Shown here: one piece after another, positions 1 to 64,000 of the stretch | How the letters are laid out: each line of letters opens with the position of its first letter | Position numbering within the stretch: position 1 is the first letter of the stretch | Source of the DNA: Candidatus Omnitrophota bacterium | GTDB taxonomy: Bacteria > Omnitrophota > Gorgyraeia > Duberdicusellales > 4484-171 | Assembly (NCBI GenBank): GCA_021735655.1 | Contig: JAIPGM010000006.1 | Span: 32,001-96,000 of the forward strand | Length of the DNA stretch: 64,000 nt | Reading direction: 5' to 3' | The notes under the pieces: generated by a model | Database searches by the model: none | What the model saw: only the letters and a program-made list of their open reading frames with translations | Told to the model about the DNA's origin: nothing | Made by a program: the position numbers and the translations under genes

Positions 1-142
1 CACCCTCTAAGCTCAGGCCTTCTTTTAGTAATAAACCTTTCTGATGATCACGAACAACGCCGACTACATCATGGCCATCTTTAGCAAGATAACCTAAAAA
101 TAATCCGCCAATTGCTCCGCAACCTAATACTGCTATTTTCAT
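1..142 (-). CDS. 2-dehydropantoate 2-reductase (PanE/ApbA family), N-terminal fragment; gene continues beyond window
   Basis: Reverse translation from 142 gives MKIAVLGCGAIGGLFLGYLAKDGHDVVGVV..., a Rossmann GxGxxG N-terminus typical of ketopantoate reductase. Confidence 0.5.
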   Translation of the reverse strand, partial: MKIAVLGCGAIGGLFLGYLAKDGHDVVGVVRDHQKGLLLKEGLSLEG

Positions 143-151
143 AAATTTATT

Positions 152-412
152 CTACTCTTTTATATATTTCGAATATTCAATGCCCTGCTGGCTAAAAAGT
201 CTTTTCATCATATCTTTAAAGGCCGGGGGCACTTCTTTAAAAAAAGCGATAACCACATCTTGGTCTTCTACGGCCTCAGAGTTTCTTTTGGTAGCTAGTT
301 CTTCAGCGCTTTCTTTAACTAGTTGCTCAGCTATTGAGCGATGAAATTGGGGAAGATTTTCAATTACCTTATCAAAATGTTCTTTTGCTTTATCGGACCA
401 CTTAATATCCAT
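152..412 (-). CDS. hypothetical protein (86 aa)
   Basis: Intact ORF in the same direction as its neighbours; no motif recognised. Confidence 0.35.
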   Translation of the reverse strand: MDIKWSDKAKEHFDKVIENLPQFHRSIAEQLVKESAEELATKRNSEAVEDQDVVIAFFKEVPPAFKDMMKRLFSQQGIEYSKYIKE

Positions 413-421
413 ATAATCCTC

Positions 422-1156
422 CTACAGTTTATCAATTGCCTCAAAGGCTAAATCAGTCATCTTCATTTCAGCCCCGAAAAAACGATAATCACTAAATCCC
501 ATCTGGCCGGTTATGAGATTGTCCGACACTACACAAATTGCCGCAGCCCGTTTATTATTAAGGTTAGCAACCGTTACAAAGGGTGAAGTTACCATGTCTA
601 CGGCAATCGCTCCTTTCTCAATATAGGGGTTAACAATTTCTTTGGTCTCACGAAAGATAGCGTCGGTAGTCCAAATCCCTCCTCGGTGAACAGATCCGGC
701 CCCGGAAAAAGAATTCTCTAAAATGTCGGTTACCTCATTGTCTACCTTAGGTTTATAATCGTCATCAACATAATAACGAGTTGTTCCATCTCCACGCAAA
801 ACATCGGTCACTAAAACATAATCCCCGATATTAATGTCCTGACGTAGAGCCCCACAAGAACCCAATCTAATAAATGTCTTAACCCCTCCGGCACAAAGTA
901 TCTCAGTAGCTAGGGCTGAGTCAGGAGCGTAAAATCCTCCATTACCGACAGTAATTTTTCTCCCCTTATAAAGCCCGGTCCAAAAGGTATAAGCTAAAAA
1001 AGTAAAGTTCTTGACTGGATTTTCTAATTTCTTTAGACACATTTGAGCCCGATGTTGTTGACCGCTTACTAAAACAATATCACCAAAATCACCCGGCTTA
1101 AACTGCAAAGAAGCTAAAAGCCCCTTAGGATCCATATGAACATCTCTCTGCATCAT
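422..1156 (-). CDS. nucleoside phosphorylase, PNP/UDP phosphorylase family 1
   Basis: 244 aa; phosphorylase-family-1 fold signature (GSCGAL...VDMVTSP..., Gly-rich loops). Confidence 0.65.
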   Translation of the reverse strand: MMQRDVHMDPKGLLASLQFKPGDFGDIVLVSGQQHRAQMCLKKLENPVKNFTFLAYTFWTGLYKGRKITVGNGGFYAPDSALATEILCAGGVKTFIRLGSCGALRQDINIGDYVLVTDVLRGDGTTRYYVDDDYKPKVDNEVTDILENSFSGAGSVHRGGIWTTDAIFRETKEIVNPYIEKGAIAVDMVTSPFVTVANLNNKRAAAICVVSDNLITGQMGFSDYRFFGAEMKMTDLAFEAIDKL

Positions 1157-1158
1157 AG

Positions 1159-2631
1159 CTATACTCCTCGATTAATTAGTTTTGTTTTATCTATCTTTCC
1201 GGTTCTATTTTTAGGTAACTCTTTTACAAATTCAAAATAATGCGGCATTTTAAAATGAGCTAAGCTCTGTTTTAAAAAATCTTTTAACTCTGAATCATCT
1301 AAATTTTCCCCGTCTTTAGCAACAATGAAAGCTTTTGGAACTTCTCCACGTAGTTTATCACCCACACCAATAACAGCCGCCTCTTTTACTTTGGGACATT
1401 GGCTTATTTTTTCTTCGACTTCAGCCGGAAAAACAATCTCACCAGCTACCTTAATCATATCTTTTTTTCGCCCAACAATATAATAAAGGCCTTGGCTGTC
1501 AAACGATGCAATATCTCCAGTTCTAAACCAGCCATCTTCGGTTAGGGCTTCTTTAGTTAAATCTGGCTCTCTAAAATACCCCTTAGTCACAGCTTTACCT
1601 TTAACCATTAGTTCCCCTTTCTTATCAAGCCCGAGAGACTTACCTTCAGGATCAACAATCTTTACTTCTAAGTCAGAGGTAAAATTACCAATGCTTCTTA
1701 TCTTATCATCGCCGGGCGGTGAAATAGTATTGGGAGCGGCGGTTTCGGTCATCCCCCAACCATTGGCTAATTGAGCATTAGGATAAGCCCTATGAAAACG
1801 CTTGAGTAGGGCTGGTGAAGATGGCGCACCGAAAACAACTGCATAACGCAGAGAAGAAAAATCAAAACCCTGGTATTCTTTCAAAGATAAAATAGCCATA
1901 AACATTGCCGGAACAATACAAAAAATAGTTACCTTATGTTCTTGAATATTCTTTAAAAACTCAAAAGGATGAAAGCGTGGCATCAAAACTAACTTACAAG
2001 AAAAATAAAGCATCAATAATATGTAATCTAAGCCACCGACATGAGAAAAAGGAACTCCGCCGCATAAAAATACATCACCGGAAGAAACGCTTAAAAACTG
2101 ATCAATAACCTTTGGTGGGTTACCGAGTTGTGAATAGTTAAGCATTACCCCTTTGGGATGACCAGTTGAACCAGAAGTATAAAATATTGCTGCTAGGTCG
2201 CTTTCAGAAATATCTAAAGATATCTCATCGGTCTTCTCAAAGCTTAATTCAGTAACTATTTCACCTAAGTCAGGACAACTGCTTTTAATTTTATCTAAAT
2301 CAACTCCCTTTCTAGGCTGGATAATTAATAGTTTAGCCTGACTATGATTAAGAAAGTTTATAACTTCCTCTTCAGTAAGCATATAGTCTAAAGGCACAAC
2401 GCAGGCTCCAAGACAAAATACTCCTAAAAAACTATAGATAGTTTCCGGAATATTAGGAAGGAAAAGGGCCACCTTATCATCTTTGCCAATACCCTTAATT
2501 TGCAAATAATTACTAACCCCCAAAGCCATAGCTTTAACCTCTGAGAAAGAAATACTCCTTCCTTCAAAGATAATAGCTGATTTATCCGAACAATTTTGGG
2601 CGTGCTTTTTAAGTAAATCCTGAATATGCAT
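1159..2631 (-). CDS. AMP-dependent synthetase/ligase (acyl-CoA synthetase)
   Basis: 490 aa; AMP-binding motif YTSGSTGHPKGV, GWGMTE, C-terminal ...GKIDK. Confidence 0.8.
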   Translation of the reverse strand: MHIQDLLKKHAQNCSDKSAIIFEGRSISFSEVKAMALGVSNYLQIKGIGKDDKVALFLPNIPETIYSFLGVFCLGACVVPLDYMLTEEEVINFLNHSQAKLLIIQPRKGVDLDKIKSSCPDLGEIVTELSFEKTDEISLDISESDLAAIFYTSGSTGHPKGVMLNYSQLGNPPKVIDQFLSVSSGDVFLCGGVPFSHVGGLDYILLMLYFSCKLVLMPRFHPFEFLKNIQEHKVTIFCIVPAMFMAILSLKEYQGFDFSSLRYAVVFGAPSSPALLKRFHRAYPNAQLANGWGMTETAAPNTISPPGDDKIRSIGNFTSDLEVKIVDPEGKSLGLDKKGELMVKGKAVTKGYFREPDLTKEALTEDGWFRTGDIASFDSQGLYYIVGRKKDMIKVAGEIVFPAEVEEKISQCPKVKEAAVIGVGDKLRGEVPKAFIVAKDGENLDDSELKDFLKQSLAHFKMPHYFEFVKELPKNRTGKIDKTKLINRGV

Positions 2632-2738
2632 TGAAATACCTAGTAAAATTAAATTAGTAAAATTTTACTATATTTCCTATTTCAGTCAAGCTTTTTTTAC
2701 CTTTCTATATATCTGATCTCGAAACGGTAAATTAAAGG

Positions 2739-3884
2739 TTATTTGCGTTTTAGTAGACTCAAAACCTCAAGATGCGGGGTATGGGGAAAAAAGTCAAAAG
2801 GCTCAATAAAATCAATGCTATATTGATCGCTGAGGCCTTTTAAATCAATGAAAAGAGCGGTTGGGTTACAAGAAGAATAAATAATTTCCTTAGGCTCTAG
2901 GCGCAAAATGGCCCGAATGATCTTTTTAGAAAGACCAGAACGAGGTGGGTTTACGACTAGAAGGTCTACATCCCTATAAAAAATACCTTGAGTATTCAAA
3001 AACTTACGAACATCGGAAGTAAAAAAAGAAATATTATCAATATGGTTTAATTTAGCATTTTGCCAAGCCAAATCGACTATCTCCTTAACTACCTCAACCC
3101 CCCAAACAAACTTTGCTTGATTGGCAAGATGAATACCGATAGATCCTAAACCGCAAAAAAGATCTAATACTCTCTTGTCTTTAGAAAGACCCCCATAACT
3201 AACAAGCTTCTTATAAAAGTCAGCAATCATTCGAGGGTTTACCTGGAAAAAAGTATCAATCCCAATTTTAAATCTGAAATCTCCCAATCTTTCCTCCAAG
3301 AACTCATCGCCAAACAATAGTTCTTTTTTATCAAAAATAACCGCATCACTTAAAGAATCATTAATAATCCAATAAATAGACTTTATTTTTGACTTTAATT
3401 TTAATTTATTTAGTTCATCAATAAAGCTTTGTGAATTTAATTCTTCGCTACTGGAAGTAACCAAACCGACCATTAGCTGATTGGTAAATTTAGTTTCCCG
3501 AACTATCAAATTTCTTAAAAAACCTTTATGAGAATATTTATCATAAACAGAATGCTTATTATCTTTTAAAAAATATTTAATCGCCTCTAGAATTAGTCTT
3601 AAATCGGATGAGAAAATTAAACACTCCTCCAAATCAACAACTCTTCTCTTTTTATCCTTGCTATACAAGCCGCAAACGACACCTCTCTCGTAACCAAAGC
3701 TAAACTCCATTTTGTTACGATAATACCACTGCTCTGAAGAATTGATTGGCTTTAACTGAGTAGATAGCTCTGAAAGTTCAAGTAAGCCTTTAACTCTAGC
3801 TTCTTTAGTTTCAAGCTGTTGTTGGTAAGGAATATCTTGAAAGCGACAACCGCCACATTCAGAAAAATGTTTACAAATTTTCAT
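2739..3884 (-). CDS. RNA (uracil-5)-methyltransferase, RlmD/TrmA family with N-terminal Fe-S Cys cluster
   Basis: N-terminal CKHFSECGGCRFQ; SAM motif DLFCGLGSIG; C-terminal SSCNP catalytic motif. Confidence 0.7.
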   Translation of the reverse strand: MKICKHFSECGGCRFQDIPYQQQLETKEARVKGLLELSELSTQLKPINSSEQWYYRNKMEFSFGYERGVVCGLYSKDKKRRVVDLEECLIFSSDLRLILEAIKYFLKDNKHSVYDKYSHKGFLRNLIVRETKFTNQLMVGLVTSSSEELNSQSFIDELNKLKLKSKIKSIYWIINDSLSDAVIFDKKELLFGDEFLEERLGDFRFKIGIDTFFQVNPRMIADFYKKLVSYGGLSKDKRVLDLFCGLGSIGIHLANQAKFVWGVEVVKEIVDLAWQNAKLNHIDNISFFTSDVRKFLNTQGIFYRDVDLLVVNPPRSGLSKKIIRAILRLEPKEIIYSSCNPTALFIDLKGLSDQYSIDFIEPFDFFPHTPHLEVLSLLKRK

Positions 3885-4375
3885 TTTATTATTAGACTTT
3901 TGAGTTTTTTTCTTTTAGTCAGTCGAGGATAAGAAACAGGAGCGCCTAAAGCTATAACCGCTTCTAGCTCAAGGTTAGGCCTTAACTTAAGATATTTATG
4001 AACCTTTTTCTTTTGATTAAGAATCTCACCTAGCCAGCAGGCGCCTAACTTTTTAGAATGAATACAAAGTAATATGTTTTGAATACAAGAACCAATGGCC
4101 ATTAGATCTTTCTCATAATTATAAGAGGTCTTCTTATCTAAAAATACTAAAATAAGTTTATCGGCTGATTTGATAATATGACCATAATGAGTAAAAACAG
4201 CCAAAGCATCCTTTTTCTCCTTATCTAGAACCATAAACCGCCAGGGCTGGTTATTGAGTCCCGAAGGCGCCCAGCGACCAGCCTCTAAAATTTTGTTAAC
4301 CGTCTGCCTAGAAACAGCCCTCTTTTTAAACTTTCGCACTGACCTTCTATCTTTTATTAACCTTAACGCTCTCAT
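3881..4375 (-). CDS. nitroreductase family protein
   Basis: RRSVRKF...SGLNNQPWRF motifs of PF00881. Confidence 0.7.
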   Translation of the reverse strand: MRALRLIKDRRSVRKFKKRAVSRQTVNKILEAGRWAPSGLNNQPWRFMVLDKEKKDALAVFTHYGHIIKSADKLILVFLDKKTSYNYEKDLMAIGSCIQNILLCIHSKKLGACWLGEILNQKKKVHKYLKLRPNLELEAVIALGAPVSYPRLTKRKKLKSLIIK

Positions 4376-5699
4376 AGCTAGCTACTCCATTATTCTTATC
4401 GCTAAACCCTCTTTTATCATAAAGATTATCGAGCGGGCTTTCAGGGATATTTACCATATCCCTTAATATATGCGTATAAATCATTGTAGTTTCTACATGC
4501 TTATGCCCTAACAGTTCCTGGACTTCTCGAATATTAACCCCATTCATTAAAAGATGTGTTGCGAAGCTATGCCTGAGAGTATGCACGCTGGCGCGTTTTA
4601 TAATTCCGGCTTTCTTTACCGCAATAGCTACAATCTTTTGAACTGTATTGGGACTTATATGATGTCTTCGGATTTTACCACTCCTAGGATCAATTGAAAG
4701 TCGAGAAGATGGAAAAGCATACTGCCACCCCCACTCCTTAGCAGCTTTAGAATATTTGTGCTCTAAAGCATTCGGTAGATATACCTCTCCATAACCGGCA
4801 GCTTTATCTTCTTCGAAAATATTCTTAACTTGCTCTAAATGTTTTCTGAGAGAACTACCTAACGCCTGTGGCAGCATAGTGCTACGGTCTTTATCCCCTT
4901 TTGCTCCGCGTAAAAATAAAATATTGCTCTCAAAATCAATATCCTGCACTCGCAAGCGCACGAGCTCCATAAGCCGCAACCCTGAACCATAAAGCAATTG
5001 CACAATTAATAAATCTTTATTCCTTAGTTGTTCAAATAACCCTTGTATTTCCTTAACTGACAAAACTGTTGGTAATTTAGGGCCCCGCTTTGCGCGAACG
5101 GTTTCAGCTAAATTATTTACTTCTATTTTTAGAACATCTCGAAATAAAAATAAAAGTGCATTAAAGGCTTGGTTCTGGGTCGAAGATGAAACTCGACCCT
5201 CTATAGCTAGATATGTCAAATAATCTTTAACATCTTCTGGGGTTAGCTTCTGAGGATATATCTGCTTTCGCTTTCCTTTATTTAAATAATCAAAAAATCT
5301 CTTTGCCCATGTAACGTATGTCCTTTCTGTGCTATAAGAAAAATGCTTCACTCGAATGGCATTCGTCATTTTCTTTAACAAATCATCAAAATTAACATCT
5401 TCATCTTTAAATCTAGATACTTCGACAGATTTAATCTTATAAATTTGAGGTGGAGCAAAATTGTCTACATATATACTTATCGCTTCTTTGGCCTGCTGAA
5501 ATTGCCACTCTTCAATTTTTATAATCTTTAGCTTTTCAAAAAACTTTTCTTTCTGTTCCTCAAGTGATGATTTTGGACGAATACAACAGAATTTAAGAAA
5601 TCTATCTACCCAATAGGCATAAAAAGGGGCTGTTTTTTCTGTAGCTAATTTCTTTGAAATTAAAAATCTTTGAAATTGAGATAACACACCTATTTTCAT
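4347..5699 (-). CDS. intI: integron integrase IntI (tyrosine recombinase); ORF has an N-terminal extension, alternative start near 5369
   Basis: C-terminal catalytic region HTLRHSFATHLL...LLGH...TTMIYTH. Also the IntI-specific additional domain ALEHKYSKAAKEWGWQYAFPS...DPRSGKIRRHH (compare IntI1 ALERKYPRAG..W.W..VF....DPRSG.VRRHH). Transcribed divergently from the cassette array. Confidence 0.9.
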   Translation of the reverse strand: MKIGVLSQFQRFLISKKLATEKTAPFYAYWVDRFLKFCCIRPKSSLEEQKEKFFEKLKIIKIEEWQFQQAKEAISIYVDNFAPPQIYKIKSVEVSRFKDEDVNFDDLLKKMTNAIRVKHFSYSTERTYVTWAKRFFDYLNKGKRKQIYPQKLTPEDVKDYLTYLAIEGRVSSSTQNQAFNALLFLFRDVLKIEVNNLAETVRAKRGPKLPTVLSVKEIQGLFEQLRNKDLLIVQLLYGSGLRLMELVRLRVQDIDFESNILFLRGAKGDKDRSTMLPQALGSSLRKHLEQVKNIFEEDKAAGYGEVYLPNALEHKYSKAAKEWGWQYAFPSSRLSIDPRSGKIRRHHISPNTVQKIVAIAVKKAGIIKRASVHTLRHSFATHLLMNGVNIREVQELLGHKHVETTMIYTHILRDMVNIPESPLDNLYDKRGFSDKNNGVASYESVKVNKR

Positions 5700-5878
5700 G
5701 ACTTTTCTTTCTTTGCCATAAATCCAATGATATACATAATATACATTTCCTGATATTATAGATAAATTACATAATTAAAGCAACATTTTTCTTCCAAAAT
5801 CATTAAAAACATGCTAAAATTTTACTATATATATCAATAAAATATAAAAACATATATTATGCATATTAATTGTTAGAT
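5700..5878 (+). promoter_or_regulatory. attI recombination site plus putative cassette promoter Pc (TTGCCA 5713..5718, 17-bp spacer, ATAATA 5736..5741)
   Basis: AT-rich 200-bp intI-proximal spacer ending in GTTAGAT (5872..5878), identical to the core site closing attC5. The promoter hexamers were read by eye in an AT-rich background, so the promoter call is weak. Confidence 0.45.
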
Positions 5879-5905
5879 GTAAAATAAAATGATAAAAGGA
5901 GAAAA

Positions 5906-7189
5906 ATGAAGCAAATTTTGCGCTATTTTTTGGTTTTCTTTTCCCTAATTATATTTTTAAATTTATCTCCTTTTGCTTTTGGACAACAGGACCAATCCTC
6001 CGGTGATTTTATTGATGGGAATTTTGAAGAAATAGGTCGTCTCAAGAAAGATTCTCAGAAACTTGATACCAGTAAAACCGGCGATCTGTTTATGGATACA
6101 TGGATGGGGATATTAACTAGCCCAAAAGAATTTTTTTCTTGGAATACAAAAGGCGATGTCAAACTGGTCTATGATGGGAGTAACACACTGGTTGAATTGA
6201 CACAGAGTAAAGAAGGGCCTGCGTCTATAAGCCAATTCTTTGGTTTTAAAAATAAAGATGCGTCAATTGAGTTTGATGTTAAAATTATAAAGAAAACTAC
6301 CTCAGATGAATTAGAAGTGACAGTAGCAGATGTGGGTGGGCCTGCCTGGGGTAAACCCCCTGCAATAGAGATTCCGCTGGAGACATTTCGGCTCTCAACC
6401 ATTTATCCGACTAAACATATCTCCATTGACCTTTCAAATAGTAAATATTTTTTAGATAAACAAGCTAAAGATGAAGCTAATGATATGGACTTAGTTGATG
6501 CATCTATTTTTGGTACGATAACTTTTCGCTTGAAGGGAAATGCTGAAGAACCAACAACAATACGATTGGATAACCTTAAGGTTACTTATTATAAAAAAGA
6601 AGGCGAAGTGAAACGTTATTATAAAGATAATCAGCCGAAGATAGATAAATTCTATAAAGATGGTAAGCAGGAAGGTCTGGAGAAGCGTTATTATCGCAAT
6701 GGACAGTTACAGTCGGAGCACCCATATAGGAATGGTAAACTAGACGGGATACAAAAGTATTATGCTATAGATGGAAAAGTCTGGGAAGAAACGCCTTACA
6801 GAGACGGCAAGCGAGAGGGAACACAAAGACGTTACAGAAATGGGGTGCTGACGGAAGAAAGATTATATAAAAATGATAAGATGGTAGAAATTAAAATTTA
6901 TTATAAAACTGGTGAAATAAAATCAGAAGCAACGATTAGGAATGATAAGACAGAAGGGTCATCTAAAGAGTATTATAAAAATGGACAAGTAATGGAAGAA
7001 CGTATCTATAGCGATAGCCAGAGAGTAGGCGTAACAAAGCATTACTATGCTAACGGACAGCTAAAAGCAGAGATACCTTACAAGAAGGATAGAAAAGATG
7101 GCATTGCGAGGATTTATAATGAAGAAGGCAACTTAGTAAAAGAAGAAGTTTGGGAAAAAGATAAACTCATAAGTACTAGAGAGAAATAA
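5906..7189 (+). CDS. cassette 1: secreted protein with N-terminal domain and about 9 tandem YwqK/MORN-variant repeats
   Basis: Signal peptide; repeats YYKDNQ.., YYRNGQLQSEHPYRNGKLDG, KYYAIDGKV.EETPYRDGKREG etc.; strong RBS AAAAGGAG. Confidence 0.8.
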   Translation: MKQILRYFLVFFSLIIFLNLSPFAFGQQDQSSGDFIDGNFEEIGRLKKDSQKLDTSKTGDLFMDTWMGILTSPKEFFSWNTKGDVKLVYDGSNTLVELTQSKEGPASISQFFGFKNKDASIEFDVKIIKKTTSDELEVTVADVGGPAWGKPPAIEIPLETFRLSTIYPTKHISIDLSNSKYFLDKQAKDEANDMDLVDASIFGTITFRLKGNAEEPTTIRLDNLKVTYYKKEGEVKRYYKDNQPKIDKFYKDGKQEGLEKRYYRNGQLQSEHPYRNGKLDGIQKYYAIDGKVWEETPYRDGKREGTQRRYRNGVLTEERLYKNDKMVEIKIYYKTGEIKSEATIRNDKTEGSSKEYYKNGQVMEERIYSDSQRVGVTKHYYANGQLKAEIPYKKDRKDGIARIYNEEGNLVKEEVWEKDKLISTREK

Positions 7190-7206
7190 ATATTAAATTA
7201 CCCATC

Positions 7207-7278
7207 TAACAAATCAATCCAGCCGACCCTCCCCGCGCGCTGGCGCGCTTGGTCGGGCGGCTGATTTTTGTGTTATCT
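7207..7278 (+). repeat. attC site 1
   Basis: CTAACAAATCAATCCAGCCGACC ... GGTCGGGCGGCTGATTTTTGTGTTATCT; imperfect palindrome, ends in core GTTATCT. Confidence 0.8.
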
Positions 7279-7284
7279 TAAAAA

Positions 7285-8109
7285 ATGAATCAAATACAAA
7301 TGATAATAAACATAGGAATAGGTGTAATATCTGGCTTAATAACCTTCATTGTATGTGAATACATTCTTAAACCATATCTAAACCAAAAAATAAATCCTAA
7401 AAAAGTTACTAATTTTTTTAGAAGTGGACCATTTTTGTTTGTCTTGGCTGTCCTGATTGCTTTTATCTTAAGTGCCTCCAACCAACAACTGAGAATGACA
7501 TTATTTGGCCATGGCTTAGGCTCTTCTACTGTCGTTAGGGAATTAGAAAATTTATATATGTCAATTCCCGAAATGAAGGATGAAATAATTAAATCATCTG
7601 AGGGAAAGTTAAAGGAAAAAGATTTAATTAACTTGTGTCTGCAAGAAAAATTATATTATTTGAAATTAAAGCAAACCGGGAAATATTCCTACAAACAAAA
7701 TAACGCAAAGGAAGCTATTAATTTTTCAGGCAATCATAAAGTATTGTATCCGAATAGTCAGATTTACTCTGAAACAACATATACAAATGGCGAACGTTTA
7801 GATGCAAATTTTAAAGCTTATTATTACAATGGGGTCATTAGAGCAGAAATTATAACCGACAAATCTCAAATGAACGACACCACGAAAATTGTAAAATATT
7901 ATTACAACAACGGCAAAATATGGTGCGAATATAGATATCACGACAACAAACACATGACTGGTATTATTTATGACAAGGAAGGTAATATACTAGGTAAAGG
8001 AAAAGGTCTTTTTCTAGCAATTCTTATACCTGGTTATTTTGAAAAAATCGAAAGACAAGTTTACGACGTGCGCTACAATCCAAATACATTTTATGATTAT
8101 GGATTATGA
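7285..8109 (+). CDS. cassette 2: membrane-anchored protein with YwqK/MORN-variant-like repeats
   Basis: N-terminal TM segments; C-terminal YYYNGVIRAE, KYYYNNGKIWCEYRYHDNKHMTG repeats. Confidence 0.7.
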   Translation: MNQIQMIINIGIGVISGLITFIVCEYILKPYLNQKINPKKVTNFFRSGPFLFVLAVLIAFILSASNQQLRMTLFGHGLGSSTVVRELENLYMSIPEMKDEIIKSSEGKLKEKDLINLCLQEKLYYLKLKQTGKYSYKQNNAKEAINFSGNHKVLYPNSQIYSETTYTNGERLDANFKAYYYNGVIRAEIITDKSQMNDTTKIVKYYYNNGKIWCEYRYHDNKHMTGIIYDKEGNILGKGKGLFLAILIPGYFEKIERQVYDVRYNPNTFYDYGL

Positions 8110-8125
8110 GAAAATTAATAAAAGA

Positions 8126-8195
8126 TAACAAAGCAATCCAGCGGACCAATTCCGCCGCTTCGCGGCTCCATTGGCCGCTGATTTCTATGTTAGAC
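8126..8195 (+). repeat. attC site 2
   Basis: ATAACAAAGCAATCCAGCGGACC ... GGCCGCTGATTTCTATGTTAGAC. Confidence 0.8.
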
Positions 8196-8222
8196 ATAAA
8201 AAAATAGAAAATAAGGAGAAAA

Positions 8223-9077
8223 ATGAAAATAAAAGCAAAGGAGCCGTGGTTGGCAGTTTTCTTGAATCGCTTGTTGCCCGGATTAGGGTATCTTTACACG
8301 AAGAATTTAGTTAGAGCAATTATTGTATTTTTAGTCACCATATCATTAACGTTTATTGCAGTTTCGACATTGATCGCTTTTGCCAAAAACGATACGACTG
8401 TTACATCCAAAGTATTATGGGGAGTCATTATTTTTGTTGCAGTCAATTTTATATTTAATTTCGCTATCTTGATAGATGGGTATTTGTGTGCAAGGAAACA
8501 TAATCTTTCTAATGACGTAAAGCCTTCGCGCATGGGGCTTCGTATTTTTGCTATCATTGGAACTATAGTTTTATTGTTAACTGGAGGTATCTCTATTTTT
8601 CCGGTTATCTACATAAGAACTCATTTGATACAGTTTTTTAAAATGCCTACCACATCAATGGCTCCAGCGCTAAAACTTAATGATAAAATCATGGTAGATA
8701 AAAAAGCATACAATAGCAATAAGCCACAAAGAATGGAGATAGTTGTATTTCTTCCTCCTCACGATAATAGAAAGTATTACCTGAAGAGAATTATTGGTTT
8801 ACCAGGAGAAGAAGTGGAAATCAAGGACGGCAAGGTTTATATAAACAACGAGGTCATAACTAATCTATTCGTGACAAATAACTATTATTATAATCAGGGT
8901 GATTACGCCAAAAAAGGTAAAAAGATAATCGTGCCCCCAAATAATTATTATGTTTTAGGCGACAATAGCGTTTCAAGTTTGGACAGTAGATTCTTTGGAT
9001 TTGTTCCCGAAAAAAATATAACAGGAAAAGTAGTTAAAATATATTGGCCTCCTGAAAGATCAGGAAGAGTTAAATAA
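8223..9077 (+). CDS. cassette 3: signal peptidase I (S26) with about 130-aa N-terminal polytopic membrane extension
   Basis: Catalytic Ser box PTTSMAPAL, Lys box YYLKRIIGLPGEEVEIKDGKVYINNE, box E VLGDNSVSSLDSRFFGFV; RBS AAGGAG. Confidence 0.8.
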   Translation: MKIKAKEPWLAVFLNRLLPGLGYLYTKNLVRAIIVFLVTISLTFIAVSTLIAFAKNDTTVTSKVLWGVIIFVAVNFIFNFAILIDGYLCARKHNLSNDVKPSRMGLRIFAIIGTIVLLLTGGISIFPVIYIRTHLIQFFKMPTTSMAPALKLNDKIMVDKKAYNSNKPQRMEIVVFLPPHDNRKYYLKRIIGLPGEEVEIKDGKVYINNEVITNLFVTNNYYYNQGDYAKKGKKIIVPPNNYYVLGDNSVSSLDSRFFGFVPEKNITGKVVKIYWPPERSGRVK

Positions 9078-9087
9078 TAAAAATGTC

Positions 9088-9168
9088 TAACAAGTCGATC
9101 CAGCGGACTTAAAAGCGCCGCCAATTAAAGCGCAAAGCGCTTTTAAGCCGCTGATCTTGATGTTATGA
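9088..9168 (+). repeat. attC site 3
   Basis: TCTAACAAGTCGATCCAGCGGAC ... AAGCCGCTGATCTTGATGTTATGA. Confidence 0.8.
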
Positions 9169-9178
9169 GAAAAATAAA

Positions 9179-9676
9179 ATGAAAAAAATAAATAAAATTT
9201 TCTTTGTTTTAATTTGCGTTCTTTGTTCTGCGCAATTAGCACTTTATGCAGAATATAATTCAACCCTCTTAAAACATCATATACAATTTTCTCCACCTAC
9301 CGGTTGGAATCAAATTTCACTTGGCCCTTTTGCCGCAGATATAGAAGGAATTGCATTCCGCAGCCCTGATGAGAAAGCGGTAATTACCGTATCCTTGCCC
9401 AAAAAAACTAATTTTATTTCGTTTCATGGTGCTCTTATATTATTTCGTTTAAGCAAAAGGCCAAAGGAAGAAAAAATAACATTTTGTGATGAGTCATGCT
9501 ATATTTTTGATTTTGAACAAATCAATAAAAATAATATAAAAGTACTGACAAAAACCTATAAATTTTTAAAGAAAAACAAACTATATACAATCAGCTATTA
9601 TTCATCTCCCAATGAATATCGACAGTATTTACCCGAATTTAAGAAGGCGTTAGCAACGTTTAAAATTATTGAATAA
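9179..9676 (+). CDS. cassette 4: secreted hypothetical protein (165 aa)
   Basis: Signal peptide MKKINKIFFVLICVLCSAQLALYA; no recognised domain. Confidence 0.6.
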   Translation: MKKINKIFFVLICVLCSAQLALYAEYNSTLLKHHIQFSPPTGWNQISLGPFAADIEGIAFRSPDEKAVITVSLPKKTNFISFHGALILFRLSKRPKEEKITFCDESCYIFDFEQINKNNIKVLTKTYKFLKKNKLYTISYYSSPNEYRQYLPEFKKALATFKIIE

Positions 9677-9684
9677 ATGTCTCA

Positions 9685-9766
9685 TAACAAAGCAATCGAG
9701 CGGACAATCCTCGCCGCTAAATAGAATTCGGGAAAGCTCGGCTTGCCACTCATTTTTATGTTAGAC
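9685..9766 (+). repeat. attC site 4
   Basis: ATAACAAAGCAATCGAGCGGACAATCC ... GCTTGCCACTCATTTTTATGTTAGAC. Confidence 0.75.
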
Positions 9767-9778
9767 GAAAATAAAAAA

Positions 9779-10318
9779 ATGATTAAAAAGATAATAGTAA
9801 TTATTTGTTTTAGTTGCATAATCTGTTTAAATTTAGCATATTCTAAATATGTTGACCCAGACGCGATTGTTAGGATAACACGCAAAATTACTCAAAGAAT
9901 TTACAAAGATATAATTTCAATTAAAGACGAGTATGAAGAATTGAAGGGTTTTGATGAAAACTTTTATGGTAAAGGGACGAGATTCCAATATCGCATAGTT
10001 AGTCCCACAATCGAATATATTTATTGTCCTGGTACATACAATCAATCTTATGAACGAGTTATGGAATTGTATTGCAACCCTCAACCCCCTGCTATTCATC
10101 TAAGGTTAGTATTCCTTAGCGCTCCTTGTGGCACAAACAAGTGCGACATAGTTAGCATTTGTCCGGATGGAATCGAAGCCCAAATTTATATCGAAGAAAT
10201 TGATCGTTATCTAATATTCAGTCAGCGTAGTGGAAATGCTGAGCTTGATACAAAACTTATGGAAATTTTCCGCAAACACACAAAAAAATACAAAACAAAA
10301 GAAATACCTTGGGAATAG
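9779..10318 (+). CDS. cassette 5: secreted Cys-rich hypothetical protein. Start set at the internal ATG (MIKKIIVI...) because the ORF-track start at 9743 lies inside attC4
   Basis: Signal peptide; ORF confined to the cassette. Confidence 0.55.
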   Translation: MIKKIIVIICFSCIICLNLAYSKYVDPDAIVRITRKITQRIYKDIISIKDEYEELKGFDENFYGKGTRFQYRIVSPTIEYIYCPGTYNQSYERVMELYCNPQPPAIHLRLVFLSAPCGTNKCDIVSICPDGIEAQIYIEEIDRYLIFSQRSGNAELDTKLMEIFRKHTKKYKTKEIPWE

Positions 10319-10325
10319 GCTCATC

Positions 10326-10398
10326 TAACAAGGCAATCCAGCGGACCTTACCTCGGCCCTAACGGGCTTCGGCAAGGCCGCTGATTTTTGTGTTAGAT
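10326..10398 (+). repeat. attC site 5
   Basis: CTAACAAGGCAATCCAGCGGACC ... AAGGCCGCTGATTTTTGTGTTAGAT. Confidence 0.8.
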
Positions 10399-10460
10399 GT
10401 AAAATGAGATCACTAGATGAAAAAAATATTTCTATTAACATGCTATTATAGGAGGGGTAT

Positions 10461-10805
10461 ATGAAAAAAATTTTATTGTGGATGGGTTTTATAATAAACC
10501 TTTTAGCATTCTTAGGTATTGCCTGCTATGGGTCATGGTCTGTTTGGGCTGGAATACTAAGCATTTCTAAATCAGAATATGCAAATATGTATATCGTTTT
10601 CGGAATAGTTCCTGTTTTAATAAGCATTCCTTTTAATATCTTTATGAATCTTTGCTTGAACTCAATTCTGGATAAGAAGAAAAGATTCCCAACAAAATGG
10701 GTTATTTTTTCCCAATCAATCATATTTATTTTGACACCAATCGCTCTACTTACTGGGATTGCAGATTTAATTTCAGATGCATGGAGTTTTTTTACACTGC
10801 GTTAG
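10461..10805 (+). CDS. cassette 6: small integral membrane protein (114 aa)
   Basis: 3-4 predicted TM helices; RBS GGAGG. Confidence 0.55.
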   Translation: MKKILLWMGFIINLLAFLGIACYGSWSVWAGILSISKSEYANMYIVFGIVPVLISIPFNIFMNLCLNSILDKKKRFPTKWVIFSQSIIFILTPIALLTGIADLISDAWSFFTLR

Positions 10806-10850
10806 ATACCGTGCAAGTAATTAAAATTATTTAGGAAATTAAAAAACTTC

Positions 10851-10925
10851 TAACAACTCAATCCAGCTGACCCTTTGACTCGGCCTTTCAGGCCTCGCTC
10901 AGGGCAGCTGATTTTTATGTTATGT
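10851..10925 (+). repeat. attC site 6
   Basis: CTAACAACTCAATCCAGCTGACC ... AGGGCAGCTGATTTTTATGTTATGT. Confidence 0.8.
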
Positions 10926-10967
10926 GAAAATAATAAAAACATTCTCGCACAAAAAAAGGAGGAGAAA

Positions 10968-11321
10968 ATGGACAAGAAAAAAACAGATTGGACAAAACCA
11001 AGCTTGATAATGCTCGGGATTGATGTTCTGGCGCTGTTCATTATGATGATCGTTTTGGGAAATCTTGTTAATAGATTTAATGAATTATACAGTCAATTCA
11101 GCATTGAATTATCACCTATTGCACAATTTAGCTTAACCGGATATAAAATATTTTTTCTACTGCTTTTAATTGGGCTTTTGGGCAAAGAGTTTTTGAAAAA
11201 TAAAAAGGCAACATTCATAATAAATATATCGGCACTAGCTGTTACCCTTTTTATATTTGTGCCTTTTATAATTTTAGGAATATTTTTTCCTTTGTTTAAC
11301 TTAACAAGCATGGGGGGATAA
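10968..11321 (+). CDS. cassette 7: small membrane protein. Start set at MDKKKTDW after RBS AAGGAGGAG because the ORF-track start at 10875 is inside attC6
   Basis: Hydrophobic helices; strong RBS directly upstream of 10968. Confidence 0.55.
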   Translation: MDKKKTDWTKPSLIMLGIDVLALFIMMIVLGNLVNRFNELYSQFSIELSPIAQFSLTGYKIFFLLLLIGLLGKEFLKNKKATFIINISALAVTLFIFVPFIILGIFFPLFNLTSMGG

Positions 11322-11344
11322 ATTTAAAAGTTTTAATAATCACA

Positions 11345-11516
11345 TAACAAGACAATTCAGCCAACCTTCATCCGTTGCCTGTTGGGTTGGCTGGTATGCC
11401 GAACCCTTCATAATAACAAAATGCTTCGCATTTTAAGTATATGGATTCGGCATAGTTCGACTAAGTATTTTTGCTCGCAAAAATGCCAGTCTCATTAGCT
11501 GATTTTTGTGTTATAG
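11345..11516 (+). repeat. attC site 7 (atypically long, about 170 bp)
   Basis: ATAACAAGACAATTCAGCCAACC ... CATTAGCTGATTTTTGTGTTATAG; centre contains extra inverted repeats. Confidence 0.65.
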
Positions 11517-11539
11517 GAAAATAAAACGGAGGAGTTAAG

Positions 11540-11812
11540 ATGGAAAATGTAAAAAAAATATATAAAGAAGGAGTAGTAAAGGGTGTTCGTTATTTTGTTA
11601 TTACATTATGGGTTAATTTTCTATGCATTCCGTTGTACATGATAAAAAATTTCTTTGAGCCAGAGCAGGGATGGAATTTTCAAGAACACACGTTATTAAT
11701 TATTGGTTTCTGTATTCTAGTTGTTGTATATTTACCATTTGCTGTTTATTTGGCATCGAAAAGATCAAACCAACTGAATACTCCTATATTGAAAACAAAT
11801 ATTTCGATATAA
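11540..11812 (+). CDS. cassette 8: small membrane protein (90 aa)
   Basis: RBS GGAGG; two TM helices. Confidence 0.5.
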   Translation: MENVKKIYKEGVVKGVRYFVITLWVNFLCIPLYMIKNFFEPEQGWNFQEHTLLIIGFCILVVVYLPFAVYLASKRSNQLNTPILKTNISI

Positions 11813-11819
11813 TATTTGT

Positions 11820-11892
11820 ATAACAAGGCAATCCACCTGACCATACTCGCCGCTTTTAGCGGCTCGTCTGGCCGGTGATTTTTGTGTTATGT
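11820..11892 (+). repeat. attC site 8
   Basis: TATAACAAGGCAATCCACCTGACC ... GGCCGGTGATTTTTGTGTTATGT. Confidence 0.8.
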
Positions 11893-11903
11893 GAATATAA
11901 AAT

Positions 11904-12476
11904 ATGAATAAAATTGACCTTTTATTTATAGTCTGTCTTCTAGCCTTACGTTTTCTACCTAGAAAATCAGCAAAATATAGATACTATTGGGTGTTTCCTT
12001 TATTAGTCTTTTTTTTAGCTATCGGTATCCGAATTAATTCTAAAATCGAGAGTCGGAAACGTTCAGAAAGAATTCAAGAGCTAGAAAGCAATCTTAACGC
12101 TTTGCGCGATTATAGCTCTATTGCAAAACTTAATATTTTAGGCTTACCTGCTCGTGCAGGTTCAGGCATAAAATTATCTACTCCAATTTCAACTTCGCTA
12201 GAGAATGCAATAATTGAAAAGGATGGCAAATATTTCCCCACGTGCAGCAAGGAAGCGGAAGAAAAATTTAAGCAGACTATAAAATCTTATCCACGATTTC
12301 CATTTTCATACTATGGCTTAGCCGTCTGTCTCAGGAGTAAAGAAGATGAAGCTTGGAAGGATTACGCAAATCAAGCCATAGAAATATTTAAAAAAACTAT
12401 CAGCATTAAAGATCATAATTCTGGGCACGACCAAGCAATGAAAGAATTAATCAGATATTTAGAAGAAATAAATTAA
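11904..12476 (+). CDS. cassette 9: hypothetical protein with N-terminal TM/signal anchor (190 aa)
   Basis: ORF confined to the cassette; no recognised domain. Confidence 0.55.
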   Translation: MNKIDLLFIVCLLALRFLPRKSAKYRYYWVFPLLVFFLAIGIRINSKIESRKRSERIQELESNLNALRDYSSIAKLNILGLPARAGSGIKLSTPISTSLENAIIEKDGKYFPTCSKEAEEKFKQTIKSYPRFPFSYYGLAVCLRSKEDEAWKDYANQAIEIFKKTISIKDHNSGHDQAMKELIRYLEEIN

Positions 12477-12496
12477 AACTAGGTAATTAAAACACA

Positions 12497-12575
12497 TAAC
12501 AAAGCAATCCACCTGACCCTCCTCGCGGCTTCCTGAGACCGCGGGCTCGTCGGGCAGGTGATTTTTGTGTTAGGA
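12497..12575 (+). repeat. attC site 9 (last detectable)
   Basis: ATAACAAAGCAATCCACCTGACC ... GGGCAGGTGATTTTTGTGTTAGGA. Confidence 0.8.
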
Positions 12576-12646
12576 GGTAAAAATTTACGCAAAATTTTCT
12601 TTCTTTGCCAAGATTAGAATGCTATAATTGTTTTTAGGAGATAACT

Positions 12647-13378
12647 ATGTTCTGGATTTGGATAATGATTATTATGATAGTAATGGCCGCTGGGGTTGTA
12701 ACCTTAGCTCTCCTGCCGACCTCTAAAGAATTGGCTTATTTAGAAAAATTACGAAAAATAGCTGATGATTTGCTTTATAGACTAAAAAACACCTTAAGAG
12801 AAGCCTGGAAAGAAAAGAAAAAACTTCCACTACCACTTGTAATTTTGGGGGCTGTCTGGATATTGAATGGCTTATATATAAGCATAAGTACTTTAATGAC
12901 CCCTTCTCAAATCACAAAACTAGAGACTCTAGCTGGTATATTCAGGATCTTAAGCATCGGTTGGATTATTATTGGGGTAACTTTATTTAACGGCTATATT
13001 TTAAGTAGAAAATTTGCCTTTATCGCCGCAGGAATAGTAATTAGCCTTGGTATTGCTGTTATTGCAGTACCACCGCTTACCCAAGAAGAATATCTTCTGC
13101 AACAATATGAAATATATCTACAAAATCAACAGTATCAACAAAATACTCTAGGAATTAATGAATATGTAACCTCGCGGCTGGTAGATCCTGGCGAAGGTAG
13201 GCCTACGAAAGCTGAGATAACCAAAGAACAAGCTATAGCTATAATCAATATGCTTATTGCCCTGATTACGATACTTTATCTAATTACTCCGAAAGCTAAA
13301 AAATATTTTGGTATCGAAAAGGAGCAATCTTTTTCATTTAAAGAGGGAATTGGTAGTTCATTTCGTCGCTACCGCTAA
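12647..13378 (+). CDS. integral membrane protein with Gln-rich segment; the distal ORF of the array with no downstream attC
   Basis: Multiple TM helices; stop codon overlaps the era stop (convergent). Confidence 0.5.
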   Translation: MFWIWIMIIMIVMAAGVVTLALLPTSKELAYLEKLRKIADDLLYRLKNTLREAWKEKKKLPLPLVILGAVWILNGLYISISTLMTPSQITKLETLAGIFRILSIGWIIIGVTLFNGYILSRKFAFIAAGIVISLGIAVIAVPPLTQEEYLLQQYEIYLQNQQYQQNTLGINEYVTSRLVDPGEGRPTKAEITKEQAIAIINMLIALITILYLITPKAKKYFGIEKEQSFSFKEGIGSSFRRYR

Positions 13379-14304
13379 TCCAACCAGTAGCCTAATTCTT
13401 TTAATATTCGAGGACGTTCTTGCCAATCTTTTAAAACTGTAACCCAAATATCTAAAAACACTTTCTTGCCATATATCTTTCCGATCTCAAGACGCGACTC
13501 AATTCCAACATTTTTAAGTATTTGGCCATTTTTACCGACAACTATTTTTTTCTGAGAATCCCTTTCTACATAAATATTCGCCTTTACGTATACGACCTTT
13601 TTTTTATCCTTTATTTCAGAAATCTCAACTGCCAAGGAATGCGGTAACTCCTCATCCAACTGTAAAAATAACTTTTCGCGTATTATGTCAGCAACCCTAA
13701 ATTTATCAGGAAAATCAGTTAAAGTCTTAACATCGTAATAAGCTTGAGCTACCGGCAAGATTTCCACCAAAACATCTCTCAACTTGTCGATATTTTTCCC
13801 AGTCTTAGCTGAAAGCGGAATATAATATTCTAAAAAACTATCCTTCCCAGCCTTCTTAGACTTCTCTTCCCACAAAGCCATATAATCATTAAGGAACTTT
13901 ACTCCTTTATCCACTTTGTTAAGCACAATTATGGTTTTTACTTTTTGAGTTGTGATAATTTTCATTAGGGTTTCCTCTTCCTGCCCGGGTTTGCGGGAAA
14001 GATCAACCACGTAAATTATTAAATCACACCCTTCAATAGATCTTTTAGCTATCGTATTAAGATGAGAGCTTAGTTTATCTTTAAACGAATGGATTCCCGG
14101 AGTATCGACAAAAATTGCCTGGGCATCTTTTAAATTCATAATTCCCCTTATTTGATGCCGAGTTGTCTGAGGAATGCTAGACATAATACTTATCTTATCC
14201 CCAACCAAAGCATTAAGGAGCGTTGACTTTCCTACATTCGGACGACCCAAAATTGCTATAAAACCTGATTTAAAATTTTTACTAATCATAGTTAATCCTT
14301 CCAA
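13375..14304 (-). CDS. era: GTPase Era
   Basis: G1 GRPNVGKST, G3 DTPG, NKVD; C-terminal KH domain. Confidence 0.9.
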   Translation of the reverse strand: MEGLTMISKNFKSGFIAILGRPNVGKSTLLNALVGDKISIMSSIPQTTRHQIRGIMNLKDAQAIFVDTPGIHSFKDKLSSHLNTIAKRSIEGCDLIIYVVDLSRKPGQEEETLMKIITTQKVKTIIVLNKVDKGVKFLNDYMALWEEKSKKAGKDSFLEYYIPLSAKTGKNIDKLRDVLVEILPVAQAYYDVKTLTDFPDKFRVADIIREKLFLQLDEELPHSLAVEISEIKDKKKVVYVKANIYVERDSQKKIVVGKNGQILKNVGIESRLEIGKIYGKKVFLDIWVTVLKDWQERPRILKELGYWLD

Positions 14305-14327
14305 TTAATTGGTCTATACCTCAAGCC

Positions 14328-16088
14328 TCATTCCGGCTTACCCTGATAAATACTTTTCAAAGATAACTCTAAAAAATCAGCCGCCAGCGGATTATAGCCT
14401 TCATAAGCAAGCAAAAAGTAAGCGGTTGAAGCTAAAGACCCGGTTCGACCACCCCTAGGAGTTCTCCAGCCATGGCCAGTATCTGCCCCCGGTGAAGAAG
14501 CATAGGGTAAACAAGGATCTTCGCGACCCACCAAAGAAGGAGATGTTATTAGCATTTTCTGTAATTCATTAAAATAAAAATAAGCTTTCTTTAAGTATTC
14601 TTTTGACTTCTCGGGATCCTTATCTTTGAAATAATCAGCCATTATCTCAAAAGCTAATATCATCTGACTGGTCCATTCCCCAGATACTACTCCTCCCCGA
14701 GCAATATGTTTAGCCTTGGCAAAATCAAAACCAGTTAATTTTGACACTCTTTCCTTATATTGGAATTCGACTGAAACTTGACAATTCTCAATAGCAAAAT
14801 CTAGAATTGCCTCTGGATTCATACCCAAAGAATAAAGCGCTTCCGGGCCGAAAGAACTTACCGACCAAGTATAGGTATCAGTCGCTATAGTAGAGTCACC
14901 CTTACCTCGCTTAACCGGCTGGCCATAATCACTATAAGCATAGCGCGCTACCCAATTTTTTATTCCCTCAGCAATATCTCGATATCTTACGTCACCGCTA
15001 AGCTCATAAAATAAACGGAAAAAAGCGAAAGCATCAAGATTGTGTTCGGTAGAATACCAAGAAACTTCCGGTCCACCCTTAATTCCTGCCTCTTTGTCCA
15101 TCATCTTAATCAAAAATCTACTCACTGTCTCAATTATTGGTAAATATTTTCGATTGCCGGTATGCTTAGTATAGCAAAGTGCCGCCAACCCTATCCAAGC
15201 ATTAGGCCCGGAATGTTGAACATATTCGAAAACTCCACCTCGAGTGAAATAAGCATTATAGATAAGTTTATCAGTATTTATTTTATCTAAATAAAAATTA
15301 AGAATTTTTTCTGCTCTTTCAGTGTCACCACGAACCAAAAAAATAATTGCCGCTAAAGACTGATCATAAGTAAAACAAACCCTTTTAAGACTATTGTCTC
15401 CTTCGAAACTAAGCACCAGGCCCCGGGAAAGATCCTGTCGGTTCTTAATCCAAGAATACATCCCTTTTATTATCTGAGAAGAAAAACCTATTCTTTCTTT
15501 ATCTAAGCTAGCTACTTCTTTTTTAATATCGCTCTTTGCTGAAGACTCAACCCCTTCAGAAAGAAGCTCTTCCAAGGCTGAGGTTCTTTCTAAAACTTCA
15601 ACATAATCACTTACTAATTTTTGATTTGCCTTAGTCAAAGAAAAATTATGCCAAAACAAAGACAAAGCGACGGCAACTAAAACGAACCCCGCTAAACTTA
15701 CCGAGAAAGGAATGCTCTTCTTCACAACTGCATATTTAAATATTCTATTACTTGCCGATTTATCAATATCTAAAAAATCTAGACCAGCCAGATATTGGAT
15801 AAAATCATCCTCGCCTTTACTTCTTAGCCAAGAAACCTTTGCCTCCAGGCATACCGGTTTAGCTATAAAAGGAAAATTTACCCTTAATGATATTCTTGCC
15901 CCAGGAGATCTTAGCTTATCGTAAAACCCACGCCAAAGCTCATTAACAATAAGGCAAATTCCACCTTTGCCGATGTCGCGTGTGAATCCTTGCAACCAAG
16001 GCGTGATTCTTCGACCCTGGCTATCAATAATAAAAAATTCGACCGGCAAAACAGTAGAAATTCTTAGATATCTTCGACGGTTACTCAT
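14328..16088 (-). CDS. PilZ domain - TM - large (alpha/alpha)6-barrel-like (glycoside-hydrolase/epimerase-like) fusion protein
   Basis: N-terminal RRRYLRIS...DIGKGG (PilZ RxxxR / DxSxGG); central hydrophobic helix; C-terminal about 400 aa Trp/Tyr/Gly-rich domain. Confidence 0.5.
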   Translation of the reverse strand: MSNRRRYLRISTVLPVEFFIIDSQGRRITPWLQGFTRDIGKGGICLIVNELWRGFYDKLRSPGARISLRVNFPFIAKPVCLEAKVSWLRSKGEDDFIQYLAGLDFLDIDKSASNRIFKYAVVKKSIPFSVSLAGFVLVAVALSLFWHNFSLTKANQKLVSDYVEVLERTSALEELLSEGVESSAKSDIKKEVASLDKERIGFSSQIIKGMYSWIKNRQDLSRGLVLSFEGDNSLKRVCFTYDQSLAAIIFLVRGDTERAEKILNFYLDKINTDKLIYNAYFTRGGVFEYVQHSGPNAWIGLAALCYTKHTGNRKYLPIIETVSRFLIKMMDKEAGIKGGPEVSWYSTEHNLDAFAFFRLFYELSGDVRYRDIAEGIKNWVARYAYSDYGQPVKRGKGDSTIATDTYTWSVSSFGPEALYSLGMNPEAILDFAIENCQVSVEFQYKERVSKLTGFDFAKAKHIARGGVVSGEWTSQMILAFEIMADYFKDKDPEKSKEYLKKAYFYFNELQKMLITSPSLVGREDPCLPYASSPGADTGHGWRTPRGGRTGSLASTAYFLLAYEGYNPLAADFLELSLKSIYQGKPE

Positions 16089-16185
16089 AATTTAAAAAAT
16101 TCTTTATTCCTTTACTATTAAAATTCTTGAAAGAAACCGGTGGAATTTTAGATAAATTAAAAAAATGAGAATTTCCTATCTAATA

Positions 16186-16572
16186 CTATTTCTCTATATT
16201 TTTTAATTTTTGATAGAAGACTATAAACTCTTTCAAACCACGCACATTTTCTAAATCCGCATCTTCTAAAATATAAGCGAAATCATCATAACCAAGCAAA
16301 ACTGCCTTCTTTAGTTCATTAATCGCTTGCTTAGGTTTTCCGGTAAGCGAAAGGCTACAAGCAAGATTATAATGAATAACCGGGTCGTCCGGTTTCAAAC
16401 TCACTAATTTTTTATCTACAACCAAACCTTGGGTATAAAGACCTTTGCGAGTATAGGCATCCCCTAAAGAAATTAGCGCTCCGACAAAATCAGGGCGTTC
16501 CTTTAAAATATTTTCATAAAAAGATATCTCTAAATTACTTATTTTTCTAGATTTATCCTTATCCTTCTTCAT
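16186..16572 (-). CDS. TPR-repeat protein
   Basis: Tetratricopeptide-like helical repeats. Confidence 0.55.
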   Translation of the reverse strand: MKKDKDKSRKISNLEISFYENILKERPDFVGALISLGDAYTRKGLYTQGLVVDKKLVSLKPDDPVIHYNLACSLSLTGKPKQAINELKKAVLLGYDDFAYILEDADLENVRGLKEFIVFYQKLKNIEK

Positions 16573-18968
16573 TTAACCTTTTCCAAAATAATCTCTTCGC
16601 GTAATCTATAAATGGCATCTTCAAGGAATTTCTCAAATCTTGAGTATTCCTCAGCCTCAACAAAACGTTTTTTCATCTTAAAATTTTGATGGAAATCAAT
16701 ACCCTGGTCAAGTTTCTTGTAAGAAACTTGAAGATCAAACCAAGGATTTTCCAAAATAAATGTTTCCGGTAAATATTTAACTTTCAAATTTTCCGGCAAA
16801 ATTATCCTTATCTTAGAATCCCGGCCGTGTAATCCTTCAAAATCTATCGGGTACTTCCTCTGATCTTTACTAATAAGTTTATGATCTAGCTGAAGTTGAT
16901 CTAAAACCGGAAGGATTCGTAAATCCCCAGCCGGGTTTAAAACTTTTTTAGCTTCAAAATTATAAGTAAGCATTGGATTTTTGGAAAAATCGTCAACATT
17001 TTTAATACTATAGTCAACAAAAGTAGAAAGCGACGATATCTCCCGCATTTTTTTACGGAGATCTTCTTCGATTAAGGCCGGGTGTGTATACTTTAGATAC
17101 CAACGATAAGAAGCAGCAAAAAATCCACTACTTATCACTCTGCGAATAACCTTCGCATTCTCGTCAGCATCAACTGTAATTTTCATATCATATTTAACTC
17201 TATTTTTTTTCAATGTATCGGTAGTAACAATCTTCCAGCCTTGATCAAAAAATACCATCACCGAACGATTCTGATCAGAAAGCGGTATATCCATAAAAGG
17301 AGTTGTTTCAGAGGTAGGATCCATAAAGATTAATTTATCGTCAATTTCAACAGCAGCAATAGCATGGTTAAAATTAATTGAAGGGAAGCTTTCCTCGATA
17401 GGATAAACGCTATCAGTAGGGATAAGCACCGGATAAGCCTTAAGGCCAGCTTCTCGGAGCAAAGAAACTAATAATACCGCCTGGTCCTTACAATCGCCAT
17501 AGCGATTCACAAACACTTCTTGGGCTGAGTGTGGTTCGTGTCCACCTTCTCCATACTCAATAGCTACATACCGAATATTTTTAGCCACAAATTCATGAAT
17601 TTCTCGAGCCTTGCCAAAGTCATCGGTGGCAGTTTCAATGATTTTACTCAAAAACTCTCTCATGCTTTCAGTTACCTGAATTTTATCTTGATAGAGAGAT
17701 TCCCACCACTCATAAATCTCATCCCATGAAGAAAAGCTCGATATTAGAATTGCTGGGTTAACATAAGCGTAAGACGGCATTGAATACTCGGGAATTATTG
17801 GTTTTATTCGATTGAATTCCCACCTATAGACCTTTGAATCATCACTTTCAGATAAAGATGGCTTAAGATCTATGCCTTCGGCATAATTTTGATTAAAAAA
17901 CTTAAAATTTACCGGGCTCTCTCTAGGCGTAACAAGATTAAAGTACGCTTTAAACACTGGGTATTGCTCCCTTAAGCGATAAATAAAGGTAAATTTGTCC
18001 TCGTTAACTAATTTTGATGAATAAATTTTGAATTTATATTCAATGAATGAACCAACATCTACTGAAGGCATAGAAATAATTCGAGCTCGCGAATTACTAT
18101 AAAGAGGAAAATTAAGATAGCGGCTAACGTCGCGGATATTCTCTTCTCCGACATATCTAACCTGCCCTTCCTTAGTTATCGTACGAGCAAACTCTAGCTC
18201 TATACGCTGGTAAGTTGAATCATACCCAATGTCGACTTCAGCTAATTTTTTGCCTCGCTCTTTTAAAACTTGCTCGATAACATGAACCGTAGATACCGAA
18301 GTATTTTTAGGAGTAATCTCCGTCGCCTCATCTACAAGAAGATAAACTGCAGCATCGTCGTTTATTTCAGTTAAAAAACTTTCTGCACTTTTAGTGATTT
18401 CTTTTATCTCTAAAGGTATTCCTTCCTCTACTTTGGCCCCAATCGCTTTAATTCTTTCTTTGGCCCGAGACTCAAAAGGCGGTGTAACTTTAGCATATAT
18501 TTTTAAAGCCTTAGGGAAAAGATTTTTCTCCTCTAATACTGTTCCATAAAGATAAAGGTATTCTGGGTCTTTAGGCAGCGGTTTTAATTGTTCAAAAATT
18601 TCAATAGCTAAGGCGTACTCTTTAAGCCTGGTATAAGCCTTAGCTAAAATAACTCTTGCCTGAATCAGATCAAAACCTTTAAACAGATCAATTGTGCGCT
18701 GATAATCCTTGAAACCATAATAGAATTGGCCAAGCTCAAGGCGTAAGGAATTATTTTGGGGGTCACTCTTGAGAAGTTCTTGATGTTTACTAATCAGATC
18801 TTCATATCGCTCCGAGAAATCACCAAAATCATCAGAATTAATGGGTTTATCCATTGGCTGGGGAGCACAACCTAAAAGGGCAGCAATAGCTACAAACAAA
18901 ATAAACCTGGAAGCGTAAACTTCCCAAATAATATTTTTTCTAAGCTTCGGAGTTCTAAAAATAGGCAT
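16569..18968 (-). CDS. TPR repeats + transglutaminase-like cysteine protease domain protein (lipoprotein-like N-terminus)
   Basis: N-terminal signal/lipobox-like LLGCAP and TPRs; transglutaminase core YGDCKDQAVLLVSLLREAGLKAYPVL; large DUF3857-like N-terminal region. Confidence 0.6.
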   Translation of the reverse strand: MPIFRTPKLRKNIIWEVYASRFILFVAIAALLGCAPQPMDKPINSDDFGDFSERYEDLISKHQELLKSDPQNNSLRLELGQFYYGFKDYQRTIDLFKGFDLIQARVILAKAYTRLKEYALAIEIFEQLKPLPKDPEYLYLYGTVLEEKNLFPKALKIYAKVTPPFESRAKERIKAIGAKVEEGIPLEIKEITKSAESFLTEINDDAAVYLLVDEATEITPKNTSVSTVHVIEQVLKERGKKLAEVDIGYDSTYQRIELEFARTITKEGQVRYVGEENIRDVSRYLNFPLYSNSRARIISMPSVDVGSFIEYKFKIYSSKLVNEDKFTFIYRLREQYPVFKAYFNLVTPRESPVNFKFFNQNYAEGIDLKPSLSESDDSKVYRWEFNRIKPIIPEYSMPSYAYVNPAILISSFSSWDEIYEWWESLYQDKIQVTESMREFLSKIIETATDDFGKAREIHEFVAKNIRYVAIEYGEGGHEPHSAQEVFVNRYGDCKDQAVLLVSLLREAGLKAYPVLIPTDSVYPIEESFPSINFNHAIAAVEIDDKLIFMDPTSETTPFMDIPLSDQNRSVMVFFDQGWKIVTTDTLKKNRVKYDMKITVDADENAKVIRRVISSGFFAASYRWYLKYTHPALIEEDLRKKMREISSLSTFVDYSIKNVDDFSKNPMLTYNFEAKKVLNPAGDLRILPVLDQLQLDHKLISKDQRKYPIDFEGLHGRDSKIRIILPENLKVKYLPETFILENPWFDLQVSYKKLDQGIDFHQNFKMKKRFVEAEEYSRFEKFLEDAIYRLREEIILEKVK

Positions 18969-18971
18969 AAA

Positions 18972-20123
18972 TTATTTTAACTTTCCTAAAAACTTCTCAA
19001 TTCGAATTATTGCTTCTTTTAAATTGTCTAAAGAATTAGCATAGGAAATTCTAATATAGGAACTAAGCTCTTTACCAAAAGCTACTCCCGGCACTACAGC
19101 TACCTTTTGTTCAAATAAAAGTTTTTTAGCAAAGCTCAATGAATCTATCTTAAATTTTTCTAAAGAAGGAAAGCAGTAAAATGCTCCTTGCGGTAAATTC
19201 GTAGTTAACCCTAACCGATTTAGCTCTTTTACGACAAGCTCTCTTCTGCGTCGATAGGCCGAACGCATAGCTATAACTTCCTTCTGACTAAGCAAAGCTT
19301 CCGAGGCAGCGACTTGAGAGATAGTCGGCACACACATTATTGAAAAAGAATGGATTTTAGACATTGCTGCGATGATCTCCTGACTAGCGCAAGCATAACC
19401 TACCCGAAAGCCAGTCATCGCATAACCCTTGGAAAATCCATTAAGCAAAATCGTTCGCTTTTTTGCCTCTTTAGACAAACTAGCAAAAGGGCTATGTTTT
19501 TGATCGTAAATCAATTCATCATAAACTTCATCGCTAATAACCAATGTCTTTTTATTAGCGATAACCTTCCATATTTTTTTAAGCTCTAGAGAGGTATAAT
19601 GTGTCCCGGTAGGGTTGGAAGGATTATTTAAAATAATCGCTTTTGGGTTAGCTTTAAGAAGCTCTTTTAATCTCTTAATATCTATTTTAAAATTATCTTC
19701 GGCCTTTGTAGTTAAATAGAGAACCTGGCCTCCAGAAATCTCAACCAGAGCCGGATAAGCGACATAATGCGGAGTCACTACGATAACCTTATCTTTTGGC
19801 TCTAAGATAGCCCTCAAAGCCAAATCTAAAGCCTCACTCACCCCAACAGTTATCAGGATTTCGGTTTTAGGATCATAGCTTAAAGAAAATCTTCTCTTAT
19901 AGTGGTTGGCTATGTCCCGACGCAAAACAAAAAGCCCCTGGTTTGAGGTGTAAGAAGTCATTCCTTCCTCAAGGGCGGTAATTGCCTTTTCGCGAACCCT
20001 CCAAGGAGAGATAAAATCTGGCTCACCGACCCCCAGAGAAATAACCTCTGGCATTCCCATAACTAAATCGAAAAATGCCCGTATCCCCGAAGGGGCTAAT
20101 TTTTTAACTCTTTTAGAAATCAT
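18972..20123 (-). CDS. class I/II PLP-dependent aminotransferase (aspartate aminotransferase-like)
   Basis: NPSNPTG, SFSKGYAMTGFRVGY. Confidence 0.8.
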   Translation of the reverse strand: MISKRVKKLAPSGIRAFFDLVMGMPEVISLGVGEPDFISPWRVREKAITALEEGMTSYTSNQGLFVLRRDIANHYKRRFSLSYDPKTEILITVGVSEALDLALRAILEPKDKVIVVTPHYVAYPALVEISGGQVLYLTTKAEDNFKIDIKRLKELLKANPKAIILNNPSNPTGTHYTSLELKKIWKVIANKKTLVISDEVYDELIYDQKHSPFASLSKEAKKRTILLNGFSKGYAMTGFRVGYACASQEIIAAMSKIHSFSIMCVPTISQVAASEALLSQKEVIAMRSAYRRRRELVVKELNRLGLTTNLPQGAFYCFPSLEKFKIDSLSFAKKLLFEQKVAVVPGVAFGKELSSYIRISYANSLDNLKEAIIRIEKFLGKLK

Positions 20124-20133
20124 TCATATCCCT

Positions 20134-20616
20134 TTAATAGGTTATTGCTAATCTTTGATTCTTATCTTTCTTTACTAAAATAACTCCATCTTCTTTATAT
20201 TTCTTAAGCATAAAATGAGTCGCGGTTCCTCTTACCTGATTTAAAGGAGCGAGCTTCTCGGAAACAAAACTGGCCACCGTATTGATATCGTCACCTTCAA
20301 CCACCAATAATAAATCATAAGTTCCTGAAAGAAGATAACAACTTTTTACTTCCGGGAAACGATAAATTCGCTCAGCCACTAAATCAAACCCCACATCTTT
20401 CTGAGGAGCTATTTTAACTTCGATTAGAGCCCGAACACTCCGCTCACCTTTAATTTTCTGCCGATTAATCACAGTCTTGTAGTTTACAATAACTCCTTTT
20501 TTCTCATAGCTTTTTATAGCCTTACTGAGCTCTTGCTTACTTTTACCAGTTAACTTCTGAAGCTCCTCCAAGGTAATCCGAGCATTACTTTCTAAAATCT
20601 CTAATATATCATCCAT
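20134..20616 (-). CDS. Lrp/AsnC family transcriptional regulator
   Basis: N-terminal HTH, C-terminal RAM domain. Confidence 0.75.
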   Translation of the reverse strand: MDDILEILESNARITLEELQKLTGKSKQELSKAIKSYEKKGVIVNYKTVINRQKIKGERSVRALIEVKIAPQKDVGFDLVAERIYRFPEVKSCYLLSGTYDLLLVVEGDDINTVASFVSEKLAPLNQVRGTATHFMLKKYKEDGVILVKKDKNQRLAITY

Positions 20617-20670
20617 GTTAAGCCCTCCTTTTAGCTTCTCTATTGTATCAAAATAGCTTTTGCTTGTAAA

Positions 20671-21507
20671 TTAAGCTCTCGCCGAGGGAATTTGCACTTC
20701 TAAAACTCTTCTTAAGAGTATCCGGCGCGGCTCTTTAGCTTGCCCCTGGAATAAAAAATAAAAAAATCTCCCCTCTCTAACGAGACGCAAAGGTAATACC
20801 TGATCATGCTCTAAGATATTTGAACTGGAAAAATATTTTATATCTATTTTGTGGTCGTTTTCGATGGCTTCCTTTAAAATAGCAATTTTTTTATCTTCTT
20901 TGATTTTAAAAATATCATTACTGCAACTATAAAGCGACACGTAATCATCTAGGCTTTCAATCTTTTTATTTTTAAACCCATCTATAAGCTTTAAGAAAGT
21001 TTGGTAGGTCACCAAAGCATCGTCTAAAGCTCTATGCAGCCCACCTTTACAATCAATGCCTAATGACTTAGCTACCGTTCCTAAATTGTAACGAGGCAAA
21101 TCAAGCCCATCTCTAGCCATCGCCAAGATATCCACTGTCGGTAAGTTTAAAGGTTCCCGTCCAATTCTCTTTAAACTATAATCAATAAACTTTGCATCAA
21201 ATTCAACATTATAGGCACAAAGTACTGTCCCTTTTAAAAAATCAAGAAGCTTATCGGCTAGCTTTTCAAACGGCGGAGCATACTTTAAATCTTGATCTGA
21301 TATTTTATGAATTTGATAGGCTGCCTGAGGTACGGCCATTTTAGGGTTTACCAAACTATGAAATTTATCAACGATCTTTCTGTTCTTAACTTTAAAAGCC
21401 CCAATTTCACAGATGGCGTCACCCATGACCACATCTAAACCGGTAGTTTCTAAGTCTAAAAAGGTTAGCTGATAATCTTCAAGCGGTTTGCTTAAATCTA
21501 TATCCAT
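20671..21507 (-). CDS. 3'-5' exonuclease, DnaQ/DNA polymerase III epsilon family, with C-terminal extra domain
   Basis: Exo I FLDLETTGLD, Exo II/III motifs. Confidence 0.7.
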   Translation of the reverse strand: MDIDLSKPLEDYQLTFLDLETTGLDVVMGDAICEIGAFKVKNRKIVDKFHSLVNPKMAVPQAAYQIHKISDQDLKYAPPFEKLADKLLDFLKGTVLCAYNVEFDAKFIDYSLKRIGREPLNLPTVDILAMARDGLDLPRYNLGTVAKSLGIDCKGGLHRALDDALVTYQTFLKLIDGFKNKKIESLDDYVSLYSCSNDIFKIKEDKKIAILKEAIENDHKIDIKYFSSSNILEHDQVLPLRLVREGRFFYFLFQGQAKEPRRILLRRVLEVQIPSARA

Positions 21508-21523
21508 TTGGTCTTTGCTACAT

Positions 21524-21934
21524 TTAATTAATTACTTTGGCTACTATCTCTCTATGCCTAGCTCGAGTATCAAAATCAATCAAAACTACCTGTTGCCAAG
21601 TTCCTAAATCAAGATGGCCTTGACTAACCGACACAAAAAGGCTAGTTTTAATCAAGGAGCTACGTAAATGTGCGTGTCCGTTATCATCCGACCAAGTAAA
21701 GTTATGAGCATAGTCCTTACGATAGGGCAAAAGCTGTTCAAAAGCTTGCTTTAAATCTTTTTCTAACCCCGGTTCATACTCCATAGTAGTGAGAGCTGCG
21801 GTTGAGCCGATAACCGACAAAAAAATAACCCCTTCTTTAAGGTTTTCTTTTTCAACTATTCGCTTCAACTCAGAAGTAATGTTGATTATATCGCAATTGC
21901 CTTTAGTCTTTACTTTGATTCGATCTGTTTTCAT
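21524..21934 (-). CDS. YjbQ/UPF0047 family protein (secondary thiamine-phosphate synthase-like)
   Basis: Length and motif pattern (..TAALT.MEYEPGL.., H..H) typical of YjbQ. Confidence 0.6.
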   Translation of the reverse strand: MKTDRIKVKTKGNCDIINITSELKRIVEKENLKEGVIFLSVIGSTAALTTMEYEPGLEKDLKQAFEQLLPYRKDYAHNFTWSDDNGHAHLRSSLIKTSLFVSVSQGHLDLGTWQQVVLIDFDTRARHREIVAKVIN

Positions 21935-21973
21935 CTCCCCAGACTCGCTTACACTATGCTTTCGATCTGTTTG

Positions 21974-22294
21974 TTATTTAATTCTACTGCCCGGCTCTAC
22001 CTTTTTATCGCAAACAATAAGACTAGCATCATCTTTGCTTTGAGCAACGAGCACCATACCCTCAGAAGCGGCCCCACGGATAGTTTTTGGCTCTAGATTA
22101 ACTAAAACCACTACTGATTTGCCGGCCAAATCTTCAACTGCGTAAAAAGGTTTTATACCAGCAACCAATGAAATGGTTTTTTCACCAATGTCCACGGTCA
22201 GCAAATAAAGTTTTTCGGCGTTCGGATGTAATTCAACCGTTAAAACTTTACCCACCCTTAAATCAAGCTTAGAAAAATCGTCAAAAGTTACCAT
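21974..22294 (-). CDS. stand-alone tRNA-binding protein (CsaA/Trbp111, EMAP-like OB fold)
   Basis: MVTFDDFSKLDLRVGKV...HPNAEKLY; same fold as the N-domain normally fused to PheT/MetG. Confidence 0.75.
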   Translation of the reverse strand: MVTFDDFSKLDLRVGKVLTVELHPNAEKLYLLTVDIGEKTISLVAGIKPFYAVEDLAGKSVVVLVNLEPKTIRGAASEGMVLVAQSKDDASLIVCDKKVEPGSRIK

Positions 22295-22387
22295 TATCTA
22301 CCTCCATAAATTACAATAATTAAAAAACAGGTCTACCAATAAACAATGGGGCGATCTTAAAGGTAGGAAATATACAAATACACACTA

Positions 22388-22702
22388 TCAACTCGCCAAA
22401 ATAATATCTTTAAGTATTACCCAAAGAAGCGTGATGATAATCGCTGCGGTAACAATATAGAAATCGTTAAAATAAAAAAATTCTCTTACGGCTTCGGTGC
22501 GCCGATGCTTTTTCTCAGGAATGTTATACCTTTTCTTAATCGCTGGCGCCACCTTTAATACATCTTCCCTTTTAAACCTTAGAAATTCTCCCGCCACCTT
22601 AAAATGAGGTATAAGCCGAGAACTTGCTAATTCAATTACATCCTTCTCGGAAATCCCCAATACATGGGACACTTCCCTAGTACTAAGAAGCTTTTCTCTC
22701 AT
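22388..22702 (-). CDS. excisionase-type HTH DNA-binding protein with C-terminal TM anchor
   Basis: LSTREVSHVLGISEKDVIEL...FKREDV (excisionase-family HTH); hydrophobic C-terminus. Confidence 0.5.
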   Translation of the reverse strand: MREKLLSTREVSHVLGISEKDVIELASSRLIPHFKVAGEFLRFKREDVLKVAPAIKKRYNIPEKKHRRTEAVREFFYFNDFYIVTAAIIITLLWVILKDIILAS

Positions 22703-22736
22703 AGTTTAAACACCAATCAATCTTTTCTTTCTCAGG

Positions 22737-23234
22737 TTAAATTTTATGAGCTATCCAATCTTCCACTTGGTCCCGATCAAACAAAAATTTATTCCCTTCT
22801 TTTTCTACTGGAATTTTACCGCCTTCAACCCATTCCATAATTTTTTTTTCGCCGACTGATAGATAATCAGAAAGTTCCTCTAAGGAAATCTTCCCTTCGT
22901 TCATCCTGCATTTACCATTAAACACAGCCCCTTTTTCAATAGTAATTTGAGAAACGTTAACGTCTCCAAAAACCTTAGCAGTTGAAGTTAATCTTATGCC
23001 TTCGGTTGCTTTAATATTACCCTTAACTGTTCCGGCAACAATTACTTCTTCTCCAGAAATATCTGCTTTTACATCTGCGCTTGAACCAATAGTTAAGCTC
23101 CCCTTGGTGGTCAAGCTACCTTCAAACCTGCCATTTATTCTCAAATTCACGGGGTCAGAAAAAACTAAGCTTCCTTGCATGGCAGCATTCACATCAAGGA
23201 TTTTGTCTTCGCCTCTTCGTTTACTCATCTTCAC
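22737..23234 (-). CDS. bactofilin (polymer-forming cytoskeletal protein) fused to C-terminal excisionase-type HTH
   Basis: Bactofilin beta-helix repeats (G.FEGSL...G.V.G.I...V.G); C-terminal ISLEELSDYLSVGEKKIMEWVEGGKIP...FDRDQVEDWI. Confidence 0.65.
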   Translation of the reverse strand: MKMSKRRGEDKILDVNAAMQGSLVFSDPVNLRINGRFEGSLTTKGSLTIGSSADVKADISGEEVIVAGTVKGNIKATEGIRLTSTAKVFGDVNVSQITIEKGAVFNGKCRMNEGKISLEELSDYLSVGEKKIMEWVEGGKIPVEKEGNKFLFDRDQVEDWIAHKI

Positions 23235-23273
23235 ACCCCCTGTTAAAATATTCCTATTATATATATTAAATAT

Positions 23274-23690
23274 TTAATTTTCAAGTTTCTTCAAAAAAGA
23301 AAGCGACAAGTAAGATATAAGCGTCGCCATAAGGGCCGCGCTTATATAACCACAACCAACAGCCAAGCCGATAGCTGAACTTATCCAGATACTAGCAGCA
23401 GTAGTTAAACCCTTAACCCCTTCGCGGCTACGGATAATCGTTCCAGCGCCTAAAAACCCGATACCAGTAACTACTCCGGCAGCAATTCGGCCAGGATCTA
23501 TCGCCGTCTGGCCCTGATATATCTCAAAAATGTGAAGCGAAACCAACATTATCAATGTTGACCCGGTACAAACTAAAATATGAGTACGAAGACCGGCAGA
23601 ACTAGCTTTTTTTTCACGCTCAAAACCAATGATACTCCCCAAACAAAAGGCAATCAGCAGTCGAAAAATAGTATCAAATAGATTTAACAT
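23274..23690 (-). CDS. MgtC/SapB family membrane protein
   Basis: 138 aa, 4 TM, MgtC N-terminal domain pattern. Confidence 0.65.
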   Translation of the reverse strand: MLNLFDTIFRLLIAFCLGSIIGFEREKKASSAGLRTHILVCTGSTLIMLVSLHIFEIYQGQTAIDPGRIAAGVVTGIGFLGAGTIIRSREGVKGLTTAASIWISSAIGLAVGCGYISAALMATLISYLSLSFLKKLEN

Positions 23691-23691
23691 T

Positions 23692-24681
23692 TCAATTAGG
23701 TTTAGCCTCTAAAGCAATATTACTCTCTTTACCTATTTTATTATACAAGTAAAACCCTAATCCTGCAACCATTGCCGCATTGTCTCCCGTATACTCTTTA
23801 GAAGCAATAAAAACCTTAAGCCCTCGGTCCTGGTAGTCTTTTAGGCGCCTACGTAAATAACTATTCGCTGTAACCCCACCCCCACAAACTATAGTTTTAA
23901 CTTTTAGTTTATCCACCGCCTCTTCGGTTGCTGCGATAATAGCTTCTAAAGCTGCATATTGGAATGAAGAAAGAAGTCTTTTTTTCATCTTCGCATCAAA
24001 AACACCTTTTTTCTCCATCTCGATTTTCTTGTAAATTAAAGCCGTTTTTATGCCACTAAAGCTTAAATCTAAACCACTGCGACCGCAGTTAAACTTAAAA
24101 TCGGACCTTTGGTCGTAGTTAAACAACCTATCAATCAGTGGGCCTCCAGGATATCCCAATCCATAAGCTTTAGCTACCTTGTCAAACACCTCACCACAAG
24201 CATCGTCGCGGGTTGAACCGACCAAATTAACTCGATCGAAATCATCGACTCGGTAAAATTCAGTATGCCCCCCGGAAACTACCAACCCTAAAAAAGGAAA
24301 AGGAATTCTTTTATGATAATCTAAAAAAGGAGAAAAAATGTGAGCTTGTAGATGATTAACGCCAATAAAAGGTTTTTTCAGCGCCAGAGAAAGGGCCTTA
24401 GCAAAATTAAGCCCAACGACCAAACTTCCGATTAACCCGGGGCACTGGGTTACTGCAATTAAATTTATTTTCTTTAAAGGAACCTTGGCTTTTATTGTAG
24501 CTAGCTCAACAACCCGGTCAATACTAACTAGGTGTGCCCGGGTAGCAATTTCTGGAACTACCCCACCATACTTTTTATGCTCGCTTAGAGAAGAAAGAGT
24601 AACGTTAGAAAGAACCTTGTTATTTTTTAAAATTGCACAAGAAGTCTCATCACAAGATGTTTCTATACCAAGAGTGTACAT
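23692..24681 (-). CDS. tsaD: tRNA N6-adenosine threonylcarbamoyltransferase TsaD
   Basis: Kae1/TsaD motifs GIETSCDETS, HLxAH, SGGV. Confidence 0.9.
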   Translation of the reverse strand: MYTLGIETSCDETSCAILKNNKVLSNVTLSSLSEHKKYGGVVPEIATRAHLVSIDRVVELATIKAKVPLKKINLIAVTQCPGLIGSLVVGLNFAKALSLALKKPFIGVNHLQAHIFSPFLDYHKRIPFPFLGLVVSGGHTEFYRVDDFDRVNLVGSTRDDACGEVFDKVAKAYGLGYPGGPLIDRLFNYDQRSDFKFNCGRSGLDLSFSGIKTALIYKKIEMEKKGVFDAKMKKRLLSSFQYAALEAIIAATEEAVDKLKVKTIVCGGGVTANSYLRRRLKDYQDRGLKVFIASKEYTGDNAAMVAGLGFYLYNKIGKESNIALEAKPN

Positions 24682-24699
24682 AAATAAAATTAACTATAT

Positions 24700-25914
24700 T
24701 TATTCACTGCCTTTCAAAACTAAAATGCCTTTAAGCAAATCAACTGCTCTTACTATCTGATAATCTTTCTTATAATCAAAGTCATCTTCTTTGAGCTTCT
24801 TAAAAACATCTTCCTTGTTTTCTTTACTCTCATCAGGGACTACCACGATGTCTGGATTGACTCCCTTTTCATGAATACTTATTCCATCAGGAGTATAATA
24901 TTTAGATGTGGTTAGCCTCAGAGCCGATCCATCAGAAAGAGGAATTATCGTCTGGACTGAACCCTTACCAAAGGTAGTTTCACCAAGAAGTATTGCTCGA
25001 TTGTTTTCCCTAAGGGCTGCAGCAACAATTTCGCTTCCCGAAGCGCTTCCCTTGTTAATCAACACCACTATCGGAATATCTAAATATTTCTTCTGAAAAG
25101 GAAGAGACTTGTAAATACTTTCGTCTTGATCGCGAGTTTTAGTTGAAACCACCACCTTGCCGTCTTCAAGAAATCTACTTGATACATCGATCGCTGAAGT
25201 CAACAACCCCCCAGGATTATTACGTACATCAAGGATAAAGGCTTTCAGATTATTTTCTTGCAGTTTTTCTAAAGCTTTTCCTAAATCTTTAGCTGTAGTC
25301 TCACGAAACTCAGAAATTCTGGCATAACCAATACCATCATCCAAAATTACCGCTCGCTTAATATCTTTTATCTTAATAATGCCACGAGTAATCGTAACTT
25401 CTTCAAGTTTTCTAGTAACTTCTCGTAAAATTGTTATAGTAACATCAGTACCGGGTTTACCACGAAGCTTCTTAACCGCTTCATTGAGAGTAATTCCTTT
25501 AGTTAACTCACCTTCTATTTTAATAATTATATCACCAGGCTTAACTCCTGCTTCCCAGGCCGGGGTATCTTCAATCGGGGAAACTATTGTCAATAGTCCA
25601 TCACGAATGGTGATTTCAATCCCCAACCCGCCGAATTTGCCTTCAGTCTCAATAAGAAGATTTTTATAATCTTCAGGAGTTAAAAATTGGCTATAGGAAT
25701 CCAAGGAAAAAAGCATGCCACGCATCGCCCCATAAATTAAATCCTCGGCTGACTTATCTTCTACATATTTTTCTTCAATAACCGCTAAACCTTCGGAGAA
25801 TATCTCTAACTCCTTATAAACATCCTCTCTATCTTTTCCAAAAGAAAACCCCATCGTATAGGAAATCAATACCACTGCTACAGCCATTGCAAAGATAATA
25901 ACTCTTTTTCTCAT
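24700..25914 (-). CDS. ctpA: carboxyl-terminal processing protease (S41) with PDZ domain
   Basis: N-terminal TM, PDZ, S41 motif GSASGSEIVAAAL. Confidence 0.85.
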   Translation of the reverse strand: MRKRVIIFAMAVAVVLISYTMGFSFGKDREDVYKELEIFSEGLAVIEEKYVEDKSAEDLIYGAMRGMLFSLDSYSQFLTPEDYKNLLIETEGKFGGLGIEITIRDGLLTIVSPIEDTPAWEAGVKPGDIIIKIEGELTKGITLNEAVKKLRGKPGTDVTITILREVTRKLEEVTITRGIIKIKDIKRAVILDDGIGYARISEFRETTAKDLGKALEKLQENNLKAFILDVRNNPGGLLTSAIDVSSRFLEDGKVVVSTKTRDQDESIYKSLPFQKKYLDIPIVVLINKGSASGSEIVAAALRENNRAILLGETTFGKGSVQTIIPLSDGSALRLTTSKYYTPDGISIHEKGVNPDIVVVPDESKENKEDVFKKLKEDDFDYKKDYQIVRAVDLLKGILVLKGSE

Positions 25915-27329
25915 CTAGATAACCTCCTTTCTAACATTTCCCGGGCTACTTTAGGATTAGCCTTACCTTTAGTTTTTTTCATAACCTGCCCGACTAAAAA
26001 CTGTATTGCCTGCTGTTTGCCGGCTAAATACTCATCGACAACTTTTTGGTTTTCAACAACAGTCTCTTCGATATACTTATCTAGCTCAGCACTATCAGAA
26101 ACCTGAACCAGCTGCTCACTATTTATAATTTCATCAACATCCCTGTCAGTGGCAATGCTCAAAGAAAGTGCTTTTTTAGCAGCTAAGTTATTCATCTTGC
26201 CCTCTGAAAAGTATCTTATAATTTTAGCAAAATTAGCTGCCGATATCAAAACTTCATTAAAACCGTCCTTTAAACTATTCACCTGCTCTAGAAACGGGCC
26301 AAGCAGCCAATTAAAAACCTCCCGGCTCTCAGGGTATATCTTCACGGTGTCCTCAAAAAGATCAGCAAGCTTAGCTTGATTAATTATTATATCAACTTCT
26401 TTCTCTTCTAAAGAATAATCTTTTAAGAATCTTTTTCGCTTAGCTAAAGGTAACTCCCCCAAAGCTAACTGCTGATTTTTAATTAGGTCTTTAGCTACCG
26501 AAAAATCTAGCAAGTCTGGTTCGGGAAAATAACGATAGTCGTGAGCTTGCTCTTTGCTGCGCATAACTATAGTTTTCAACTTTAATTCATCCCAAAGCCT
26601 AGTTTCCTGAATCACCTTCTCTCCCTTAACCAAGGCCGCTGCCTGCCGCTTAACTTCATATTCTAGGCCCGCCTTAACCCCCTTAAAACTATTCATATTC
26701 TTAAGCTCAACTTTTACCCCTAATTTTTTATCGCCTTTCTTTCTAAGTGAAATATTAGCATCACAGCGCAAAGACCCTTTTTCCATATCACAGTCAGAAA
26801 CGCCGATATACTGAAGCATTAGCTTTAAATGGCTCAGGTATTCAAAAGCCTCATCTGGGCCACTGATGTCCGGCTCAGAAACTATCTCTAACAAAGGTGT
26901 TCCAGTACGATTGAAATCCACCAAAGAGTGATCTTGCTTATGAATCAGCTTCCCTGCATCCTCTTCAAGATGCACTCGGTTAACTCTTATTTTTCTACCC
27001 GAAATTAATTCCAAAGAACCCGCCTCACCAAGTGGCATCTTATACTGAGAAATTTGATAGTCTTTCGGCAAATCAGGATAAAAATAATTCTTGCGCTCAA
27101 AGTATATACTTGAGTTAACCTTACAATCTAAGGCACAGCATACCCTTACTGCCAACTCTAAGGCCTTCTGGTTAAATACCGGAAGCACTCCTGGATAACC
27201 GCAACAAACCGGGCAAATATTACTATTAGCCGGACTTTCAAAATTAGTAGAACAGCTACAAAAAATCTTTGACTCTGTTTTAAGCTGGGTATGAACTTCT
27301 AAGCCAATTACTGTTTCTAAATCACCCAT
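25911..27329 (-). CDS. gatB: Asp/Glu-tRNA amidotransferase subunit B
   Basis: GLEVHTQL..., length 472 aa. Confidence 0.9.
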   Translation of the reverse strand: MGDLETVIGLEVHTQLKTESKIFCSCSTNFESPANSNICPVCCGYPGVLPVFNQKALELAVRVCCALDCKVNSSIYFERKNYFYPDLPKDYQISQYKMPLGEAGSLELISGRKIRVNRVHLEEDAGKLIHKQDHSLVDFNRTGTPLLEIVSEPDISGPDEAFEYLSHLKLMLQYIGVSDCDMEKGSLRCDANISLRKKGDKKLGVKVELKNMNSFKGVKAGLEYEVKRQAAALVKGEKVIQETRLWDELKLKTIVMRSKEQAHDYRYFPEPDLLDFSVAKDLIKNQQLALGELPLAKRKRFLKDYSLEEKEVDIIINQAKLADLFEDTVKIYPESREVFNWLLGPFLEQVNSLKDGFNEVLISAANFAKIIRYFSEGKMNNLAAKKALSLSIATDRDVDEIINSEQLVQVSDSAELDKYIEETVVENQKVVDEYLAGKQQAIQFLVGQVMKKTKGKANPKVAREMLERRLSR

Positions 27330-27359
27330 GTTAGTTTTAGCCCTCTATACTATCTAAAA

Positions 27360-28730
27360 TTAGCAAACCGGAATCTTTTTATGAAAATCGGTTAAACTCT
27401 CAAAAGCAGAACCGAGTTTAAGTAAAGTTACCTCATCAAAAGCCTTGCCAACCAGCTGAGCTCCGATCGGTAAATCTTTTTTATCAAAGCCACAAGGAAA
27501 AGATACCGCAGGTATGCCAGCAAGGTTCGCTGGTATAGTGTATATGTCAGATAAATACATACTCAAAGGATCACTTGCTCTTTCGCCAAGTTTAAAGGCG
27601 GTAGTCGGAGAAGTCGGAGTCAAAATAGCATCGACCTCGGAAAAAACCTTATCAAAATCATCCTTAATCAATCTTCTCACCTTCAAGGCTTTCAGATAGT
27701 AAGCATCATAATATCCGCTAGAAAGACTATGGGTTCCTAAAAGTATTCTTCTTTTTGCCTCAGGCCCAAACCCAGCCTCTCTGGTTTTCAAATAAAGATC
27801 AATTAGGCTCTTAGACTGCTTGCGTAAGCCATATCTTATGCCGTCAAACCGCTGCAGATTAGAGCTCGCTTCAGAAGAAGAAATAATATAGTAAGTTGCG
27901 ACTGCATAATCAGTATGAGGAAGACTAATTTCCTTAAAAATAACACCTTGCTTCTTGAAGTTAGAAATTACATCATCAATCGCTGCTTTTACTTCTTGGT
28001 TTAAACCTTTGCCAAAGTATTCTTTTGGTAAACCAACCTTTATTGCTTTAATTCCACCTTTAAGGCCTTCGCTAAAATCACAAAAATCTAATTTTGCTGA
28101 GGTAGAATCTTTCCGGTCATGACCGCAAATTATATTAAGCAGCTGGGCACAATCTGAAAAGTTAGTGGTTATCGGACCGATTTGATCAAGGCTTGAACCA
28201 AAAGCAATTAACCCATAGCGGGAAACTCTCCCATAAGTCGGCTTAAAACCAATAACTCCGCAAAACGATGCCGGTTGCCTGATTGAACCCCCGGTATCAG
28301 AACCTAATGCAAAAGGGACTAACCTTGCAGCTACTGCTGCGCAGGATCCGCCGCTAGAACCGCCAGGAACTCTTTGAGTGTCCCAAGGATTTCTAGTTGG
28401 GCCATAGCAGGAATTTTCAGTAGACGAACCAAAAGCAAACTCATCAAGATTGGTTGTACCGACGATGGATAAGCCTGCGTTTTTAAGCTTTTCAATCACG
28501 GTTGCATCATAGACAGCCCGATGTGAAGATAAAATCTTCGAAGCGCAAGTAATTATCTTATCCTGAATACAAATATTATCTTTAATCGCAATCGACATTC
28601 CGGCCAATTGCGAACTTCCGCTTCCGGCTACAGGCTTATCATAAATCTCAACAAAACTATTTAGAAACTTATCCTTCTTCTTGGCTCTTTGAGCAATTTC
28701 AGAAGCAATAAGTTTACTTAAATCTTCCAT
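27360..28730 (-). CDS. gatA: Asp/Glu-tRNA amidotransferase subunit A
   Basis: Amidase signature GGSSGGS. Confidence 0.9.
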
Positions 28731-29021
28731 TTATTCAATTACCTTTGGAATTTTGAAATAATCTCCCTCCCTAGAGGGTGAGTTGTTTAAGATTCTATCC
28801 CGATGATCTGAGGGCCTGGCTTCATCTTTACGCAAAACACCTTGAGCCTGGTGTAAATTGCGCATCGGCTTAATTGACTCAGTGTCTAGCTCTTTTAACT
28901 TATCAATGTAATCAAAAATTTTAGAAAGTTGAGCGATAAGCGACTTTTTCTCTTCTTCAGCTAAATTAATTCTGGCTAAATTAGCCACATACTCAACAGT
29001 TTTTTTATCTACTTTACTCAT
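28731..29021 (-). CDS. gatC: Asp/Glu-tRNA amidotransferase subunit C
   Basis: 96 aa, the expected size and position for GatC in a gatCAB cluster. Confidence 0.8.
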   Translation of the reverse strand: MSKVDKKTVEYVANLARINLAEEEKKSLIAQLSKIFDYIDKLKELDTESIKPMRNLHQAQGVLRKDEARPSDHRDRILNNSPSREGDYFKIPKVIE

Positions 29022-29023
29022 TT

Positions 29024-30568
29024 TTAAGAAGATTTAAATTTACCGCGAAAAAGAGTAAGCTCTAAAAATGTCTGAAGCCGTCGCGAACGGCTAGGGTGAC
29101 GTAGTTTCTTTAAAGCTTTGGCTTCAATTTGACGAATTCGCTCTCGAGTAACCTTAAAAATAGTTCCCACTTCTTCTAACGTCTTTGGGCTTCCATCCTC
29201 TAAACCAAACCTTAAAGTAAGAATGTTCTTCTCCCGATCAGTCAGGCTTTCCATGGCTTGTTCTAATTCCTCCTTAAGCATAGAGAAAACCGTAGCATTA
29301 GCCGGGGATACGGCTTTTTTATCTTCAATAAAATCACCGAAAGAAGTATCGCCATCATCGCCAATCGGAGTATGGATTGATATCGGCTGTTGTGAAACTT
29401 TGATAATATCTTTTATCTTAGAAACCGGAAGTTTTAGTTCCTTTGACAGTTCATCGGGAGTAGGCTCGCGTCCTTTTTCTTGAATGAAAAGACGCGATAT
29501 ACGGATAATTTTGTTGATCGTCTCAGTCATGTGTACCGGTATTCTAATCGTTCTAGCTTGGTCAGCGATTGCTCGAGTTATTGCTTGTCGTATCCACCAG
29601 GTAGCATAAGTAGAAAATTTATATCCCCGTTTATATTCAAACTTCTCTACCGCTTTGATTAAACCAATATTACCCTCTTGAATCAAATCTAAAAAGGATA
29701 AGCCTCGATTTACATATTTTTTAGCAATACTCACTACCAACCTTAAGTTAGCCTCAACTAAAGTTCGCTTAGCCTGATTGTATAGCTTAGTCCTATCATT
29801 GATCATTCTCATCCGATCCCTAAGCTGACTTTCGGGAAAACCTAACTGTCTCATTGTCTTACCTTTCTGCCGGATGAGACTACGGCGCAAGGTTTGGTTA
29901 GCCTGGCTCCTACCTTTGACTTTTTCAAGCTTTCTTTTTAGCTTATCGACCTCTTTGGCTAAAAACTTGGTTCTAGTGATTATTCGCTCAATAATACTAA
30001 TAGTAAAATTAAAAGCCTGTAAAATTTTCCTCTGACTTTCAATTTTCTTTATTCTCGCCAGCTTCCCATATAAAGACTTCAACCGATTAATTTCTTTTTC
30101 TTTATTCTTAATTTCTCCTTTAACAAAATCATCAGCGTTTAGCTCTTCTTTAATAATTCTTCTAGTAATACTTAAAAACATATCTCGGGATATGCCGGTT
30201 GAAAAAACCTCTTTTCTCAAGAGCTCTTCGGCGTCTTCAATTTTTTTAGCTAAACTGATTTCCTCTTCCCGAGTAAGCAAAGGAATCTGCCCCATCTGTT
30301 TTAAATACATCTTAACCGGGTCATCAATCGGTTGAGTCGTGGCCGTACTCTGCTTTTTCTTTATCTTCTCCCATTCAGAAACTTCCTTTGTTTCCAATAC
30401 GCTTATGTCTTTTGAATTGAGACGCTCAAAAATGGCATCCAAATCTTTAGCGCTGGATATTTCTTCGGAAAGAAAGTGATTTATCTCATCATAAGTAAGA
30501 TAGCCTTTCTTTTTTCCTAAATCGACCAACTGACCGATGCTTCTCTCTAAAAGTTTCTTTTTAACCAT
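29024..30568 (-). CDS. rpoD: RNA polymerase sigma-70 factor RpoD
   Basis: Regions 1.2-4; [22 protein letters not shown]. Confidence 0.9.
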
Positions 30569-32330
30569 TTTTTACCTCTCTACTATTTACTTTTTCAAAT
30601 TCTGTAATTAATATTTTTACTTTCTTTGTATCGCCCTTTGCTTCGGCATCACGTATTTTTTCACGAAGCTCACTCTTAAACTGAATTATTCCTTTTTTCT
30701 TTAACTTAAGCAAACTCTCCTTAAAGGTATTTTTATCCATCGGTATATCGTCATCAATAAGAATTTTAGAAATAAAGCTACTAATTTCCTTGTCGTTAAT
30801 CGTACCCAAAAACTTTGGCCCGGATACCCCAGCTTCAATCGAATTGTTTAAAAATAAAGAAATTGCTTTACGGGAAATCGGTGAACTGAAATATTCCTGT
30901 TTTAAGTTCTTTTTAACCAAAGGAAAAGTTTTTGGATTAGTAAGAAGAAACTTAAAAATTACCTTCTCGGTAACTGGCAAGAGTTCGTTTTTATTTAGTC
31001 CGGCTGACTGGTTTCCCCCAGGGGCAGAAAATTTGTTTCGCCGAGTATTATTGACTGGGCTCTTCTTTTGAAACTCAGCAATCATGATCTCTTCTTTAAC
31101 TGAAAGTGCGCCGGCTAACTTTCTTATGTATTCATACTTTTTTATTTGCGAAGGCAGTTTATCTATCGTCTCAAGCATCTCTTTAGCAATCTTAGTTTTA
31201 CCGTCTATGCTATCCTTGTCATAAATATTGCTAAGGACATCTACCTTGTAATCAAAAAAATCACGAGCCTGCTTTAAAAAGGTCAAAAAATCAGCCCGAT
31301 CTTTATTTCTAAAAAAAGAGTCCGGATCGCTGCCTGACGGCAATTGCATAATCTCAACCTCTAGTCCTTGCTCAAGAAGCAAGTCCAAAGAACGCAGAGT
31401 AGCATTCTGCCCGGCCTTGTCAGAATCATAAACCATGACCACTCGCTGGGCATAACGCTTAATCAAACGGATCTGCTCTTCGGTAAGAGCGGTGCCTAAT
31501 GAGGCAACCACATTGCTTATTCCACGCATAAAGGGCGTAATCATATCTAAATACCCTTCAACCACAATAGCGGTCTGTTGATTTGAAATCTCATCTTTTG
31601 CCAAATATAAACCATAAAGATGGTTTCTTTTGCTATAAAGAACATTTTCTAAAGAATTGATATATTTCGGAGCCTGCGTATCTTTTGTATGTATCCGAGC
31701 ACCAAAGCCAACCACCCGCGAACGAATATCCAAAATAGGAAAGGTGATTCGATTACGAAATACATCACAAAAACCGCCACCCCTTGATGTAATTAACGAA
31801 CATTTCTCTAAAATTTCAAGGGTAAAACTTTTCGTCCGCATATAGCTCATCAACCCATTATTGCCCGGAGCATAACCCAGCTGAAACTTCTTAATCGTCT
31901 CTGGGCCAACACCTCGCTCAGCTAAGTAATCCCGCACTCCTTGTAATTTTTTATCATTTTTCAAATTATTATGAAAAAATAAAGTAGCTACGCTCATTGC
32001 TTCATAAAGCGCAGTCTTTGTCTTAGCATTTTTATCTTGCTGATAAGGAATATCCAAGCCTAGACGCTTAGCTAACAACTCTACCGCTTCAGGAAAGCTT
32101 ATTTTCTCGATCAAAGTAATAAATTGGAACACACCTCCGCCTTCGCCGCAGCCAAAACAATGGAAAATCTGCTTCTGAGGACTAACAATGAAAGATGGTG
32201 TTTTCTCCCCATGAAAAGGACAAAGCCCTTTAAAGTTTCGGCCAGCTTTCTTGAGCGGTAGGTAACTGGCGATAACCTCTGCTATGTCTGTCCGAGATTG
32301 GACCTCATCTATAAATTGTTGTGGGATCAT
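30561..32330 (-). CDS. dnaG: DNA primase
   Basis: Zn-finger [11 protein letters not shown]...CFGCG, TOPRIM. Confidence 0.9.
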
Positions 32331-32354
32331 CCTTTGGAATTAAATTCGTAGTTG

Positions 32355-33314
32355 CTACTTTTTTCGCTTGATCCGCCTGAAGCCAGAGAATTCGTAAATA
32401 TTAAACTTCTCTTTTTGTTCTAAATAATCAAGCATGATATTAACCCCTAAGTTGTCTGAAGCGATATGCGAAGCAAAAATTACATTTATATTAGACTCTT
32501 TACACTTTTTAAAATGCTCCTCAGACTGATGCATGGCAATAATAGTATCTACGCCTTTAGCTGCTAGCTCCTTATAAATTTCCTGGGGGCCTTCGGTTCC
32601 ACCGGTAAACTCAAGATGAATATTGTTACAACGAGAGCTCCGACTGCCAACCACTATTTTAGGAGGATTATTATTTTTTGCAGCATCAATATATTCACCA
32701 ATGGTAAAAAGCGAATCGACAACTTGCCCTAAGGTTGATGGCTTGGTCTTCTTAAACATCCTTTCAAGATACTGGTAGGCACAATTATCGCAAGGAGTAT
32801 GCATGCATAAAAAATTAATCTCAAGCAAACGAGCTGCGTCAACGGCTCTTGAATGGTTAGCTGCGCTTACCCGCCTGGCAACCTGCTGTTTCCGACTATT
32901 TAAAAGGTTTTCAGAAACACTCAAAGACACACCCTCTTTAACAAAAACATCAACCTGTAAATCCATAACGTCATAAAACTGAGCATAGGCAAATCCCTGA
33001 GGATGATGTGATATTACCAAATCTATTTTTTTACCCTTCTGCTTTAACCGATCAACCAGCAATAACTCGGCGCCATCGACATCAATGCCAACAATCATTG
33101 ATTTTACATTCTTGTCTATGTCTCCGCAAAGAATGCGACTATCGGCAAAAGGATTAAATAAAGAATCCTTATCGAAATAATCCTTTTTTGCTTTGTCCAA
33201 TGCCTCAAGTTTTTTTCGATTATTCTTAAGCAAAGCCTCTATTTCCTGAGGTTTACGGACATCTTCTTGTATTCCCTTTTTTACGATTTCCCGATAGAGA
33301 GTTTTTAACTTCAT
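32355..33314 (-). CDS. Nif3-family dinuclear metal-centre protein (YbgI/YqfO-like)
   Basis: LVISHHP motif, length about 320 aa. Confidence 0.55.
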   Translation of the reverse strand: MKLKTLYREIVKKGIQEDVRKPQEIEALLKNNRKKLEALDKAKKDYFDKDSLFNPFADSRILCGDIDKNVKSMIVGIDVDGAELLLVDRLKQKGKKIDLVISHHPQGFAYAQFYDVMDLQVDVFVKEGVSLSVSENLLNSRKQQVARRVSAANHSRAVDAARLLEINFLCMHTPCDNCAYQYLERMFKKTKPSTLGQVVDSLFTIGEYIDAAKNNNPPKIVVGSRSSRCNNIHLEFTGGTEGPQEIYKELAAKGVDTIIAMHQSEEHFKKCKESNINVIFASHIASDNLGVNIMLDYLEQKEKFNIYEFSGFRRIKRKK

Positions 33315-33901
33315 CTGGTGGACCTCCTTATCTTATAATTCTTAAGCTGCCTCGGAAAATTAAAATATTCTTCTACTTTTTTATTTTTTTCAAACCTAGA
33401 ATTAACTGAGGTAAAATTTTTCTGAATCAACATATAGCTACCCGGGGCAAAATTCCTAAAAAGACTATAGGATAAGCTATGAGAAAAAACCTCCGAACTA
33501 AGCGGAGAGAGATAAAGGGTAAAGAGGATTATGCTCGAAAGCAACGCTGCCCGAAAAGATCCTGCAAAAAATGATACCCAACGTTCAAGAATAGTTATAT
33601 CCTGCCTCTTAAAAAGAAGTCTTACTATTAAACCTAAAAAACTAAAAATTGCCCTTATTCCTAAAAGAATTACCAGGAAAGCAACGAGATAAAAATATCT
33701 TTCATTCAAAAAGAGTATTGATTTTCCTACCGTATCCCCGATAAAAGAATAATACTGAAAAGCAAAAAAAACTCCGAACAGCAATCCGACTATCTTTATA
33801 ATTTCACAAACGATTCCGCGAGATACTGAGATATAAAGAATTCGAACACAAAGAAGTAGAAATAATAAATCTATAAATACCGTCCAGGAAGACTGTCCCA
33901 T
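33311..33901 (-). CDS. CvpA-family membrane protein
   Basis: 4 TM helices, size and position near dnaG. Confidence 0.5.
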   Translation of the reverse strand: MGQSSWTVFIDLLFLLLCVRILYISVSRGIVCEIIKIVGLLFGVFFAFQYYSFIGDTVGKSILFLNERYFYLVAFLVILLGIRAIFSFLGLIVRLLFKRQDITILERWVSFFAGSFRAALLSSIILFTLYLSPLSSEVFSHSLSYSLFRNFAPGSYMLIQKNFTSVNSRFEKNKKVEEYFNFPRQLKNYKIRRSTR

Positions 33902-34028
33902 ATTTTATAATTTAATAGTATATAACATATAGCTAAAGGAATGTCAAGCTTCCTCTAAGCTTCCCTATCCCAAACGCAGCCAAAGGGTTGATTTTTCATA
34001 GGCTTTATGGTAAGTTAAACACAATACC

Positions 34029-35156
34029 ATGAAAAATGAAGATTTTGCCATAGCTTTTAGCGAAAAGGAAGGGGAAGAAGCAGTCAAAGAGGTATCTTTG
34101 AAAATAAAACGAATCTTCCCCAAAAAAATAAACTATATTATACTTATGTTTACTCCTGATTACACCCCGGCTCAAATCATAAAAACAATAAACTTTACCT
34201 TAAAGCCTAAAAAACTCTTTTGTTTACAAGCCCCCTGGTTAATCTTTGAAGATAAATCCATCCCCAAAGGGATTGTAGCTTGCTGCATCAATAAAGAAAA
34301 TCTATATTCCCATGAATCATTTCTCGAAGAAAAAAAATCAGACGAAACCGAAGCATTTTTTCGCTCAGCCTTTAAAAATATGCGGAAAACCGACTATTTC
34401 TTTTTATCGTTTATTTCCCCCTCAATTAACCCAAATAGTTATTTAAATAGTATGAAATTATCTTTAGGGGAAGCTGTTAACTCACTCGGCATCGGTTACA
34501 TGAAACATTTTGGCCAGCACAGCTATCAAATAATTAATGACCAGATCAACCAAGGTTTAACTAACATCGCCTTAAGAGGTCTCGAGGTAGATACTCTGCA
34601 ATTAAGCGGATATGTGCCTTTAGGGCGGCCGTTCAAAATCACCAAAGTAGTTCCTAGCCGAAATCTAATCGTGGAGATCAACGAACAACCAGCAGTTAAA
34701 ATCTACCGTCATTACGCTGATGATAAATATGAAACCTTTATGAAAAAGAAACTTTTCAATCTTTACCCCCTGGGAATCAGGAAAAATGGTTCTATCCAAC
34801 TAGTAAACATAATCGAATGCTTGCAGGACGGATCTCTAGTGTATACCGGCGAGGTAAAGGAAGGCTCTGAAGCTCATATTATGTTCCTTGATACCACCTC
34901 TTTGTTCAGTGAAATTAAAAATAAACTATTTTTATTCCAGCAAAAAGGACAAGGGTTGGTTTTCATGGTGAATTCTTTAGTTCGGAAAAAAATCTTGCAG
35001 GATTTAGCTAATGATGAGATAAAGTTCATAAAGCAAACTCTGGGCAAAGAATCAAAAATTATCGGAGTATACTCTGACTACTGTTTATCGGCCGACCAGG
35101 AAAAAGGCCAAATTGATGTAGAAACTGGAAAACTTTTATTAACCTTGTGGAATTAA
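34029..35156 (+). CDS. FIST-like sensory domain protein
   Basis: About 375 aa; immediately upstream of and translationally coupled to a histidine kinase. No motif was matched; the call rests on size and genomic context only. Confidence 0.4.
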   Translation: MKNEDFAIAFSEKEGEEAVKEVSLKIKRIFPKKINYIILMFTPDYTPAQIIKTINFTLKPKKLFCLQAPWLIFEDKSIPKGIVACCINKENLYSHESFLEEKKSDETEAFFRSAFKNMRKTDYFFLSFISPSINPNSYLNSMKLSLGEAVNSLGIGYMKHFGQHSYQIINDQINQGLTNIALRGLEVDTLQLSGYVPLGRPFKITKVVPSRNLIVEINEQPAVKIYRHYADDKYETFMKKKLFNLYPLGIRKNGSIQLVNIIECLQDGSLVYTGEVKEGSEAHIMFLDTTSLFSEIKNKLFLFQQKGQGLVFMVNSLVRKKILQDLANDEIKFIKQTLGKESKIIGVYSDYCLSADQEKGQIDVETGKLLLTLWN

Positions 35157-36628
35157 ATATGTTTGAATCACTAGCTACTATCGACCCCTTGGGCATCATA
35201 GCATTTCTACTCTTTATTGCAATAATGCTTCTGTTAATCTATTTATTAAAAAAAGGGAAACGCCTTTCGATACTAGAAAAAGAACTTATTCACCAAGATA
35301 GGATAATTAAAAATTTAGACCAGCAAGCAAAGCTAATTATAAAAAGCGACATGGAAGTAAAGCTTTACCAACAAGAGATAGAAAGTGAATTACGTAAATT
35401 GACAATGATCAGAAATTTAATCAGCTCTTCGGTACATATTCTCGATAAAGAAACCTTAGTGAGCCAAGTAGATTCAAAAGTTGTCGAAGCCTTAGGATTC
35501 AAGCGAGGTTTAGTTTTAGACTTTAACACTTTGGCGGTTAGAGCGAATATCGGCCTTAGCGCCAAAGAAATTGAGTCGGTAAAAAACGTCCTCCAATACA
35601 AAAAAGAAGCTTTTAAAGAAACTCAGCTTTTACGTCAAGATTCGGAAATTCAAAAACAGCTTCAAGTCGCGACACAATCTGATCAGTTAATGGTAGCTAC
35701 AATAAGATCTAGGGAACAAACCCATTCAATATTCCTAGTTTCCGAACTCTTAACCGCCCCCAACGTTTCGAAGTCAGAAGGCGAAGCTTTTGTAACTATT
35801 TGTAGTTATTTAAGCCAATGCCTAAACAATATCCAGTTATTCGAAGAACTTTATCACACTAAAGATGACTTGGAGAAAAAAATTAAAGAGAGAACCAGCG
35901 AATTAGTTAAATCATTAAGAGCGGTTGAAACTATTAGTAAATCTAAAACTGACTTTGTGTCCAGCGTTTCCCATGAGCTGAGAACCCCGCTCACCTCAGT
36001 AAAAGGATTTTCATCTCTCTTGATCGATGAAAAGTTTGGCAAATTACCCAAAGAGGCCAGAGATCGGCTTATTAAAATTGACACCAATGTAGACAAACTT
36101 ATGGACATTGTAAATATCCTTCTAGATATCTCTCGAATCGAATCAGGGAAAACCGAAACTCATATCATCTCCCATGAAATCGTGAAAATTATCACTGAAG
36201 TTACTGACTTTCTCACTCCGCAAACTCAAAGCAAAGGAATAAAGTTTGCTTTTGATTTACCGAAACAGCTAAAAGTTTATATGGATAAAACCCTTATTGA
36301 ACGCGTTTTTATCAACTTAATTAACAACGCTATAAAATTTACCGGTTCCGACGGTGAGATAAAAATTAGTTGCAAAGAAGACGCAGATCAAGTTATAATC
36401 TCTGTGGCCGATACTGGTTGCGGAATCAAAAAAGATCACCTAGAAAAAGTGTTTCAAGAATTTTTTACAGTAGCCAATCCGGTCAACCAAGGTGCAAAAG
36501 GAAGCGGCCTAGGCCTTTCTTTAGTAAAAAAAATTATCGACATCCATAAAGGAAAAATATGGATAGAATCAGAAGTAGACAAGGGAACTACTTTCTACTT
36601 TACCTTAAAGGTAGCAAAAAATGTCTAA
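35147..36628 (+). CDS. sensor histidine kinase (TM, GAF-like, HisKA, HATPase_c)
   Basis: H-box SHELRTPLTSV, N/G boxes NLINNAIKFT, DTGCGI, GSGLGLSLV. Confidence 0.85.
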   Translation: MELNMFESLATIDPLGIIAFLLFIAIMLLLIYLLKKGKRLSILEKELIHQDRIIKNLDQQAKLIIKSDMEVKLYQQEIESELRKLTMIRNLISSSVHILDKETLVSQVDSKVVEALGFKRGLVLDFNTLAVRANIGLSAKEIESVKNVLQYKKEAFKETQLLRQDSEIQKQLQVATQSDQLMVATIRSREQTHSIFLVSELLTAPNVSKSEGEAFVTICSYLSQCLNNIQLFEELYHTKDDLEKKIKERTSELVKSLRAVETISKSKTDFVSSVSHELRTPLTSVKGFSSLLIDEKFGKLPKEARDRLIKIDTNVDKLMDIVNILLDISRIESGKTETHIISHEIVKIITEVTDFLTPQTQSKGIKFAFDLPKQLKVYMDKTLIERVFINLINNAIKFTGSDGEIKISCKEDADQVIISVADTGCGIKKDHLEKVFQEFFTVANPVNQGAKGSGLGLSLVKKIIDIHKGKIWIESEVDKGTTFYFTLKVAKNV

Positions 36629-37550
36629 ATTAAAAATTTTAATTGTTGATGATGACCCAGATATTTTAGATTTACTTGAAGCAACTTTGCTCGGAGAATA
36701 CAATATAGTAAAAGCGGCGACCGGTGAGGAAGCCCTGGCAATGGTTAAAAAAGAATCCCCTAACCTTTTAGTCTTAGACTACGTCCTTCCAGACACTGAA
36801 GGTCCGGAAATTTGTAAAGCAATAAGAAAAGATACTCTGGCTTCAAACACACCAATTCTTATGCTTACCGGAAAAGGTGAAATCGAGGACAAGGTCGGCG
36901 GCCTAGAAGCTGGCGCCGACGACTATATGCTTAAACCTTTCCTGCCGCAAGAATTAATCGCCAGGGTTCGCATGCTCATTCGTCGTTCCTGCGCTAATCT
37001 AGACGCTAACCCCTTAACTCGTTTACCAGGTAATGCCTCAATAACCAAAGAACTACAAGAAAAAATAACAAGCAAAGAAAAAATAGCAGTTCTCAATGTT
37101 GATATCGATAACTTCAAAGCCCTAAACGACTACTACGGCTTCGAACGAGGAGACAGTGCAATCAAAACAACTGCTCGTATCCTTATCGACAGCATTCAAA
37201 GTAAAGGAAATATTAATGATTTTGTCGGTCATATCGGAGGCGATGATTTTGTAATCGTCTCAACTCCGGAATGTGCTGAGGAAATTGCAAAAAAAATAGT
37301 TACTGACTTTGACGCCCAGGCCCCTTTATTCTTTAGCGAAGAAGACCGAGCTAAAGGCTATATCGAATCTAAGGGTCGCGACAATGAACTACACCGGTTC
37401 GGTTTTGTCACTATTTCAATTGGAATTATCGCTAATACAGACCGTGAATTTACTCACACCGCCCAAGTAAGTTCACTCGGAGCCGACATAAAAAATATCG
37501 CTAAGAAATTTAACGGCAGTAAATACATTTTTGACCGACGCAAAGATTAG
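36621..37550 (+). CDS. response regulator: receiver domain + degenerate GGDEF-like domain (GGDDF)
   Basis: Receiver ILIVDDD...LVLDYVLPD...K; C-terminal diguanylate-cyclase-like fold with HIGGDDFVIV instead of GG(D/E)EF. Confidence 0.7.
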   Translation: MSKLKILIVDDDPDILDLLEATLLGEYNIVKAATGEEALAMVKKESPNLLVLDYVLPDTEGPEICKAIRKDTLASNTPILMLTGKGEIEDKVGGLEAGADDYMLKPFLPQELIARVRMLIRRSCANLDANPLTRLPGNASITKELQEKITSKEKIAVLNVDIDNFKALNDYYGFERGDSAIKTTARILIDSIQSKGNINDFVGHIGGDDFVIVSTPECAEEIAKKIVTDFDAQAPLFFSEEDRAKGYIESKGRDNELHRFGFVTISIGIIANTDREFTHTAQVSSLGADIKNIAKKFNGSKYIFDRRKD

Positions 37551-37600
37551 TTCATACCAAATCATCGTCTTAATCCTTCCCAAAAATGTATTTTATCATT

Positions 37601-37684
37601 GCGAGGGTGGCGGAATTGGCAGACGCGCTAGCTTGAGGGGCTAGTGGTAGTAATACTGTGGGGGTTCAAATCCCCCCCTTCGCA
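37601..37684 (+). tRNA. tRNA-Leu (anticodon GAG)
   Basis: Cloverleaf GCGAGGG...CCCTTCGCA, long variable arm, anticodon loop TTGAGGG. Confidence 0.85.
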
Positions 37685-37697
37685 TTGCTTACTAGAT

Positions 37698-38336
37698 TCA
37701 TCGTTGGTGGTTCAATAAAACAAATTTCTTAAACAAACCTACACTTTGAGAATTAACTTCTAAAACATCTTTTTTCTCATACTCTTTGCCTTTCAAAAAT
37801 TCATCCACTCGATCAATATCAAACTCAAGTTTAGACGTTTTAAAATGCATCGGGATGGTAACTTTGGGATTAATCTTATCAATAACCCTTGATGCGGCTT
37901 CAGAATCTAAAGTGAAAGTTCCACCTACCGGGATTAAAACAATATCAATATTCTGAAATTTAAAATACTCTATATCCTCAGTCCCTAAATCACCAAAATG
38001 TACGACCTTCAAGCCCTCGACAGCAATAGTAAAAATTATGTTTTCCCCCCGCAACTTGCCTCCCTTAGCATCGTGGTACGAATTCAGACCTTCTATTTTT
38101 ACATCTTTGAAGTTAAACGTCTCTGCTTTATCAACAATCTTGGCCATTTTAAAAGGCTGAATATGGTTATGATCGGCATGCTGATGAGATACAGTTACAA
38201 TATCAGCCTCAAGGTCAATCGGGCCATAGGCAACTGCACCGTCATAACCTCCGGACTCATAGGGATCTGTAATAATTTTAGTGCCCTGGTTGGTTTCTAG
38301 CAAAAATGAAGCATGACCCAGCCAGCTTAATTTCAT
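37698..38336 (-). CDS. MBL-fold metallo-hydrolase
   Basis: HQHADH motif. Confidence 0.7.
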   Translation of the reverse strand: MKLSWLGHASFLLETNQGTKIITDPYESGGYDGAVAYGPIDLEADIVTVSHQHADHNHIQPFKMAKIVDKAETFNFKDVKIEGLNSYHDAKGGKLRGENIIFTIAVEGLKVVHFGDLGTEDIEYFKFQNIDIVLIPVGGTFTLDSEAASRVIDKINPKVTIPMHFKTSKLEFDIDRVDEFLKGKEYEKKDVLEVNSQSVGLFKKFVLLNHQR

Positions 38337-38989
38337 TTCACTGCCTCAAGTATTTCTTTAGATATTCCGATATCAACCACAAAAACCTGCCCACAATATT
38401 CAGGACCTTGATTTAAAAAAAATCCTTTTTTAGGAGCAATGAAAGTAACCGTGTAGTCGGCCTTTATCGCCGTCCCCAGGACAAATCCCTGATCGGGAGA
38501 AAGCCCCGAAGGGATATCACAAGAAACTATTCTTTTGCTATTCTGATTAACTATTGTAATTACCTCTTTCAAGAAGGGGCTCACCTCCCCTTTCACGCCT
38601 ACGCCTAAGATACCCTCAAGAACAAAATCGCAAAGACCAGCCTCTTGCTTAAGTTTATCAAAACTATCAGCAGTAATCGAAAACAGCGGTAAGTCTATTT
38701 TCTCTAAAATCAACTTCTGACGAAGCGCTTCTTTACCTAGGGGTTTATCTTCTAGCAACGCTATTTTTACCTTAAAGCCTCGACTGGCTAATTTCCGAGC
38801 ACAACTTAAAACATCGGCTCCATTATTACCTCGCCCGGCAACTACAAAAACTTTTTGTCCTAAGTTTAGACTCTTGATTAGCTCAAAAAGATTGCTCGAT
38901 GCATTCTCAATAAGCAAAGACTCCTCCAGGCCCAAACCTTTTGCTTGCTTATCAAGCTTGCGTATTTGATCAACCGATAAACCTTTCAT
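38333..38989 (-). CDS. NAD(P)H-hydrate epimerase (YjeF N-terminal domain)
   Basis: VVAGRGNNGADVL. Confidence 0.7.
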   Translation of the reverse strand: MKGLSVDQIRKLDKQAKGLGLEESLLIENASSNLFELIKSLNLGQKVFVVAGRGNNGADVLSCARKLASRGFKVKIALLEDKPLGKEALRQKLILEKIDLPLFSITADSFDKLKQEAGLCDFVLEGILGVGVKGEVSPFLKEVITIVNQNSKRIVSCDIPSGLSPDQGFVLGTAIKADYTVTFIAPKKGFFLNQGPEYCGQVFVVDIGISKEILEAVK

Positions 38990-39051
38990 ACTATCTTTAA
39001 AAATTAACTCTGGAGATTACACGCGGGGTTGACAATAAGAACTGCTATTTT

Positions 39052-40023
39052 CTAATGGGTATCCTTACCCCTATCCTTTTTCTGGAATAAACCCAAAAAC
39101 TTATCCTCGTACTCACTATAGACATTCCAGTGGTCAAGCTCTTCCTTTAACTTATTGGCTAGACTTATATCTTTTTCAGCATCCTTAAACAGCTTTTCTA
39201 TTTTTCCTCTTACTGACTGCGGTAATTTTGTATATGCCGCTAAGTCCTTCTTGATTTTTTCAATATCTTCCTCACTTAAAGGAGAAGGTGCGCCCTCTTG
39301 AGGCTCACCTTTTAAATAGCTCATTAACTTATCTATCTCCTCTTCGATGAACTTCGACCGCTCAATTAAAGAATCAAGATTCAAACTCATCTTTAGAAAA
39401 CTTTTTAAAATATCCAAAACCTTTGCTATCGCCCTAGGGTTTTCAATTTGAACGGTATAAAAAGGAATCTCACCTAAAAGACAAACACCCTTGATGCCCT
39501 TTCGCTTACCAACTCCTAAAATAATTCCATTTAACCCGCTAACTTGCCCTTCGGTTAAAATTTTAGCGCCAATTTTTTCAAATGCCTTTAAGCTTTCATT
39601 GTGAGTCGCCGCCACCCAAACTCTAGATTCACTTTTATGATCAATTGACTCCGGCTTAGCCGCAAAAGTAAACATTGTCGCAGCTTTGTATTTTTTAACA
39701 TAATTAACTATTGCCAAAGAAAGGGTCTCGGCATATTCTAGAGGCGGTTGGACTTCACCCAAAAAAAGAATTATATCTGGAGCACTTTTTCCTTTATAGT
39801 AATAAAAAAATCCTGCCGGCTGCGATGGCATAGAAATGATTCCTTTCTGGATAATTACCGCTGCTGGCTTAAAAAACCGATAAGGCTCCAACTTGGCAAA
39901 AACTTTGAACCCTAAAACTTCCTTTAAGAATAAAGCACTTTTGTAGGCAACTTCACCCATACCTGGCCAAGCAGCAATAAAAATTGGATTCTTTAACTTC
40001 GGGGTCGATATTTCTTTAATCAT
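39052..40023 (-). CDS. PAC2-family protein (proteasome-assembly-chaperone-like) with C-terminal coiled coil
   Basis: N-terminal AAWPGMGEVA... and overall layout resemble PAC2/COG1938. Confidence 0.4.
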   Translation of the reverse strand: MIKEISTPKLKNPIFIAAWPGMGEVAYKSALFLKEVLGFKVFAKLEPYRFFKPAAVIIQKGIISMPSQPAGFFYYYKGKSAPDIILFLGEVQPPLEYAETLSLAIVNYVKKYKAATMFTFAAKPESIDHKSESRVWVAATHNESLKAFEKIGAKILTEGQVSGLNGIILGVGKRKGIKGVCLLGEIPFYTVQIENPRAIAKVLDILKSFLKMSLNLDSLIERSKFIEEEIDKLMSYLKGEPQEGAPSPLSEEDIEKIKKDLAAYTKLPQSVRGKIEKLFKDAEKDISLANKLKEELDHWNVYSEYEDKFLGLFQKKDRGKDTH

Positions 40024-40082
40024 TTATTCAATAATTTATCACAAGTATACTGAAAAACAAGAAAAATAAAAATTAACCCTAA

Positions 40083-40742
40083 CTACTCTAAAGTTGCATG
40101 CTCTTGAACGTGCAAAATTATGTCCAAAATGATTTTTGCTAATACCATCGCTGGTAATAAGCCGACCTTGCAATCTATGCTTGTCATTTCATCTTTCATA
40201 ATATTAATTGCGGTGATGGCTGATCCAATGATAGCTAAAACTCCAATAACAGTTACCCTTATAACACACTCACCCATTAATTTCATTGCCTTAGCTTTTT
40301 CATACTCTTTCTTCCCCAAAAAATTAGCGATGTAGGATATGGTATGAATAATTAGGAATAAAAAAACTATATAGAGAATTCTATCTAAATGTATTTTTTC
40401 CGTAGCTGCCCCGCCAAAAAGCGAGAACGTAAATCCGGCCATCAAAAGCGTAAAAAAGTAAAAGAAATAAAATATTTCTGCCCACCCTCCCTGTTTAGAT
40501 GAATCTCGCCTTTCCGGTTTGCTCTTAGCTACGACCCTCTCTGATCTTTTTATTTTTTTCTGAAAAATAAATAAAAGTATTAAAGTCTCTGCCACATAAC
40601 TGATAAAAATATCTATAAATTGCCACCCGTAGAATAAAACATTCCATAATGGGAAAAGATTGGCCGCAACAAGCAATATGATAGTAAGATAGGGTATCTG
40701 TTTTAAGTTAACCTTCATAATATTTATGGAATTTGTATTCAA
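40083..40742 (-). CDS. integral membrane protein, unknown function
   Basis: 5-6 TM helices. Confidence 0.45.
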   Translation of the reverse strand: MNTNSINIMKVNLKQIPYLTIILLVAANLFPLWNVLFYGWQFIDIFISYVAETLILLFIFQKKIKRSERVVAKSKPERRDSSKQGGWAEIFYFFYFFTLLMAGFTFSLFGGAATEKIHLDRILYIVFLFLIIHTISYIANFLGKKEYEKAKAMKLMGECVIRVTVIGVLAIIGSAITAINIMKDEMTSIDCKVGLLPAMVLAKIILDIILHVQEHATLE

Positions 40743-40746
40743 ACTT

Positions 40747-41997
40747 CTAACGTAGATTTTCTAAAAAATCTTTTATCTTTTTTTCGTCGCCGATATCCTT
40801 AGGAAAATAAAACTGCTGTTTAGCTCCGTAATCTTGTTCGATATATCCACCAAAGGCATGAGGATATTTATAGTCCTTAGAGTGAGTCTTAAGGTGTTCT
40901 GGCACTTCCCGAATTTCTTCGGCTTCAACCGCCTCCTGGGCCTGCTTGATTGCCATATAGGCAGAATTAGACTTAGGAGATGCTGCTAAATAAATGGTAC
41001 TTTGAGCTAAAATTAAATTGGCTTCGGGCATTCCGACGAACTCAACCGACTGAAAACAACTAGTCGCCATCACTAAAGCAAAAGGATTTGCATTACCAAT
41101 ATCTTCGGAAGCTAAAATAACTAATCTCCTGGCAATAAACCTCGGGTCTTCTCCGGCTTTAAGCATCTTTGCTAGCCAGTAAAGAGCGCTATCAACATCA
41201 CTACCACGCACCGATTTTATAAAAGCTGAAATAGTATCATAGTGATAATTATCTTTCCGATCATAAAGGATTTTCTTCTGAATACTTTCTTTGGCTACTT
41301 CGAAATTAAAAATTACCTTACCATTACTGTCCGGCTTTGTACTTAAGACCCCTAACTCTATTGCTCCCAGAGCGCTTCGGGCATCGCCACCGGCCACCTC
41401 AGTAATATAATCTAAGGCTTTATTAGTAATTTCTACTTCTAAATTACCCAACCCTCTTTCTTTATCTATTAAGGCCCTCTTTAGCAAAACCGCTATATCT
41501 TCTTTTTTTAAAGGTTTAAACTTGGCTACGATTGAACGAGAAATTAATGAAGGAATCAGATAATAGAAAGGATTGTAAACAGTAGCCCCAATTAAAATTA
41601 TACTCCCCGATTCTGTATCCGGAACAAGGGTTTCTTGTTGCAACTTACTAAATCGGTGTATTTCATCAATAAAGATAGCCGTTTTCCTATTCTGTTTAGC
41701 TAATTTTATCTTTGCCTTCTCAATTGCTTTCTTAACTAGCGCGACCGAAGAAAAAGCAGCATTAAGATATTCAAACTCCGCACCTAGACTTTCAGCCACT
41801 ATAAACCCTAAACTTGTCTTTCCACATCCAGCTGGGCCACAAATGATTATGGAAGTTACTCGCTTTGAAACGATTGCTCTTTTTAAAATGCAACCATCAG
41901 CTAAAACATGAGCCTGACCAACAAATTCATCTAAATTCCTAGGCCGCATCCTAACTGCTAAAGGTGAATCGTCAATTTTTAACTTTTGATTTTCCAT
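40747..41997 (-). CDS. rarA: replication-associated recombination protein A (AAA+ ATPase)
   Basis: Walker A GPAGCGKTS, MgsA C-terminal domain. Confidence 0.85.
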   Translation of the reverse strand: MENQKLKIDDSPLAVRMRPRNLDEFVGQAHVLADGCILKRAIVSKRVTSIIICGPAGCGKTSLGFIVAESLGAEFEYLNAAFSSVALVKKAIEKAKIKLAKQNRKTAIFIDEIHRFSKLQQETLVPDTESGSIILIGATVYNPFYYLIPSLISRSIVAKFKPLKKEDIAVLLKRALIDKERGLGNLEVEITNKALDYITEVAGGDARSALGAIELGVLSTKPDSNGKVIFNFEVAKESIQKKILYDRKDNYHYDTISAFIKSVRGSDVDSALYWLAKMLKAGEDPRFIARRLVILASEDIGNANPFALVMATSCFQSVEFVGMPEANLILAQSTIYLAASPKSNSAYMAIKQAQEAVEAEEIREVPEHLKTHSKDYKYPHAFGGYIEQDYGAKQQFYFPKDIGDEKKIKDFLENLR

Positions 41998-42241
41998 CTT
42001 CGACTCAAAAAAAACAACCCTGCCATAAGTTCGTCCAGGCGATCGCTATTAGTTCGTTTCTCCTACAAGTGGGTGCCGCTTCTTATTACCACAAAGGCAA
42101 TAGGAAAACTAGCTCCCTGAAAATTAGTGTTAGCTATAGCGACCGTTACCCTAAAAACGCAACAAGCAGGGTGTTTAAATAATTATAACACCCAGCACCG
42201 ACATCTTCAAGGATATCTTAATCAAACTAAAACTAATCTTT

Positions 42242-44242
42242 CTATCTAAGTTGTAGGCCTCGTTGCGAGCTTAAAGCTTGCCTTATCTGATTATGAAATT
42301 CATCCACCTCTTGAGAGGTTAGGGTTTTGTTCGGGGATTGATAAAAAATTCTTAAAGTAAATGCAGTGGTTTCTGGTGGGACATCTTTACCTTTATAAAT
42401 ATCAACAATGCATAAATCAGCCAAATAATTACTCTTGGCTTTTATTGTATCTTCTACTTCTTTAAAGTCTACGTCCTTGGCCAAAGCAATGCTTATATCT
42501 CTAGATACTGCCGGATAAGAACTAAACTGTCTGTATTTTTTCTGGTTAGCACTGGCAATAAGTTGTTCGATGTTAAGTTGAGCAAAAAACAGGTCTTCTT
42601 TTAAATCGCAGTTTTTCTTTATATTCTCATTAACTTTACCGATAAAGCCTATTACTTTCCCCTTAATCACAATTGTTAAGGCATCGCTAAAATAAGATGA
42701 CTTTGTTTTCTTAAATTCAAACTCCTGAATGTTAGTGAATTTAAAAATATTTTCAACGGCTCCTTTAAGATAAAAAAACCCCCGGGGCTTACCGCTTGCA
42801 GCCAAGGCTAAAACCGGAAACTCAGAAAATCCCTTTTTATCCTTTAGATAAATATGAGCAATTTCAAAAAAATACAGATTACTTTGACTGCGATTAAGGT
42901 TATGCCCAACAGCTTTAATCATCCCCGGTAAAAGACTGGAACGAAGGCTACTCTCTTGCTTACGCAGGGGATTTATCACTTCAATTTTATTCTCGGGCTC
43001 GTTTGCCCCCAAAGCGTCTTTGTCTTCGATGCTATAAGTAATAACCTCTTTAAACCCCAATAAAGCAATTTGAATTGCTAGCTCTTTATTAAAATGATAG
43101 GCGCTTTTGCTCCTATCGACAACTCTTGAATCGAAATTCTTTCTTAAAAAAGGAAGTTTAGCCGATATTTTATCGTAACCATAAATACGACTTACCTCCT
43201 CATAAATATCTACGTCTTTATCAATATCAAAGCGCTGGACCGGGACTGAAAGTAAATATTTGTTTTTACTGCTTTGCTTTAGGCCAAATCCGAGAGAAGT
43301 TATAATACTCTTAAACTTTGCAGCTGGAACAGAACATCCTAAATAATTCTCTAAACCAGAAAGGCTTAGGCTTACTTTCTTCTGAGAAAAGTGAGGTTTT
43401 CGTCCGGCCCGACAAACTCCTTGAAATCTTCCTTTAGCTAGATTTTCTATTAATTGGGCTGCTTCGCTTGATGCTAACTCTAAATAGTCGGCGCTTACCC
43501 GACGCTCAAAACGATAGGAAGATTCAGTGTCAACTCCAGCAGCCCGGCGAGAACGACGCACGGCAATTGGTGAAAAAATAGCCCCTTCTAAAAAAATATT
43601 TTTGGTTGATTCGTCTACTTCGCTATTCTTAGCTCCAATTACTCCGGCTAAAGCAACCACCTTTTTTTGATCGGCAACTACCAAATTAATTTTGTCCAAA
43701 ACCCTCTCTTTGCCATCGATTCCGACAAACGGCTCTCCCTTTTTGGCCCGACGGATATAAATATTACCCTCTAGCTTATCTTCATCGAAAGCATGCAAAG
43801 GATTACCCCACTTAAGCATGCAATAGTTAGTAATATCTACTATGTTGTTCACCGAAGTTAATCCACAGTTAAGAACTAACTCTCTGATTTGCTGATTAGC
43901 TCGAGAAACCTTTATCCCTTTTATTGACCGGCCGATATAATAAGGGCAATCTTGAATATTTTCGATAATAACCGATCTTTCTTTAAGTAAAGCTTCTTTT
44001 AGCTTAGCCGGGTGTTTAACCTTAAGGTTCTTGCCTAAAACTGCGCCTATTTCCTGAGCGATACCAACTATCGAAAGCCAATCATAACGATTAGTGGTAA
44101 CTTCAATATCAAAAACCCAGTCGTTACCCAGCCTTTGCAAACTCTCGACTTCCATCCCAGCCATAGTTAGCTTATTAGCTAACTCCGCTGGTTTTAAATT
44201 AACCTCTAGAAACTCTTGGATAAAATTTAAACTAAATCTCAT
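42242..44242 (-). CDS. pheT: phenylalanine--tRNA ligase beta subunit; short form lacking the N-terminal tRNA-binding OB domain
   Basis: B3/B4, B5 and C-terminal domains present; the sequence goes from ...LTMAGMEVE straight into B3/B4-like DWVFDIEVTTNR. Confidence 0.85.
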   Translation of the reverse strand: MRFSLNFIQEFLEVNLKPAELANKLTMAGMEVESLQRLGNDWVFDIEVTTNRYDWLSIVGIAQEIGAVLGKNLKVKHPAKLKEALLKERSVIIENIQDCPYYIGRSIKGIKVSRANQQIRELVLNCGLTSVNNIVDITNYCMLKWGNPLHAFDEDKLEGNIYIRRAKKGEPFVGIDGKERVLDKINLVVADQKKVVALAGVIGAKNSEVDESTKNIFLEGAIFSPIAVRRSRRAAGVDTESSYRFERRVSADYLELASSEAAQLIENLAKGRFQGVCRAGRKPHFSQKKVSLSLSGLENYLGCSVPAAKFKSIITSLGFGLKQSSKNKYLLSVPVQRFDIDKDVDIYEEVSRIYGYDKISAKLPFLRKNFDSRVVDRSKSAYHFNKELAIQIALLGFKEVITYSIEDKDALGANEPENKIEVINPLRKQESSLRSSLLPGMIKAVGHNLNRSQSNLYFFEIAHIYLKDKKGFSEFPVLALAASGKPRGFFYLKGAVENIFKFTNIQEFEFKKTKSSYFSDALTIVIKGKVIGFIGKVNENIKKNCDLKEDLFFAQLNIEQLIASANQKKYRQFSSYPAVSRDISIALAKDVDFKEVEDTIKAKSNYLADLCIVDIYKGKDVPPETTAFTLRIFYQSPNKTLTSQEVDEFHNQIRQALSSQRGLQLR

Positions 44243-44244
44243 AA

Positions 44245-45291
44245 CTACATTGAAAATTGTTCTAAAAACCTTAAATCATTTTCATAGAAAAGACGGATAT
44301 CATCTATTCCGTATTTAAGCATCGTGATTCGTTCAACCCCCATACCAAAGGCAAACCCTTGATATTTTTTAGAATCTATCCCGCAAAGCTCAAGTACTTT
44401 CGGATGAATCATGCCGCAACCTAAAATCTCAAGCCAACCCTTATCTTTACAAACACTACATTTTTTATCCTTATCGGATTTTTTCTTATCTTTACAAATA
44501 ATACAAGATAAATCAACCTCGGCTGAAGGCTCAGTAAAAGGAAAAAAATGAGGTCGGAAGCGAAGCTCAACATCATTTGAAAAAAGTTCTCTGGCAAAAG
44601 ATAAAAGCACACCCTTTAAATGTGCAAAGTTTATATCCCTGCCTACGGCAAATCCCTCTATCTGACTAAACATAAATGAATGAGATGCGTCTACTTCATC
44701 CGGCCGATAAACCCGGCCCGGTGAAATCACTGCCAAAGGGGGCTTGATCTTTTGCATAACTCTAATTTGCGAAGGTGAAGTATGGCATCTTAACAAATGT
44801 TTCCCTCCCTTAGAGGAAGGCAAATCTAAATAAAAAGTGTCAAAGTCATCACGGGAAGGATGGTCTTTGGGAAAATTAAGTGCATCAAAATTATGCCACT
44901 CATCTTCAATCTCAGCGCCTTCGACGATATCGAAACCCAACCTTTCAAACACCGAGCATATCTTCTGACTAACAACGTTTATGATATGTCTTGAACCAGC
45001 ACCTACTGAAGTTGCCGGGAAAGTGACGTCAATTGACTCACTAGATGCCCCAACAGATCCTTCGGTTGCCTTATATAAAAACTCGGTCATCTCTTGCTTA
45101 ACTTCGTTGAGCCGCTTGCCCCAATAGCCTCTCTCTTCCTTAGCCAAAACCGGAATTTGAGAAAAAAGCTCGGCTAGTTCTGATTTTCTTCCCAGGTACT
45201 TTACCTTTAACTCTTCCAACAATTTAACCCTTTTGGTTTGAGCTAGATCTTGCTGAAATTCTTCCTGTAATTTTTTAAGTCTTTGTTCCAT
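44245..45291 (-). CDS. pheS: phenylalanine--tRNA ligase alpha subunit, with CxxC..CxxC zinc-ribbon insertion
   Basis: Class II motifs; GFAFGMGVERI; insertion CIICKDKKKSDKDKKCSVCKDKGW. Confidence 0.9.
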   Translation of the reverse strand: MEQRLKKLQEEFQQDLAQTKRVKLLEELKVKYLGRKSELAELFSQIPVLAKEERGYWGKRLNEVKQEMTEFLYKATEGSVGASSESIDVTFPATSVGAGSRHIINVVSQKICSVFERLGFDIVEGAEIEDEWHNFDALNFPKDHPSRDDFDTFYLDLPSSKGGKHLLRCHTSPSQIRVMQKIKPPLAVISPGRVYRPDEVDASHSFMFSQIEGFAVGRDINFAHLKGVLLSFARELFSNDVELRFRPHFFPFTEPSAEVDLSCIICKDKKKSDKDKKCSVCKDKGWLEILGCGMIHPKVLELCGIDSKKYQGFAFGMGVERITMLKYGIDDIRLFYENDLRFLEQFSM

Positions 45292-45763
45292 ACTTCTCTT
45301 TTATAAAATACATCAATGCTACAATTAAACACATTATGAGACCTAATTTGGCAAACCCAATTTTCTGTTCAGAAATTTCCGGTTGACTCCTGTGACCCTT
45401 CCTCAAAATTTCTAGACTGTTAAGGTGTATGTCACCAGTATGATGTTGGGCACAATTTTTATTAAATTTTCCCGATACTTTTAAATAATCACCGATCTCG
45501 GCATAGCCTCCCCAATGACTGATAAGATCAAAGCTACTCAAGTCTTGCGAAAAGATACCTAAACTATGCCCATTAAAAGAAATATTAACCCAATACCCGT
45601 CTCCGGACTTTAAAGGCTCACCAATGGCCTCACCAACCACAACAACCATCTCCTGGTCAAAAGAATCAGCTTTAGCCAAGATCTCTTTTAATGAGCCAGC
45701 CCTAGCGGTAGTCGCCAAACAAAGAAAAAATAATATTAAAATAATAAGCTTTTTCATTATCAT
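45275..45763 (-). CDS. secreted/membrane-anchored hypothetical protein
   Basis: Signal peptide plus C-terminal TM. Confidence 0.45.
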   Translation of the reverse strand: MIMKKLIILILFFLCLATTARAGSLKEILAKADSFDQEMVVVVGEAIGEPLKSGDGYWVNISFNGHSLGIFSQDLSSFDLISHWGGYAEIGDYLKVSGKFNKNCAQHHTGDIHLNSLEILRKGHRSQPEISEQKIGFAKLGLIMCLIVALMYFIKEKYGTKT

Positions 45764-47247
45764 TTCCTAAACAATGACACAATAAAACCTAGTGAAACGA
45801 AAATTGAGATAAACTCTAACCTTCCAGCCCACATCTGAAAAATATAAACAAGCTTTAAACCAATTGGCATGGCAATTTGAGTTATCCCAACCGACAAGCC
45901 CACATTTGCCGTCGCCGAAACTGACTCAAACAAAGCTAAATGAGCTGGATAGCCATAAGCCATCCCGACCAGCGCACCGAAAACATAAGTAAAAAGAAAA
46001 AAAGTAAAAAAGATATAAGCATCTTTTATCCTTTTGTCAGTTAAAACTAAATCCTGAAGATGATGGAACCTTTCTTTATAAACCGCCTTAGCTGGCATCA
46101 TCCAACGCTTAACTTCCATAAAAAAGGTTCTAAAAATAATTCCTAACCTCATCAGCTTAATGCCCCCGGTGGTTGAGCAAACTCCTCCCCCGATCATCAT
46201 CGCAAAAATAACCGAAAATAATCCCAGGGTCGGAAAAGAAAGTAGTTGATTTTCTGAAAGATTAGTAAACCCGCAACCGGAATGTGCTGAAATCAGCTGA
46301 TAAAACCCAATACGAAAATTCCCGAAATGAGATGAAAGGCCTCGAAAGGAAAAATAAATGATTATTGATAAAGAAAAAAGAGTAAATAAAAAAGTTCTAA
46401 TTTCAAAATTTTTAAACAGTTCTTTTTTGTTTTTATTCCAAACCCAAAAATGAAGGTTAAAGTTAATCGCCCCTAGAATCATAAAAACAATTGTTGCTAG
46501 TTCTAAAGCAAAAGAATGATAATAACCTATATTTTGAGACTGGGGAGCAAACCCACCAGTGTCAAAAGAAGCAAAAAAAAGCCACAAAGCATGGAAAAAA
46601 GACTTATCCAGACTGATTCCCTGAGAGTAAAGAATACCTAAATAAGTAATAACTCCTAAAACCAGATAAACAAAACTTACCTTCCAAATAAACCGTGCAG
46701 TAGCCACAACATTGGGAAGGATTTTTTCCTGGCGAGCCTCACCAACATAAAAACCTAGGGCCACTGAGCGAGCTTGGGTAAGAATCGAAAGGCTGGCCAG
46801 AATAATACCTTGGCCACCAATAAACATAGTGAGGTGACGCCAGGTATTGTGAGCAAATGATAGATGGTCCAAATCTTGGATTAAAATTAAACCGGTAGTA
46901 GCAAATCCACTCATTGCCTCAAACCAAGCATCAAGAAATGAGGCAAAATGTGAAGAGAGCCAAAGAGGTATTGCCCCCAGTAGTGAAAAAACAATCCAAG
47001 CTGCGCTTACAGTAAAAAAAGCATGAATCCAACCTACCTCCTTTTTTATCGGAAAAATTATTAGCAATAAAAAACCTACTGTCGCGCTGATTGAAAAGCC
47101 AATAAGAAAGTCAAAGAAAGGAGATATTTCACCTCTGAAGAAAGCAACTAAGGCCGGTACCAACATAAATAAACTCAACCCGACCGTAAGCCTTCCCAAA
47201 ATATTGAGGATCGTAGAAAAATCCTTTCTGTCTGGTGAAATAACCAT
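45760..47247 (-). CDS. trkH: Trk/Ktr-type potassium transporter membrane subunit
   Basis: 495 aa polytopic; TrkH family selectivity-filter Gly motifs. Confidence 0.8.
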   Translation of the reverse strand: MVISPDRKDFSTILNILGRLTVGLSLFMLVPALVAFFRGEISPFFDFLIGFSISATVGFLLLIIFPIKKEVGWIHAFFTVSAAWIVFSLLGAIPLWLSSHFASFLDAWFEAMSGFATTGLILIQDLDHLSFAHNTWRHLTMFIGGQGIILASLSILTQARSVALGFYVGEARQEKILPNVVATARFIWKVSFVYLVLGVITYLGILYSQGISLDKSFFHALWLFFASFDTGGFAPQSQNIGYYHSFALELATIVFMILGAINFNLHFWVWNKNKKELFKNFEIRTFLFTLFSLSIIIYFSFRGLSSHFGNFRIGFYQLISAHSGCGFTNLSENQLLSFPTLGLFSVIFAMMIGGGVCSTTGGIKLMRLGIIFRTFFMEVKRWMMPAKAVYKERFHHLQDLVLTDKRIKDAYIFFTFFLFTYVFGALVGMAYGYPAHLALFESVSATANVGLSVGITQIAMPIGLKLVYIFQMWAGRLEFISIFVSLGFIVSLFRK

Positions 47248-47360
47248 ATGCTATATTAGAAAATAAAGGAAAGCAAATAACCTGCCCCGGCAATAAAAAG
47301 GCAAAAAATAATTTCAGCTATTATACCTGTTATTACTTTCATCGCTTCAAACCAAAACCT

Positions 47361-48026
47361 TTAAATTTTGCCAATTAACGATTTAATTAAATCCTTCTCT
47401 ACATCGATAAGGGCAGCAGCAATGACTTCATCGCCGGGTAAAATTACCGTTGATCCGTAAGGAATAATAATATCCGGACCTCGCAAAACAGAAACTAAAA
47501 CTGAATTGGAAGGAAGGGTTATATCTTTTAAGGCTTTATTGGCAACCGGAGAATTCTCCGGTATATCTACCCTCACAATAGAAAGCCTGCCTTTTTTAAT
47601 GCTTAGAAGACTCATCACATCGTTAAAGGAAGCTTCTTCTTCTACGATCCGGGCGATAATTGAAGTTGAATCTACTGGGTTGTCTACCTCCATATATTTA
47701 TATAAAGGTATGTGCTTGGGGTCGTTGACTCTGGCTACTGTCCGTTTGACTCCAAAAAGCTCTTTGGCTAGATAGCAAATAATTGTACTATCTTCGTCGT
47801 TGGAAGCAGCGCTAACACAAACATCGGCTTTCTCAATTTTTGCAGCGCTTAAAATATCCGGATAAGTAGCATCGCCGCAAACGATCATAATTCCCTCTAG
47901 TTCTGTGGCTAACTGATCACAAAGACTCTTACTCTTATCTATTAAGCAAACCTGATGCTTATCTTCTTTTAACTTTTTGGCTACAGCCAATCCTAATCTT
48001 CCGGCACCGGCTATTACAATATACAT
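47361..48026 (-). CDS. trkA: Trk/Ktr system NAD-binding subunit (TrkA-N + TrkA-C)
   Basis: GAGRLG Rossmann motif. Confidence 0.8.
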   Translation of the reverse strand: MYIVIAGAGRLGLAVAKKLKEDKHQVCLIDKSKSLCDQLATELEGIMIVCGDATYPDILSAAKIEKADVCVSAASNDEDSTIICYLAKELFGVKRTVARVNDPKHIPLYKYMEVDNPVDSTSIIARIVEEEASFNDVMSLLSIKKGRLSIVRVDIPENSPVANKALKDITLPSNSVLVSVLRGPDIIIPYGSTVILPGDEVIAAALIDVEKDLIKSLIGKI

Positions 48027-48409
48027 TTCTTTAGTACCTCGACAATCAAGTAAGTTTTGTTAACGATAGATAAACCTTCCTCGCTAAATATTTTCTTTTT
48101 CATCGCATCGTTTACCTGCACGATCACCTTTTTAACATCATACTTTCTGCGAGCAACCCTACCAACTACCAAATTAAGATTATCATTACCGGTTAAAAGA
48201 TAAACCACATTAGCTTCAGATATACCGGCATTCTCTAGAGTATTTATATCTAAAGCATCGGCCCATATTTTTTTGCCGTTAAAATCATCACCTAGAGAAT
48301 CTAGCTTTTTTAAACTTTTATCGACTGCAACAACATTCTCGGTCTTTGATAGCTCAAGAGCTAGCTCCGTACCGATCTTGCCACAACCAACTACTACTAC
48401 ATACTTCAT
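48014..48409 (-). CDS. TrkA-N domain protein (second NAD-binding regulatory subunit)
   Basis: GCGKIG Rossmann motif; 13-bp overlap with downstream trkA. Confidence 0.7.
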   Translation of the reverse strand: MKYVVVVGCGKIGTELALELSKTENVVAVDKSLKKLDSLGDDFNGKKIWADALDINTLENAGISEANVVYLLTGNDNLNLVVGRVARRKYDVKKVIVQVNDAMKKKIFSEEGLSIVNKTYLIVEVLKKCIL

Positions 48410-48460
48410 TGAACACCTTAATTTAATTGTCCGGCGAAACTTCGCCTAATATCAGAGCTG

Positions 48461-48805
48461 TTATTTCTTCGCAGTTTCAACAATCTTAGTGAATACTTCC
48501 GGATGCTCGGCTGCGATTTGAGACAAGATATCTCGCGAAAGCAAGATATTGTTAACTTTAAGCCGATTGATAAACTCACGATAAGATGTGCCGGCTTCAA
48601 CTGCAGCTGCGTTAATTCGAACAATCCAAAGCGAACGAAAGGTTCTTTTCTTCAGACGCCGATGGCTATAAGCATAAGAATAAGCCCGGCGTAAAGTTTC
48701 GGCAGCCCGGCGATGCGTACGAGAACGCTCACCCCAATACCCCTTAGCTGCATTTAGGGTCTTTTTCTTTCTTTTTCGTGCTGCTACTGAATGATTTGTT
48801 TTCAT
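48461..48805 (-). CDS. rplT: 50S ribosomal protein L20
   Basis: ARKRKKK...GYWG...RR. Confidence 0.9.
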   Translation of the reverse strand: MKTNHSVAARKRKKKTLNAAKGYWGERSRTHRRAAETLRRAYSYAYSHRRLKKRTFRSLWIVRINAAAVEAGTSYREFINRLKVNNILLSRDILSQIAAEHPEVFTKIVETAKK

Positions 48806-48871
48806 TACTATCTCCTTAAAATGAGATAGTATTTCTTGAGTTAGTCAAAGCTCACTGGAAATACTATCGAA

Positions 48872-49069
48872 TTACGAATATGGCAATGCTTGTTTAAGCA
48901 TTTTCTTTGTTCCACTGGAAAGAAGGGTTTTTTTGCGCAAAGACCGTTTTCTCTTCCTGGTCTTAGAGCTCAAAAGGTGCCTCCGTCCGGCCTTAGAACG
49001 AAGAGCCTTCTTTTTCTTGGTAATTTTTACTCTTTTCGCTACCGATTTTCTTGTTTTCAGTTTAGGCAT
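48872..49069 (-). CDS. rpmI: 50S ribosomal protein L35
   Basis: MPKLKTRKSVAKR. Confidence 0.9.
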   Translation of the reverse strand: MPKLKTRKSVAKRVKITKKKKALRSKAGRRHLLSSKTRKRKRSLRKKTLLSSGTKKMLKQALPYS

Positions 49070-49154
49070 TGTTATCTCCTTGACAGAAAATGTCGTTAAT
49101 TAAGAACAGATTAACACAGATTCTTTAAAATTCAATGATTTTTAAAGCCAGCGA

Positions 49155-49658
49155 CTAGCGGGGGCTTAAAATCAACACCATGGTCTTACCCAGCATATGG
49201 GGCTCTCGATCAACCCTGCTAATAGGCTCAACATCCTTGAGCAACTTGCCAATAAGCCGGGTTCCGATATCTTTATGGGCTATCTCACGCCCCCGAAACC
49301 ACATCTTTATTCTCACTTTATGTTTTTTTTCTAAAAACTCTTTTACATGTTTGAGCTTAATCTCATAATCATGGGTACCAATCCGCGGACTAATTCTTAT
49401 CTCTTTTAGCTGAGTCTGTTTTTGGTGTTTTTTTACTTCGCGTTCTCGTTTTTCTTGCTCATATTTATATTTTGAAAAATCAATTATTCGACAAACTGGA
49501 GGATCAGCCTGAGGGGCCACTTCAACTAAATCTAATTCAAACTCCTCAGCCTTCTTTAGGGCCATATCACGCGGGAATACTCCCAACTGCTCTCCTTCCG
49601 GGCCAACAACTCTAACAGTTTTAGCAAGCACCCTGTGATTAACTCTTACATATTTCAC
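49155..49658 (-). CDS. infC: translation initiation factor IF-3 (the true start may be a downstream non-AUG codon)
   Basis: IF3 N- and C-domain motifs; conserved infC-rpmI-rplT order. Confidence 0.85.
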   Translation of the reverse strand: MKYVRVNHRVLAKTVRVVGPEGEQLGVFPRDMALKKAEEFELDLVEVAPQADPPVCRIIDFSKYKYEQEKREREVKKHQKQTQLKEIRISPRIGTHDYEIKLKHVKEFLEKKHKVRIKMWFRGREIAHKDIGTRLIGKLLKDVEPISRVDREPHMLGKTMVLILSPR

Positions 49659-51360
49659 TTAAAGCTTCCTCCTTTTTTAAAATATTTAAAAAATCTACTA
49701 TCTCCATGCTACCTAAATTCTTCATTCCGCGGCCTCTAAGGGAAATGTTCTTTGACTCCTTTTCCTTATTGCCAACTATAACCATATAAGGAACTTTCAG
49801 TAACTCTTTTTCACGTATCTTCTTCTGCAAAGTCTCATCTTTAATATCGGCTTCGACTCGAAACCCCTCGGCCTTCAGTCTAGCCTCAAGCTCTAAAGCA
49901 TAATCCCTTGCTTCTTGAGTAACATTTAAAACGCTTACCTGAACTGGCGCAAGCCACAAAGGAAATTTTCCGGCACAATTTTCAATCACTGCCCCAAGGA
50001 ATCTTTCAATGCTTCCCAAAATAGCTCGGTGAATCATTACCGGCCTTTCCTTTGAACTATCCTCACCGATATAAGATAAGTCGAACCGTTCCGGAAGATT
50101 AAAATCAACCTGAACCGTTGGCCCCTGCCAAAGCCTACCCAAAGCATCCTTAAGTTTCACATCTATTTTGGGGCCATAAAACACTCCGGCCCCCGGATCA
50201 ATTTCAAAGGGAACTTTCTTCTCGGTCAATGCTTCCTGCAAGATACTCTCGGCCTTATCCCAAGTTGTAGCATTGCCAACAAACTTCTCTGGACGAGTAG
50301 AAAGATTAACTTCATAGTTAAATCCAAACTTCTTCATCGTGTAATCGATAAATTCTAAAACTGAAATGATTTCGCTCTTGAGTTGACCCAGACGGCAAAA
50401 AATATGGGCATCGTCTTGGGTAAAACCTCTAACCCTAAGAAGCCCGTGTAATACCCCCGACTTCTCGTAGCGATAAACCGTCCCCAGCTCAAAAAAACGA
50501 ATTGGTAGATCTCGATAACTAACCAACTTACGCTTATAGATAAGAATATGCCCCGGACAATTCATTGGCTTAATAACATAATCCTGCTGGTCAATCTTCA
50601 TAAAATACATATTGTCGCGATAGTAGCTGGTATGACCGGAAGTATCAAAAAGATCAATTTTAGCAATATGCGGAATCGAAACTAACTCATAGCCTCGCTT
50701 AATATTTTCTTTTTTTAGAAACTCTTCAATTAGATTACGTATAATAGCTCCCTTGGGATGGTAGTAAACAAAACCAGCGCCAGCCGATTCGTGAATAGAA
50801 AAAAGATCTAATTCCTTTCCTAATTTGCGGTGGTCGCGTTTTTTAACTTCCTCCAAATTTCTTAAATGAACCTTTAACTCTTTTGGTGTATTAAAAGCTA
50901 CCGCGTAAATTCTCTGGAGAACCGGATTGGTTTCAATTCCACGCCAATAAGCTCCGGCAACCGATAAAAGTTTAAAAGCTGAAATCTTATTTGTTGATTC
51001 AATGTGCGGTCCACGACAAAGATCCACAAAGTCACCAGTCTTATACAAACTAACCTTGGTATCAGAAATCGCCTCGATAAGCTCAGCCTTGTAGGTCTCG
51101 CCTTTTTCTTTCATCAATCTTAAAGCTTCCTCTTTGCTGAGTTCAAGACGCTCAAAATTATGGTTAGCCTTAATAATCTCCTTCATCTTAGATTCTATCT
51201 TCGGTAGGTCTTCGGGAGTTAACTGTTGCGGTAAATCAAAATCATAATAAAAACCATTTTCGATAGCCGGGCCGATACCAAGTTTAGCTTCTGGATAAAG
51301 CTCCTTTACCGCAGAAGCCATAATATGCGAACAAGAATGTCTAAGTATATTCAAATCCAT
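49639..51360 (-). CDS. thrS: threonine--tRNA ligase (lacks N-terminal TGS domain)
   Basis: Begins at the editing-domain segment HSCSHIMASAV; class II core and anticodon-binding domain present. Confidence 0.9.
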   Translation of the reverse strand: MDLNILRHSCSHIMASAVKELYPEAKLGIGPAIENGFYYDFDLPQQLTPEDLPKIESKMKEIIKANHNFERLELSKEEALRLMKEKGETYKAELIEAISDTKVSLYKTGDFVDLCRGPHIESTNKISAFKLLSVAGAYWRGIETNPVLQRIYAVAFNTPKELKVHLRNLEEVKKRDHRKLGKELDLFSIHESAGAGFVYYHPKGAIIRNLIEEFLKKENIKRGYELVSIPHIAKIDLFDTSGHTSYYRDNMYFMKIDQQDYVIKPMNCPGHILIYKRKLVSYRDLPIRFFELGTVYRYEKSGVLHGLLRVRGFTQDDAHIFCRLGQLKSEIISVLEFIDYTMKKFGFNYEVNLSTRPEKFVGNATTWDKAESILQEALTEKKVPFEIDPGAGVFYGPKIDVKLKDALGRLWQGPTVQVDFNLPERFDLSYIGEDSSKERPVMIHRAILGSIERFLGAVIENCAGKFPLWLAPVQVSVLNVTQEARDYALELEARLKAEGFRVEADIKDETLQKKIREKELLKVPYMVIVGNKEKESKNISLRGRGMKNLGSMEIVDFLNILKKEEALSEICKS

Positions 51361-51416
51361 AATGAGACTTATATGCTGAGAACAGCTGTAGTCGAATTAC
51401 CTCCTTTATAAAAACA

Positions 51417-51489
51417 TGGGCGGTGTAGGGTTCGAACCCACGACCCTCTCGGTGTAAACGAGATGCGCTTCCAGCTGCGCCAACCGCCC
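51417..51489 (-). tRNA. tRNA-Val (anticodon TAC)
   Basis: Reverse complement GGGCGGTTGGCGCAGCTGGAAGCGCATCTCGTTTACACCGAGAGGGTCGTGGGTTCGAACCCTACACCGCCCA folds as a cloverleaf. Confidence 0.85.
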
Positions 51490-51540
51490 ATCAATGCCTG
51501 TTTATATTACTAAATAATGCAAAAAAATCAAGTATTAAAT

Positions 51541-51981
51541 CTAAGCTCCTGGTATGGCAGTCATACAGAACACCATAACAAAAAGAGCAACTGTTTCAAT
51601 AACCCCTAAAACCATTATATACTGACCAAAGCCTTTCCCGGTTTCAGCTAAAGCATCGCAGGCTTTAGCTCCGGCTTTGCCCTGATAAAAGGCCGACGCC
51701 CCCATAGCCAAGCCTCCTAAAAGCCCGAGGATTAATTGATAAATATAAGTTTCCGGAGGAAGATTGGCTCCGCGAATAGCATTGCGCAAAATCATCCCAT
51801 AGATAGTCTGAGATAAAGGCGCTCCGACAAAAGCAACCAAAATAAAAGGAGCAGCTTTATTCTGGATAAAAGCTCTTTTCCAGGCACCAATAGCTGCCAT
51901 CCCAGCTACTCCGGTTCCTAAAGCCGAACCTACAGCAGCTAAAGTTAAAGAAGCATTCATATCACCAAAACCTTGAATCAT
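51541..51981 (-). CDS. atpK: V-type ATPase proteolipid subunit K
   Basis: 146 aa, 4 TM, Gly-rich helices. Confidence 0.8.
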   Translation of the reverse strand: MIQGFGDMNASLTLAAVGSALGTGVAGMAAIGAWKRAFIQNKAAPFILVAFVGAPLSQTIYGMILRNAIRGANLPPETYIYQLILGLLGGLAMGASAFYQGKAGAKACDALAETGKGFGQYIMVLGVIETVALFVMVFCMTAIPGA

Positions 51982-51997
51982 CGCTTACCTCCTTGGC

Positions 51998-53770
51998 TTA
52001 TTCTCTAAATGGTTTATATTCTTTGCCGGACCACTGCATACCTAGGTGCCCGGAAAACTCAAGCATATTAAGTCTAACCCCGTGAACAATTACTGCCATA
52101 AATCCTAGTAGGATATTTAAAGAATGACCCAAAACAAGAATTATGGCTGCGGCTAAAGCTGCTAATGGATTGTTAATTCCTCCCGATAAAGCCATATTGT
52201 TAAAACTAGAGGCAACAACTACTGTAGCATAGCCAACTGCAAACAACCTAAGATAGGATACTATATCGGAAAAAGAGCTAATAATACTTAAAGGTAGATC
52301 AGCTAAAGAAACCAAAACTCCTTTAAAAAAATTCTTCTGGGGATTAGAAAACAAAATTACTAAACCTAAACCAACAGTTAATAACAACGGCCCCGAAGCC
52401 GGAAAAGGTTTATTTAAAATATAAGTTCCAGCCAGAAAAAATATGGCCCACAAAATAAAAATCCAGCCCACCTGAGCAAGGGCTTTCAAAGAATTAATAA
52501 AGGCAAAAGCCCGCTTTAGATGAGCTATGCTCAAATGACCCACGCCAATAAAAAGACACAAATACATCATAAAATTATGGTTAGAACCGACAAAACTGTT
52601 AATCCGGTTTATAACCAAATAATTAAACCCGGGCAACTGTCCTATCTTTTCAACCCCAAACCAAGTGCCAGTAACTGCTCCCCAAACAATCGTTGCCGCA
52701 CTTAAAACATAAGCCAGAACGAAAGGTTCTCGAGGCAGCGATCTGAATTTTCTGCTTAAGAAAAAACTCACAGTTAAAAATAAAAATCCGTAACCGGCAT
52801 CACCGATAAGCATAGCAAAAAAAAGGCTGAATGATAATAAAAACCAAAAACTTATATCAAACTCATCATAACCAGGAACGGTTCCCATAAATTTAAATAT
52901 CGGTTTCACGATTCCAATCCACCTAGGATTTTTAATTAAGGTCGGCACCTCTTGAGGATCCTCCGGTTCCTGGACCATCACTGCCCAGCCGTTTTTAGCT
53001 GCCGCTAGCTCAACTGCCTCTACTGATTGTTTAGGGCAAAATCCTTGCAAATAATAAATACCTTCCTTGAAACCTGCCCCAAACCGCACATGACCAAGCT
53101 CCAGACGCTTTAAAAGTTCTTTTCTGTAAATCTTTAAGCAGCTTCGATAGGTTGAGAACTCCCTTAATTGCTTCTCAACACTCCCGAGATCTCTTTTAAG
53201 GCCATGGATTTTTCTCTCTAAAGACTGTTGGCTTTCCTGAGGAATCCCTACCTCTAAAAAATCCAAACAATCATCATCCTTCGTGCCAATAAAAGCAATA
53301 TAGACCTCTCTTCCTTTTCTAAAAATAATCTGAATCATTTTATCTTTGGGAATACGCTTTAATGCTCTGCTATTGCACCTATATAGTTTAACAAAGGCAC
53401 CGACTCCTTTGAGTTTGTCTAAATCGTTGACTGAAGCATGTCCTAATTTTTTAACGAGCTCCAGGCGTTCTTCCAATTCTTTTAGTCTCCCAAGACACTG
53501 CTGGGTTTGTTGATTAAACCCAATAACCTCTTTAACAACTGAGGTAAGTACAATTACTGGAACATCCTTTCTTTGGTCAACCAAAGCGTCCATCAATGAT
53601 GCTGCCTGATCAAGGAGGTTGATCTTATTCTCAAGAGAATCTATTCCACCGGCATGAGGCTTTTGAATATGCTTAATATGGACTAAGCCGGTTTTCCGCA
53701 ACTCACAGAGAGCCTGGCTAAGATTCTTTTGATAAACCAAGACTGTGAGCTTTTTCATTTTAACAATCAT
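51998..53770 (-). CDS. atpI: V-type ATPase subunit I (116 kDa/a subunit)
   Basis: Hydrophilic N-terminal half, polytopic C-terminal half. Confidence 0.8.
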   Translation of the reverse strand: MIVKMKKLTVLVYQKNLSQALCELRKTGLVHIKHIQKPHAGGIDSLENKINLLDQAASLMDALVDQRKDVPVIVLTSVVKEVIGFNQQTQQCLGRLKELEERLELVKKLGHASVNDLDKLKGVGAFVKLYRCNSRALKRIPKDKMIQIIFRKGREVYIAFIGTKDDDCLDFLEVGIPQESQQSLERKIHGLKRDLGSVEKQLREFSTYRSCLKIYRKELLKRLELGHVRFGAGFKEGIYYLQGFCPKQSVEAVELAAAKNGWAVMVQEPEDPQEVPTLIKNPRWIGIVKPIFKFMGTVPGYDEFDISFWFLLSFSLFFAMLIGDAGYGFLFLTVSFFLSRKFRSLPREPFVLAYVLSAATIVWGAVTGTWFGVEKIGQLPGFNYLVINRINSFVGSNHNFMMYLCLFIGVGHLSIAHLKRAFAFINSLKALAQVGWIFILWAIFFLAGTYILNKPFPASGPLLLTVGLGLVILFSNPQKNFFKGVLVSLADLPLSIISSFSDIVSYLRLFAVGYATVVVASSFNNMALSGGINNPLAALAAAIILVLGHSLNILLGFMAVIVHGVRLNMLEFSGHLGMQWSGKEYKPFRE

Positions 53771-54378
53771 GAATTAACTAATTCCTTTTTACGCTCCAAT
53801 TTAGCTTTAGCAATCTTACCTCTAACTACTCCCGCGGTTTGTAATTCACCTAGATATATTTGAATAACTCGAATATTTTCTTTACTCTCAGGAATTTTTA
53901 CTTTCTCAAACAAATTTACCCTTTGAGTGGCAATCCTTAGCTCCTCTTTTAAAATCTCCATCTGCTGATGATAAATTAACATCTTTGCTTTTAGGATTAT
54001 CGTTTCTTTTAAGGCCTCAATAGCAGAATCAACCCATAATGGGGTAAGTAATAAGTCGTATTCTTTCTCGCTAAAATCAACTCCTGAAAAAACCGGTATA
54101 TCTATTCCGGCAACGTTATCAGTAACAGTTTTTATCTTAGCTACCTTTAAAAATTCCTCAACAGGAACTTCTTGAGCAAAAACATCAACCCAGCGCAAGA
54201 CCTGATTTCTTAAACTCTCTGTCTGACCGGCTAAATCTTTAATCGCCTGATACAATTTAATAATTTCAAGCTGAAACTGCTTTTTCTTTAGAATTAGCAT
54301 CGGCAGATAGCGCCTGAACCTGACTAAAGATTCCTTTTGACCTTTCAATTCATTCTTAGTTAGTCTAATCTTACTCAT
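53767..54378 (-). CDS. atpD: V-type ATPase subunit D
   Basis: 203 aa coiled-coil central stalk protein. Confidence 0.8.
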
Positions 54379-55685
54379 CGTTTATTGGAAAGCTGTTTAG
54401 GCCAGAATTCATCTAATAACTCGCTGCGGAAAGATGTTTCCTTAGGTTCAAAACAATCAGCCAGAATCTTCCAGCCTTGATCGAGTGCATCTTCTAAAGA
54501 TATTTTTACTGATAGGTCCATCATCTGAGATTCAAACAACTTACCATATTTAAGAAGTTTTTTATCCCACTCGCTCATCCGAAAGCCCATGGCTCGTTTC
54601 TCTTCACTTTCTCGATATTGAGCATATAGCTGGATCATCCCATCCATAATCGCCCGATGGTCTTTTCGACTCTTATCGTTAACTTGCTGTTTTAAGCGGC
54701 TTAGAGAACCAAAAGGTTCGATCCGCCCGCCGCGTAAATAAAACTGACCCTCGGTAATGTATCCGGTATTATCGGGAACCGGATGAGTTACATCATCTCC
54801 AGGCATCGTAGTCACCGCTAAAACCGTGATTGAGCCGGCGTTTTCAAAGTCAACTGCCTTCTCATACCTTCTGGCTAGCTGAGTATAAAGATCTCCGGGA
54901 TAACCCCGATTTGAAGGAACTTGCTCCATGGTAATGGCAATCTCCTTTAAAGCATCGGCAAAGTTAGTCATGTCAGTAAGAAGAACTAGGACATCTTTTC
55001 CGGCCAAAGCAAATTTTTCAGCCACGGCTAAGCTTAAATCCGGCACCATTAATCCTTCGACTACCGGATCAGAAGCAGTATGCACAAAGAATATCGAACG
55101 GGAAAGAGACCCGGCTTCTTCTAAAGTATTTTTAAAAAACATATATTGATCAAACTTAAGACCAATCCCCCCTAAAATAATCATGTCTACTTCAGCCTGC
55201 ATGGCAATTCTAGCTAACAATTCATTGTAAGGCTCACCGGACACTGAAAAAATCGGCAGCTTCTGAGAAACCACCAAAGAATTAAATACATCAATCATCG
55301 GGATATTCGTCCGAATCATCCGTTCGGGAATTATTCTTTTAGCCGGATTAACTGCTGGCCCGGAAATTTCAATTAGGTTCTCAATCAAGGCAGGTCCTTT
55401 GTCGCGAGGTTGACCTGAACCGTCAAATATTCTTCCCAGCATATTTTCCGAAAAGGCAACTTGCATCGGATGCCCTAAGAACCGCACCTCATCTTTAGTA
55501 GAAACCCCTCGACTTCCTGAAAAAACCTGTAAAGATACAATGTCTCCTTCCAATTTTATTACCTGAGCCAAAGATGACCTGCTAGCGCTTCGTACTTCAG
55601 CTAACTCCTCATAGGCAATTCCCTTAGCCTTTACAGTGATAACATTTCCGGAAACACTCAGTATTTTATTATGAACTTTTTCCAT
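54375..55685 (-). CDS. atpB: V-type ATPase subunit B (start set at internal Met; the ORF-track start at 55718 would overlap atpA by 50 bp)
   Basis: Non-catalytic nucleotide-binding subunit motifs. Confidence 0.85.
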
Positions 55686-57441
55686 CTTTACCCATTTTGG
55701 TTTCAACAAACTTTTCAATCACCTGTTCTTGCTGCTTAAATTCGGCTGACTCTTGCTGTTTATAATTCAAATCAATAAATAACTGCCTTAACTCATAAAA
55801 AAAGTTACGGGCTTTTTCTTTATGCTCAAATTCAAACTCTTGATCTAATAGATTACAAAGTTTAGCAAAAACATATTTTTGCCGACCTAGGCTAGTTGCA
55901 GCATCCACCTCATCAAAACCATTCTGTTGCAAATAAACATTATCAATAAACTCTGCCTTTAAATGGAGAATAAAGTCTTCCATCGAAGTTCCTTCTTCGC
56001 CAACTACTTTCATCATCTGAGCAACCTCATTGCCGCTGGCTAATATAGCTTTAGCTTTTTTAACTAACTCCGAATCGATAAAACCCTGATAGCGCGACCA
56101 ACTAGTCAGAGGGTCGATTGAAGGAAACCGACGAGCATTAGCTCGATCGCGAGAAAGACCATGAAAAGCACCAACCACCTTAAGCGTTGCTTGAGTAACC
56201 GGCTCTTCAAAATTACCTCCAGCCGGAGAAACGGTTCCGCCAATAGTCAAACTCCCTTTTTGACCATTTCTCAATTTAACTACCCCTGAGCGTTCATAAA
56301 ACTCAGCGATTCGAGACTCTAAATAAGCCGGGTAAGCTTCCTCACCGGGGATTTCCTCCAATCGTCCGGAAACCTCCCGCATAGCCTGAGCCCAGCGTGA
56401 AGTTGAATCAGCTAACAGCAAAACATCTAGGCCCATCTGACGGTAATACTCACCTAGAGTTGTAGCAGTATAAACTGAAGCATCACGGGCTGAAACTGGC
56501 ATTGAAGAAGTATTACAAATTATAATCGTACGCTCAATTAATGGTTTATTAGTCCGCGGGTCAACAAGCTCAGGAAACTTTCTTAAAGTCTCAACTACTT
56601 CTCCAGCTCTTTCACCGCAAGCAGCCACGATAACCACATCTATCTCAGCATAGCGACTAGTAAGCTGCTGAAGAACAGTCTTTCCCGAACCAAAGGGACC
56701 GGGAATACAAAAAGTTCCGCCTTTGGCCACTGGAAATAAACTATCTATTATCCGAGCCTTGGTAATCAATGGTTCCTGAGGAGTAAGTTTTTCAAGATAA
56801 GCAAAAATAGGAATCTTTATCGGCCATTTAAACACCATAGTCAAATCTATAATTTCACCATTAGGGCTTTTTAATTTAGCAATCGTATCTTTGGTTTTAT
56901 AGCTGCCTTCGGCGGCTATTTCCTCAACCGTATACTCATCATTAAGATAAAAAGGCACCATAATATAATGTTTAAATATCCCTTCCGGAACAACACCTAA
57001 AATGCTGCCTTTGGTTACTTTAATTTTTTTAGCCTTAACCAAAGGTTTGAACTCCCATTTCTTATTTGAATCCAAAGCCTCGATTTGCAAACCCCGGGGA
57101 AGGAAAAAACCGCACTTTTTGGCTAACTCCGGCAAAGGATTTTGCAGCCCGTCGAAAATCTGGCCCAAAAGCCCAGGACCTAGTTGAACCGAAAGCATCT
57201 GACCGGAAAATTCTACTCTATCTCCAATTCGTATCCCTTTAGTGTCTTCAAACACCTGCATATAGGCACTGTCTCCGTTTATTTTTATAACTTCAGCCAT
57301 CAAACGCTCAGTAGATGAAGCCTTTCCTTTAGGCTCACCTAGCAAACAATAGCCGACTTCGTTTTGAACAATATCGCTATCGCATTCAACAGTAATCATA
57401 TTGCCCTGAACAAGAGTAATTTTTCCCAAACGCTGGCTCAT
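55669..57441 (-). CDS. atpA: V-type ATPase catalytic subunit A
   Basis: Walker A GPFGSGKT, non-homologous insert region. Confidence 0.9.
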
Positions 57442-57932
57442 AGTTTCACCCCAGTCAATTGATCAAAGCGAACAGTGCCTTTTCCTTTATCAAAACTAAA
57501 AATTCGCTCTACAATTTGTAATTTTAAAAAATATAAAATAAGACTGGCTAAATCAAAGTTATGTTCTAAGGCCCTTTCTTCAATAAACTTCCACCTAAGT
57601 TCAAGCAAATTAATTTCAACCTCTAGTGGCTGCCCGGAGATAGCCTTAGCTATTTCCGCTTTGGGTTGATAGCTTTTATTTTCCTTTTTAGCTTTTCGCA
57701 CTAAAGCAATCTCGTTACGCAGGGCTTTCTCAAAACTCCCATAATCACTTAAAACTTGTGGCCCGCCGCTAGTTTCAAAAAAATCATCAATATCTATCCG
57801 ACTGATAACTTTAAACTCCGGATCGGTTAACCACTTCTTAGCCTCTTCCAAAAAAGAGGCTCGGTCAGTCTGGGCTTTTTGATTGAATTGAAGGCTGGGC
57901 AGCTGAGATACAAAATAATAATATTTATCCAT
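57438..57932 (-). CDS. V-ATPase-operon-associated hypothetical protein (sits where the uncharacterised gene between E and A is found in chlamydial/spirochaetal operons)
   Basis: Translationally coupled between atpE and atpA; no recognised catalytic motif. Confidence 0.5.
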   Translation of the reverse strand: MDKYYYFVSQLPSLQFNQKAQTDRASFLEEAKKWLTDPEFKVISRIDIDDFFETSGGPQVLSDYGSFEKALRNEIALVRKAKKENKSYQPKAEIAKAISGQPLEVEINLLELRWKFIEERALEHNFDLASLILYFLKLQIVERIFSFDKGKGTVRFDQLTGVKL

Positions 57933-58534
57933 TATTTAGTATCAAGCATTGCGCCGATAGCCGGGTTTAGAAAACTTCTCAAAGCTTCCCCAATAGTTTC
58001 ATCAGTAAAATCATAATACAAATCCTGACCCTTTATACCGATGCGAAATCCCCTATTGATATTTTTATTAATTTTTATTTCTATTTTTCCCTTAGCCTTA
58101 GCTCTTAACTCTTCATCGAGCAAACTTTCCAATTTCCGTTTGTCTTGCTCGCTTACTAAAACTTCCAAGGCCACTTCTTTATCCTTGGTCCAATTCTCGA
58201 CTATTTTTACAATCAGTTTAGCCATAAACTCCGGTTTGAGCTCTCCGGCTACTTTCTGCTTAAGCAACCCCGCCAGCAAACCATTAACTTCGTTTTTAAG
58301 GCTTAGTAAGAAATCTCTGGCCGCCTGCTTTAAGGCATCCTCAGTATTAGCTTTAAGCTTACTGGCTTGAGCTTTACCTTGTGAAACTATATTTTCAGCC
58401 TCTCGCTCAGCCTTCTCGATAATTGTATCTGCTTCAGCCTGAGCCTTAGCCACCATATCTTTAGAGATTTTTTGAGCCTCATCCAGCCCATCTTTTTTAA
58501 TTCTAGCAATTAGACTATCCAGTTTTATATCCAT
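57932..58534 (-). CDS. atpE: V-type ATPase subunit E
   Basis: 200 aa; N-terminal coiled coil rich in A/K/E. Confidence 0.75.
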   Translation of the reverse strand: MDIKLDSLIARIKKDGLDEAQKISKDMVAKAQAEADTIIEKAEREAENIVSQGKAQASKLKANTEDALKQAARDFLLSLKNEVNGLLAGLLKQKVAGELKPEFMAKLIVKIVENWTKDKEVALEVLVSEQDKRKLESLLDEELRAKAKGKIEIKINKNINRGFRIGIKGQDLYYDFTDETIGEALRSFLNPAIGAMLDTK

Positions 58535-58581
58535 AGGATCGTATTATATCGGCTCCCTGAAAAAAGAGCAAATTGTTTATT

Positions 58582-59247
58582 TTAACCCCTTAAGACTTCC
58601 TCAGCTGCAGCCAAGTAATTTTTCTTAGCTACTATTGGCCTACCAACCACAAAATAATCGACCTTATTTTTAAGGGCATCGGTTACTGTAGCCACCCTTT
58701 TTTGATCATCACTAGTTTTCTTTGGTCTTATCCCCGGAGTTATCGTAATCAACCCAAACTTTTGCTTTATTTTTTTTGCCTCCCAAACACTACAAACCAC
58801 GCCGTCAACTCCAGCTTGTTTAGCCACCTTAGCTAACTTTAAAACTTTATCAATTGAGCTCTGTTTGGAAGTTAATTCGGTAACTCCAATAACTAAAGGC
58901 GCTCTCTTTTTTTTGCGCCGAGCCTCTTTCTTAATCTCTCGCTTTAAAAAACTTATTGCTTCTTCTCCGGCCTTTAAGTGTACTGTAAAAGCCCAAACTC
59001 CCAAATCAACAAAAGCCTTGGCCGTCTCAACCATGGTGTTCGGGATATCATATAGCTTAAAATCTAAAAAAACCTTAGCGCCTCTTTTAGCAACCGCCTT
59101 AACAATTTTTGGCCCAAATCTAGTATAAGCAATTAAGCCAATTTTAAATATTTTAACTTTCGGAGAAAGCACTCTAATTGCTTTCCTTATCTGACTTTGC
59201 GAAGTTAAATCTAAAGCAACAATTAGTTTACTCCAAGGTCTAGACAA
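58582..59247 (-). CDS. pyrF: orotidine 5'-phosphate decarboxylase
   Basis: DxKxxDIPNT-type motif (FLDFKLYDIPNT). Confidence 0.85.
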   Translation of the reverse strand: MSRPWSKLIVALDLTSQSQIRKAIRVLSPKVKIFKIGLIAYTRFGPKIVKAVAKRGAKVFLDFKLYDIPNTMVETAKAFVDLGVWAFTVHLKAGEEAISFLKREIKKEARRKKKRAPLVIGVTELTSKQSSIDKVLKLAKVAKQAGVDGVVCSVWEAKKIKQKFGLITITPGIRPKKTSDDQKRVATVTDALKNKVDYFVVGRPIVAKKNYLAAAEEVLRG

Positions 59248-60145
59248 TTAATCCTCCTTTTAAACTTTTTAAATCTTTTAACTTCTTTCTCTCCAGATAT
59301 TTTTTTAACCCAGCAAGAATATTTTTAGCGGCGTTAGGCTCAACTAAATTTACTGTCCCTAAACTTACTGCGTCGGCGCCAGCTAAAATAAACTCTACTA
59401 CATCACTAGCTGTTTCAATGCCTCCACCACCGATGATCGGTATCTTTACATTTTTGGCTACCTTCCAAACTCGGTACAAAGCCATTGGTTTGATTGCTCT
59501 TCCCGAGTAGCCTCCGTAGATATTCCCTAAATACGGCTTTTTGGTTTCAATATTGATAGCCATCGAGAAAAAAGTATTAATTAGAGCTACTGCATCAGCG
59601 CCACCGCTCTTAACCGCCTTAGCAACCTCAACAATATCGGTTACCTCCGGGGTAATTTTGACAATCAAAGGTTTTTTAGTTAATTTTCGCAAAGCCTTAG
59701 TTAGCCTATAAGTACTTTGGGGGCTTTGGGAAACTAATTTTTTCAACTGTAAATTAGGACAAGATAAATTTAATTCAAAAGCACAAATGCCCTTTTGTTT
59801 ATCAAGCTTCTTTAAGCACTGCGAATACTCTTGATCCGAAAATCCTCCAATGCTAACAATACACTTAGTGGCTAACTTGTTGATTAAAGGGAGTTTTTCT
59901 TTAATAAATACATCAAGGCCGGGATTTTCAAGGCCGATCGAATTCATTACCCCAAATTCGGTTTCATAAATCCTTGGCGGTGGGTTACCTTCTCGAGCAG
60001 AAAGAGTTATGGTCTTGGTCGTAATTGCACCAATGGCCTTAAAATCGGCTAATCGTTTTAATTCTTCACCATAGCCAAAGGTTCCTGAAGCACATACGAA
60101 GGGGGTATCCAAAACCAATTTGCCTAATTTTACCTTTAAATTCAT
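59240..60145 (-). CDS. pyrD: dihydroorotate dehydrogenase catalytic subunit (class 1B)
   Basis: GGGGIETASDVVEFILAGADAV. Confidence 0.85.
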   Translation of the reverse strand: MNLKVKLGKLVLDTPFVCASGTFGYGEELKRLADFKAIGAITTKTITLSAREGNPPPRIYETEFGVMNSIGLENPGLDVFIKEKLPLINKLATKCIVSIGGFSDQEYSQCLKKLDKQKGICAFELNLSCPNLQLKKLVSQSPQSTYRLTKALRKLTKKPLIVKITPEVTDIVEVAKAVKSGGADAVALINTFFSMAINIETKKPYLGNIYGGYSGRAIKPMALYRVWKVAKNVKIPIIGGGGIETASDVVEFILAGADAVSLGTVNLVEPNAAKNILAGLKKYLERKKLKDLKSLKGGLIV

Positions 60146-60435
60146 CTGATATATTGTATTCTATATTCCGGTATTTTTCAAATAATACTTTTCCTAGGCT
60201 TGAATTTATATATATTTAAGCGTATACTAATATCCGAAGTAAACAAATTTCTCCTACTCTAAATCTATCATTAAAATAAAATGAAAGATTTAAACCAATA
60301 CTTACAAAATATCACTATCGCCAAAAATGAGCTTATGGAAAAATCATCCGACGAGACGTTTCGACGGAGGCCAACTCCGATATGCCCTATTACCGTAGAG
60401 ATACCTCGCGTTAGGCAACAAGGGAAGGAAAGTCT

Positions 60436-61059
60436 ATGTTAATATCGAAAAATCGACGATTCATTTTTATACATATTTATAAAAACGCAGGCACAAGTAT
60501 AACGAAAGCTCTTATGCCATTTACTATGAATAAATTGCAACGTAGTAGATTGGGTCAACAATTAAAAAGGCTCCACATACCATATTTCGAACCGCGGTCT
60601 TATCCAACCCACATCAATGCTTCAGAACTTATCACAGAAATAGGAAAAAATGTTTTTAATTCCTTTTTCTCTTTTGCTATTGTTCGGAACCCTTGGGATT
60701 GGCAAGTCTCGCTTTACCATTATACGCTAAAAGACACCAGCCATTTTCAGCACCAACTATTCAAAAACTTCAGAAACTTTGACGAATACATCAGATGGCG
60801 GTGTGCGGAGGAAGTTAGATTTCAAAAAGATTTTATCTATTCAAAAGATGGCACGCTGCTTGTAAACTTTGTAGGCAGATTCGAAAAGATAGATACTGAC
60901 TTTAAAACCATATGCTCCCACATTGGAGTTTCGGCATCACTCCCAAAACTCAATGTTTCTAATACAAAGCCCTATCAACAATTCTACAACGAAGAAACAA
61001 AAAATCTTGTAAGGCAAACCTTCGCTGCCGATATCGCTCTTTTTGGATACGACTTTTGA
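60436..61059 (+). CDS. sulfotransferase family protein (Sulfotransfer_2-like)
   Basis: N-terminal FIFIHIYKNAGTSI (PAPS-binding F.H.PK.GGT-like motif). Confidence 0.6.
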   Translation: MLISKNRRFIFIHIYKNAGTSITKALMPFTMNKLQRSRLGQQLKRLHIPYFEPRSYPTHINASELITEIGKNVFNSFFSFAIVRNPWDWQVSLYHYTLKDTSHFQHQLFKNFRNFDEYIRWRCAEEVRFQKDFIYSKDGTLLVNFVGRFEKIDTDFKTICSHIGVSASLPKLNVSNTKPYQQFYNEETKNLVRQTFAADIALFGYDF

Positions 61060-61092
61060 AAAAGATAGGTCATCAAGTAACGATGGGGTTGC

Positions 61093-61878
61093 TCAAACAA
61101 TATCTTTTATATTGAAAACCGGACCGTCTTTGCAAACCTTTCTGTAGCCTTGTTTTGTTTTGATAACGCAAGCGCAACAAATACCTAAACCACAACCCAT
61201 AAACTGTTCAAAAGAAACTTGGCAATTAACTTTAGGGTACTTTTTTAAAACCTTAGCTATCTCAAAAAGCATCTCTTTAGGACCGCAAGCAAAAACAGTA
61301 GTTTCTTTAGCTAGTTTGGTACCTTTCAAAACAGTTTCTAATAAATCGACCACAGTTCCTTTTTTGCCGCTGGAACCATCATCAGTAGAAACATAACTCT
61401 TAAACCCTAGTTTTTTAAATTCAGCCTCTGCCACAATGTCCTTCTTGGTTTTTGACCCAAGAAGAACTTTATTGTCTCCCTTGGGAAGCTTTTGAGCCAA
61501 ATAAACTAAAGGGGCAACGCCAATTCCTCCGGCCAGAAGAATGCTTTGTTTCTTCTCTCTGGCCACCCTCTTTCTGCTTAACTTAAAGCCTTCCCCTAGG
61601 GGGCCAATCATATCTAAAGCTATGCCTTTTTTGCTTTGGGAAAGTTTTTTTGTTCCGCGGCCGCGCACTCTAAAAAGCACTTTCGTTTTACCTTTTTCAA
61701 TCTTATGAATACTAAAAGGACGTCTTAGAATTACTGATTCAACCTTTATGTGTAAAAACTGGCCGGGCTGGGCCACTTTAGCCAGATAGGCAGAGGAAAA
61801 GCTCATCAAAAAAATATCACTTTTTATCTTTTTAATCTCCTTAACCTTTACTTTAAATTGTTTAGCTTTGTGATTCAT
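61093..61878 (-). CDS. pyrK: dihydroorotate dehydrogenase electron-transfer subunit
   Basis: FAD/NAD-binding fold plus C-terminal 2Fe-2S Cys cluster CGLGICCAC. Confidence 0.8.
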   Translation of the reverse strand: MNHKAKQFKVKVKEIKKIKSDIFLMSFSSAYLAKVAQPGQFLHIKVESVILRRPFSIHKIEKGKTKVLFRVRGRGTKKLSQSKKGIALDMIGPLGEGFKLSRKRVAREKKQSILLAGGIGVAPLVYLAQKLPKGDNKVLLGSKTKKDIVAEAEFKKLGFKSYVSTDDGSSGKKGTVVDLLETVLKGTKLAKETTVFACGPKEMLFEIAKVLKKYPKVNCQVSFEQFMGCGLGICCACVIKTKQGYRKVCKDGPVFNIKDIV

Positions 61879-61892
61879 GCCGTTTCATTCTA

Positions 61893-63761
61893 TCAAGAAA
61901 CTTGTGTTTTCTCAATCGCTTTTACTAATTTATCCGGAATAACAACTTCAGCCTCAAGCAACCCACGCAGAGAGTTTCCAATATACACCTTGTCAGCTTC
62001 GACAAAATCTTTAAGATACAAAACCTTCTCTTTGGCCCTTTCTTTTTTTAAAAGATGTTCACGAAGAACTCCCGGAAGCAAACCAGATTTTAAAGCTGGG
62101 GTATAGAGCTGCCCTTTTTTTAAAATAAATATGTTACTTATCGCGCCTTCCGTTAATTCTCCCCTGGTATTTAAAAAAATTACTTCAAAAAATCCTTTCC
62201 GGCTAGCCTCAAGCCTCTCTTGATCGTAAAGTTTACGCTTAGTTGTTTTGTGATACAAATAGACATCGCTAGAATCTGTTCTTGACCGGGATATCTTAAC
62301 CTTAACCGGGCAAACTATTTTTTTCAAAAGTTCCTTTCTAACCCTAACCTCTCCTTGCAAGGAAACCGATAATCTAACCTTAAACTCACCGTTGGCCGTA
62401 GAAGTCACCTTTTCTAGCTGGTCTTTAGCCTTTCTTATGTCTAAGGGCACTAAAAAATACTCACTTGATTTTTTTAATCGGGCTAGATGCAGCTTTAGAA
62501 AATGATAGTTGCCGTTAACCAACAAAAGAGTTTCTATCAACTCGAATTTAGCAAGCCCCTCAATAAAAAATTTAGTCTTCAGTAAAGCTTCTTCATATTC
62601 AGAACTGCCGACTGAATCGTAAACCACTCCACCGCCAATACCAATTTCCCCTCGCTGTCCTTCCAAGCTAAGTGTTCTTATTGCTACATTAAAACAACTA
62701 TCTCTTTGAGGTGAAATATAACCAATAGCCCCAGTATATACGCCGCGGGGTTCTTTTTCCAACTCATGAATCAACTGCATAGTTTTTATCTTCGGAGCTC
62801 CGGTAACTGAACCACAGGGAAAAAGAGCCGAAAACAATTCTTTCTGCTTAAGGTTATTCTTGAGTCGCGCTTGAATAGTTGAGGTCATTTGATAAAGAGT
62901 ACGGTGCTTTTCTATTTCAAAAAGTCTCGTTGCTGACACCGAGTCGGCAACTCTTCCTAAATCATTACGTAATAGATCAACAATCATTATATTTTCAGAT
63001 TTTATTTTATCGCTTTTTGTTAAACTCGTCCTTAGTCTTTCATCCTCCAACAAAGTTAACCCTCTCTTGATAGTCCCCTTCATTGGCCTAACAATTATTT
63101 TTCGATCCTTAACCCTAAAAAAAAGTTCTGGTGACAAAGAAATAACCTTATTACTTCCAGCGTTAATTACCCCGGCATAAGCGGTAGGCTGAGACCGGCG
63201 CAAATCAAAATAGCAATTTAAAAAGTCAACTTGCAAATCAAATTTAATCTTAAAAGTAAAATTAACTTGATAGGTTAGACCTTCAGCTAGATATCGCTTT
63301 ATCTTATTTATCTGTTTTAAGTATTGCTTGCGACTGATATTCGCCCGTAGATTTTTTGCTTGGCCTTGACGTAATGGTTCAGAAAAAATTTCTGTCCGTT
63401 TACCCCGAGTCATCCTATCTTGGCCAAAGATGGTTTTTGGTTTTTTGCAAACCCCCAACCAAGCCAAAGGCTCGTTGCTCTTTTTAGTCAAAGAAGCAAG
63501 AGCTGGTTCTAAAAAATATCCAAACTCATAAGAAAAATAACCCGAAAGCCAATAACCTTTATCTAAATAATTCTCTATTTTATTAAAAAATTCATCTAGA
63601 TCATCGTCACGATTAAAACTGACTATATCCACAAAATCAGAGAACAAAAATGAACCTTGGTTTTCCTTATCTAAACGTAGGCTCTCTAAAAACACATAGG
63701 GCGCATTTTGATTTTCTAATAATTTTCTTAGATAATCTTCGGAAAGTTGATCAAAGCTCAT
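61893..63761 (-). CDS. pabB: aminodeoxychorismate synthase component I fused to aminodeoxychorismate lyase-like (class IV aminotransferase fold) domain
   Basis: Chorismate-binding GSVTGAPKIKTMQLI...GVYTGAIGY; C-terminal about 190 aa PabC-like. Confidence 0.75.
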   Translation of the reverse strand: MSFDQLSEDYLRKLLENQNAPYVFLESLRLDKENQGSFLFSDFVDIVSFNRDDDLDEFFNKIENYLDKGYWLSGYFSYEFGYFLEPALASLTKKSNEPLAWLGVCKKPKTIFGQDRMTRGKRTEIFSEPLRQGQAKNLRANISRKQYLKQINKIKRYLAEGLTYQVNFTFKIKFDLQVDFLNCYFDLRRSQPTAYAGVINAGSNKVISLSPELFFRVKDRKIIVRPMKGTIKRGLTLLEDERLRTSLTKSDKIKSENIMIVDLLRNDLGRVADSVSATRLFEIEKHRTLYQMTSTIQARLKNNLKQKELFSALFPCGSVTGAPKIKTMQLIHELEKEPRGVYTGAIGYISPQRDSCFNVAIRTLSLEGQRGEIGIGGGVVYDSVGSSEYEEALLKTKFFIEGLAKFELIETLLLVNGNYHFLKLHLARLKKSSEYFLVPLDIRKAKDQLEKVTSTANGEFKVRLSVSLQGEVRVRKELLKKIVCPVKVKISRSRTDSSDVYLYHKTTKRKLYDQERLEASRKGFFEVIFLNTRGELTEGAISNIFILKKGQLYTPALKSGLLPGVLREHLLKKERAKEKVLYLKDFVEADKVYIGNSLRGLLEAEVVIPDKLVKAIEKTQVS

Positions 63762-63783
63762 TCAAAGAAACCTTGCTTATTTC

Positions 63784-64000
63784 TTATTGCAGTTTAGAAG
63801 TTTTTAAAATGCTTTCAACGTCTTTCAACCAGTCTAAGGTATAACCGCCAAACAATTCGCTTAATTTTTTAATTTGATAGTGATATTTTTTAGCCAAATA
63901 CACAGCTATTTCTTCTGGGATAGGCGCCTCTGGAGTAGGGCCAACTTTTTCCTGAAAACCCTCCGGTAAAAATTTCCTATCTGCGTTTACCCCCAAAAAA
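63784..64000 (-). CDS. C-terminal end of a gene extending beyond the window (function unknown)
   Basis: ORF runs from 63784 to the window edge on the minus strand. Confidence 0.3.
   Translation of the reverse strand, partial: FLGVNADRKFLPEGFQEKVGPTPEAPIPEEIAVYLAKKYHYQIKKLSELFGGYTLDWLKDVESILKTSKLQ

Follow-up and report, generated by a model that had tools for sequence, protein, structure and literature searches.

Organization of the integron and mobility of its first cassette

The window, that is to say the whole stretch of 64,000 nucleotides that was analysed, comes from an uncultivated bacterium whose MAG is labelled Candidatus Omnitrophica, and it contains a complete integron consisting of intI, attI and nine attC sites. 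The features of its proximal end are the following.

4347..5699, minus strand: intI, integron integrase gene (450 aa), with TIGR02249, Phage_integrase and Phage_int_SAM_4 matches
5713..5740, plus strand: candidate Pc, promoter-like TTGCCA-16-CATAAT directed into the array, agreeing with the consensus at 10 of 12 positions
5872..5878, plus strand: attI crossover core GTTAGAT, read from the sequence
5873..7272, plus strand: cassette 1, from G/TT of attI to G/TT of attC1
7204..7278, plus strand: attC1, R'' ATCTAAC ... R' GTTATCT (sequence, alignment with 12 other attC sites, fold)
7273..8189, plus strand: cassette 2, between the crossover points of attC1 and attC2
8123..8195, plus strand: attC2, R'' AGATAAC ... 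R' GTTAGAC (sequence, alignment, fold)

The intI product scores 395.7 bits against the TIGR02249 integron integrase model (cutoff 265) and carries the Pfam domains Phage_integrase and Phage_int_SAM_4. The start of the gene diverges from the array, and the attI core GTTAGAT is found 173 nt away, on the array side; an array adjacent to intI and provided with an attI is what is expected of an integron. An attC site is recognized by two inverse cores, RYYYAAC (R'') and GTTRRRY (R'), and by an imperfect palindrome capable of single-strand folding, and both cassettes possess such a site as judged from cores, alignment and folds. The R' core of attC1 is GTTATCT at 7272-7278 and that of attC2 is GTTAGAC at 8189-8195, the bottom strands folding at -19.9 kcal/mol (z -4.3) and -20.7 kcal/mol (z -5.0), respectively, with bulged bases in the attC1 hairpin. 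Thirteen attC sites, nine from the window and four from the array of the L001 contig, could be aligned; the TAACAA...GTTA motif is invariant, the R''/L'' and L'/R' boxes are conserved, and the hairpins fold with bulges at z values from -4.3 to -6.2. The presence of the attI GTTAGAT at 5872-5878 places the start of cassette 1 at T5873, and the R' cores at 7272-7278 and 8189-8195 fix the two cassettes at 5873-7272 and 7273-8189. The segment 5873-8189, singled out as two adjacent cassettes by the sequence-only reading, is thus exactly the first two cassettes of the integron, with one ORF in each.

The motif block of the candidate Pc, which is found again at 12595-12626, is a match to a consensus that may not be the promoter type of this organism. 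It would drive the expression of the array, and we propose that cassettes 1 and 2, the closest to attI in this chromosomal integron, lie where expression is highest. Like the sedentary chromosomal integrons of Vibrio, Xanthomonas and Treponema, this one combines intI, attI and homogeneous attC sites with promoterless single-ORF cassettes, of which many encode exported proteins and many proteins of unknown function. It differs from them by its host, a member of an uncultivated candidate phylum, by its short length (nine cassettes) and by the fact that all its products are envelope or exported proteins.

Cassette 1 is demonstrably mobile. The window segment 5871-7275 (1405 nt) is 100% identical in L001, L003, L004 and L005, and in the metagenomic contigs of the L001 type the cassette belongs to a different array of four cassettes, in a different order, where its companions encode a 144-aa protein, a DUF4019 protein and a pilin-like protein. 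The flank of housekeeping genes (KS-KS-ApbA) common to the two contexts is only 71.9% identical. Because the complete identity stops at the G/TT crossover cores on both sides, and because neighbours and flanks differ, cassette 1 moves as a whole unit; its presence at 100% identity in two different arrays bears out the earlier description of these elements as mobile cassettes. Identical copies occur in at least six samples and in two genomic contexts. It is less likely that these contexts are paralogous regions of one genome, since the flanks are syntenic at 72% and the contexts never share a sample among the seven contigs on record. A second genomic context was also looked for in the case of cassette 2, and none was found. 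P1, the product of cassette 1, is absent from the species representatives, because a search of the contigs of these genomes gave no confirmed relative.

Structure of the proteins P1 and P2

The ORFs of the two cassettes and the parts of their products are listed below.

5906..7189, plus strand: P1, 427 aa (ORF call, profile, periodicity, model, hydropathy)
P1 residues 1-26: signal peptide (hydrophobic segment 8-26)
P1 residues about 41-76: helical linker
P1 residues about 80-228, nt about 6143-6589: CBM/MAM-like beta-sandwich (model, fold matches)
P1 residues 226-427, nt 6581-7186: MORN_2 repeats (Pfam, periodicity, model)
7285..8109, plus strand: P2, 274 aa (ORF call, profile, BLASTP, hydropathy)
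P2 residues about 6-28: TM1 (hydrophobic segment 6-24)
P2 residues 29-47: K/R-rich loop (five K/R, no D/E)
P2 residues about 44-65: TM2 (hydrophobic segment 44-62)
P2 residues about 149-241, nt about 7729-8007: MORN_2-like units

The ATG of P1 is preceded, at a distance of 6 nt, by a Shine-Dalgarno sequence, AAGGAG. The hydrophobic segment 8-26 agrees with the signal peptide that had been assigned to this 427-aa product, whose first residues are MKQILRYFLVFFSLIIFLNLSPFAFG followed by QQ; P1 would probably be exported by the Sec pathway, with cleavage at AFG/QQ. As a whole protein it matches the Pfam family MORN_2 (PF07661) at 95.7 bits (E 1.7e-28, gathering threshold 29.6), and the MORN domain call therefore stands. 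BLOSUM autocorrelation of residues 226-427 gives maxima at lags 24 and 48 (z=11.6 and z=7.5, respectively, relative to shuffled sequences); residues 27-225 display no periodicity by the same measure. The register resolves eight full units and one half unit of 22-25 aa each, that is 8.5 MORN_2 units where about nine tandem copies had been counted, and one unit, YYRNGQLQSEHPYRNGKLDG, is equal to the repeat consensus given at that time. The AlphaFold2 model of P1 has a pLDDT of 83.6, and between residues 246 and 426 it consists of 16 strands forming eight hairpins, with pLDDT values mostly above 85. Structural comparison by Foldseek retrieves the Toxoplasma gondii MORN1 structure 6t6q (best match for residues 246-426, E 3.6e-7) and the single-layer sheets of OspA, together with CBM30, CBM61 and MAM domains; the hairpin array anticipated for these repeats is thus recovered in the model. 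A search of the PDB sequences with P1 returned nothing at E<=1. The eukaryotic MORN1/junctophilin arrays (6t6q, 6t4d, 9uo9) share with P1 the single layer of antiparallel beta-hairpins; they differ from it in being cytoplasmic, in belonging to PF02493 with about 21% identity, and in having no beta-sandwich partner.

The N-terminal domain of P1 is a jelly-roll beta-sandwich that superimposes on known CBMs and thereby belongs to the CBM fold class. Its identity with CBM4/16/22/30/61, with 8xmz and 8zqf and with the neuropilin MAM domain 5l73 is 8-17%. No Pfam family matches residues 27-230, nor the homologous stretch in ten relatives, so that the domain falls outside the defined CBM sequence families; CAZy-type profiles likewise gave no match, and ligand-binding residues cannot be assigned. 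The CBM-type jelly-roll fold is also present in the protein-binding MAM and ephrin-receptor domains, and the likeness to CBMs is for this reason not a proof of sugar binding. A search of 1.84 billion representative proteins gave 66 relatives of this domain. Some are exported proteins on their own, and the others form part of giant proteins carrying FG-GAP, RTX, Big_9, cadherin-like, Ig-like, He_PIG or dockerin domains. We regard the domain as an unnamed CBM/MAM-like extracellular family and as a candidate for the domain databases.

In P2, TM1, the K/R-rich loop and TM2 are followed by a linker and by the MORN_2-like units. The gene callers start the protein at ATG 7300, which gives 269 aa; the start at 7285 is backed by the conservation of M1 and N2 in P0186, the single P2 homologue found among 5.8 billion proteins (48% identity). 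The two N-terminal hydrophobic segments (6-24 and 44-62) are in keeping with the proposal that this protein is TM-anchored. The K/R-rich loop would face the cytoplasm, the two helices forming a hairpin in the inner membrane, and with such an orientation the MORN_2-like units, a short array, would be periplasmic or surface-located; this topology, like the signal peptide of P1, rests on hydropathy and the positive-inside rule. P2 scores 27.3 bits against PF07661 (E 2.9e-6), just under the 29.6 cutoff, and BLOSUM autocorrelation detects no significant periodicity. We nevertheless describe it as MORN_2-like, below the formal threshold, because by BLASTP it is genuinely similar to the P1 repeats (43.5 bits, E 2e-9, residues 152-236). 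The statement that P2 contains shorter stretches of the same repeat was right: the signal is weak and corresponds to about three to four degenerate units. The structure predicted from an alignment of two sequences (pLDDT 41) is too poor to judge the repeat fold.

Proposed role at the cell envelope

The model that we propose, and that we consider reasonably probable, is that P1 and P2 are binding or scaffolding proteins of the cell envelope or surface, similar to adhesins or lectins, rather than neutralizers of toxins in the cytoplasm. Both cassettes would encode a MORN_2 hairpin array displayed outside the cytoplasm, and this export is the reason why the two products resemble binding proteins of the surface or envelope. 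In the case of P1, the beta-sandwich would be joined to an elongated single-layer sheet of about eight MORN_2 hairpins; the sandwich would recognize a glycan or another ligand, and the array would act as a spacer, an oligomerization surface or a protein-binding surface. Indeed, MORN arrays are modules of protein-protein interaction and dimerization (PMC7725318), and bacterial MORN2 proteins are mostly exported (PMC4222103). By hydropathy, a signal or TM segment is present in the products of all nine cassettes of this integron and of all four in L001, which fits the alternative raised by the sequence-only reading, namely that the integron would hold surface-interaction genes. Cassette proteins are in general rich in signal peptides (16.1% versus 6.8%; PMC10661359).

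A close known parallel is offered by the exported MORN2 (PF07661) proteins of Fusobacterium and Helicobacter bilis, which like P1 present tandem units of 22-24 aa behind a signal peptide (PMC4222103). Among the named homologues of the P1 repeats they reach the highest scores, at 27-30% identity across some 43% of P1, and a surface or adhesion role has been predicted for them (McGuire et al. 2014, PMC4222103); in Fusobacterium, 87% of these proteins have signal peptides and the predicted role is adhesion (PMC4222103). Unlike P1, the Fusobacterium proteins (about 546 aa) have no CBM/MAM-like N-domain, and their genes spread by local chromosomal duplication rather than as integron cassettes. The only NCBIfam match of P1 and P2 is the Leptospira LIC20035 family adhesin (NF033566), through the MORN_2-type repeats; membership was rejected, as the scores of 60.3 bits for P1 and 25.7 bits for P2 stand against a cutoff of 250 and cover the repeat region only.

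The sequence-only reading had seen in both proteins YwqK-type immunity partners of polymorphic toxins, and this is not supported, because there is no toxin neighbour, because both proteins are exported or anchored, because P1 bears an additional domain of extracellular type, and because the name is derived from the domain. In B. subtilis, YwqK has 154 aa and is encoded right after ywqJ (PMC6562991, PMC13648612); it confers immunity to the LXG/T7SSb deaminase toxin YwqJ, which is encoded in the same operon and reaches the cytoplasm. P1 and P2, which are larger, multi-part, exported or anchored and devoid of a toxin neighbour, are set apart from YwqK by this very description, and what links them to it is the name that databases give to MORN_2 proteins. 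Where a toxin-adjacent or operonic gene would be expected, each cassette has one ORF in a toxin-free neighbourhood, and in place of a small cytoplasmic globular protein we find a two-domain protein of 427 aa with a signal peptide (P1) and a protein with two TM segments (P2). Export by itself is compatible with immunity, since immunity proteins against periplasm-acting toxins carry signal peptides. P1 and P2 might be orphan immunity proteins that the integron keeps in stock against periplasm- or membrane-acting toxins of competitors, an idea that agrees with the occurrence of MORN_2 in proteins named 'YwqK family antitoxin', with the genes so named that adjoin vgrG in some Paracaedibacter-like endosymbionts (PMC8163844) and with the abundance of conflict genes in integrons (PMC10661359). 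The first 300,000 characters of the polymorphic-toxin catalogue (Zhang et al. 2012, PMC3482391) report poly-immunity loci without toxin; the same text never mentions MORN or YwqK, pairs the YwqJ deaminases with Imm6, a mostly alpha protein, and describes the catalogued immunity proteins as nearly all cytoplasmic and globular. Furthermore, no toxin domain was found by Pfam and NCBIfam in the 13 cassettes or in the flanks of the window, and none of the eight non-peptidase cassette proteins, nor the post-array ORF, had a match in PADLOC. A text search of the literature, whose matches were mostly to 'morning', yielded no evidence of MORN proteins acting as immunity proteins. Finally, 'YwqK family antitoxin' is a database name placed on MORN_2 homologues; of the 119 closest Met-starting homologues, 93 have a signal-like N-terminus as judged by a crude hydropathy test, and Fusobacterium homologues bearing this name are among them. 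An orphan immunity function is on these grounds improbable.

Two further explanations were considered. The targets of P1 and P2 could lie in the envelope of the cell itself (peptidoglycan, polysaccharide or outer membrane), and the proteins would then serve in structural tethering or envelope remodelling, with no role in contact with other cells or surfaces. The extracytoplasmic location of both proteins, the anchoring of P2 in the inner membrane, the signal peptidase I and several small multi-TM proteins of the same array, and the dimerization and scaffolding by MORN arrays (PMC7725318) are all compatible with this. A core envelope function is, however, not expected on a mobile, strain-variable cassette, and the relatives of the P1 N-domain sit in typical secreted adhesin-like giants; we hold such a self-directed role to be unlikely, even though sequence by itself does not separate it from surface binding. 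That the cassettes would be neutral passengers, shuffled at no current benefit, is very improbable. Their products are near-orphans, given the one P2 homologue and the few relatives of the P1 N-domain, but neither ORF is interrupted and each fills its cassette, motifs are conserved between P2 and P0186 at 48% identity, and the P1 cassette is identical in its various samples and contexts while standing at the proposed best-expressed position.

Significance for integrons of uncultivated bacteria

In conclusion, identical cassettes are exchanged at present between genomes whose KS-KS-ApbA flanks differ by about 28%, and a cassette at 100% identity in two arrays of divergent uncultivated genomes means active exchange outside the cultured Proteobacteria. 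Since the name 'YwqK family antitoxin' is derived from the domain, immunity is not to be read from it when it is attached to exported MORN_2 proteins. Current views of integrons are not overturned by these results, which hint that some chromosomal integrons may specialize in envelope and surface proteins. The cassette products of the two arrays include MORN_2 proteins, a pilin-like protein and signal peptidase I. Could the integron of this lineage be a dedicated bank of envelope and surface modules, rather than a mixed gene set? We consider this a doubtful extension of our data. Small host-dependent cells of the Omnitrophota type have been described in the literature. If the hosts of this integron are such cells, cassette swapping could retune their attachment to partners or prey, and the P1 N-domain would then be a new ligand-recognition family.

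Integron anatomy and cassette content

The two adjacent cassettes proposed from the sequence at 5873-8189 correspond exactly to the first two cassettes of an integron, bounded by attI and attC cores.

Main features of the integron in the window
4347-5699, minus strand, divergent from the array: integron integrase gene intI (TIGR02249, 395.7 bits against a cutoff of 265)
5872-5878: attI core GTTAGAT, seen in the sequence
5873-7272: cassette 1, single ORF 5906-7189 (427 aa, protein 1)
7204-7278: attC1
7273-8189: cassette 2, single ORF 7285-8109 (274 aa, protein 2)
8123-8195: attC2
8223-9077, plus strand: signal peptidase I of cassette 3 (TIGR02227 157.9 bits, Peptidase_S26 147 bits)
R' cores near 7272, 8189, 9162, 9760, 10392, 10919, 11510, 11886 and 12569: nine attC sites 3' of attI

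The alignment of these nine attC sites with four from a related locus displays a conserved R''/L'' box (TAACAA..CAATCCAGC.GAC) and a conserved L'/R' box (CTGATTTTTGTGTTA) separated by a variable centre, and the single-strand folds of attC1 and attC2, which carry bulged bases, far surpass those of shuffled sequences (z -4.3 to -6.2). One site, attC7 (11341-11523), is about 180 nt long, against 70-100 nt for the others, and its centre holds a large insertion. A 32-nt direct repeat (TTTTCTTTCTTTGCCA...) is present at 5703-5734 and 12595-12626 with 81% identity; the copy in the intI-attI intergenic region contains the -35 element of the best promoter-like site (5713-5740), and the other lies directly past the last attC, upstream of the ORF 12647-13378. 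This repeat could represent a promoter element common to both places, or what is left of a duplication of the attI region.

By a crude hydropathy test, a signal-like or transmembrane N-terminus is found in all nine cassette ORFs of the window (cassettes 3-9 occupy 8190-12569), in the ORF 12647-13378 directly past the last attC, and in all four cassette ORFs of the related array on contig L001 (8905-11961); signal peptides average about 16% in cassette metagenomes (PMC10661359). The window array appears to specialise in envelope or exported proteins. At its N-terminus the cassette 3 protein is extended by about 120 aa that include three hydrophobic segments and match DUF6677 weakly; here a mobile cassette beside cassettes for exported proteins carries a secretion enzyme of the housekeeping type.

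The two repeat proteins

The profile search and the structure prediction called for by the sequence-only reading both bear out the MORN-variant repeats of protein 1, which matches MORN_2 (PF07661) with 95.7 bits (cutoff 29.6). In its residues 226-427 a strong period of 24 residues is seen (lag 24, z=11.6; lag 48, z=7.5), which the same analysis did not detect in residues 27-225, and the register gives eight full units plus a half unit. The predicted signal peptide is likewise borne out: by hydropathy the protein starts with a typical Sec signal, MKQILRYFLVFFSLIIFLNLSPFAFG↓QQ, and the AFG↓Q/S motif also closes the signals of two cassette proteins of the related array. The AlphaFold2 model (mean pLDDT 83.6) comprises three parts: the signal helix, a beta-sandwich at about 80-228, and 16 strands forming eight hairpins (residues 246-426).

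The N-domain has no Pfam match, and only 66 relatives emerged when 1.84 billion representative proteins were scanned in full with HMMER. One of these, P0002, is a stand-alone exported version of 236 aa (50% identity) that ends where the repeats of protein 1 begin. On contig L008 (2444-3312, JGI 3300045275) an attC-like site (TCTAACAA...TTGATTTTTGTGTTATC) comes after its gene, and therefore the N-domain circulates as a cassette without MORN repeats; past this site, a 62-aa ORF precedes and overlaps a ParE toxin gene. Further relatives are segments of 600-3000-aa proteins that also contain FG-GAP, RTX, Big_9, cadherin-like, He_PIG, TSP_3 or dockerin domains, which is extracellular company.

For protein 2, the claim of a transmembrane anchor is upheld by hydrophobic segments at residues 6-24 and 44-62; since the loop between them holds five K/R and no acidic residue, the positive-inside rule indicates that the C-terminal 210 residues should be extracytoplasmic. 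That it shares the repeat is borne out, with a weak signal: BLASTP aligns its residues 152-236 with protein 1 (43.5 bits, E 2e-9), and its MORN_2 score (27.3 bits, E 2.9e-6) falls slightly below the cutoff. The repeats amount to some 3-4 degenerate units, for instance YYYNGVIRAE... and YYNNGKIWCEYRY....; with a pLDDT of 41, the structure model is unreliable. Among 5.8 billion proteins a single homologue was found (P0186, 48% identity), in which the start (M1, N2), both transmembrane regions, a GHGLGS motif and the repeats are kept. Public gene calls start protein 2 at ATG 7300 (269 aa); the 274-aa form from ATG 7285 is supported because its Met-Asn is conserved in this homologue. Neither start has an obvious Shine-Dalgarno sequence; cassettes 1 and 3 have a common one, AAGGAGAAAAATG.

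One cassette in two arrays

The exact protein 1 occurs on seven contigs from six samples. L002/L007, one contig, is the same locus as the window; the other context is represented by L001, L003, L004, L005 and the truncated contig L006. Window positions 5871-7275 recur in the first four of these with 100% identity over 1405 nt, ending at both G↓TT cores, in a differently composed array, which establishes the proposed mobility for cassette 1. That array encodes, in order, a 144-aa exported protein, a DUF4019 protein, protein 1 and an N_methyl/T2SSG pilin-like protein, each cassette with its own attC; no integrase was found within 9 kb on either side. The attC of the cassette preceding the protein 1 cassette (L001 9880-9972) has nearly the same sequence as attC1, except that a further palindrome of 20 nt (CCTGCCTGCCGGCAGGCAGG) is inserted in its variable centre. 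The ACP-KS-KS-ApbA flank of the array is syntenic with the region left of the window intI, and the DNA identity is only 71.9%. The window copy sits at attI, the entry point of new cassettes. Most simply, two distinct lineages would have exchanged one cassette very recently; that both loci belong to a single genome is less likely, as the two contexts never share a sample.

The host is uncultivated. The window ThrRS has a 100% identical counterpart in an NCBI MAG labelled Candidatus Omnitrophica; the phylum label is uncertain and may be wrong, because the next named relatives carry the labels Margulisiibacteriota, WOR-1 or Saganbacteria (66-72% identity). Near thrS, pheT, dnaG and gatA lies a V-type ATPase operon, of which subunits I and A were identified (49639-51360, 51998-57441).

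Surface binding or immunity

The repeats had been taken as a sign of YwqK-type immunity partners, or else of surface-interaction genes. YwqK has 154 aa, its gene directly follows that of the T7SSb LXG deaminase toxin YwqJ, and the two proteins co-purify (PMC6562991, PMC13648612), whereas proteins 1 and 2 are exported or membrane-anchored and their cassettes have no space for a toxin gene; no toxin or defence domain was found in the other 11 cassettes examined or in the flanks. A broad catalogue of polymorphic toxins (PMC3482391) describes nearly all immunity proteins as cytoplasmic and gives Imm6, mostly alpha, as the immunity for YwqJ deaminases; MORN is not mentioned in its first 300,000 characters. 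The label 'YwqK family antitoxin' of homologues is derived from the domain, and by the crude hydropathy test 93 of the 119 closest Met-starting homologues, including Fusobacterium proteins so labelled, have a signal-like N-terminus. The step from MORN_2 to immunity therefore fails, given the export, the extracellular-type binding fold of protein 1, the domain-derived name and the lack of toxin domains; an orphan periplasmic immunity role for the two proteins is improbable.

The same evidence, together with the enrichment of cassette-encoded proteins in signal peptides and cell-interaction functions (PMC10661359), favours the surface alternative, and proteins 1 and 2 are probably envelope or surface binding proteins. 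Signal peptides are present in 87% of Fusobacterium MORN2 proteins, for which a role in adhesion was proposed (PMC4222103), and solved eukaryotic MORN arrays are modules for protein-protein interaction and dimerisation (PMC7725318).

In conclusion, the observation is confirmed and its interpretation supported in part: the MORN_2 call is right, and the immunity deduced from it does not hold. As integron cassettes and as exported bacterial MORN_2 proteins, both belong to known kinds. Of modest interest are a cassette present with 100% identity in two arrays, the unnamed CBM/MAM-like domain family of the protein 1 N-domain and, in addition, an array whose cassettes all encode envelope proteins.

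Follow-up and report, generated by a model that had tools for sequence, protein, structure and literature searches.

A complete and probably functional nine-cassette integron at a chromosomal site in an uncultivated Omnitrophota bacterium

In a window of 64,000 nucleotides (the whole stretch of DNA that was analysed) from an uncultivated Omnitrophota bacterium, the region 4347-12575 constitutes, with a probability that we put at roughly 85%, a complete and probably functional integron that occupies a fixed position in the chromosome between rlmD/nitroreductase and era. It consists of intI, attI and nine cassettes that each carry one ORF, and the array ends inside the window, beside era (Table 1). 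On this reading the platform is sedentary, being inherited vertically, and the cassettes are horizontally exchanged. The integron is an ordinary kind of element, located in a little-studied phylum.

Table 1. Features of the integron and its flanks in the window (attC coordinates include 3 nt of flank on each side; R1 is a covariance model built from eight of the attC sites).
Feature	Coordinates	Strand	Evidence or remark
Left chromosomal boundary: rlmD (2739-3884), nitroreductase gene (3881-4375)	2739-4375	-	TIGR00479, 284.6 bits
intI, integron integrase, 450 aa, long form	4347-5699	-	TIGR02249, 395.7 bits (cutoff 265)
AT-rich intergenic region, intI to attI	5700-5871		Holds candidate cassette promoter
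Candidate cassette promoter, TTGCCA-16 nt-CATAAT	5713-5740	+	Consensus scan, 10/12
attI core TTAATTGTTAGAT, crossover G5872/T5873	5866-5878	+	Start of identity with L167, L169, L170 and L171; R'' complementarity
Cassette 1, attI-proximal; ORF 5906-7189, 427 aa, MORN-repeat protein with signal peptide	5873-7272	+	Pfam MORN_2, E 1.7e-28
attC1, 75 nt	7204-7278	+	R1 77.0 bits; bottom-strand hairpin with G and T bulges
Cassette 2; ORF 7285 or 7300 to 8109, membrane protein, weak MORN repeats	7273-8189	+	
attC2, 73 nt	8123-8195	+	R1 75.5 bits; fold
Cassette 3; ORF 8223-9077, 284 aa, signal peptidase I with N-terminal membrane domain	8190-9162	+	TIGR02227, 157.9 bits (cutoff 47); Pfam Peptidase_S26
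attC3, 84 nt	9085-9168	+	R1 66.5 bits
Cassette 4; ORF 9179-9676, 165 aa, signal peptide	9163-9760	+	No family match
attC4, 85 nt, most degenerate short site	9682-9766	+	R1 66.4 bits; alignment; weak fold
Cassette 5; ORF 9779-10318 (alternative start 9758), signal peptide	9761-10392	+	No family match
attC5, 76 nt, nearest the arm consensus	10323-10398	+	R1 80.8 bits; 0 mismatches to both arm consensuses
Cassette 6; ORF 10461-10805, 114 aa, three membrane segments	10393-10919	+	
attC6, 78 nt	10848-10925	+	R1 72.2 bits
Cassette 7; ORF 10968-11321, 117 aa, membrane protein	10920-11510	+	
attC7, 175 nt	11342-11516	+	R1 only 27.1 bits; dissection and fold
Cassette 8; ORF 11540-11812, 90 aa, membrane protein	11511-11886	+	
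attC8, 75 nt	11818-11892	+	R1 84.8 bits
Cassette 9; ORF 11904-12476, 190 aa	11887-12569	+	
attC9, 82 nt, final array site	12494-12575	+	R1 78.8 bits
Post-array ORF, 243 aa, membrane protein with several membrane segments	12647-13378	+	Overlaps era end by 4 nt
Right chromosomal boundary: era GTPase gene	13375-14304	-	NF000908, 337 bits

Nine attC repeats are present on the + strand between 7204 and 12575, with lengths of 73-85 nt apart from one site of 175 nt. The repeats proposed by the first-pass annotation are real: its 5' arm consensus matches eight sites with three or fewer mismatches (0.00 expected) and the 3' arm consensus seven (0.01 expected), no match to the arm consensus occurs outside 7207-12573 in the 64 kb, and R1 recovers the same nine sites and nothing more. 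The AAC and GTT triplets are invariant (9/9), and the bottom-strand folds show an R stem, a spacer that is left unpaired, and a bulged G and T on the arm that faces the AAC triplet. In their short length, AAC/GTT triplets, unpaired central spacer and 6-bp stem between bulges equivalent to G16 and T23, the sites resemble attCaadA7, an attC of class 1 mobile integrons, and the bulges fit the geometry given for it (Nivina 2016). The L-box helix is 96.6% paired and shows changes on both sides in four of its eleven pairs (for example CAGCGG/CCGCTG to CACCTG/CAGGTG), a covariation score reached in 2 of 500 shuffles; sliding the 3' partners by 1-3 columns lowers pairing to 30-48%. Over the outer four bases of each R'' box, 33 of 36 positions are complementary to the start of the cassette to which the box belongs, compared with 16 of 36 for the R' next in the array, a trace left by the insertion of circular cassettes at G|TT.

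Several of the sites resemble terminators, with a GC-rich hairpin followed by a T run, and the repeats are regularly spaced (0.4-1.4 kb), features that would also suit another kind of interspersed repeat, such as a REP/MITE, intrinsic terminators or a CRISPR-like array. Such an origin is extremely improbable and is already contradicted by the tests, as besides the invariant triplets, the canonical bulge geometry and the complementarity of R'' to its own cassette, an integron integrase gene adjoins the array, every interval contains exactly one ORF in a single orientation, one unit has been transferred as a cassette whose breakpoints lie at G|TT, and the repeats match no Rfam family and are found nowhere else in the 64 kb. 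Not all of the attC sites are equally well preserved. The first bulged base of attC4 on the bottom strand is C instead of G, and attC7, the bulged bases of which are atypical, reads as a 67-nt attC split by a 108-nt structured insertion (11394-11501), a second copy of which was not found among 170+ loci. These two partly degenerate sites may be poor substrates. The final site, attC9, has a 93.6% identical match in a metagenome contig (L092).

The integrase comprises an extra N-terminal SAM-like module (residues 1-106), an extension that is kept in homologs of about 430 aa, and a canonical IntI portion (residues 107-426). Like the Vibrio cholerae enzyme VchIntIA (2A3V), to which it aligns with an E value of 2.4e-71, it contains the IntI-specific insert and conserves W219, P232, H240 and H241, which we take to be the residues that contact the extrahelical bases; at position W157 it has R, the residue found in IntI1 (R168). 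All of the catalytic residues (R, K, HxxR, H and Y) are present, and the protein is probably an active recombinase. The attI sequence GTTAGAT is the exact complement of the R'' box of attC1 (ATCTAAC). Since matches to the promoter consensus are frequent in the AT-rich region between intI and attI (44 found against 33 expected), the cassette promoter listed in Table 1 is to be regarded as a candidate.

On the basis of this anatomy, IntI, a tyrosine recombinase encoded on the - strand, would recognise each attC as its folded bottom strand (the - strand). In the predicted fold, the R-box stem contains the AAC triplet, a spacer of 4-5 nt is wholly unpaired, the L-box stem has G and T bulges 6 bp apart, and the distal stem-loop is variable. 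Exchange of one strand between G and TT would allow circular cassettes to be inserted at attI (G5872|T5873) and excised between attCs. Nine cassettes with one ORF each have accumulated, every ORF pointing away from intI. Each of the nine encodes a secreted or membrane protein, and family-model searches detected no toxin-antitoxin cassettes among them. A homolog of cassette 4 (46%) is encoded in a metagenome contig (L126) that was recovered by its attC arm pattern.

The fixed, sedentary location proposed initially is backed by synteny. In another Omnitrophota MAG (L002) we observed the order intI, rlmD, AMP-binding gene, PNP gene and DUF2621 gene, at 53-66% amino-acid identity, and in a third organism (L101) era (62%) is followed by three attCs in the same orientation as in the window; each of these two distant relatives supports the sedentary status through a single flank. 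In the nearest relative, species B (L141, L167), neither rlmD nor intI adjoins the AMP-binding gene, and no IntI more than 61% identical is found in a database of 5.8 billion proteins; therefore the platform is not universally retained. Continuation of the array beyond the visible part, which had been thought possible, is not observed, as it is bounded by attI at 5872 and era at 13375. The 243-aa ORF that follows the array has no family match and has neither TCCTAAC nor another attC downstream of it in the window. In L101 no such ORF separates era from the array. The ORF represents either resident DNA or a final cassette that has decayed.

The attI-proximal cassette provides evidence of exchange between species. 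Positions 5871-7275 are 100% identical over 1405 nt to sequences of a sister species (L167, L169, L170 and L171), the identity beginning at 5871/5872, and in that species an integrase-less array holds the cassette between two further attCs. The surrounding genes there are about 72% identical to those of the window genome, and as judged from this difference in sequence identity, a recent transfer of the cassette is indicated, the direction of which we infer rather than observe. The identity ends exactly at the cassette boundaries, therefore the cassette moved and the platform did not.

Sharing of an identical cassette with another species could also point to a mobile integron, or to an integron carried by a mobile element that was recently acquired and by chance sits in the chromosome, as could the short array, its orientation, which is typical of mobile integrons, the lower GC content of the cassettes (0.32, against 0.37-0.38 in the flanks), and the distribution of IntI relatives at 55-60% identity, which are scattered over several phyla and do not follow host phylogeny. 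We nevertheless consider this very unlikely. The integron adjoins rlmD, the nitroreductase gene and era, housekeeping genes that are syntenic on both flanks in relatives at about 60% protein identity, and is not flanked by transposase, tni, plasmid or phage genes. With the class 1 IntI model the integrase reaches 273 bits, short of the required 435; among plasmid-borne IntIs the best is 49% identical, and no plasmid matches the DNA of the array. Unlike class 1 mobile integrons, there is no Tn402 or 3'-conserved-segment context, and resistance genes are not present. Together with the adjacent intI and the restriction of cross-species identity to the cassette, these observations support the original view of the repeats as attC sites of a chromosomal integron, and not of a mobile resistance integron.

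The first-pass annotation had described a highly homogeneous family with nearly identical arms. The arms are indeed alike, with a mean pairwise identity over 42 columns of 0.84 among the eight short sites and 0.82 when the long site is included, but they are not near-identical (range 0.67-0.95), some of their variation being compensatory, and identity over whole sites is only 0.71 and 0.64 respectively, the attC centres barely exceeding shuffled sequence (0.54 versus 0.47). When compared with 5000 random sets of nine related attCs, the arms are clearly more similar to each other than random attCs are (0.823 versus 0.686 +/- 0.029, a value reached in 0/5000 draws). The foreign attCs were gathered with a model trained on the window sites and are biased to similarity, which is conservative for this test of uniformity and not for the claim of a shared arm type.

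The arms are alike because IntI binds them and because they must pair, the compensatory changes demonstrating selection on structure. It could be argued that a generic attC consensus imposed by IntI binding accounts for the whole of the likeness, with no homogenisation at the level of the lineage or array and no common origin; single sites from distant integrons have an identity of 0.86-0.88 to the window set and are as close to it as the window sites are to one another. This is improbable, if less so than a mobile origin, given that the uniformity of the window was never attained by random sets, that the spacer is conserved as a TTTTTRT run though free of pairing constraint, and that the flank-sharing L167 and L101 have the same arm type at 0.85-0.90 within their arrays (0.849 and 0.905), while arrays with other IntIs show 0.63-0.75. 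No description of this arm type, TAACAA-NN-CAATCCAGCGGAC ... GCCGCTGATTTTTGTGTTA, was found in the literature searched.

In the strong form of the initial interpretation, the window would show just a fragment of a large, host-specific array whose repeats are nearly identical, as in a Vibrio-type super-integron. In its favour, the arms exceed those of related arrays in uniformity and the location is chromosomal with conserved flanks, but this interpretation is already contradicted, and there is very little chance that it is correct. The array is complete in the window, and no attC cluster was found at the one other locus of this genome that was checked for the further arrays that had been envisaged. 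The classical identity figure for VCR-like uniformity is about 80%, above the 0.64-0.71 of whole sites here, and the centres are close to shuffled sequence. With nine sites the array also falls short of the rule of more than 19 attCs (Cury 2016). Its attCs are far more alike than those of mobile integrons reported in the same study. Nor are the repeats host-specific: 86 metagenome contigs carry the same arms, as do integrons of MAGs labelled Planctomycetia, Syntrophaceae and Nitrospirota. Where such a MAG contig is short, its taxonomic label may be a binning error, which would weaken the case against host specificity.

Long ORFs on the - strand of the window total 45.3 kb and those on the + strand 9.5 kb, and third-codon GC skew shows the - strand to be G-rich whatever the orientation of the genes. 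The attC bottom strands would therefore lie on the lagging-strand template, an orientation that, among sedentary integrons, is found only in arrays of up to 22 cassettes (Loot 2017, PMC5371416).

The sedentary platform and the cassette identical to that of a sister species therefore liken this integron to the small chromosomal integrons of the Xanthomonas type and not to the Vibrio super-integron. In Xanthomonas the integron site adjoins ilvD and many of the intI genes are inactivated. The Omnitrophota integron differs in its phylum, in its locus between rlmD and era, in the long form of its IntI with an extra N-terminal module and, unlike many in Xanthomonas, in an intI that looks intact. The resemblance lies in a platform that occupies one chromosomal site across related species with differing cassette content, and in a small array (22 cassettes or fewer in Xanthomonas) with attC bottom strands apparently on the lagging-strand template (Loot 2017, PMC5371416). 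As in Vibrio cholerae, the integron is chromosomal, with intI divergent from the array and with related attC sites; it contains nine cassettes compared with well over a hundred, its sites measure 73-85 nt where those of Vibrio reach about 120 nt or longer, conservation is confined to the arms, toxin-antitoxin cassettes were not detected, and its orientation relative to replication is probably the opposite.

The grouping of attCs has been reported to follow environment more closely than host phylogeny (Ghaly, Tetu & Gillings 2021, PMC8352920). Like the types described in that study, the attC type of the window is recognisable by a covariance model and common to integrons of different taxa, although Omnitrophota are not among the 11 taxa modelled there. 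The attC type of the cassettes is probably one in circulation among integrons that have this long-form IntI and share similar environments, and it is especially uniform in this Omnitrophota lineage.

The repeats form a family of nine direct copies on the + strand, 73-85 nt in length apart from one long member of 175 nt (attC7). Eight of them are recovered at three mismatches or fewer by the 5' arm consensus of the first-pass annotation (0.00 expected by chance) and seven by its 3' arm consensus (0.01 expected), and neither consensus has a match in the rest of the window, which spans 64 kb. R1, a covariance model derived from the eight short sites, scored these at 66-85 bits and the long site at 27 bits, and found nothing more in the window. 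In most sites the bottom strand folds into an R stem containing an AAC triplet, 4-5 unpaired bases on each side, an L stem and a variable distal stem-loop. Two bulged bases, G and T, break the L stem; both are on the arm opposite AAC and, counted from the R'' end, are the equivalents of G16 and T23 with a 6-bp stem between them, the geometry that is given for attCaadA7 and required by IntI1 (Nivina et al. 2016). The AAC and GTT triplets are invariant in all nine sites. Over the eight short sites the L-box helix is 96.6% paired, with double-sided changes at four of its 11 pairs, such as CAGCGG/CCGCTG to CACCTG/CAGGTG; this covariation score was matched by 2 of 500 shuffles, and shifting the 3' partners by 1-3 columns lowers pairing to 30-48%. 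In each R'' box the four outermost bases complement the start of their own cassette (attI in the case of cassette 1, otherwise the preceding site's R') at 33 of 36 positions, versus 16 of 36 for the R' that follows in the array, which is the footprint expected of circular cassettes inserted at G/TT. The arm searches, R1, the fold, the triplets, the covariation and the R'' complementarity together bear out the nine attC sites claimed in the first-pass annotation. Folding energies favour the bottom strand over the top in seven of nine sites, by small margins too weak to count alone, and an Rfam search of the whole window is neutral on the identity of the sites since it returned two tRNAs only, with no attC family at threshold. 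Non-integron repeats (CRISPR, REP, terminator) were rejected as the identity of the array.

Across the 42 aligned columns of the arms the eight short sites have a mean pairwise identity of 0.84, and the full set of nine 0.82. Random sets of nine, drawn from a pool of attCs taken from arrays beside related integrases and from metagenome contigs carrying the arm pattern, averaged 0.686 +/- 0.029, and 0 of 5000 draws reached 0.823, so that the arms are more alike than those of random attCs; the comparison is conservative, because the model used to gather the pool had been trained on the sites of the window. Whole sites are 0.71 identical for the eight and 0.64 for all nine, and the site centres 0.54 identical versus 0.47 for shuffled centres. 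Homogeneity is thus above chance and below what the heading of the first-pass annotation conveyed: "highly homogeneous" describes the arms and does not extend to whole sites or to centres near the shuffled level, and nine sites with this whole-site identity are far from the Vibrio-type (VCR-like) uniformity that was proposed.

Two sites are atypical. A C replaces the bulged G of attC4, and attC7 can be read as a 67-nt site with a 108-nt hairpin-rich insertion within its 3' arm. This insertion follows GGTTGGCTG, itself ends in GCTG and leaves a normal 67-nt attC when taken out; no other copy of it was found in the window or in 170+ fetched loci. Read in the sense direction, several of the attCs present a GC-rich hairpin and then a conserved T run, GATTTTTGTG. 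A scan of positions 5600-13400 for sequences resembling intrinsic terminators gave 10 matches against 4.9 +/- 2.2 expected, six of which lie in attCs (five on the + strand), and terminator-like attCs might restrict read-through between cassettes.

The integrase encoded beside the repeats (IntI) scores 273 bits with the class 1 equivalog NF011946, below the cutoff of 435. Its closest solved structure is VchIntIA bound to the folded VCR bottom strand (2A3V, E 2.4e-71), and the integron-specific insert is present and covered by this alignment; W219, P232, H240 and H241, the contacts with extrahelical bases, are conserved, and the W157 position is occupied by R, like R168 of IntI1. The protein is ~110 residues longer than classical IntI. 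Thousands of environmental homologs of ~430 aa conserve the extension, residues 1-106, many of its positions being invariant; these long-form homologs occur in MAGs labelled Omnitrophota, Planctomycetia, Thermodesulfobacteriota/Syntrophia, Nitrospirota and Elusimicrobia. The extension matches Phage_int_SAM_4 weakly (E 3.3e-5; at 24.6 bits, slightly below the cutoff of 27) and resembles a second SAM-like module in tandem. No description of long-form IntIs was found in a literature search. The public annotation of the gene, P0001 (340 aa, 100% identical to the window IntI), begins at an internal Met; since homologs cover 94-97% of the 450-aa ORF and residues 1-106 are conserved, the true start is at 5699. 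The protein database contains no IntI more than 61% identical to this one; identity reaches 49% with plasmid-borne IntIs and is 43-46% with IntI3.

An AT-rich spacer and the motif TTGTTAGAT separate intI from the first repeat. The attI crossover was located from the breakpoint of a 100%-identical cassette found in another species (see below); cassette 1 is joined there at G/TT, and the GTTAGAT that follows is the exact complement of the attC1 R'' box. The candidate Pc is one 10/12 sigma-70-like match in AT-rich DNA rich in such matches, scored against a consensus that may not be that of Omnitrophota. A 32-nt direct repeat (81% identity) between the intI leader and the DNA just past attC9 was discarded, as by our estimate AT-rich DNA of 64 kb should contain ~5 such repeats by chance. 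Each cassette contains exactly one ORF, always on the + strand, starting 12-68 nt past the crossover GTT and ending 7-45 nt before R''. The flanks carry housekeeping genes, rlmD and a nitroreductase gene on the left and era on the right, the latter beyond one ORF that has no repeat after it, and no mobility genes were found in them. Given intI, the one-ORF intervals between repeats and the housekeeping flanks, the region is a complete nine-cassette integron ending inside the window; the array, which had been thought possibly to continue, has a boundary on each side.

All nine cassette ORFs and the post-array ORF begin with a signal-peptide-like or membrane segment. Family matches were obtained for three of the nine cassettes, which encode a MORN-repeat protein (cassette 1), a second, weaker MORN-repeat protein and a signal peptidase I (TIGR02227, 157.9 bits). 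Both MORN proteins weakly resemble a Leptospira adhesin family, and the signal peptidase I is an extra copy. Family searches detected no resistance, toxin-antitoxin or defence families among the cassette ORFs. The exact proteins of cassettes 3, 4 and 9 are known only from this genome, tblastn of the nine cassette proteins against 80 IntI-related loci gave no match, and only cassettes 1 and 4 have relatives among the contigs with the arm pattern.

Coordinates of the integron features in the window and of related features in other loci
Feature	Location	Strand	Description
intI	window 4347-5699	-	TIGR02249 395.7 bits against a cutoff of 265, full profile; directly left of repeats
IntI extension	window 5382-5699	-	residues 1-106
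Rejected direct repeat	window 5703-5734 / 12595-12626		intI leader and DNA past attC9
Candidate Pc	window 5713-5740	+	sigma-70-like match
attI crossover	window G5872/T5873; breakpoint of the identical cassette at 5871/5872		
GTTAGAT	window 5872-5878		complement of attC1 R'' box
Shared cassette 1 segment	window 5871-7275		1405 nt, attI crossover to GTTA of attC1
Cassette ORFs and post-array ORF	window 5906-13378	+	
attC1-attC9	window 7204-12575	+	nine direct repeats
Hairpin and T run (examples)	window 7246-7270, 8162-8188, 10365-10390, 11860-11885	+	within attCs
attC7 insertion	window 11394-11501		
Species B array	L167 8905-12094; also L169, L170, L141 12815-12909		four attCs
Neighbouring species B attCs	L167 9879-9973, 11299-11373		
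MORN cassette junction	L119/L171 2226-2346	-	2.3-kb metagenome contig
Reversed layout	L001 1-3356		intI 3380-4639
Reversed layout	L135 5717-11144		intI 4395-5735
Reversed layout	L139		
Reversed layout	L023 4450-9570		intI 10001-11456
Integron in archaeal bin	L011 7436-8971		intI 10001-11272

The evidence for a sedentary integron is synteny, as the position of the integron is conserved in more distant relatives. An Omnitrophota MAG contig (L002, JBDRAN010000059.1) encodes an IntI 58% identical to that of the window followed by rlmD (53%), an AMP-binding gene (60%), a PNP gene (66%) and a DUF2621 gene (65%), in the gene order and orientation of the window. A second relative, L101, has era (62%) and then three attCs in the window orientation, without the 243-aa ORF. 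The left flank of L002 and the right flank of L101 therefore place both edges of the integron at conserved positions at ~60% protein identity, and no cassettes are common to the window and either locus. In species B, the sister species nearest to the window genome (neighbouring genes ~72% identical in DNA and 70-81% in protein), the AMP-binding gene has neither rlmD nor intI beside it. Retention of the integron is thus not universal, as species B lacks the platform at this place and no closer IntI exists in the database. The array DNA matches no plasmid, and on sequence comparison the integron is not plasmid-borne. Housekeeping flanks, the low identity to plasmid-borne IntIs and the lack of a plasmid match uphold the earlier view of a chromosomal integron rather than a mobile resistance integron. 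The source genome has been seen once, in two assemblies (the window and L168, 100% identical), and the flanks kept in the two distant relatives stand in as a proxy for presence throughout the species.

The segment with the attI crossover and the GTTA of attC1 as its exact ends is 100% identical over its whole length to five records, all belonging to species B: L167, L169 (GCA_043812175.1), L170 (GCA_018829265.1), L171 (the L119 contig) and L172. In species B this cassette occupies the third place in an array of four attCs that has no integrase close by and lies between an amidohydrolase and an IF-2B-like gene. Because the identity ends at crossover points on both sides, the mobile unit is the cassette. 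The occurrence of the same unchanged cassette in two array contexts, with its breakpoints at crossover sites, lends indirect support to recombination of the bottom strand with attI or another attC that would be catalysed by IntI. New cassettes enter an integron at attI; cassette 1 holds the first slot, so a recent acquisition in the window genome fits, and it is from this that we infer the direction of transfer. Two neighbouring attCs of the species B array differ by one substitution and a 19-nt palindromic insertion, CTGCCTGCCGGCAGGCAGG, and are otherwise identical. On the L119/L171 contig the attC ahead of the identical MORN cassette is the one seen in L167, and the sequence upstream of CAATCCAGCC differs, with the R'' box replaced (...TTCATGTTAT/CAATCC...); either the contig shows a third context, its junction inside an attC arm, or it is an assembly chimera. 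The window-genome ortholog of the bordering amidohydrolase (P0122, 81% identical) lies on the same contig as the window, in the context amidohydrolase, aminotransferase, IF-2B-like gene, and no attC is present at this equivalent of the species B array. The further arrays suggested by the first-pass annotation were thus absent from the two places checked, this locus and the rest of the window.

Attention then turns to the spread of the arm type, which had been regarded as host-specific. A scan of a genome collection with IntI gave 80 loci, the best at 59% identity, and R1 found near-identical arms in L005, L001 (labelled Planctomycetia), L023, L003 (Omnitrophota), L012 (Syntrophaceae) and L019 (Nitrospirota). 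Single foreign sites are 0.86-0.88 identical to the window set, as close as the window sites are among themselves. An exact metagenome search for CAATCCASCNGAC-N(28-58)-TGATTTTTRTGTTA recovered 86 contigs from many samples, where we estimate that chance would yield far fewer than one. The same arms in these contigs and in MAGs labelled as other phyla argue against host-specific repeats, and their occurrence across taxa and samples agrees with the report that attCs group by environment more than by host phylogeny (Ghaly et al. 2021, PMC8352920). Arm uniformity is 0.849 in L167 and 0.905 in L101, two other organisms that share a flank and have the same arm type, and arm identity is 0.63-0.75 in arrays with other integrases; there is a lineage signal in the arm type despite its wide spread.

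Among the related loci, two independent integrons with a long-form IntI have the array upstream of intI on the same strand, with cassettes read toward intI (L001, L135, L139 and L023 show this reversed layout); in L135 an attC ends 24 nt ahead of the ribosome-binding site and start codon of intI. This arrangement is neither the canonical divergent nor the Treponema-type layout, and the array as a whole looks inverted. A 35.6-kb contig (L011) binned as a Methanosarcinales archaeon MAG also carries a long-form intI, accompanied by three or more attCs of broadly this type, representing either an archaeal integron or a binning error.

Strand asymmetry in the window is very marked. Its long ORFs occupy 45.3 kb on the - strand (83% of long-ORF bases) and 9.5 kb on the + strand, of which 5.6 kb is the integron, the largest + strand gene block. 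Cumulative GC skew falls monotonically over positions 1-64000, and third-codon GC skew shows the - strand to be G-rich for genes of both orientations, tracking strand and not gene orientation. On the third-codon skew the - strand would be leading-strand sequence, in which case the cassettes would be transcribed head-on to replication and the attC bottom strands would be part of the template for the lagging strand. The opposite orientation is found in 25 of 30 sedentary integrons; the orientation seen here was found only in Xanthomonas, with arrays of up to 22 cassettes, and raises cassette excision (Loot et al. 2017, PMC5371416). A small, dynamic array would be consistent with that picture.

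Features of a complete integron that the locus has are an IntI subfamily recombinase, attC structure, an attI joined at G/TT and one-ORF cassettes. The super-integron of Rowe-Magnus and Mazel reportedly has more than ~20 cassettes, attCs more than ~80% identical and a non-mobile chromosomal location. Our integron falls short in size and identity, with nine cassettes and whole sites at 0.64-0.71 (only the 42 arm columns reach 0.82-0.84), and agrees in location, being non-mobile with housekeeping flanks syntenic in L002 and L101 and no plasmid match. Sedentary integrons have also been defined by more than 19 attC sites and by presence in 100% of the genomes of a species (Cury et al. 2016, PMC4889954), and nine sites in an array bounded on both sides do not reach this size. 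Nor does the locus belong with mobile classes 1-5, as NF011946 scores below cutoff, plasmid IntIs are at most 49% identical and the flanks lack mobility genes. An origin as a mobile integron was rejected, there being no class 1-5 IntI and no plasmid or transposon carriage. The locus is a small integron fixed in the chromosome of an under-studied phylum.

We consider it quite improbable, as one joint reading, that cassettes are made or re-tailed locally in the Omnitrophota lineage by the long-form IntI, or that the attCs double as terminators. Local making or re-tailing might account for the uniform arms, including the unpaired spacer that lies outside pairing constraint, and the near-identical neighbouring attCs of species B could be a snapshot of an attC copied onto a new gene. 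The conserved GC-rich hairpin and T run raise the possibility that the attC acts as a transcription terminator insulating cassettes from each other. If local re-tailing were true, this lineage would serve as a natural model for how integron cassettes originate, a question still without an answer.

The locus leaves the understanding of integron mechanism unchanged. Integrons are known mostly from Proteobacteria; the one described here is complete, seems intact and comes from Omnitrophota, an uncultivated bacterial phylum for which a literature search found no description of integrons. It separates the inherited from the moving parts: the platform is held at one site across species at ~60% protein identity, and one 1.4-kb cassette is shared without any difference by two species with ~72% identity in neighbouring genes, an unusually clear case of natural exchange. 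With the arm pattern as a usable probe, as the 86 recovered contigs attest, cassette flow among uncultivated organisms is directly observable in public metagenomes.

Follow-up and report, generated by a model that had tools for sequence, protein, structure and literature searches.

A cassette-borne, long-form paralogue of type I signal peptidase in a Candidatus Omnitrophota integron

Results

The third cassette after the integron integrase gene in a Candidatus Omnitrophota MAG encodes a 284-aa membrane protein with an S26 signal peptidase domain. On balance, we read this protein as an accessory, probably active type I signal peptidase paralogue that has been mobilised as a cassette, and that appears to consist of an added N-terminal membrane module, a LepB-type anchor helix and a compact S26 domain. 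Its role would be that of an additional or specialised enzyme that trims signal peptides of the Ala-X-Ala type from a subset of exported proteins. All coordinates below refer to the window, that is, the whole 64-kb stretch of DNA that was analysed.

The cassette spans positions 8190 to 9162 on the forward strand (973 bp) and contains a single ORF. Its limits were read from the cores of two attC sites and run exactly from the TT of the upstream GTTAGAC core to the G of the downstream GTTATGA core. The 5' boundary is the attC of cassette 2 (8123–8196, forward strand; core at 8189–8195), which was delimited by alignment of the attC sites; the attC of cassette 3 itself (9085–9167, forward strand; core at 9162–9168) was found as an exact match to the attC pattern. 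That 24-base pattern had six matches where none was expected. A covariance model (R1) built from the window's own attC sites matched the upstream site at 8119–8200 (81.2 bits, E 3.7e-16) and the downstream site at 9081–9173 (75.2 bits, E 9.7e-15). The sites flanking cassette 3 have paired R''/L'' and L'/R' cores and share the orientation of the array.

The adjoining integrase gene, intI (4347–5699, reverse strand), encodes 450 aa with matches to TIGR02249, Pfam Phage_integrase and a SAM-like domain. The TIGR02249 integron integrase score was 395.7 bits (cut-off 265), and the IntI profile begins at residue 107. A GTTAGAT core at 5872–5878 (forward strand), read from the sequence 28 bases upstream of the start codon of cassette 1, is the probable attI recombination point. 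A promoter consensus scan placed a candidate Pc promoter, TTGCCA-16-CATAAT, at 5713–5740, and cassette 3 may be transcribed from the integron promoter. The cassette has its own Shine-Dalgarno-like AAGGAG (8213–8218, forward strand) four bases upstream of the ATG. Its GC content is 0.34 and its GC3 0.33, compared with 0.35–0.40 and 0.30–0.37, respectively, for core genes. With the attC pattern, the covariance model scores and the TIGR02249 integrase next to it, the integron cassette status of 8190–9162, proposed in the initial annotation, is confirmed, and the host element is a small chromosomal integron.

The ORF (8223–9077, forward strand; MCF7908348.1) matched Pfam Peptidase_S26 (PF10502) over residues 123–275 with an E-value of 5.8e-43 (147.2 bits, cut-off 22.9) and NCBIfam TIGR02227, signal peptidase I, with 157.9 bits (cut-off 47). 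The compact S26 catalytic domain (8628–9074, forward strand) covers residues 136–284. Ser145 (codon TCA, 8655–8657) lies in the SMAPAL stretch (TTSMAPAL) of box B, SM.P.., and Lys188 (codon AAG, 8784–8786) in the KRIIGLPGE stretch (LKRIIGLPGE) of box D, KR..G.PG. Box E, GDNSVSSLDSRF, occupies residues 246–257 and fits GDN..S.DSR (GDNSVSSLDSR, residues 246–256), with its Ser, Asp and Arg retained. Ser145 and Lys188 align with the catalytic dyad of 78 short LepBs, and the protein has the S26 beta-fold. The earlier description of a complete S26 signal peptidase thus stands on all three boxes, each present and aligned, and on both profile scores. Two specialised peptidases were considered and rejected: the conjugative TraF peptidase, whose profile TIGR02771 scored 42.9 bits (cut-off 100.25), and the Ni-SOD maturation protease, whose profile scored below its cut-off. 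Judged by its domain, the protein is a type I signal peptidase of the compact Gram-positive type, and its motifs suggest that it is probably catalytically active.

Upstream of the catalytic domain, hydropathy analysis revealed three strongly hydrophobic segments and one weaker, conserved segment. An AlphaFold2 model of the 284-aa protein (pLDDT 91.7, pTM 0.81; pLDDT 87–98 over the N-terminal module) placed helices at residues 8–25 (kinked at PGLG), 29–55, 62–96 and 104–135. The first three form a TM2-like/DUF6677 membrane module (8223–8522, forward strand; residues 1–100). The fourth (8532–8627, forward strand), delimited by alignment, hydropathy, charge counts and the model, is equivalent in alignments to the only N-terminal helix that the short LepBs P0029, P0008 and P0024 possess. 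Since this helix matches the ordinary short-LepB anchor, the true extension comprises about 100 residues and three helices. The non-canonical membrane extension noted at the outset is therefore real, but its size had been put too high, at about 130 residues and four helices, by inclusion of the LepB anchor.

A Lys/Arg-rich loop (residues 89–105, four K/R) directly precedes the anchor helix. This arrangement predicts a catalytic domain that faces outwards from the cytoplasmic membrane, irrespective of whether helix 8–25 is a transmembrane segment. Hydropathy, positive-inside charge counts and the AlphaFold2 helices all predict the same external location. The added module probably changes the membrane positioning, the partners or the substrate range of the enzyme.

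The module is not a peculiarity of the cassette 3 gene but recurs on S26 domains in Omnitrophota and cyanobacteria. A phmmer search with it recovered 259 representative clusters at E-values up to 1e-3 (best 7.8e-16), and 114 of the best 149 module-matching representatives also carried an S26 domain. The cassette 3 protein scored 17.7 bits against DUF6677, below the gathering cut-off of 24.3, while its homologue P0005 scored 28.9 bits, above it. The conserved motif of the module is KEPW.AV.L...PG.G..Y. Members of the Omnitrophota clade have one copy, and many cyanobacterial proteins have two in tandem. On this sequence similarity, we regard the extension as homologous to the cyanobacterial tandem TM2-like/DUF6677 modules. 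Structure searches with the N-terminal module returned generic helical matches only.

A tblastn search of the 64-kb window found no other S26 domain, as would be seen if the cassette 3 gene were the genome's only housekeeping lepB and lay between repeats by chance. The wider genome speaks against this. The accession of a short LepB of 188 aa (P0029, MCF7907976.1) is 372 before that of the cassette 3 protein, and by locus-tag arithmetic the neighbouring cassette gene K9L86_05720 is approximately gene 1144, and the cassette 3 gene approximately gene 1143, of the assembly. As accessions run sequentially with genes, P0029 falls inside the same assembly. By this arithmetic, the MAG very probably carries the short LepB as well, and housekeeping signal-peptide cleavage would fall to that separate protein.

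The short core form is also found across the phylum. LepBs resembling P0029 (59–83% identity) occur in 40 GTDB Omnitrophota species, in the neighbourhood cmk-lepA-lepB-pgsA-plsY-recA; lepA was present at 35 of the 40 loci, and pgsA and plsY at 38. This GTDB scan, in which the MAG itself is not a representative, used a chimera of P0029 and the cassette 3 protein (P0001) as a query meant to catch both loci; all 40 matches were of the short type, and no match came from the long-form patterns. At 284 aa and in an attC array, the cassette 3 gene has neither the length of about 188 aa nor the gene neighbourhood of a core LepB. With a short LepB assigned to the same assembly, a phylum-wide core form that is short and lepA-linked, and flanking repeats that are bona fide attC sites beside intI, we reject the notion of a sole housekeeping lepB as hardly credible. 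The cassette 3 gene is an extra copy.

The closest relatives of the cassette 3 protein, P0002 (locus L050) and P0003 (locus L008), both share 63% identity with it and both lie beside an attC of the same family. At L050, the attC begins 24 bases after the stop codon, and a truncated attC left half lies just upstream of the ribosome-binding site; at L008, the gene is downstream of an attC match of 32.1 bits. A third relative, P0004 (locus L007), sits in an array where small ORFs, all in one direction, alternate with repeats. These form a repeat family of their own, one copy of which has an attC-like end (...TTTTGCGTGTTAG), and L007 is a probable attC-type array. The window-derived covariance model, run on L004 and L007 with filters off, gave no convincing match (best 12.8 bits). 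Evidence for mobility thus comprises two or three attC-flanked cases, and the flanking of P0002 and P0003 bears out the initial annotation's view of a mobilised cassette. Neither circumstance named there as refuting it holds: a second, short lepB is assigned to the assembly, and the closest relatives also lie beside attC sites. A metagenome scan with an alignment of the N-terminal module recovered two distant relatives only.

Other relatives, P0005 (locus L001) and P0011 (locus L051), are ordinary chromosomal genes. The neighbourhood of P0005 is a ketosynthase/ACP context, a single case. In a neighbour-joining tree, P0001–P0007 and P0011 formed a clade sister to the short LepBs of Omnitrophota, with P0005 as the nearest sister of the cassette 3 protein. 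This branching of the long forms next to the phylum's own LepB points to an origin within the phylum, as does the base composition of the cassette beside that of the core genes. As members of the clade are found both in chromosomal positions and in attC arrays, a native paralogue appears to have been captured and now to circulate as a cassette within Omnitrophota.

The same loci bear on whether the peptidase is dedicated to the secreted and membrane products of the cassettes in its own array, as the initial annotation had suggested. The product of every cassette ORF in the array has an N-terminal signal peptide or transmembrane segment, and at least three products are likely cleavable SPase I substrates (5906–7189, 9179–9676 and the ORF ending at 10318). 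Cassettes are, however, acquired independently, the host's own LepB serves such substrates, and the data contain no specific link between the enzyme and these products. Moreover, the relatives at L008, L007 and L050 lie among unrelated genes. We therefore do not favour this suggestion and consider it improbable.

An immunity function had also been raised. On one such reading, the cassette would confer resistance by target replacement, supplying an inhibitor-insensitive signal peptidase that protects the host from natural compounds acting on SPase I, for instance lipopeptides of the arylomycin type. The gene duplicates an essential drug target located outside the cytoplasm, and the logic has precedent among integron cassettes, of which the dfrA cassettes supply a drug-insensitive DHFR. 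The known natural determinant of arylomycin resistance is a Pro at position −7 relative to the catalytic Ser (Pro84 in E. coli); PDB entry 9nlo is a 'P84A' variant. By ungapped counting, this position is occupied by Phe138 in the cassette 3 protein and by Ile31 in P0029, the core LepB. With no Pro in either copy, neither appears to be resistant, nor is there a difference in kind between them, which leaves the immunity claim unsupported. In addition, relatives that have lost the dyad would be unable to stand in for an inhibited enzyme. A resistance cassette is accordingly very unlikely.

The assumption that the family consists of proteases was weakened by the distribution of the catalytic dyad. 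Ser and Lys were both intact in 78 of 79 canonical short forms, compared with 14 of 49 long forms, or 58 of 114 when long forms were taken from an unbiased search; among roughly 16 single-module forms, only four or five were intact. The catalytic Ser is replaced by Ala in P0003 and by Thr in P0004, both close relatives of the cassette 3 protein, and further losses in the Omnitrophota clade are seen in P0006 (Gly), P0007 (Thr) and P0011 (Ala/Ala). The cassette 3 protein itself keeps the dyad, as do P0005 and P0002; that most of its relatives are without the catalytic Ser or Lys had escaped the initial annotation. P0002 (Ser) and P0003 (Ala) differ by a dN of 0.14 and a dS of 0.72 (dN/dS approximately 0.19), which suggests that proteolysis may not be the function for which the family is selected. 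Box E and the fold are conserved even in members without the dyad.

A serious rival to an active peptidase is a mainly non-catalytic role, in which the cassette 3 protein would resemble a signal peptidase but work in binding or assembly. Signal peptides or specific exported partners would be held at the membrane by its S26 groove, and the intact dyad would be ancestral baggage or secondary. Dyad loss is recurrent and independent in the long forms and nearly absent from the short ones, with the tree implying several separate losses within the Omnitrophota clade; purifying selection acts across the Ser/Ala pair, box E and the fold are retained where the dyad is lost, and Streptococcus pyogenes SipA is a documented inactive homologue required for pilus assembly (PMC4049620). 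Against this role, the cassette 3 protein has kept Ser145 and Lys188 along with the box E residues Ser, Asp and Arg, and the dyad also persists in P0002 and in its nearest neighbour in the tree, P0005. Nor is there a conserved adjoining partner gene: no second ORF accompanies it in the cassette, and the genes alongside vary between arrays. We consider the non-catalytic role rather unlikely for this protein and retain the active accessory peptidase as the preferred reading.

Discussion

For the family as a whole, we put forward only tentatively that TM2-like-module/S26 fusions in Omnitrophota and cyanobacteria make up a widespread, hitherto undescribed class of pseudo-signal-peptidases of the membrane. 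These proteins may bind signal peptides or exported partners instead of cleaving them, with about half lacking the dyad under purifying selection, and may be traded as integron cassettes in Omnitrophota; the cassette 3 protein would be a member that is still catalytic.

Searches of the literature on S26 cassettes and Omnitrophota integrons turned up no account of a type I signal peptidase carried on an integron cassette, nor did these searches or those on TM2-domain/signal-peptidase fusions and cyanobacterial LepB paralogues turn up the architecture of the cassette 3 protein. The cassette resolves no long-standing question. It indicates that the integrons of an uncultured phylum of ultra-small cells move envelope-biogenesis genes besides unknown small proteins. 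The family result is the more useful one: as TM2-like/S26 fusions lose the dyad about half the time and ordinary LepBs almost never, the fusions are likely to include a set of pseudo-enzymes, whose function can be tested in tractable cyanobacteria. Caution is therefore advised with 'signal peptidase I' annotations, as activity should not be assumed for proteins of this architecture.

Among known systems, the cassette 3 protein shares the S26 fold, boxes B to E and the Ser/Lys dyad with the compact Gram-positive type I signal peptidases (the Bacillus subtilis SipS family; B. anthracis 4nv4, Enterococcus faecalis 4me8 and Staphylococcus aureus SpsB 4wvg). Like these, it is without the large domain II of Escherichia coli LepB and has its membrane anchor helix immediately upstream of the catalytic domain. 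Unlike them, it has about 100 extra N-terminal residues with three more helices, and its gene lies on an integron cassette rather than being a lepA-linked housekeeping copy.

The DUF5683/DUF6677 proteins annotated as 'signal peptidase I' in filamentous cyanobacteria, which are uncharacterised (Leptolyngbya sp. FACHB-321 P0031, Vacuolonema P0012 and Coleofasciculus P0044), show the same order of TM2-like module or modules, anchor and S26 domain. Their N-terminal module is homologous to that of the cassette 3 protein, and the dyad is often lost in both groups. They differ in having two tandem modules and 345–400 aa, compared with a single module and 284 aa, and in being encoded by ordinary chromosomal genes; no conserved neighbours were found between the two cyanobacterial long-form loci compared. 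Their S26 domains cluster with cyanobacterial LepBs and not with the cassette 3 protein, which may reflect two separate fusion events or a move of the module.

S. pyogenes SipA/LepA (PDB 4n31, 4k8w) is catalytically inactive, yet pilus polymerisation requires it (PMC4049620). It shows that an S26 homologue can function with no dyad, as must be the case for many relatives of the cassette 3 protein. The cassette 3 protein differs from SipA in keeping the Ser and Lys, in having no pilus or sortase context and in its membrane architecture.

Signal peptidases outside the core genome have been seen elsewhere. SipP of Bacillus is plasmid-borne. In B. thuringiensis, SipP cleaves the anti-sigma factor RsiP (PMC8844934), whereas the cassette 3 protein has no known regulatory partner. 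A precedent for a signal peptidase gene as an integron cassette is given in PMC3321497, which cites Marquez et al. 2008 for a class 2 integron whose cassette encodes a predicted lipoprotein signal peptidase; this is a type II enzyme, whereas that of cassette 3 is type I. SipP, TraF and the integron lipoprotein signal peptidase all resemble the cassette 3 protein in being extra copies that lie outside the core genome or have specialised substrates.

The integron and its third cassette

The window is part of a Candidatus Omnitrophota metagenome-assembled genome. An integron integrase gene (intI) was identified on the minus strand at 4347-5699, scoring 395.7 bits with TIGR02249, whose cut-off is 265. 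Its ORF encodes 450 aa and the integron-integrase profile starts only at residue 107; residues 1-106 either form an N-terminal extension or precede a later true start. At its 3' end, intI runs 29 bases into the adjacent minus-strand gene, a nitroreductase (3881-4375). Downstream of intI, the plus strand carries co-directional small ORFs separated from one another by a repeat with the classic attC layout (...TAACAA..ATCCAGCGGAC...GCCGCTGATTTTTGTGTTAGA). A 24-base pattern derived from one repeat copy matched the window six times and 100 shuffles not once. Eight copies (72-83 bases) aligned well, and the covariance model built from them scored 75-90 bits for these eight sites and 37 bits for one atypical site of 184 bases (11338-11521), which lies between 148-aa and 90-aa ORFs and may be degenerate or composite. 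A consensus scan found a promoter match near the putative attI at 5713-5740. The array extends to about 12,575, with era (13375-14304) beyond it. Between the last attC (12494-12575) and era lies a 243-aa multi-TM ORF (12647-13378) with no attC on its far side, and its end shares 4 bases with the stop of era, which is convergent with it; this ORF is either the native flanking gene or a final cassette that has lost its attC.

The initial annotation had described 8190-9162 as an integron cassette, and these coordinates coincide exactly with the third one on the plus strand, from the TT of the GTTAGAC core in the upstream attC to the G of the GTTATGA core in the next. Its sole ORF (8223-9077, plus strand, AAGGAG ahead of the start) encodes a 284-aa protein, P0001, identical to MCF7908348.1, 'signal peptidase I', from a 100,490-bp contig. 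Each array ORF (5906-13378) starts with a signal peptide or transmembrane segments, and the products include two MORN-repeat proteins and several small multi-TM proteins; judged by sequence, the whole array is predicted to encode envelope or secreted proteins. The 427-aa cassette-1 protein (MORN/YwqK family, 5906-7189) is identical in the NCBI entries MBU2473129.1, MCF7908346.1 and MFH1362795.1.

Catalytic domain and membrane module

P0001 matched Pfam Peptidase_S26 over residues 123-275 (E 5.8e-43) and NCBIfam TIGR02227 with 157.9 bits (cut-off 47). The TraF peptidase and Ni-SOD protease models both stayed under their cut-offs. Ser145 (within TTSMAPAL), Lys188 (within LKRIIGLPGE) and box E (GDNSVSSLDSR) aligned with the motifs of ordinary LepBs, which bears out the earlier reading of a complete S26 peptidase from the same motifs. 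The AlphaFold2 model, computed from a 61-sequence alignment, was confident (pLDDT 91.7, pTM 0.81), and the closest solved structures by sequence were 4nv4 and 4me8, compact enzymes of the Gram-positive type. By every sequence comparison and by its predicted fold, the cassette protein passes as a type I signal peptidase.

Hydropathy analysis delineated strong hydrophobic segments at residues 27-55, 59-90 and 101-133 and a weaker, conserved one at 9-26; the model placed helices at 8-17/21-25, 29-55, 62-96 and 104-135. In the alignment, helix 104-135 is the counterpart of the single anchor in short Omnitrophota LepBs, and the extra part therefore comprises about 100 residues and three helices. 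The membrane extension foreign to LepB thus stands, but not its proposed size of about 130 residues and four TM helices, the fourth being the LepB anchor. Four Lys/Arg residues occupy the loop ahead of the anchor helix, and the S26 domain is predicted to lie outside the cytoplasmic membrane whether helix 8-25 spans it or not.

By sequence comparison, the extension is a recurring module and no oddity of the cassette gene. Residues 1-105 gave 259 matches (E up to 1e-3) among 1.84 billion cluster representatives, with an S26 domain in 114 of the best 149 of these. Residues 1-128 alone retrieved cyanobacterial 'signal peptidase I' proteins (345-400 aa) through their N-termini, where the module is present twice in tandem. 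The cassette protein scored 17.7 bits for DUF6677, below the 24.3 threshold, and its homologue P0005 scored 28.9, above it; relatives also match DUF5683 and TM2. The conserved signature of the module is KEPW.AV.L...PG.G..Y, together with one Asp and one Asn towards the end of helix three. Structure searches with the module returned no specific match.

A separate core lepB

No second S26 domain was found elsewhere in the 64-kb window. A very probable second, core lepB, for which the initial annotation had proposed a search, was found among the homologues as P0029 (MCF7907976.1), a 188-aa short LepB on a 278,835-bp contig. It shares 47% identity with P0001 overall and, by BLASTP, 48% over the catalytic domain. 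Accession numbers follow gene order in the window (MCF7908342 to MCF7908406), and the cassette-4 locus tag K9L86_05720 makes the S26 gene roughly the 1143rd of its assembly; since P0029 lies 372 accessions earlier, we infer that it belongs to the same assembly. Independently of this numbering, a survey that took a single genome for each GTDB species showed 40 Omnitrophota genomes to carry P0029-like genes (59-83% identity), with the order cmk-lepA-lepB-pgsA-plsY-recA conserved across the 40 species (loci L010-L049, e.g., L020 5515-10848); lepA was present in 35 of these loci, and pgsA and plsY in 38. The housekeeping signal peptidase of Omnitrophota is this short, lepA-linked gene, and the cassette gene was rejected as the housekeeping copy.

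Origin and mobility

In a neighbour-joining tree of catalytic domains, the phylogeny suggested in the initial annotation, the single-module long forms P0001-P0007 and P0011 group together beside the short LepBs of Omnitrophota; the long forms of cyanobacteria are placed apart from them, with other enzymes of cyanobacteria. The base composition of the cassette is close to that of its host. Absence of flanking attC sites in related genomes would have spoken against a cassette, but the nearest two relatives adjoin them. For P0002 (locus L050, 63% identity), an attC of the same family (GTATAACAATTCAATCCAGCGGAC...) begins 24 bases past the stop, and the left half of a truncated attC abuts the ribosome-binding site; P0003 (L008, 63%) lies immediately 3' of an attC match (32.1 bits). 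P0004 (L007, 58%) sits in a probable cassette array, a series of co-directional small ORFs separated by repeats particular to it. These repeats (2553-2620, 3310-3375 and 3905-3985; about 65-80 bases; consensus TAACACCC.AATCCC.GCTT.AGGGGAGAGATAAC...CTCTTAG.TGATAG) were not detected by the window-derived attC model; one copy terminates in an attC-like TTTTGCGTGTTAG, and one ORF of the array encodes a TIR-domain protein.

Among the more distant relatives, P0005 (L001 8080-10536, 48%) is an ordinary gene between two ketoacyl-synthase genes and an acyl-carrier-protein gene, and no attC sites were found at this locus; the wider cluster, a single case, includes AMP-ligase, cyclase, SDR and radical-SAM genes. 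P0011 (L051, 35%) is followed by a plain terminator hairpin. P0006 (L004 3044-4619, 47-49%), which has Gly in place of Ser, shares 8 bases with the gene downstream, whose 244-aa product has no Pfam match; the overlap suggests an operon partner, with no counterpart in the window cassette. The most parsimonious account is the capture of a paralogue native to Omnitrophota, which now circulates through the phylum in cassette form. The initial annotation had also envisaged processing of the array's own products. The signal peptide or membrane segment that begins all of its cassette ORFs would suit such a dedicated enzyme, but the link is unlikely because the relatives live with neighbours unrelated to those in the window.

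Loss of the dyad and proposed role

The most interesting point, which goes beyond the original finding, is the loss of the catalytic Ser/Lys dyad in the fused family. Across 128 aligned homologues, the dyad was intact in 78 of the 79 short forms and in only 14 of the 49 long forms; the commonest replacements were Ala, Gly or Thr for Ser and Gln for Lys. It was kept in 58 of the 114 proteins of an independent set retrieved by the N-terminal module alone. Of the single-module forms, about 16 in number, it is present in P0001, P0002, P0005, P0165 and perhaps P0270 alone; P0003, P0004, P0006, P0007, P0011 and about 90 other TM2-module S26 proteins lack Ser and/or Lys. Overall, one or both residues are missing from roughly half or more of the S26 proteins with the TM2-like module. 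The losses are scattered on the tree and therefore occurred several times separately. Box E stays aligned and conserved, as do M and P within the SM.P motif. Between P0002 (Ser) and P0003 (Ala), dN was 0.14 and dS 0.72 over both protein halves (dN/dS about 0.19), and the Ala variant is thus not simply decaying. A working but inactive S26 homologue has a documented precedent in SipA of S. pyogenes (PMC4049620).

This family-wide pattern suggests the main rival explanation, a binding or chaperone-like role with catalysis dispensable, which we regard as rather improbable for the cassette protein. Domain content, intact dyad, cassette structure, a separate core LepB type and attC flanks in the nearest relatives are established. 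We favour, with some reserve, an accessory or specialised Ser/Lys-dependent signal peptidase whose behaviour the module would alter. The gene would be transcribed from a promoter near attI, for which 5713-5740 is the candidate, and its product would insert into the membrane with the S26 domain outside and cleave some exported proteins by means of the dyad; the added module would shift membrane placement, partners or substrate range. Resistance by target replacement lacks support: position -7 from Ser is Phe in the cassette protein and Ile in the core enzyme, and natural arylomycin resistance in E. coli maps to Pro84, seven residues before Ser (cf. PDB entry 9nlo).

Comparison with known signal peptidases

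Our literature search turned up no description of a cassette-borne type I signal peptidase, of integrons in Omnitrophota or of the TM2-like/S26 fusion. In Bacillus, SipP is a plasmid-borne extra signal peptidase. Other known extra or mobile signal peptidases are the SipP that cleaves RsiP (PMC8844934) and TraF. One cassette of a class 2 integron has been described as encoding a signal peptidase of predicted lipoprotein (type II) specificity (PMC3321497), whereas the enzyme in cassette 3 of the Omnitrophota integron is of type I.
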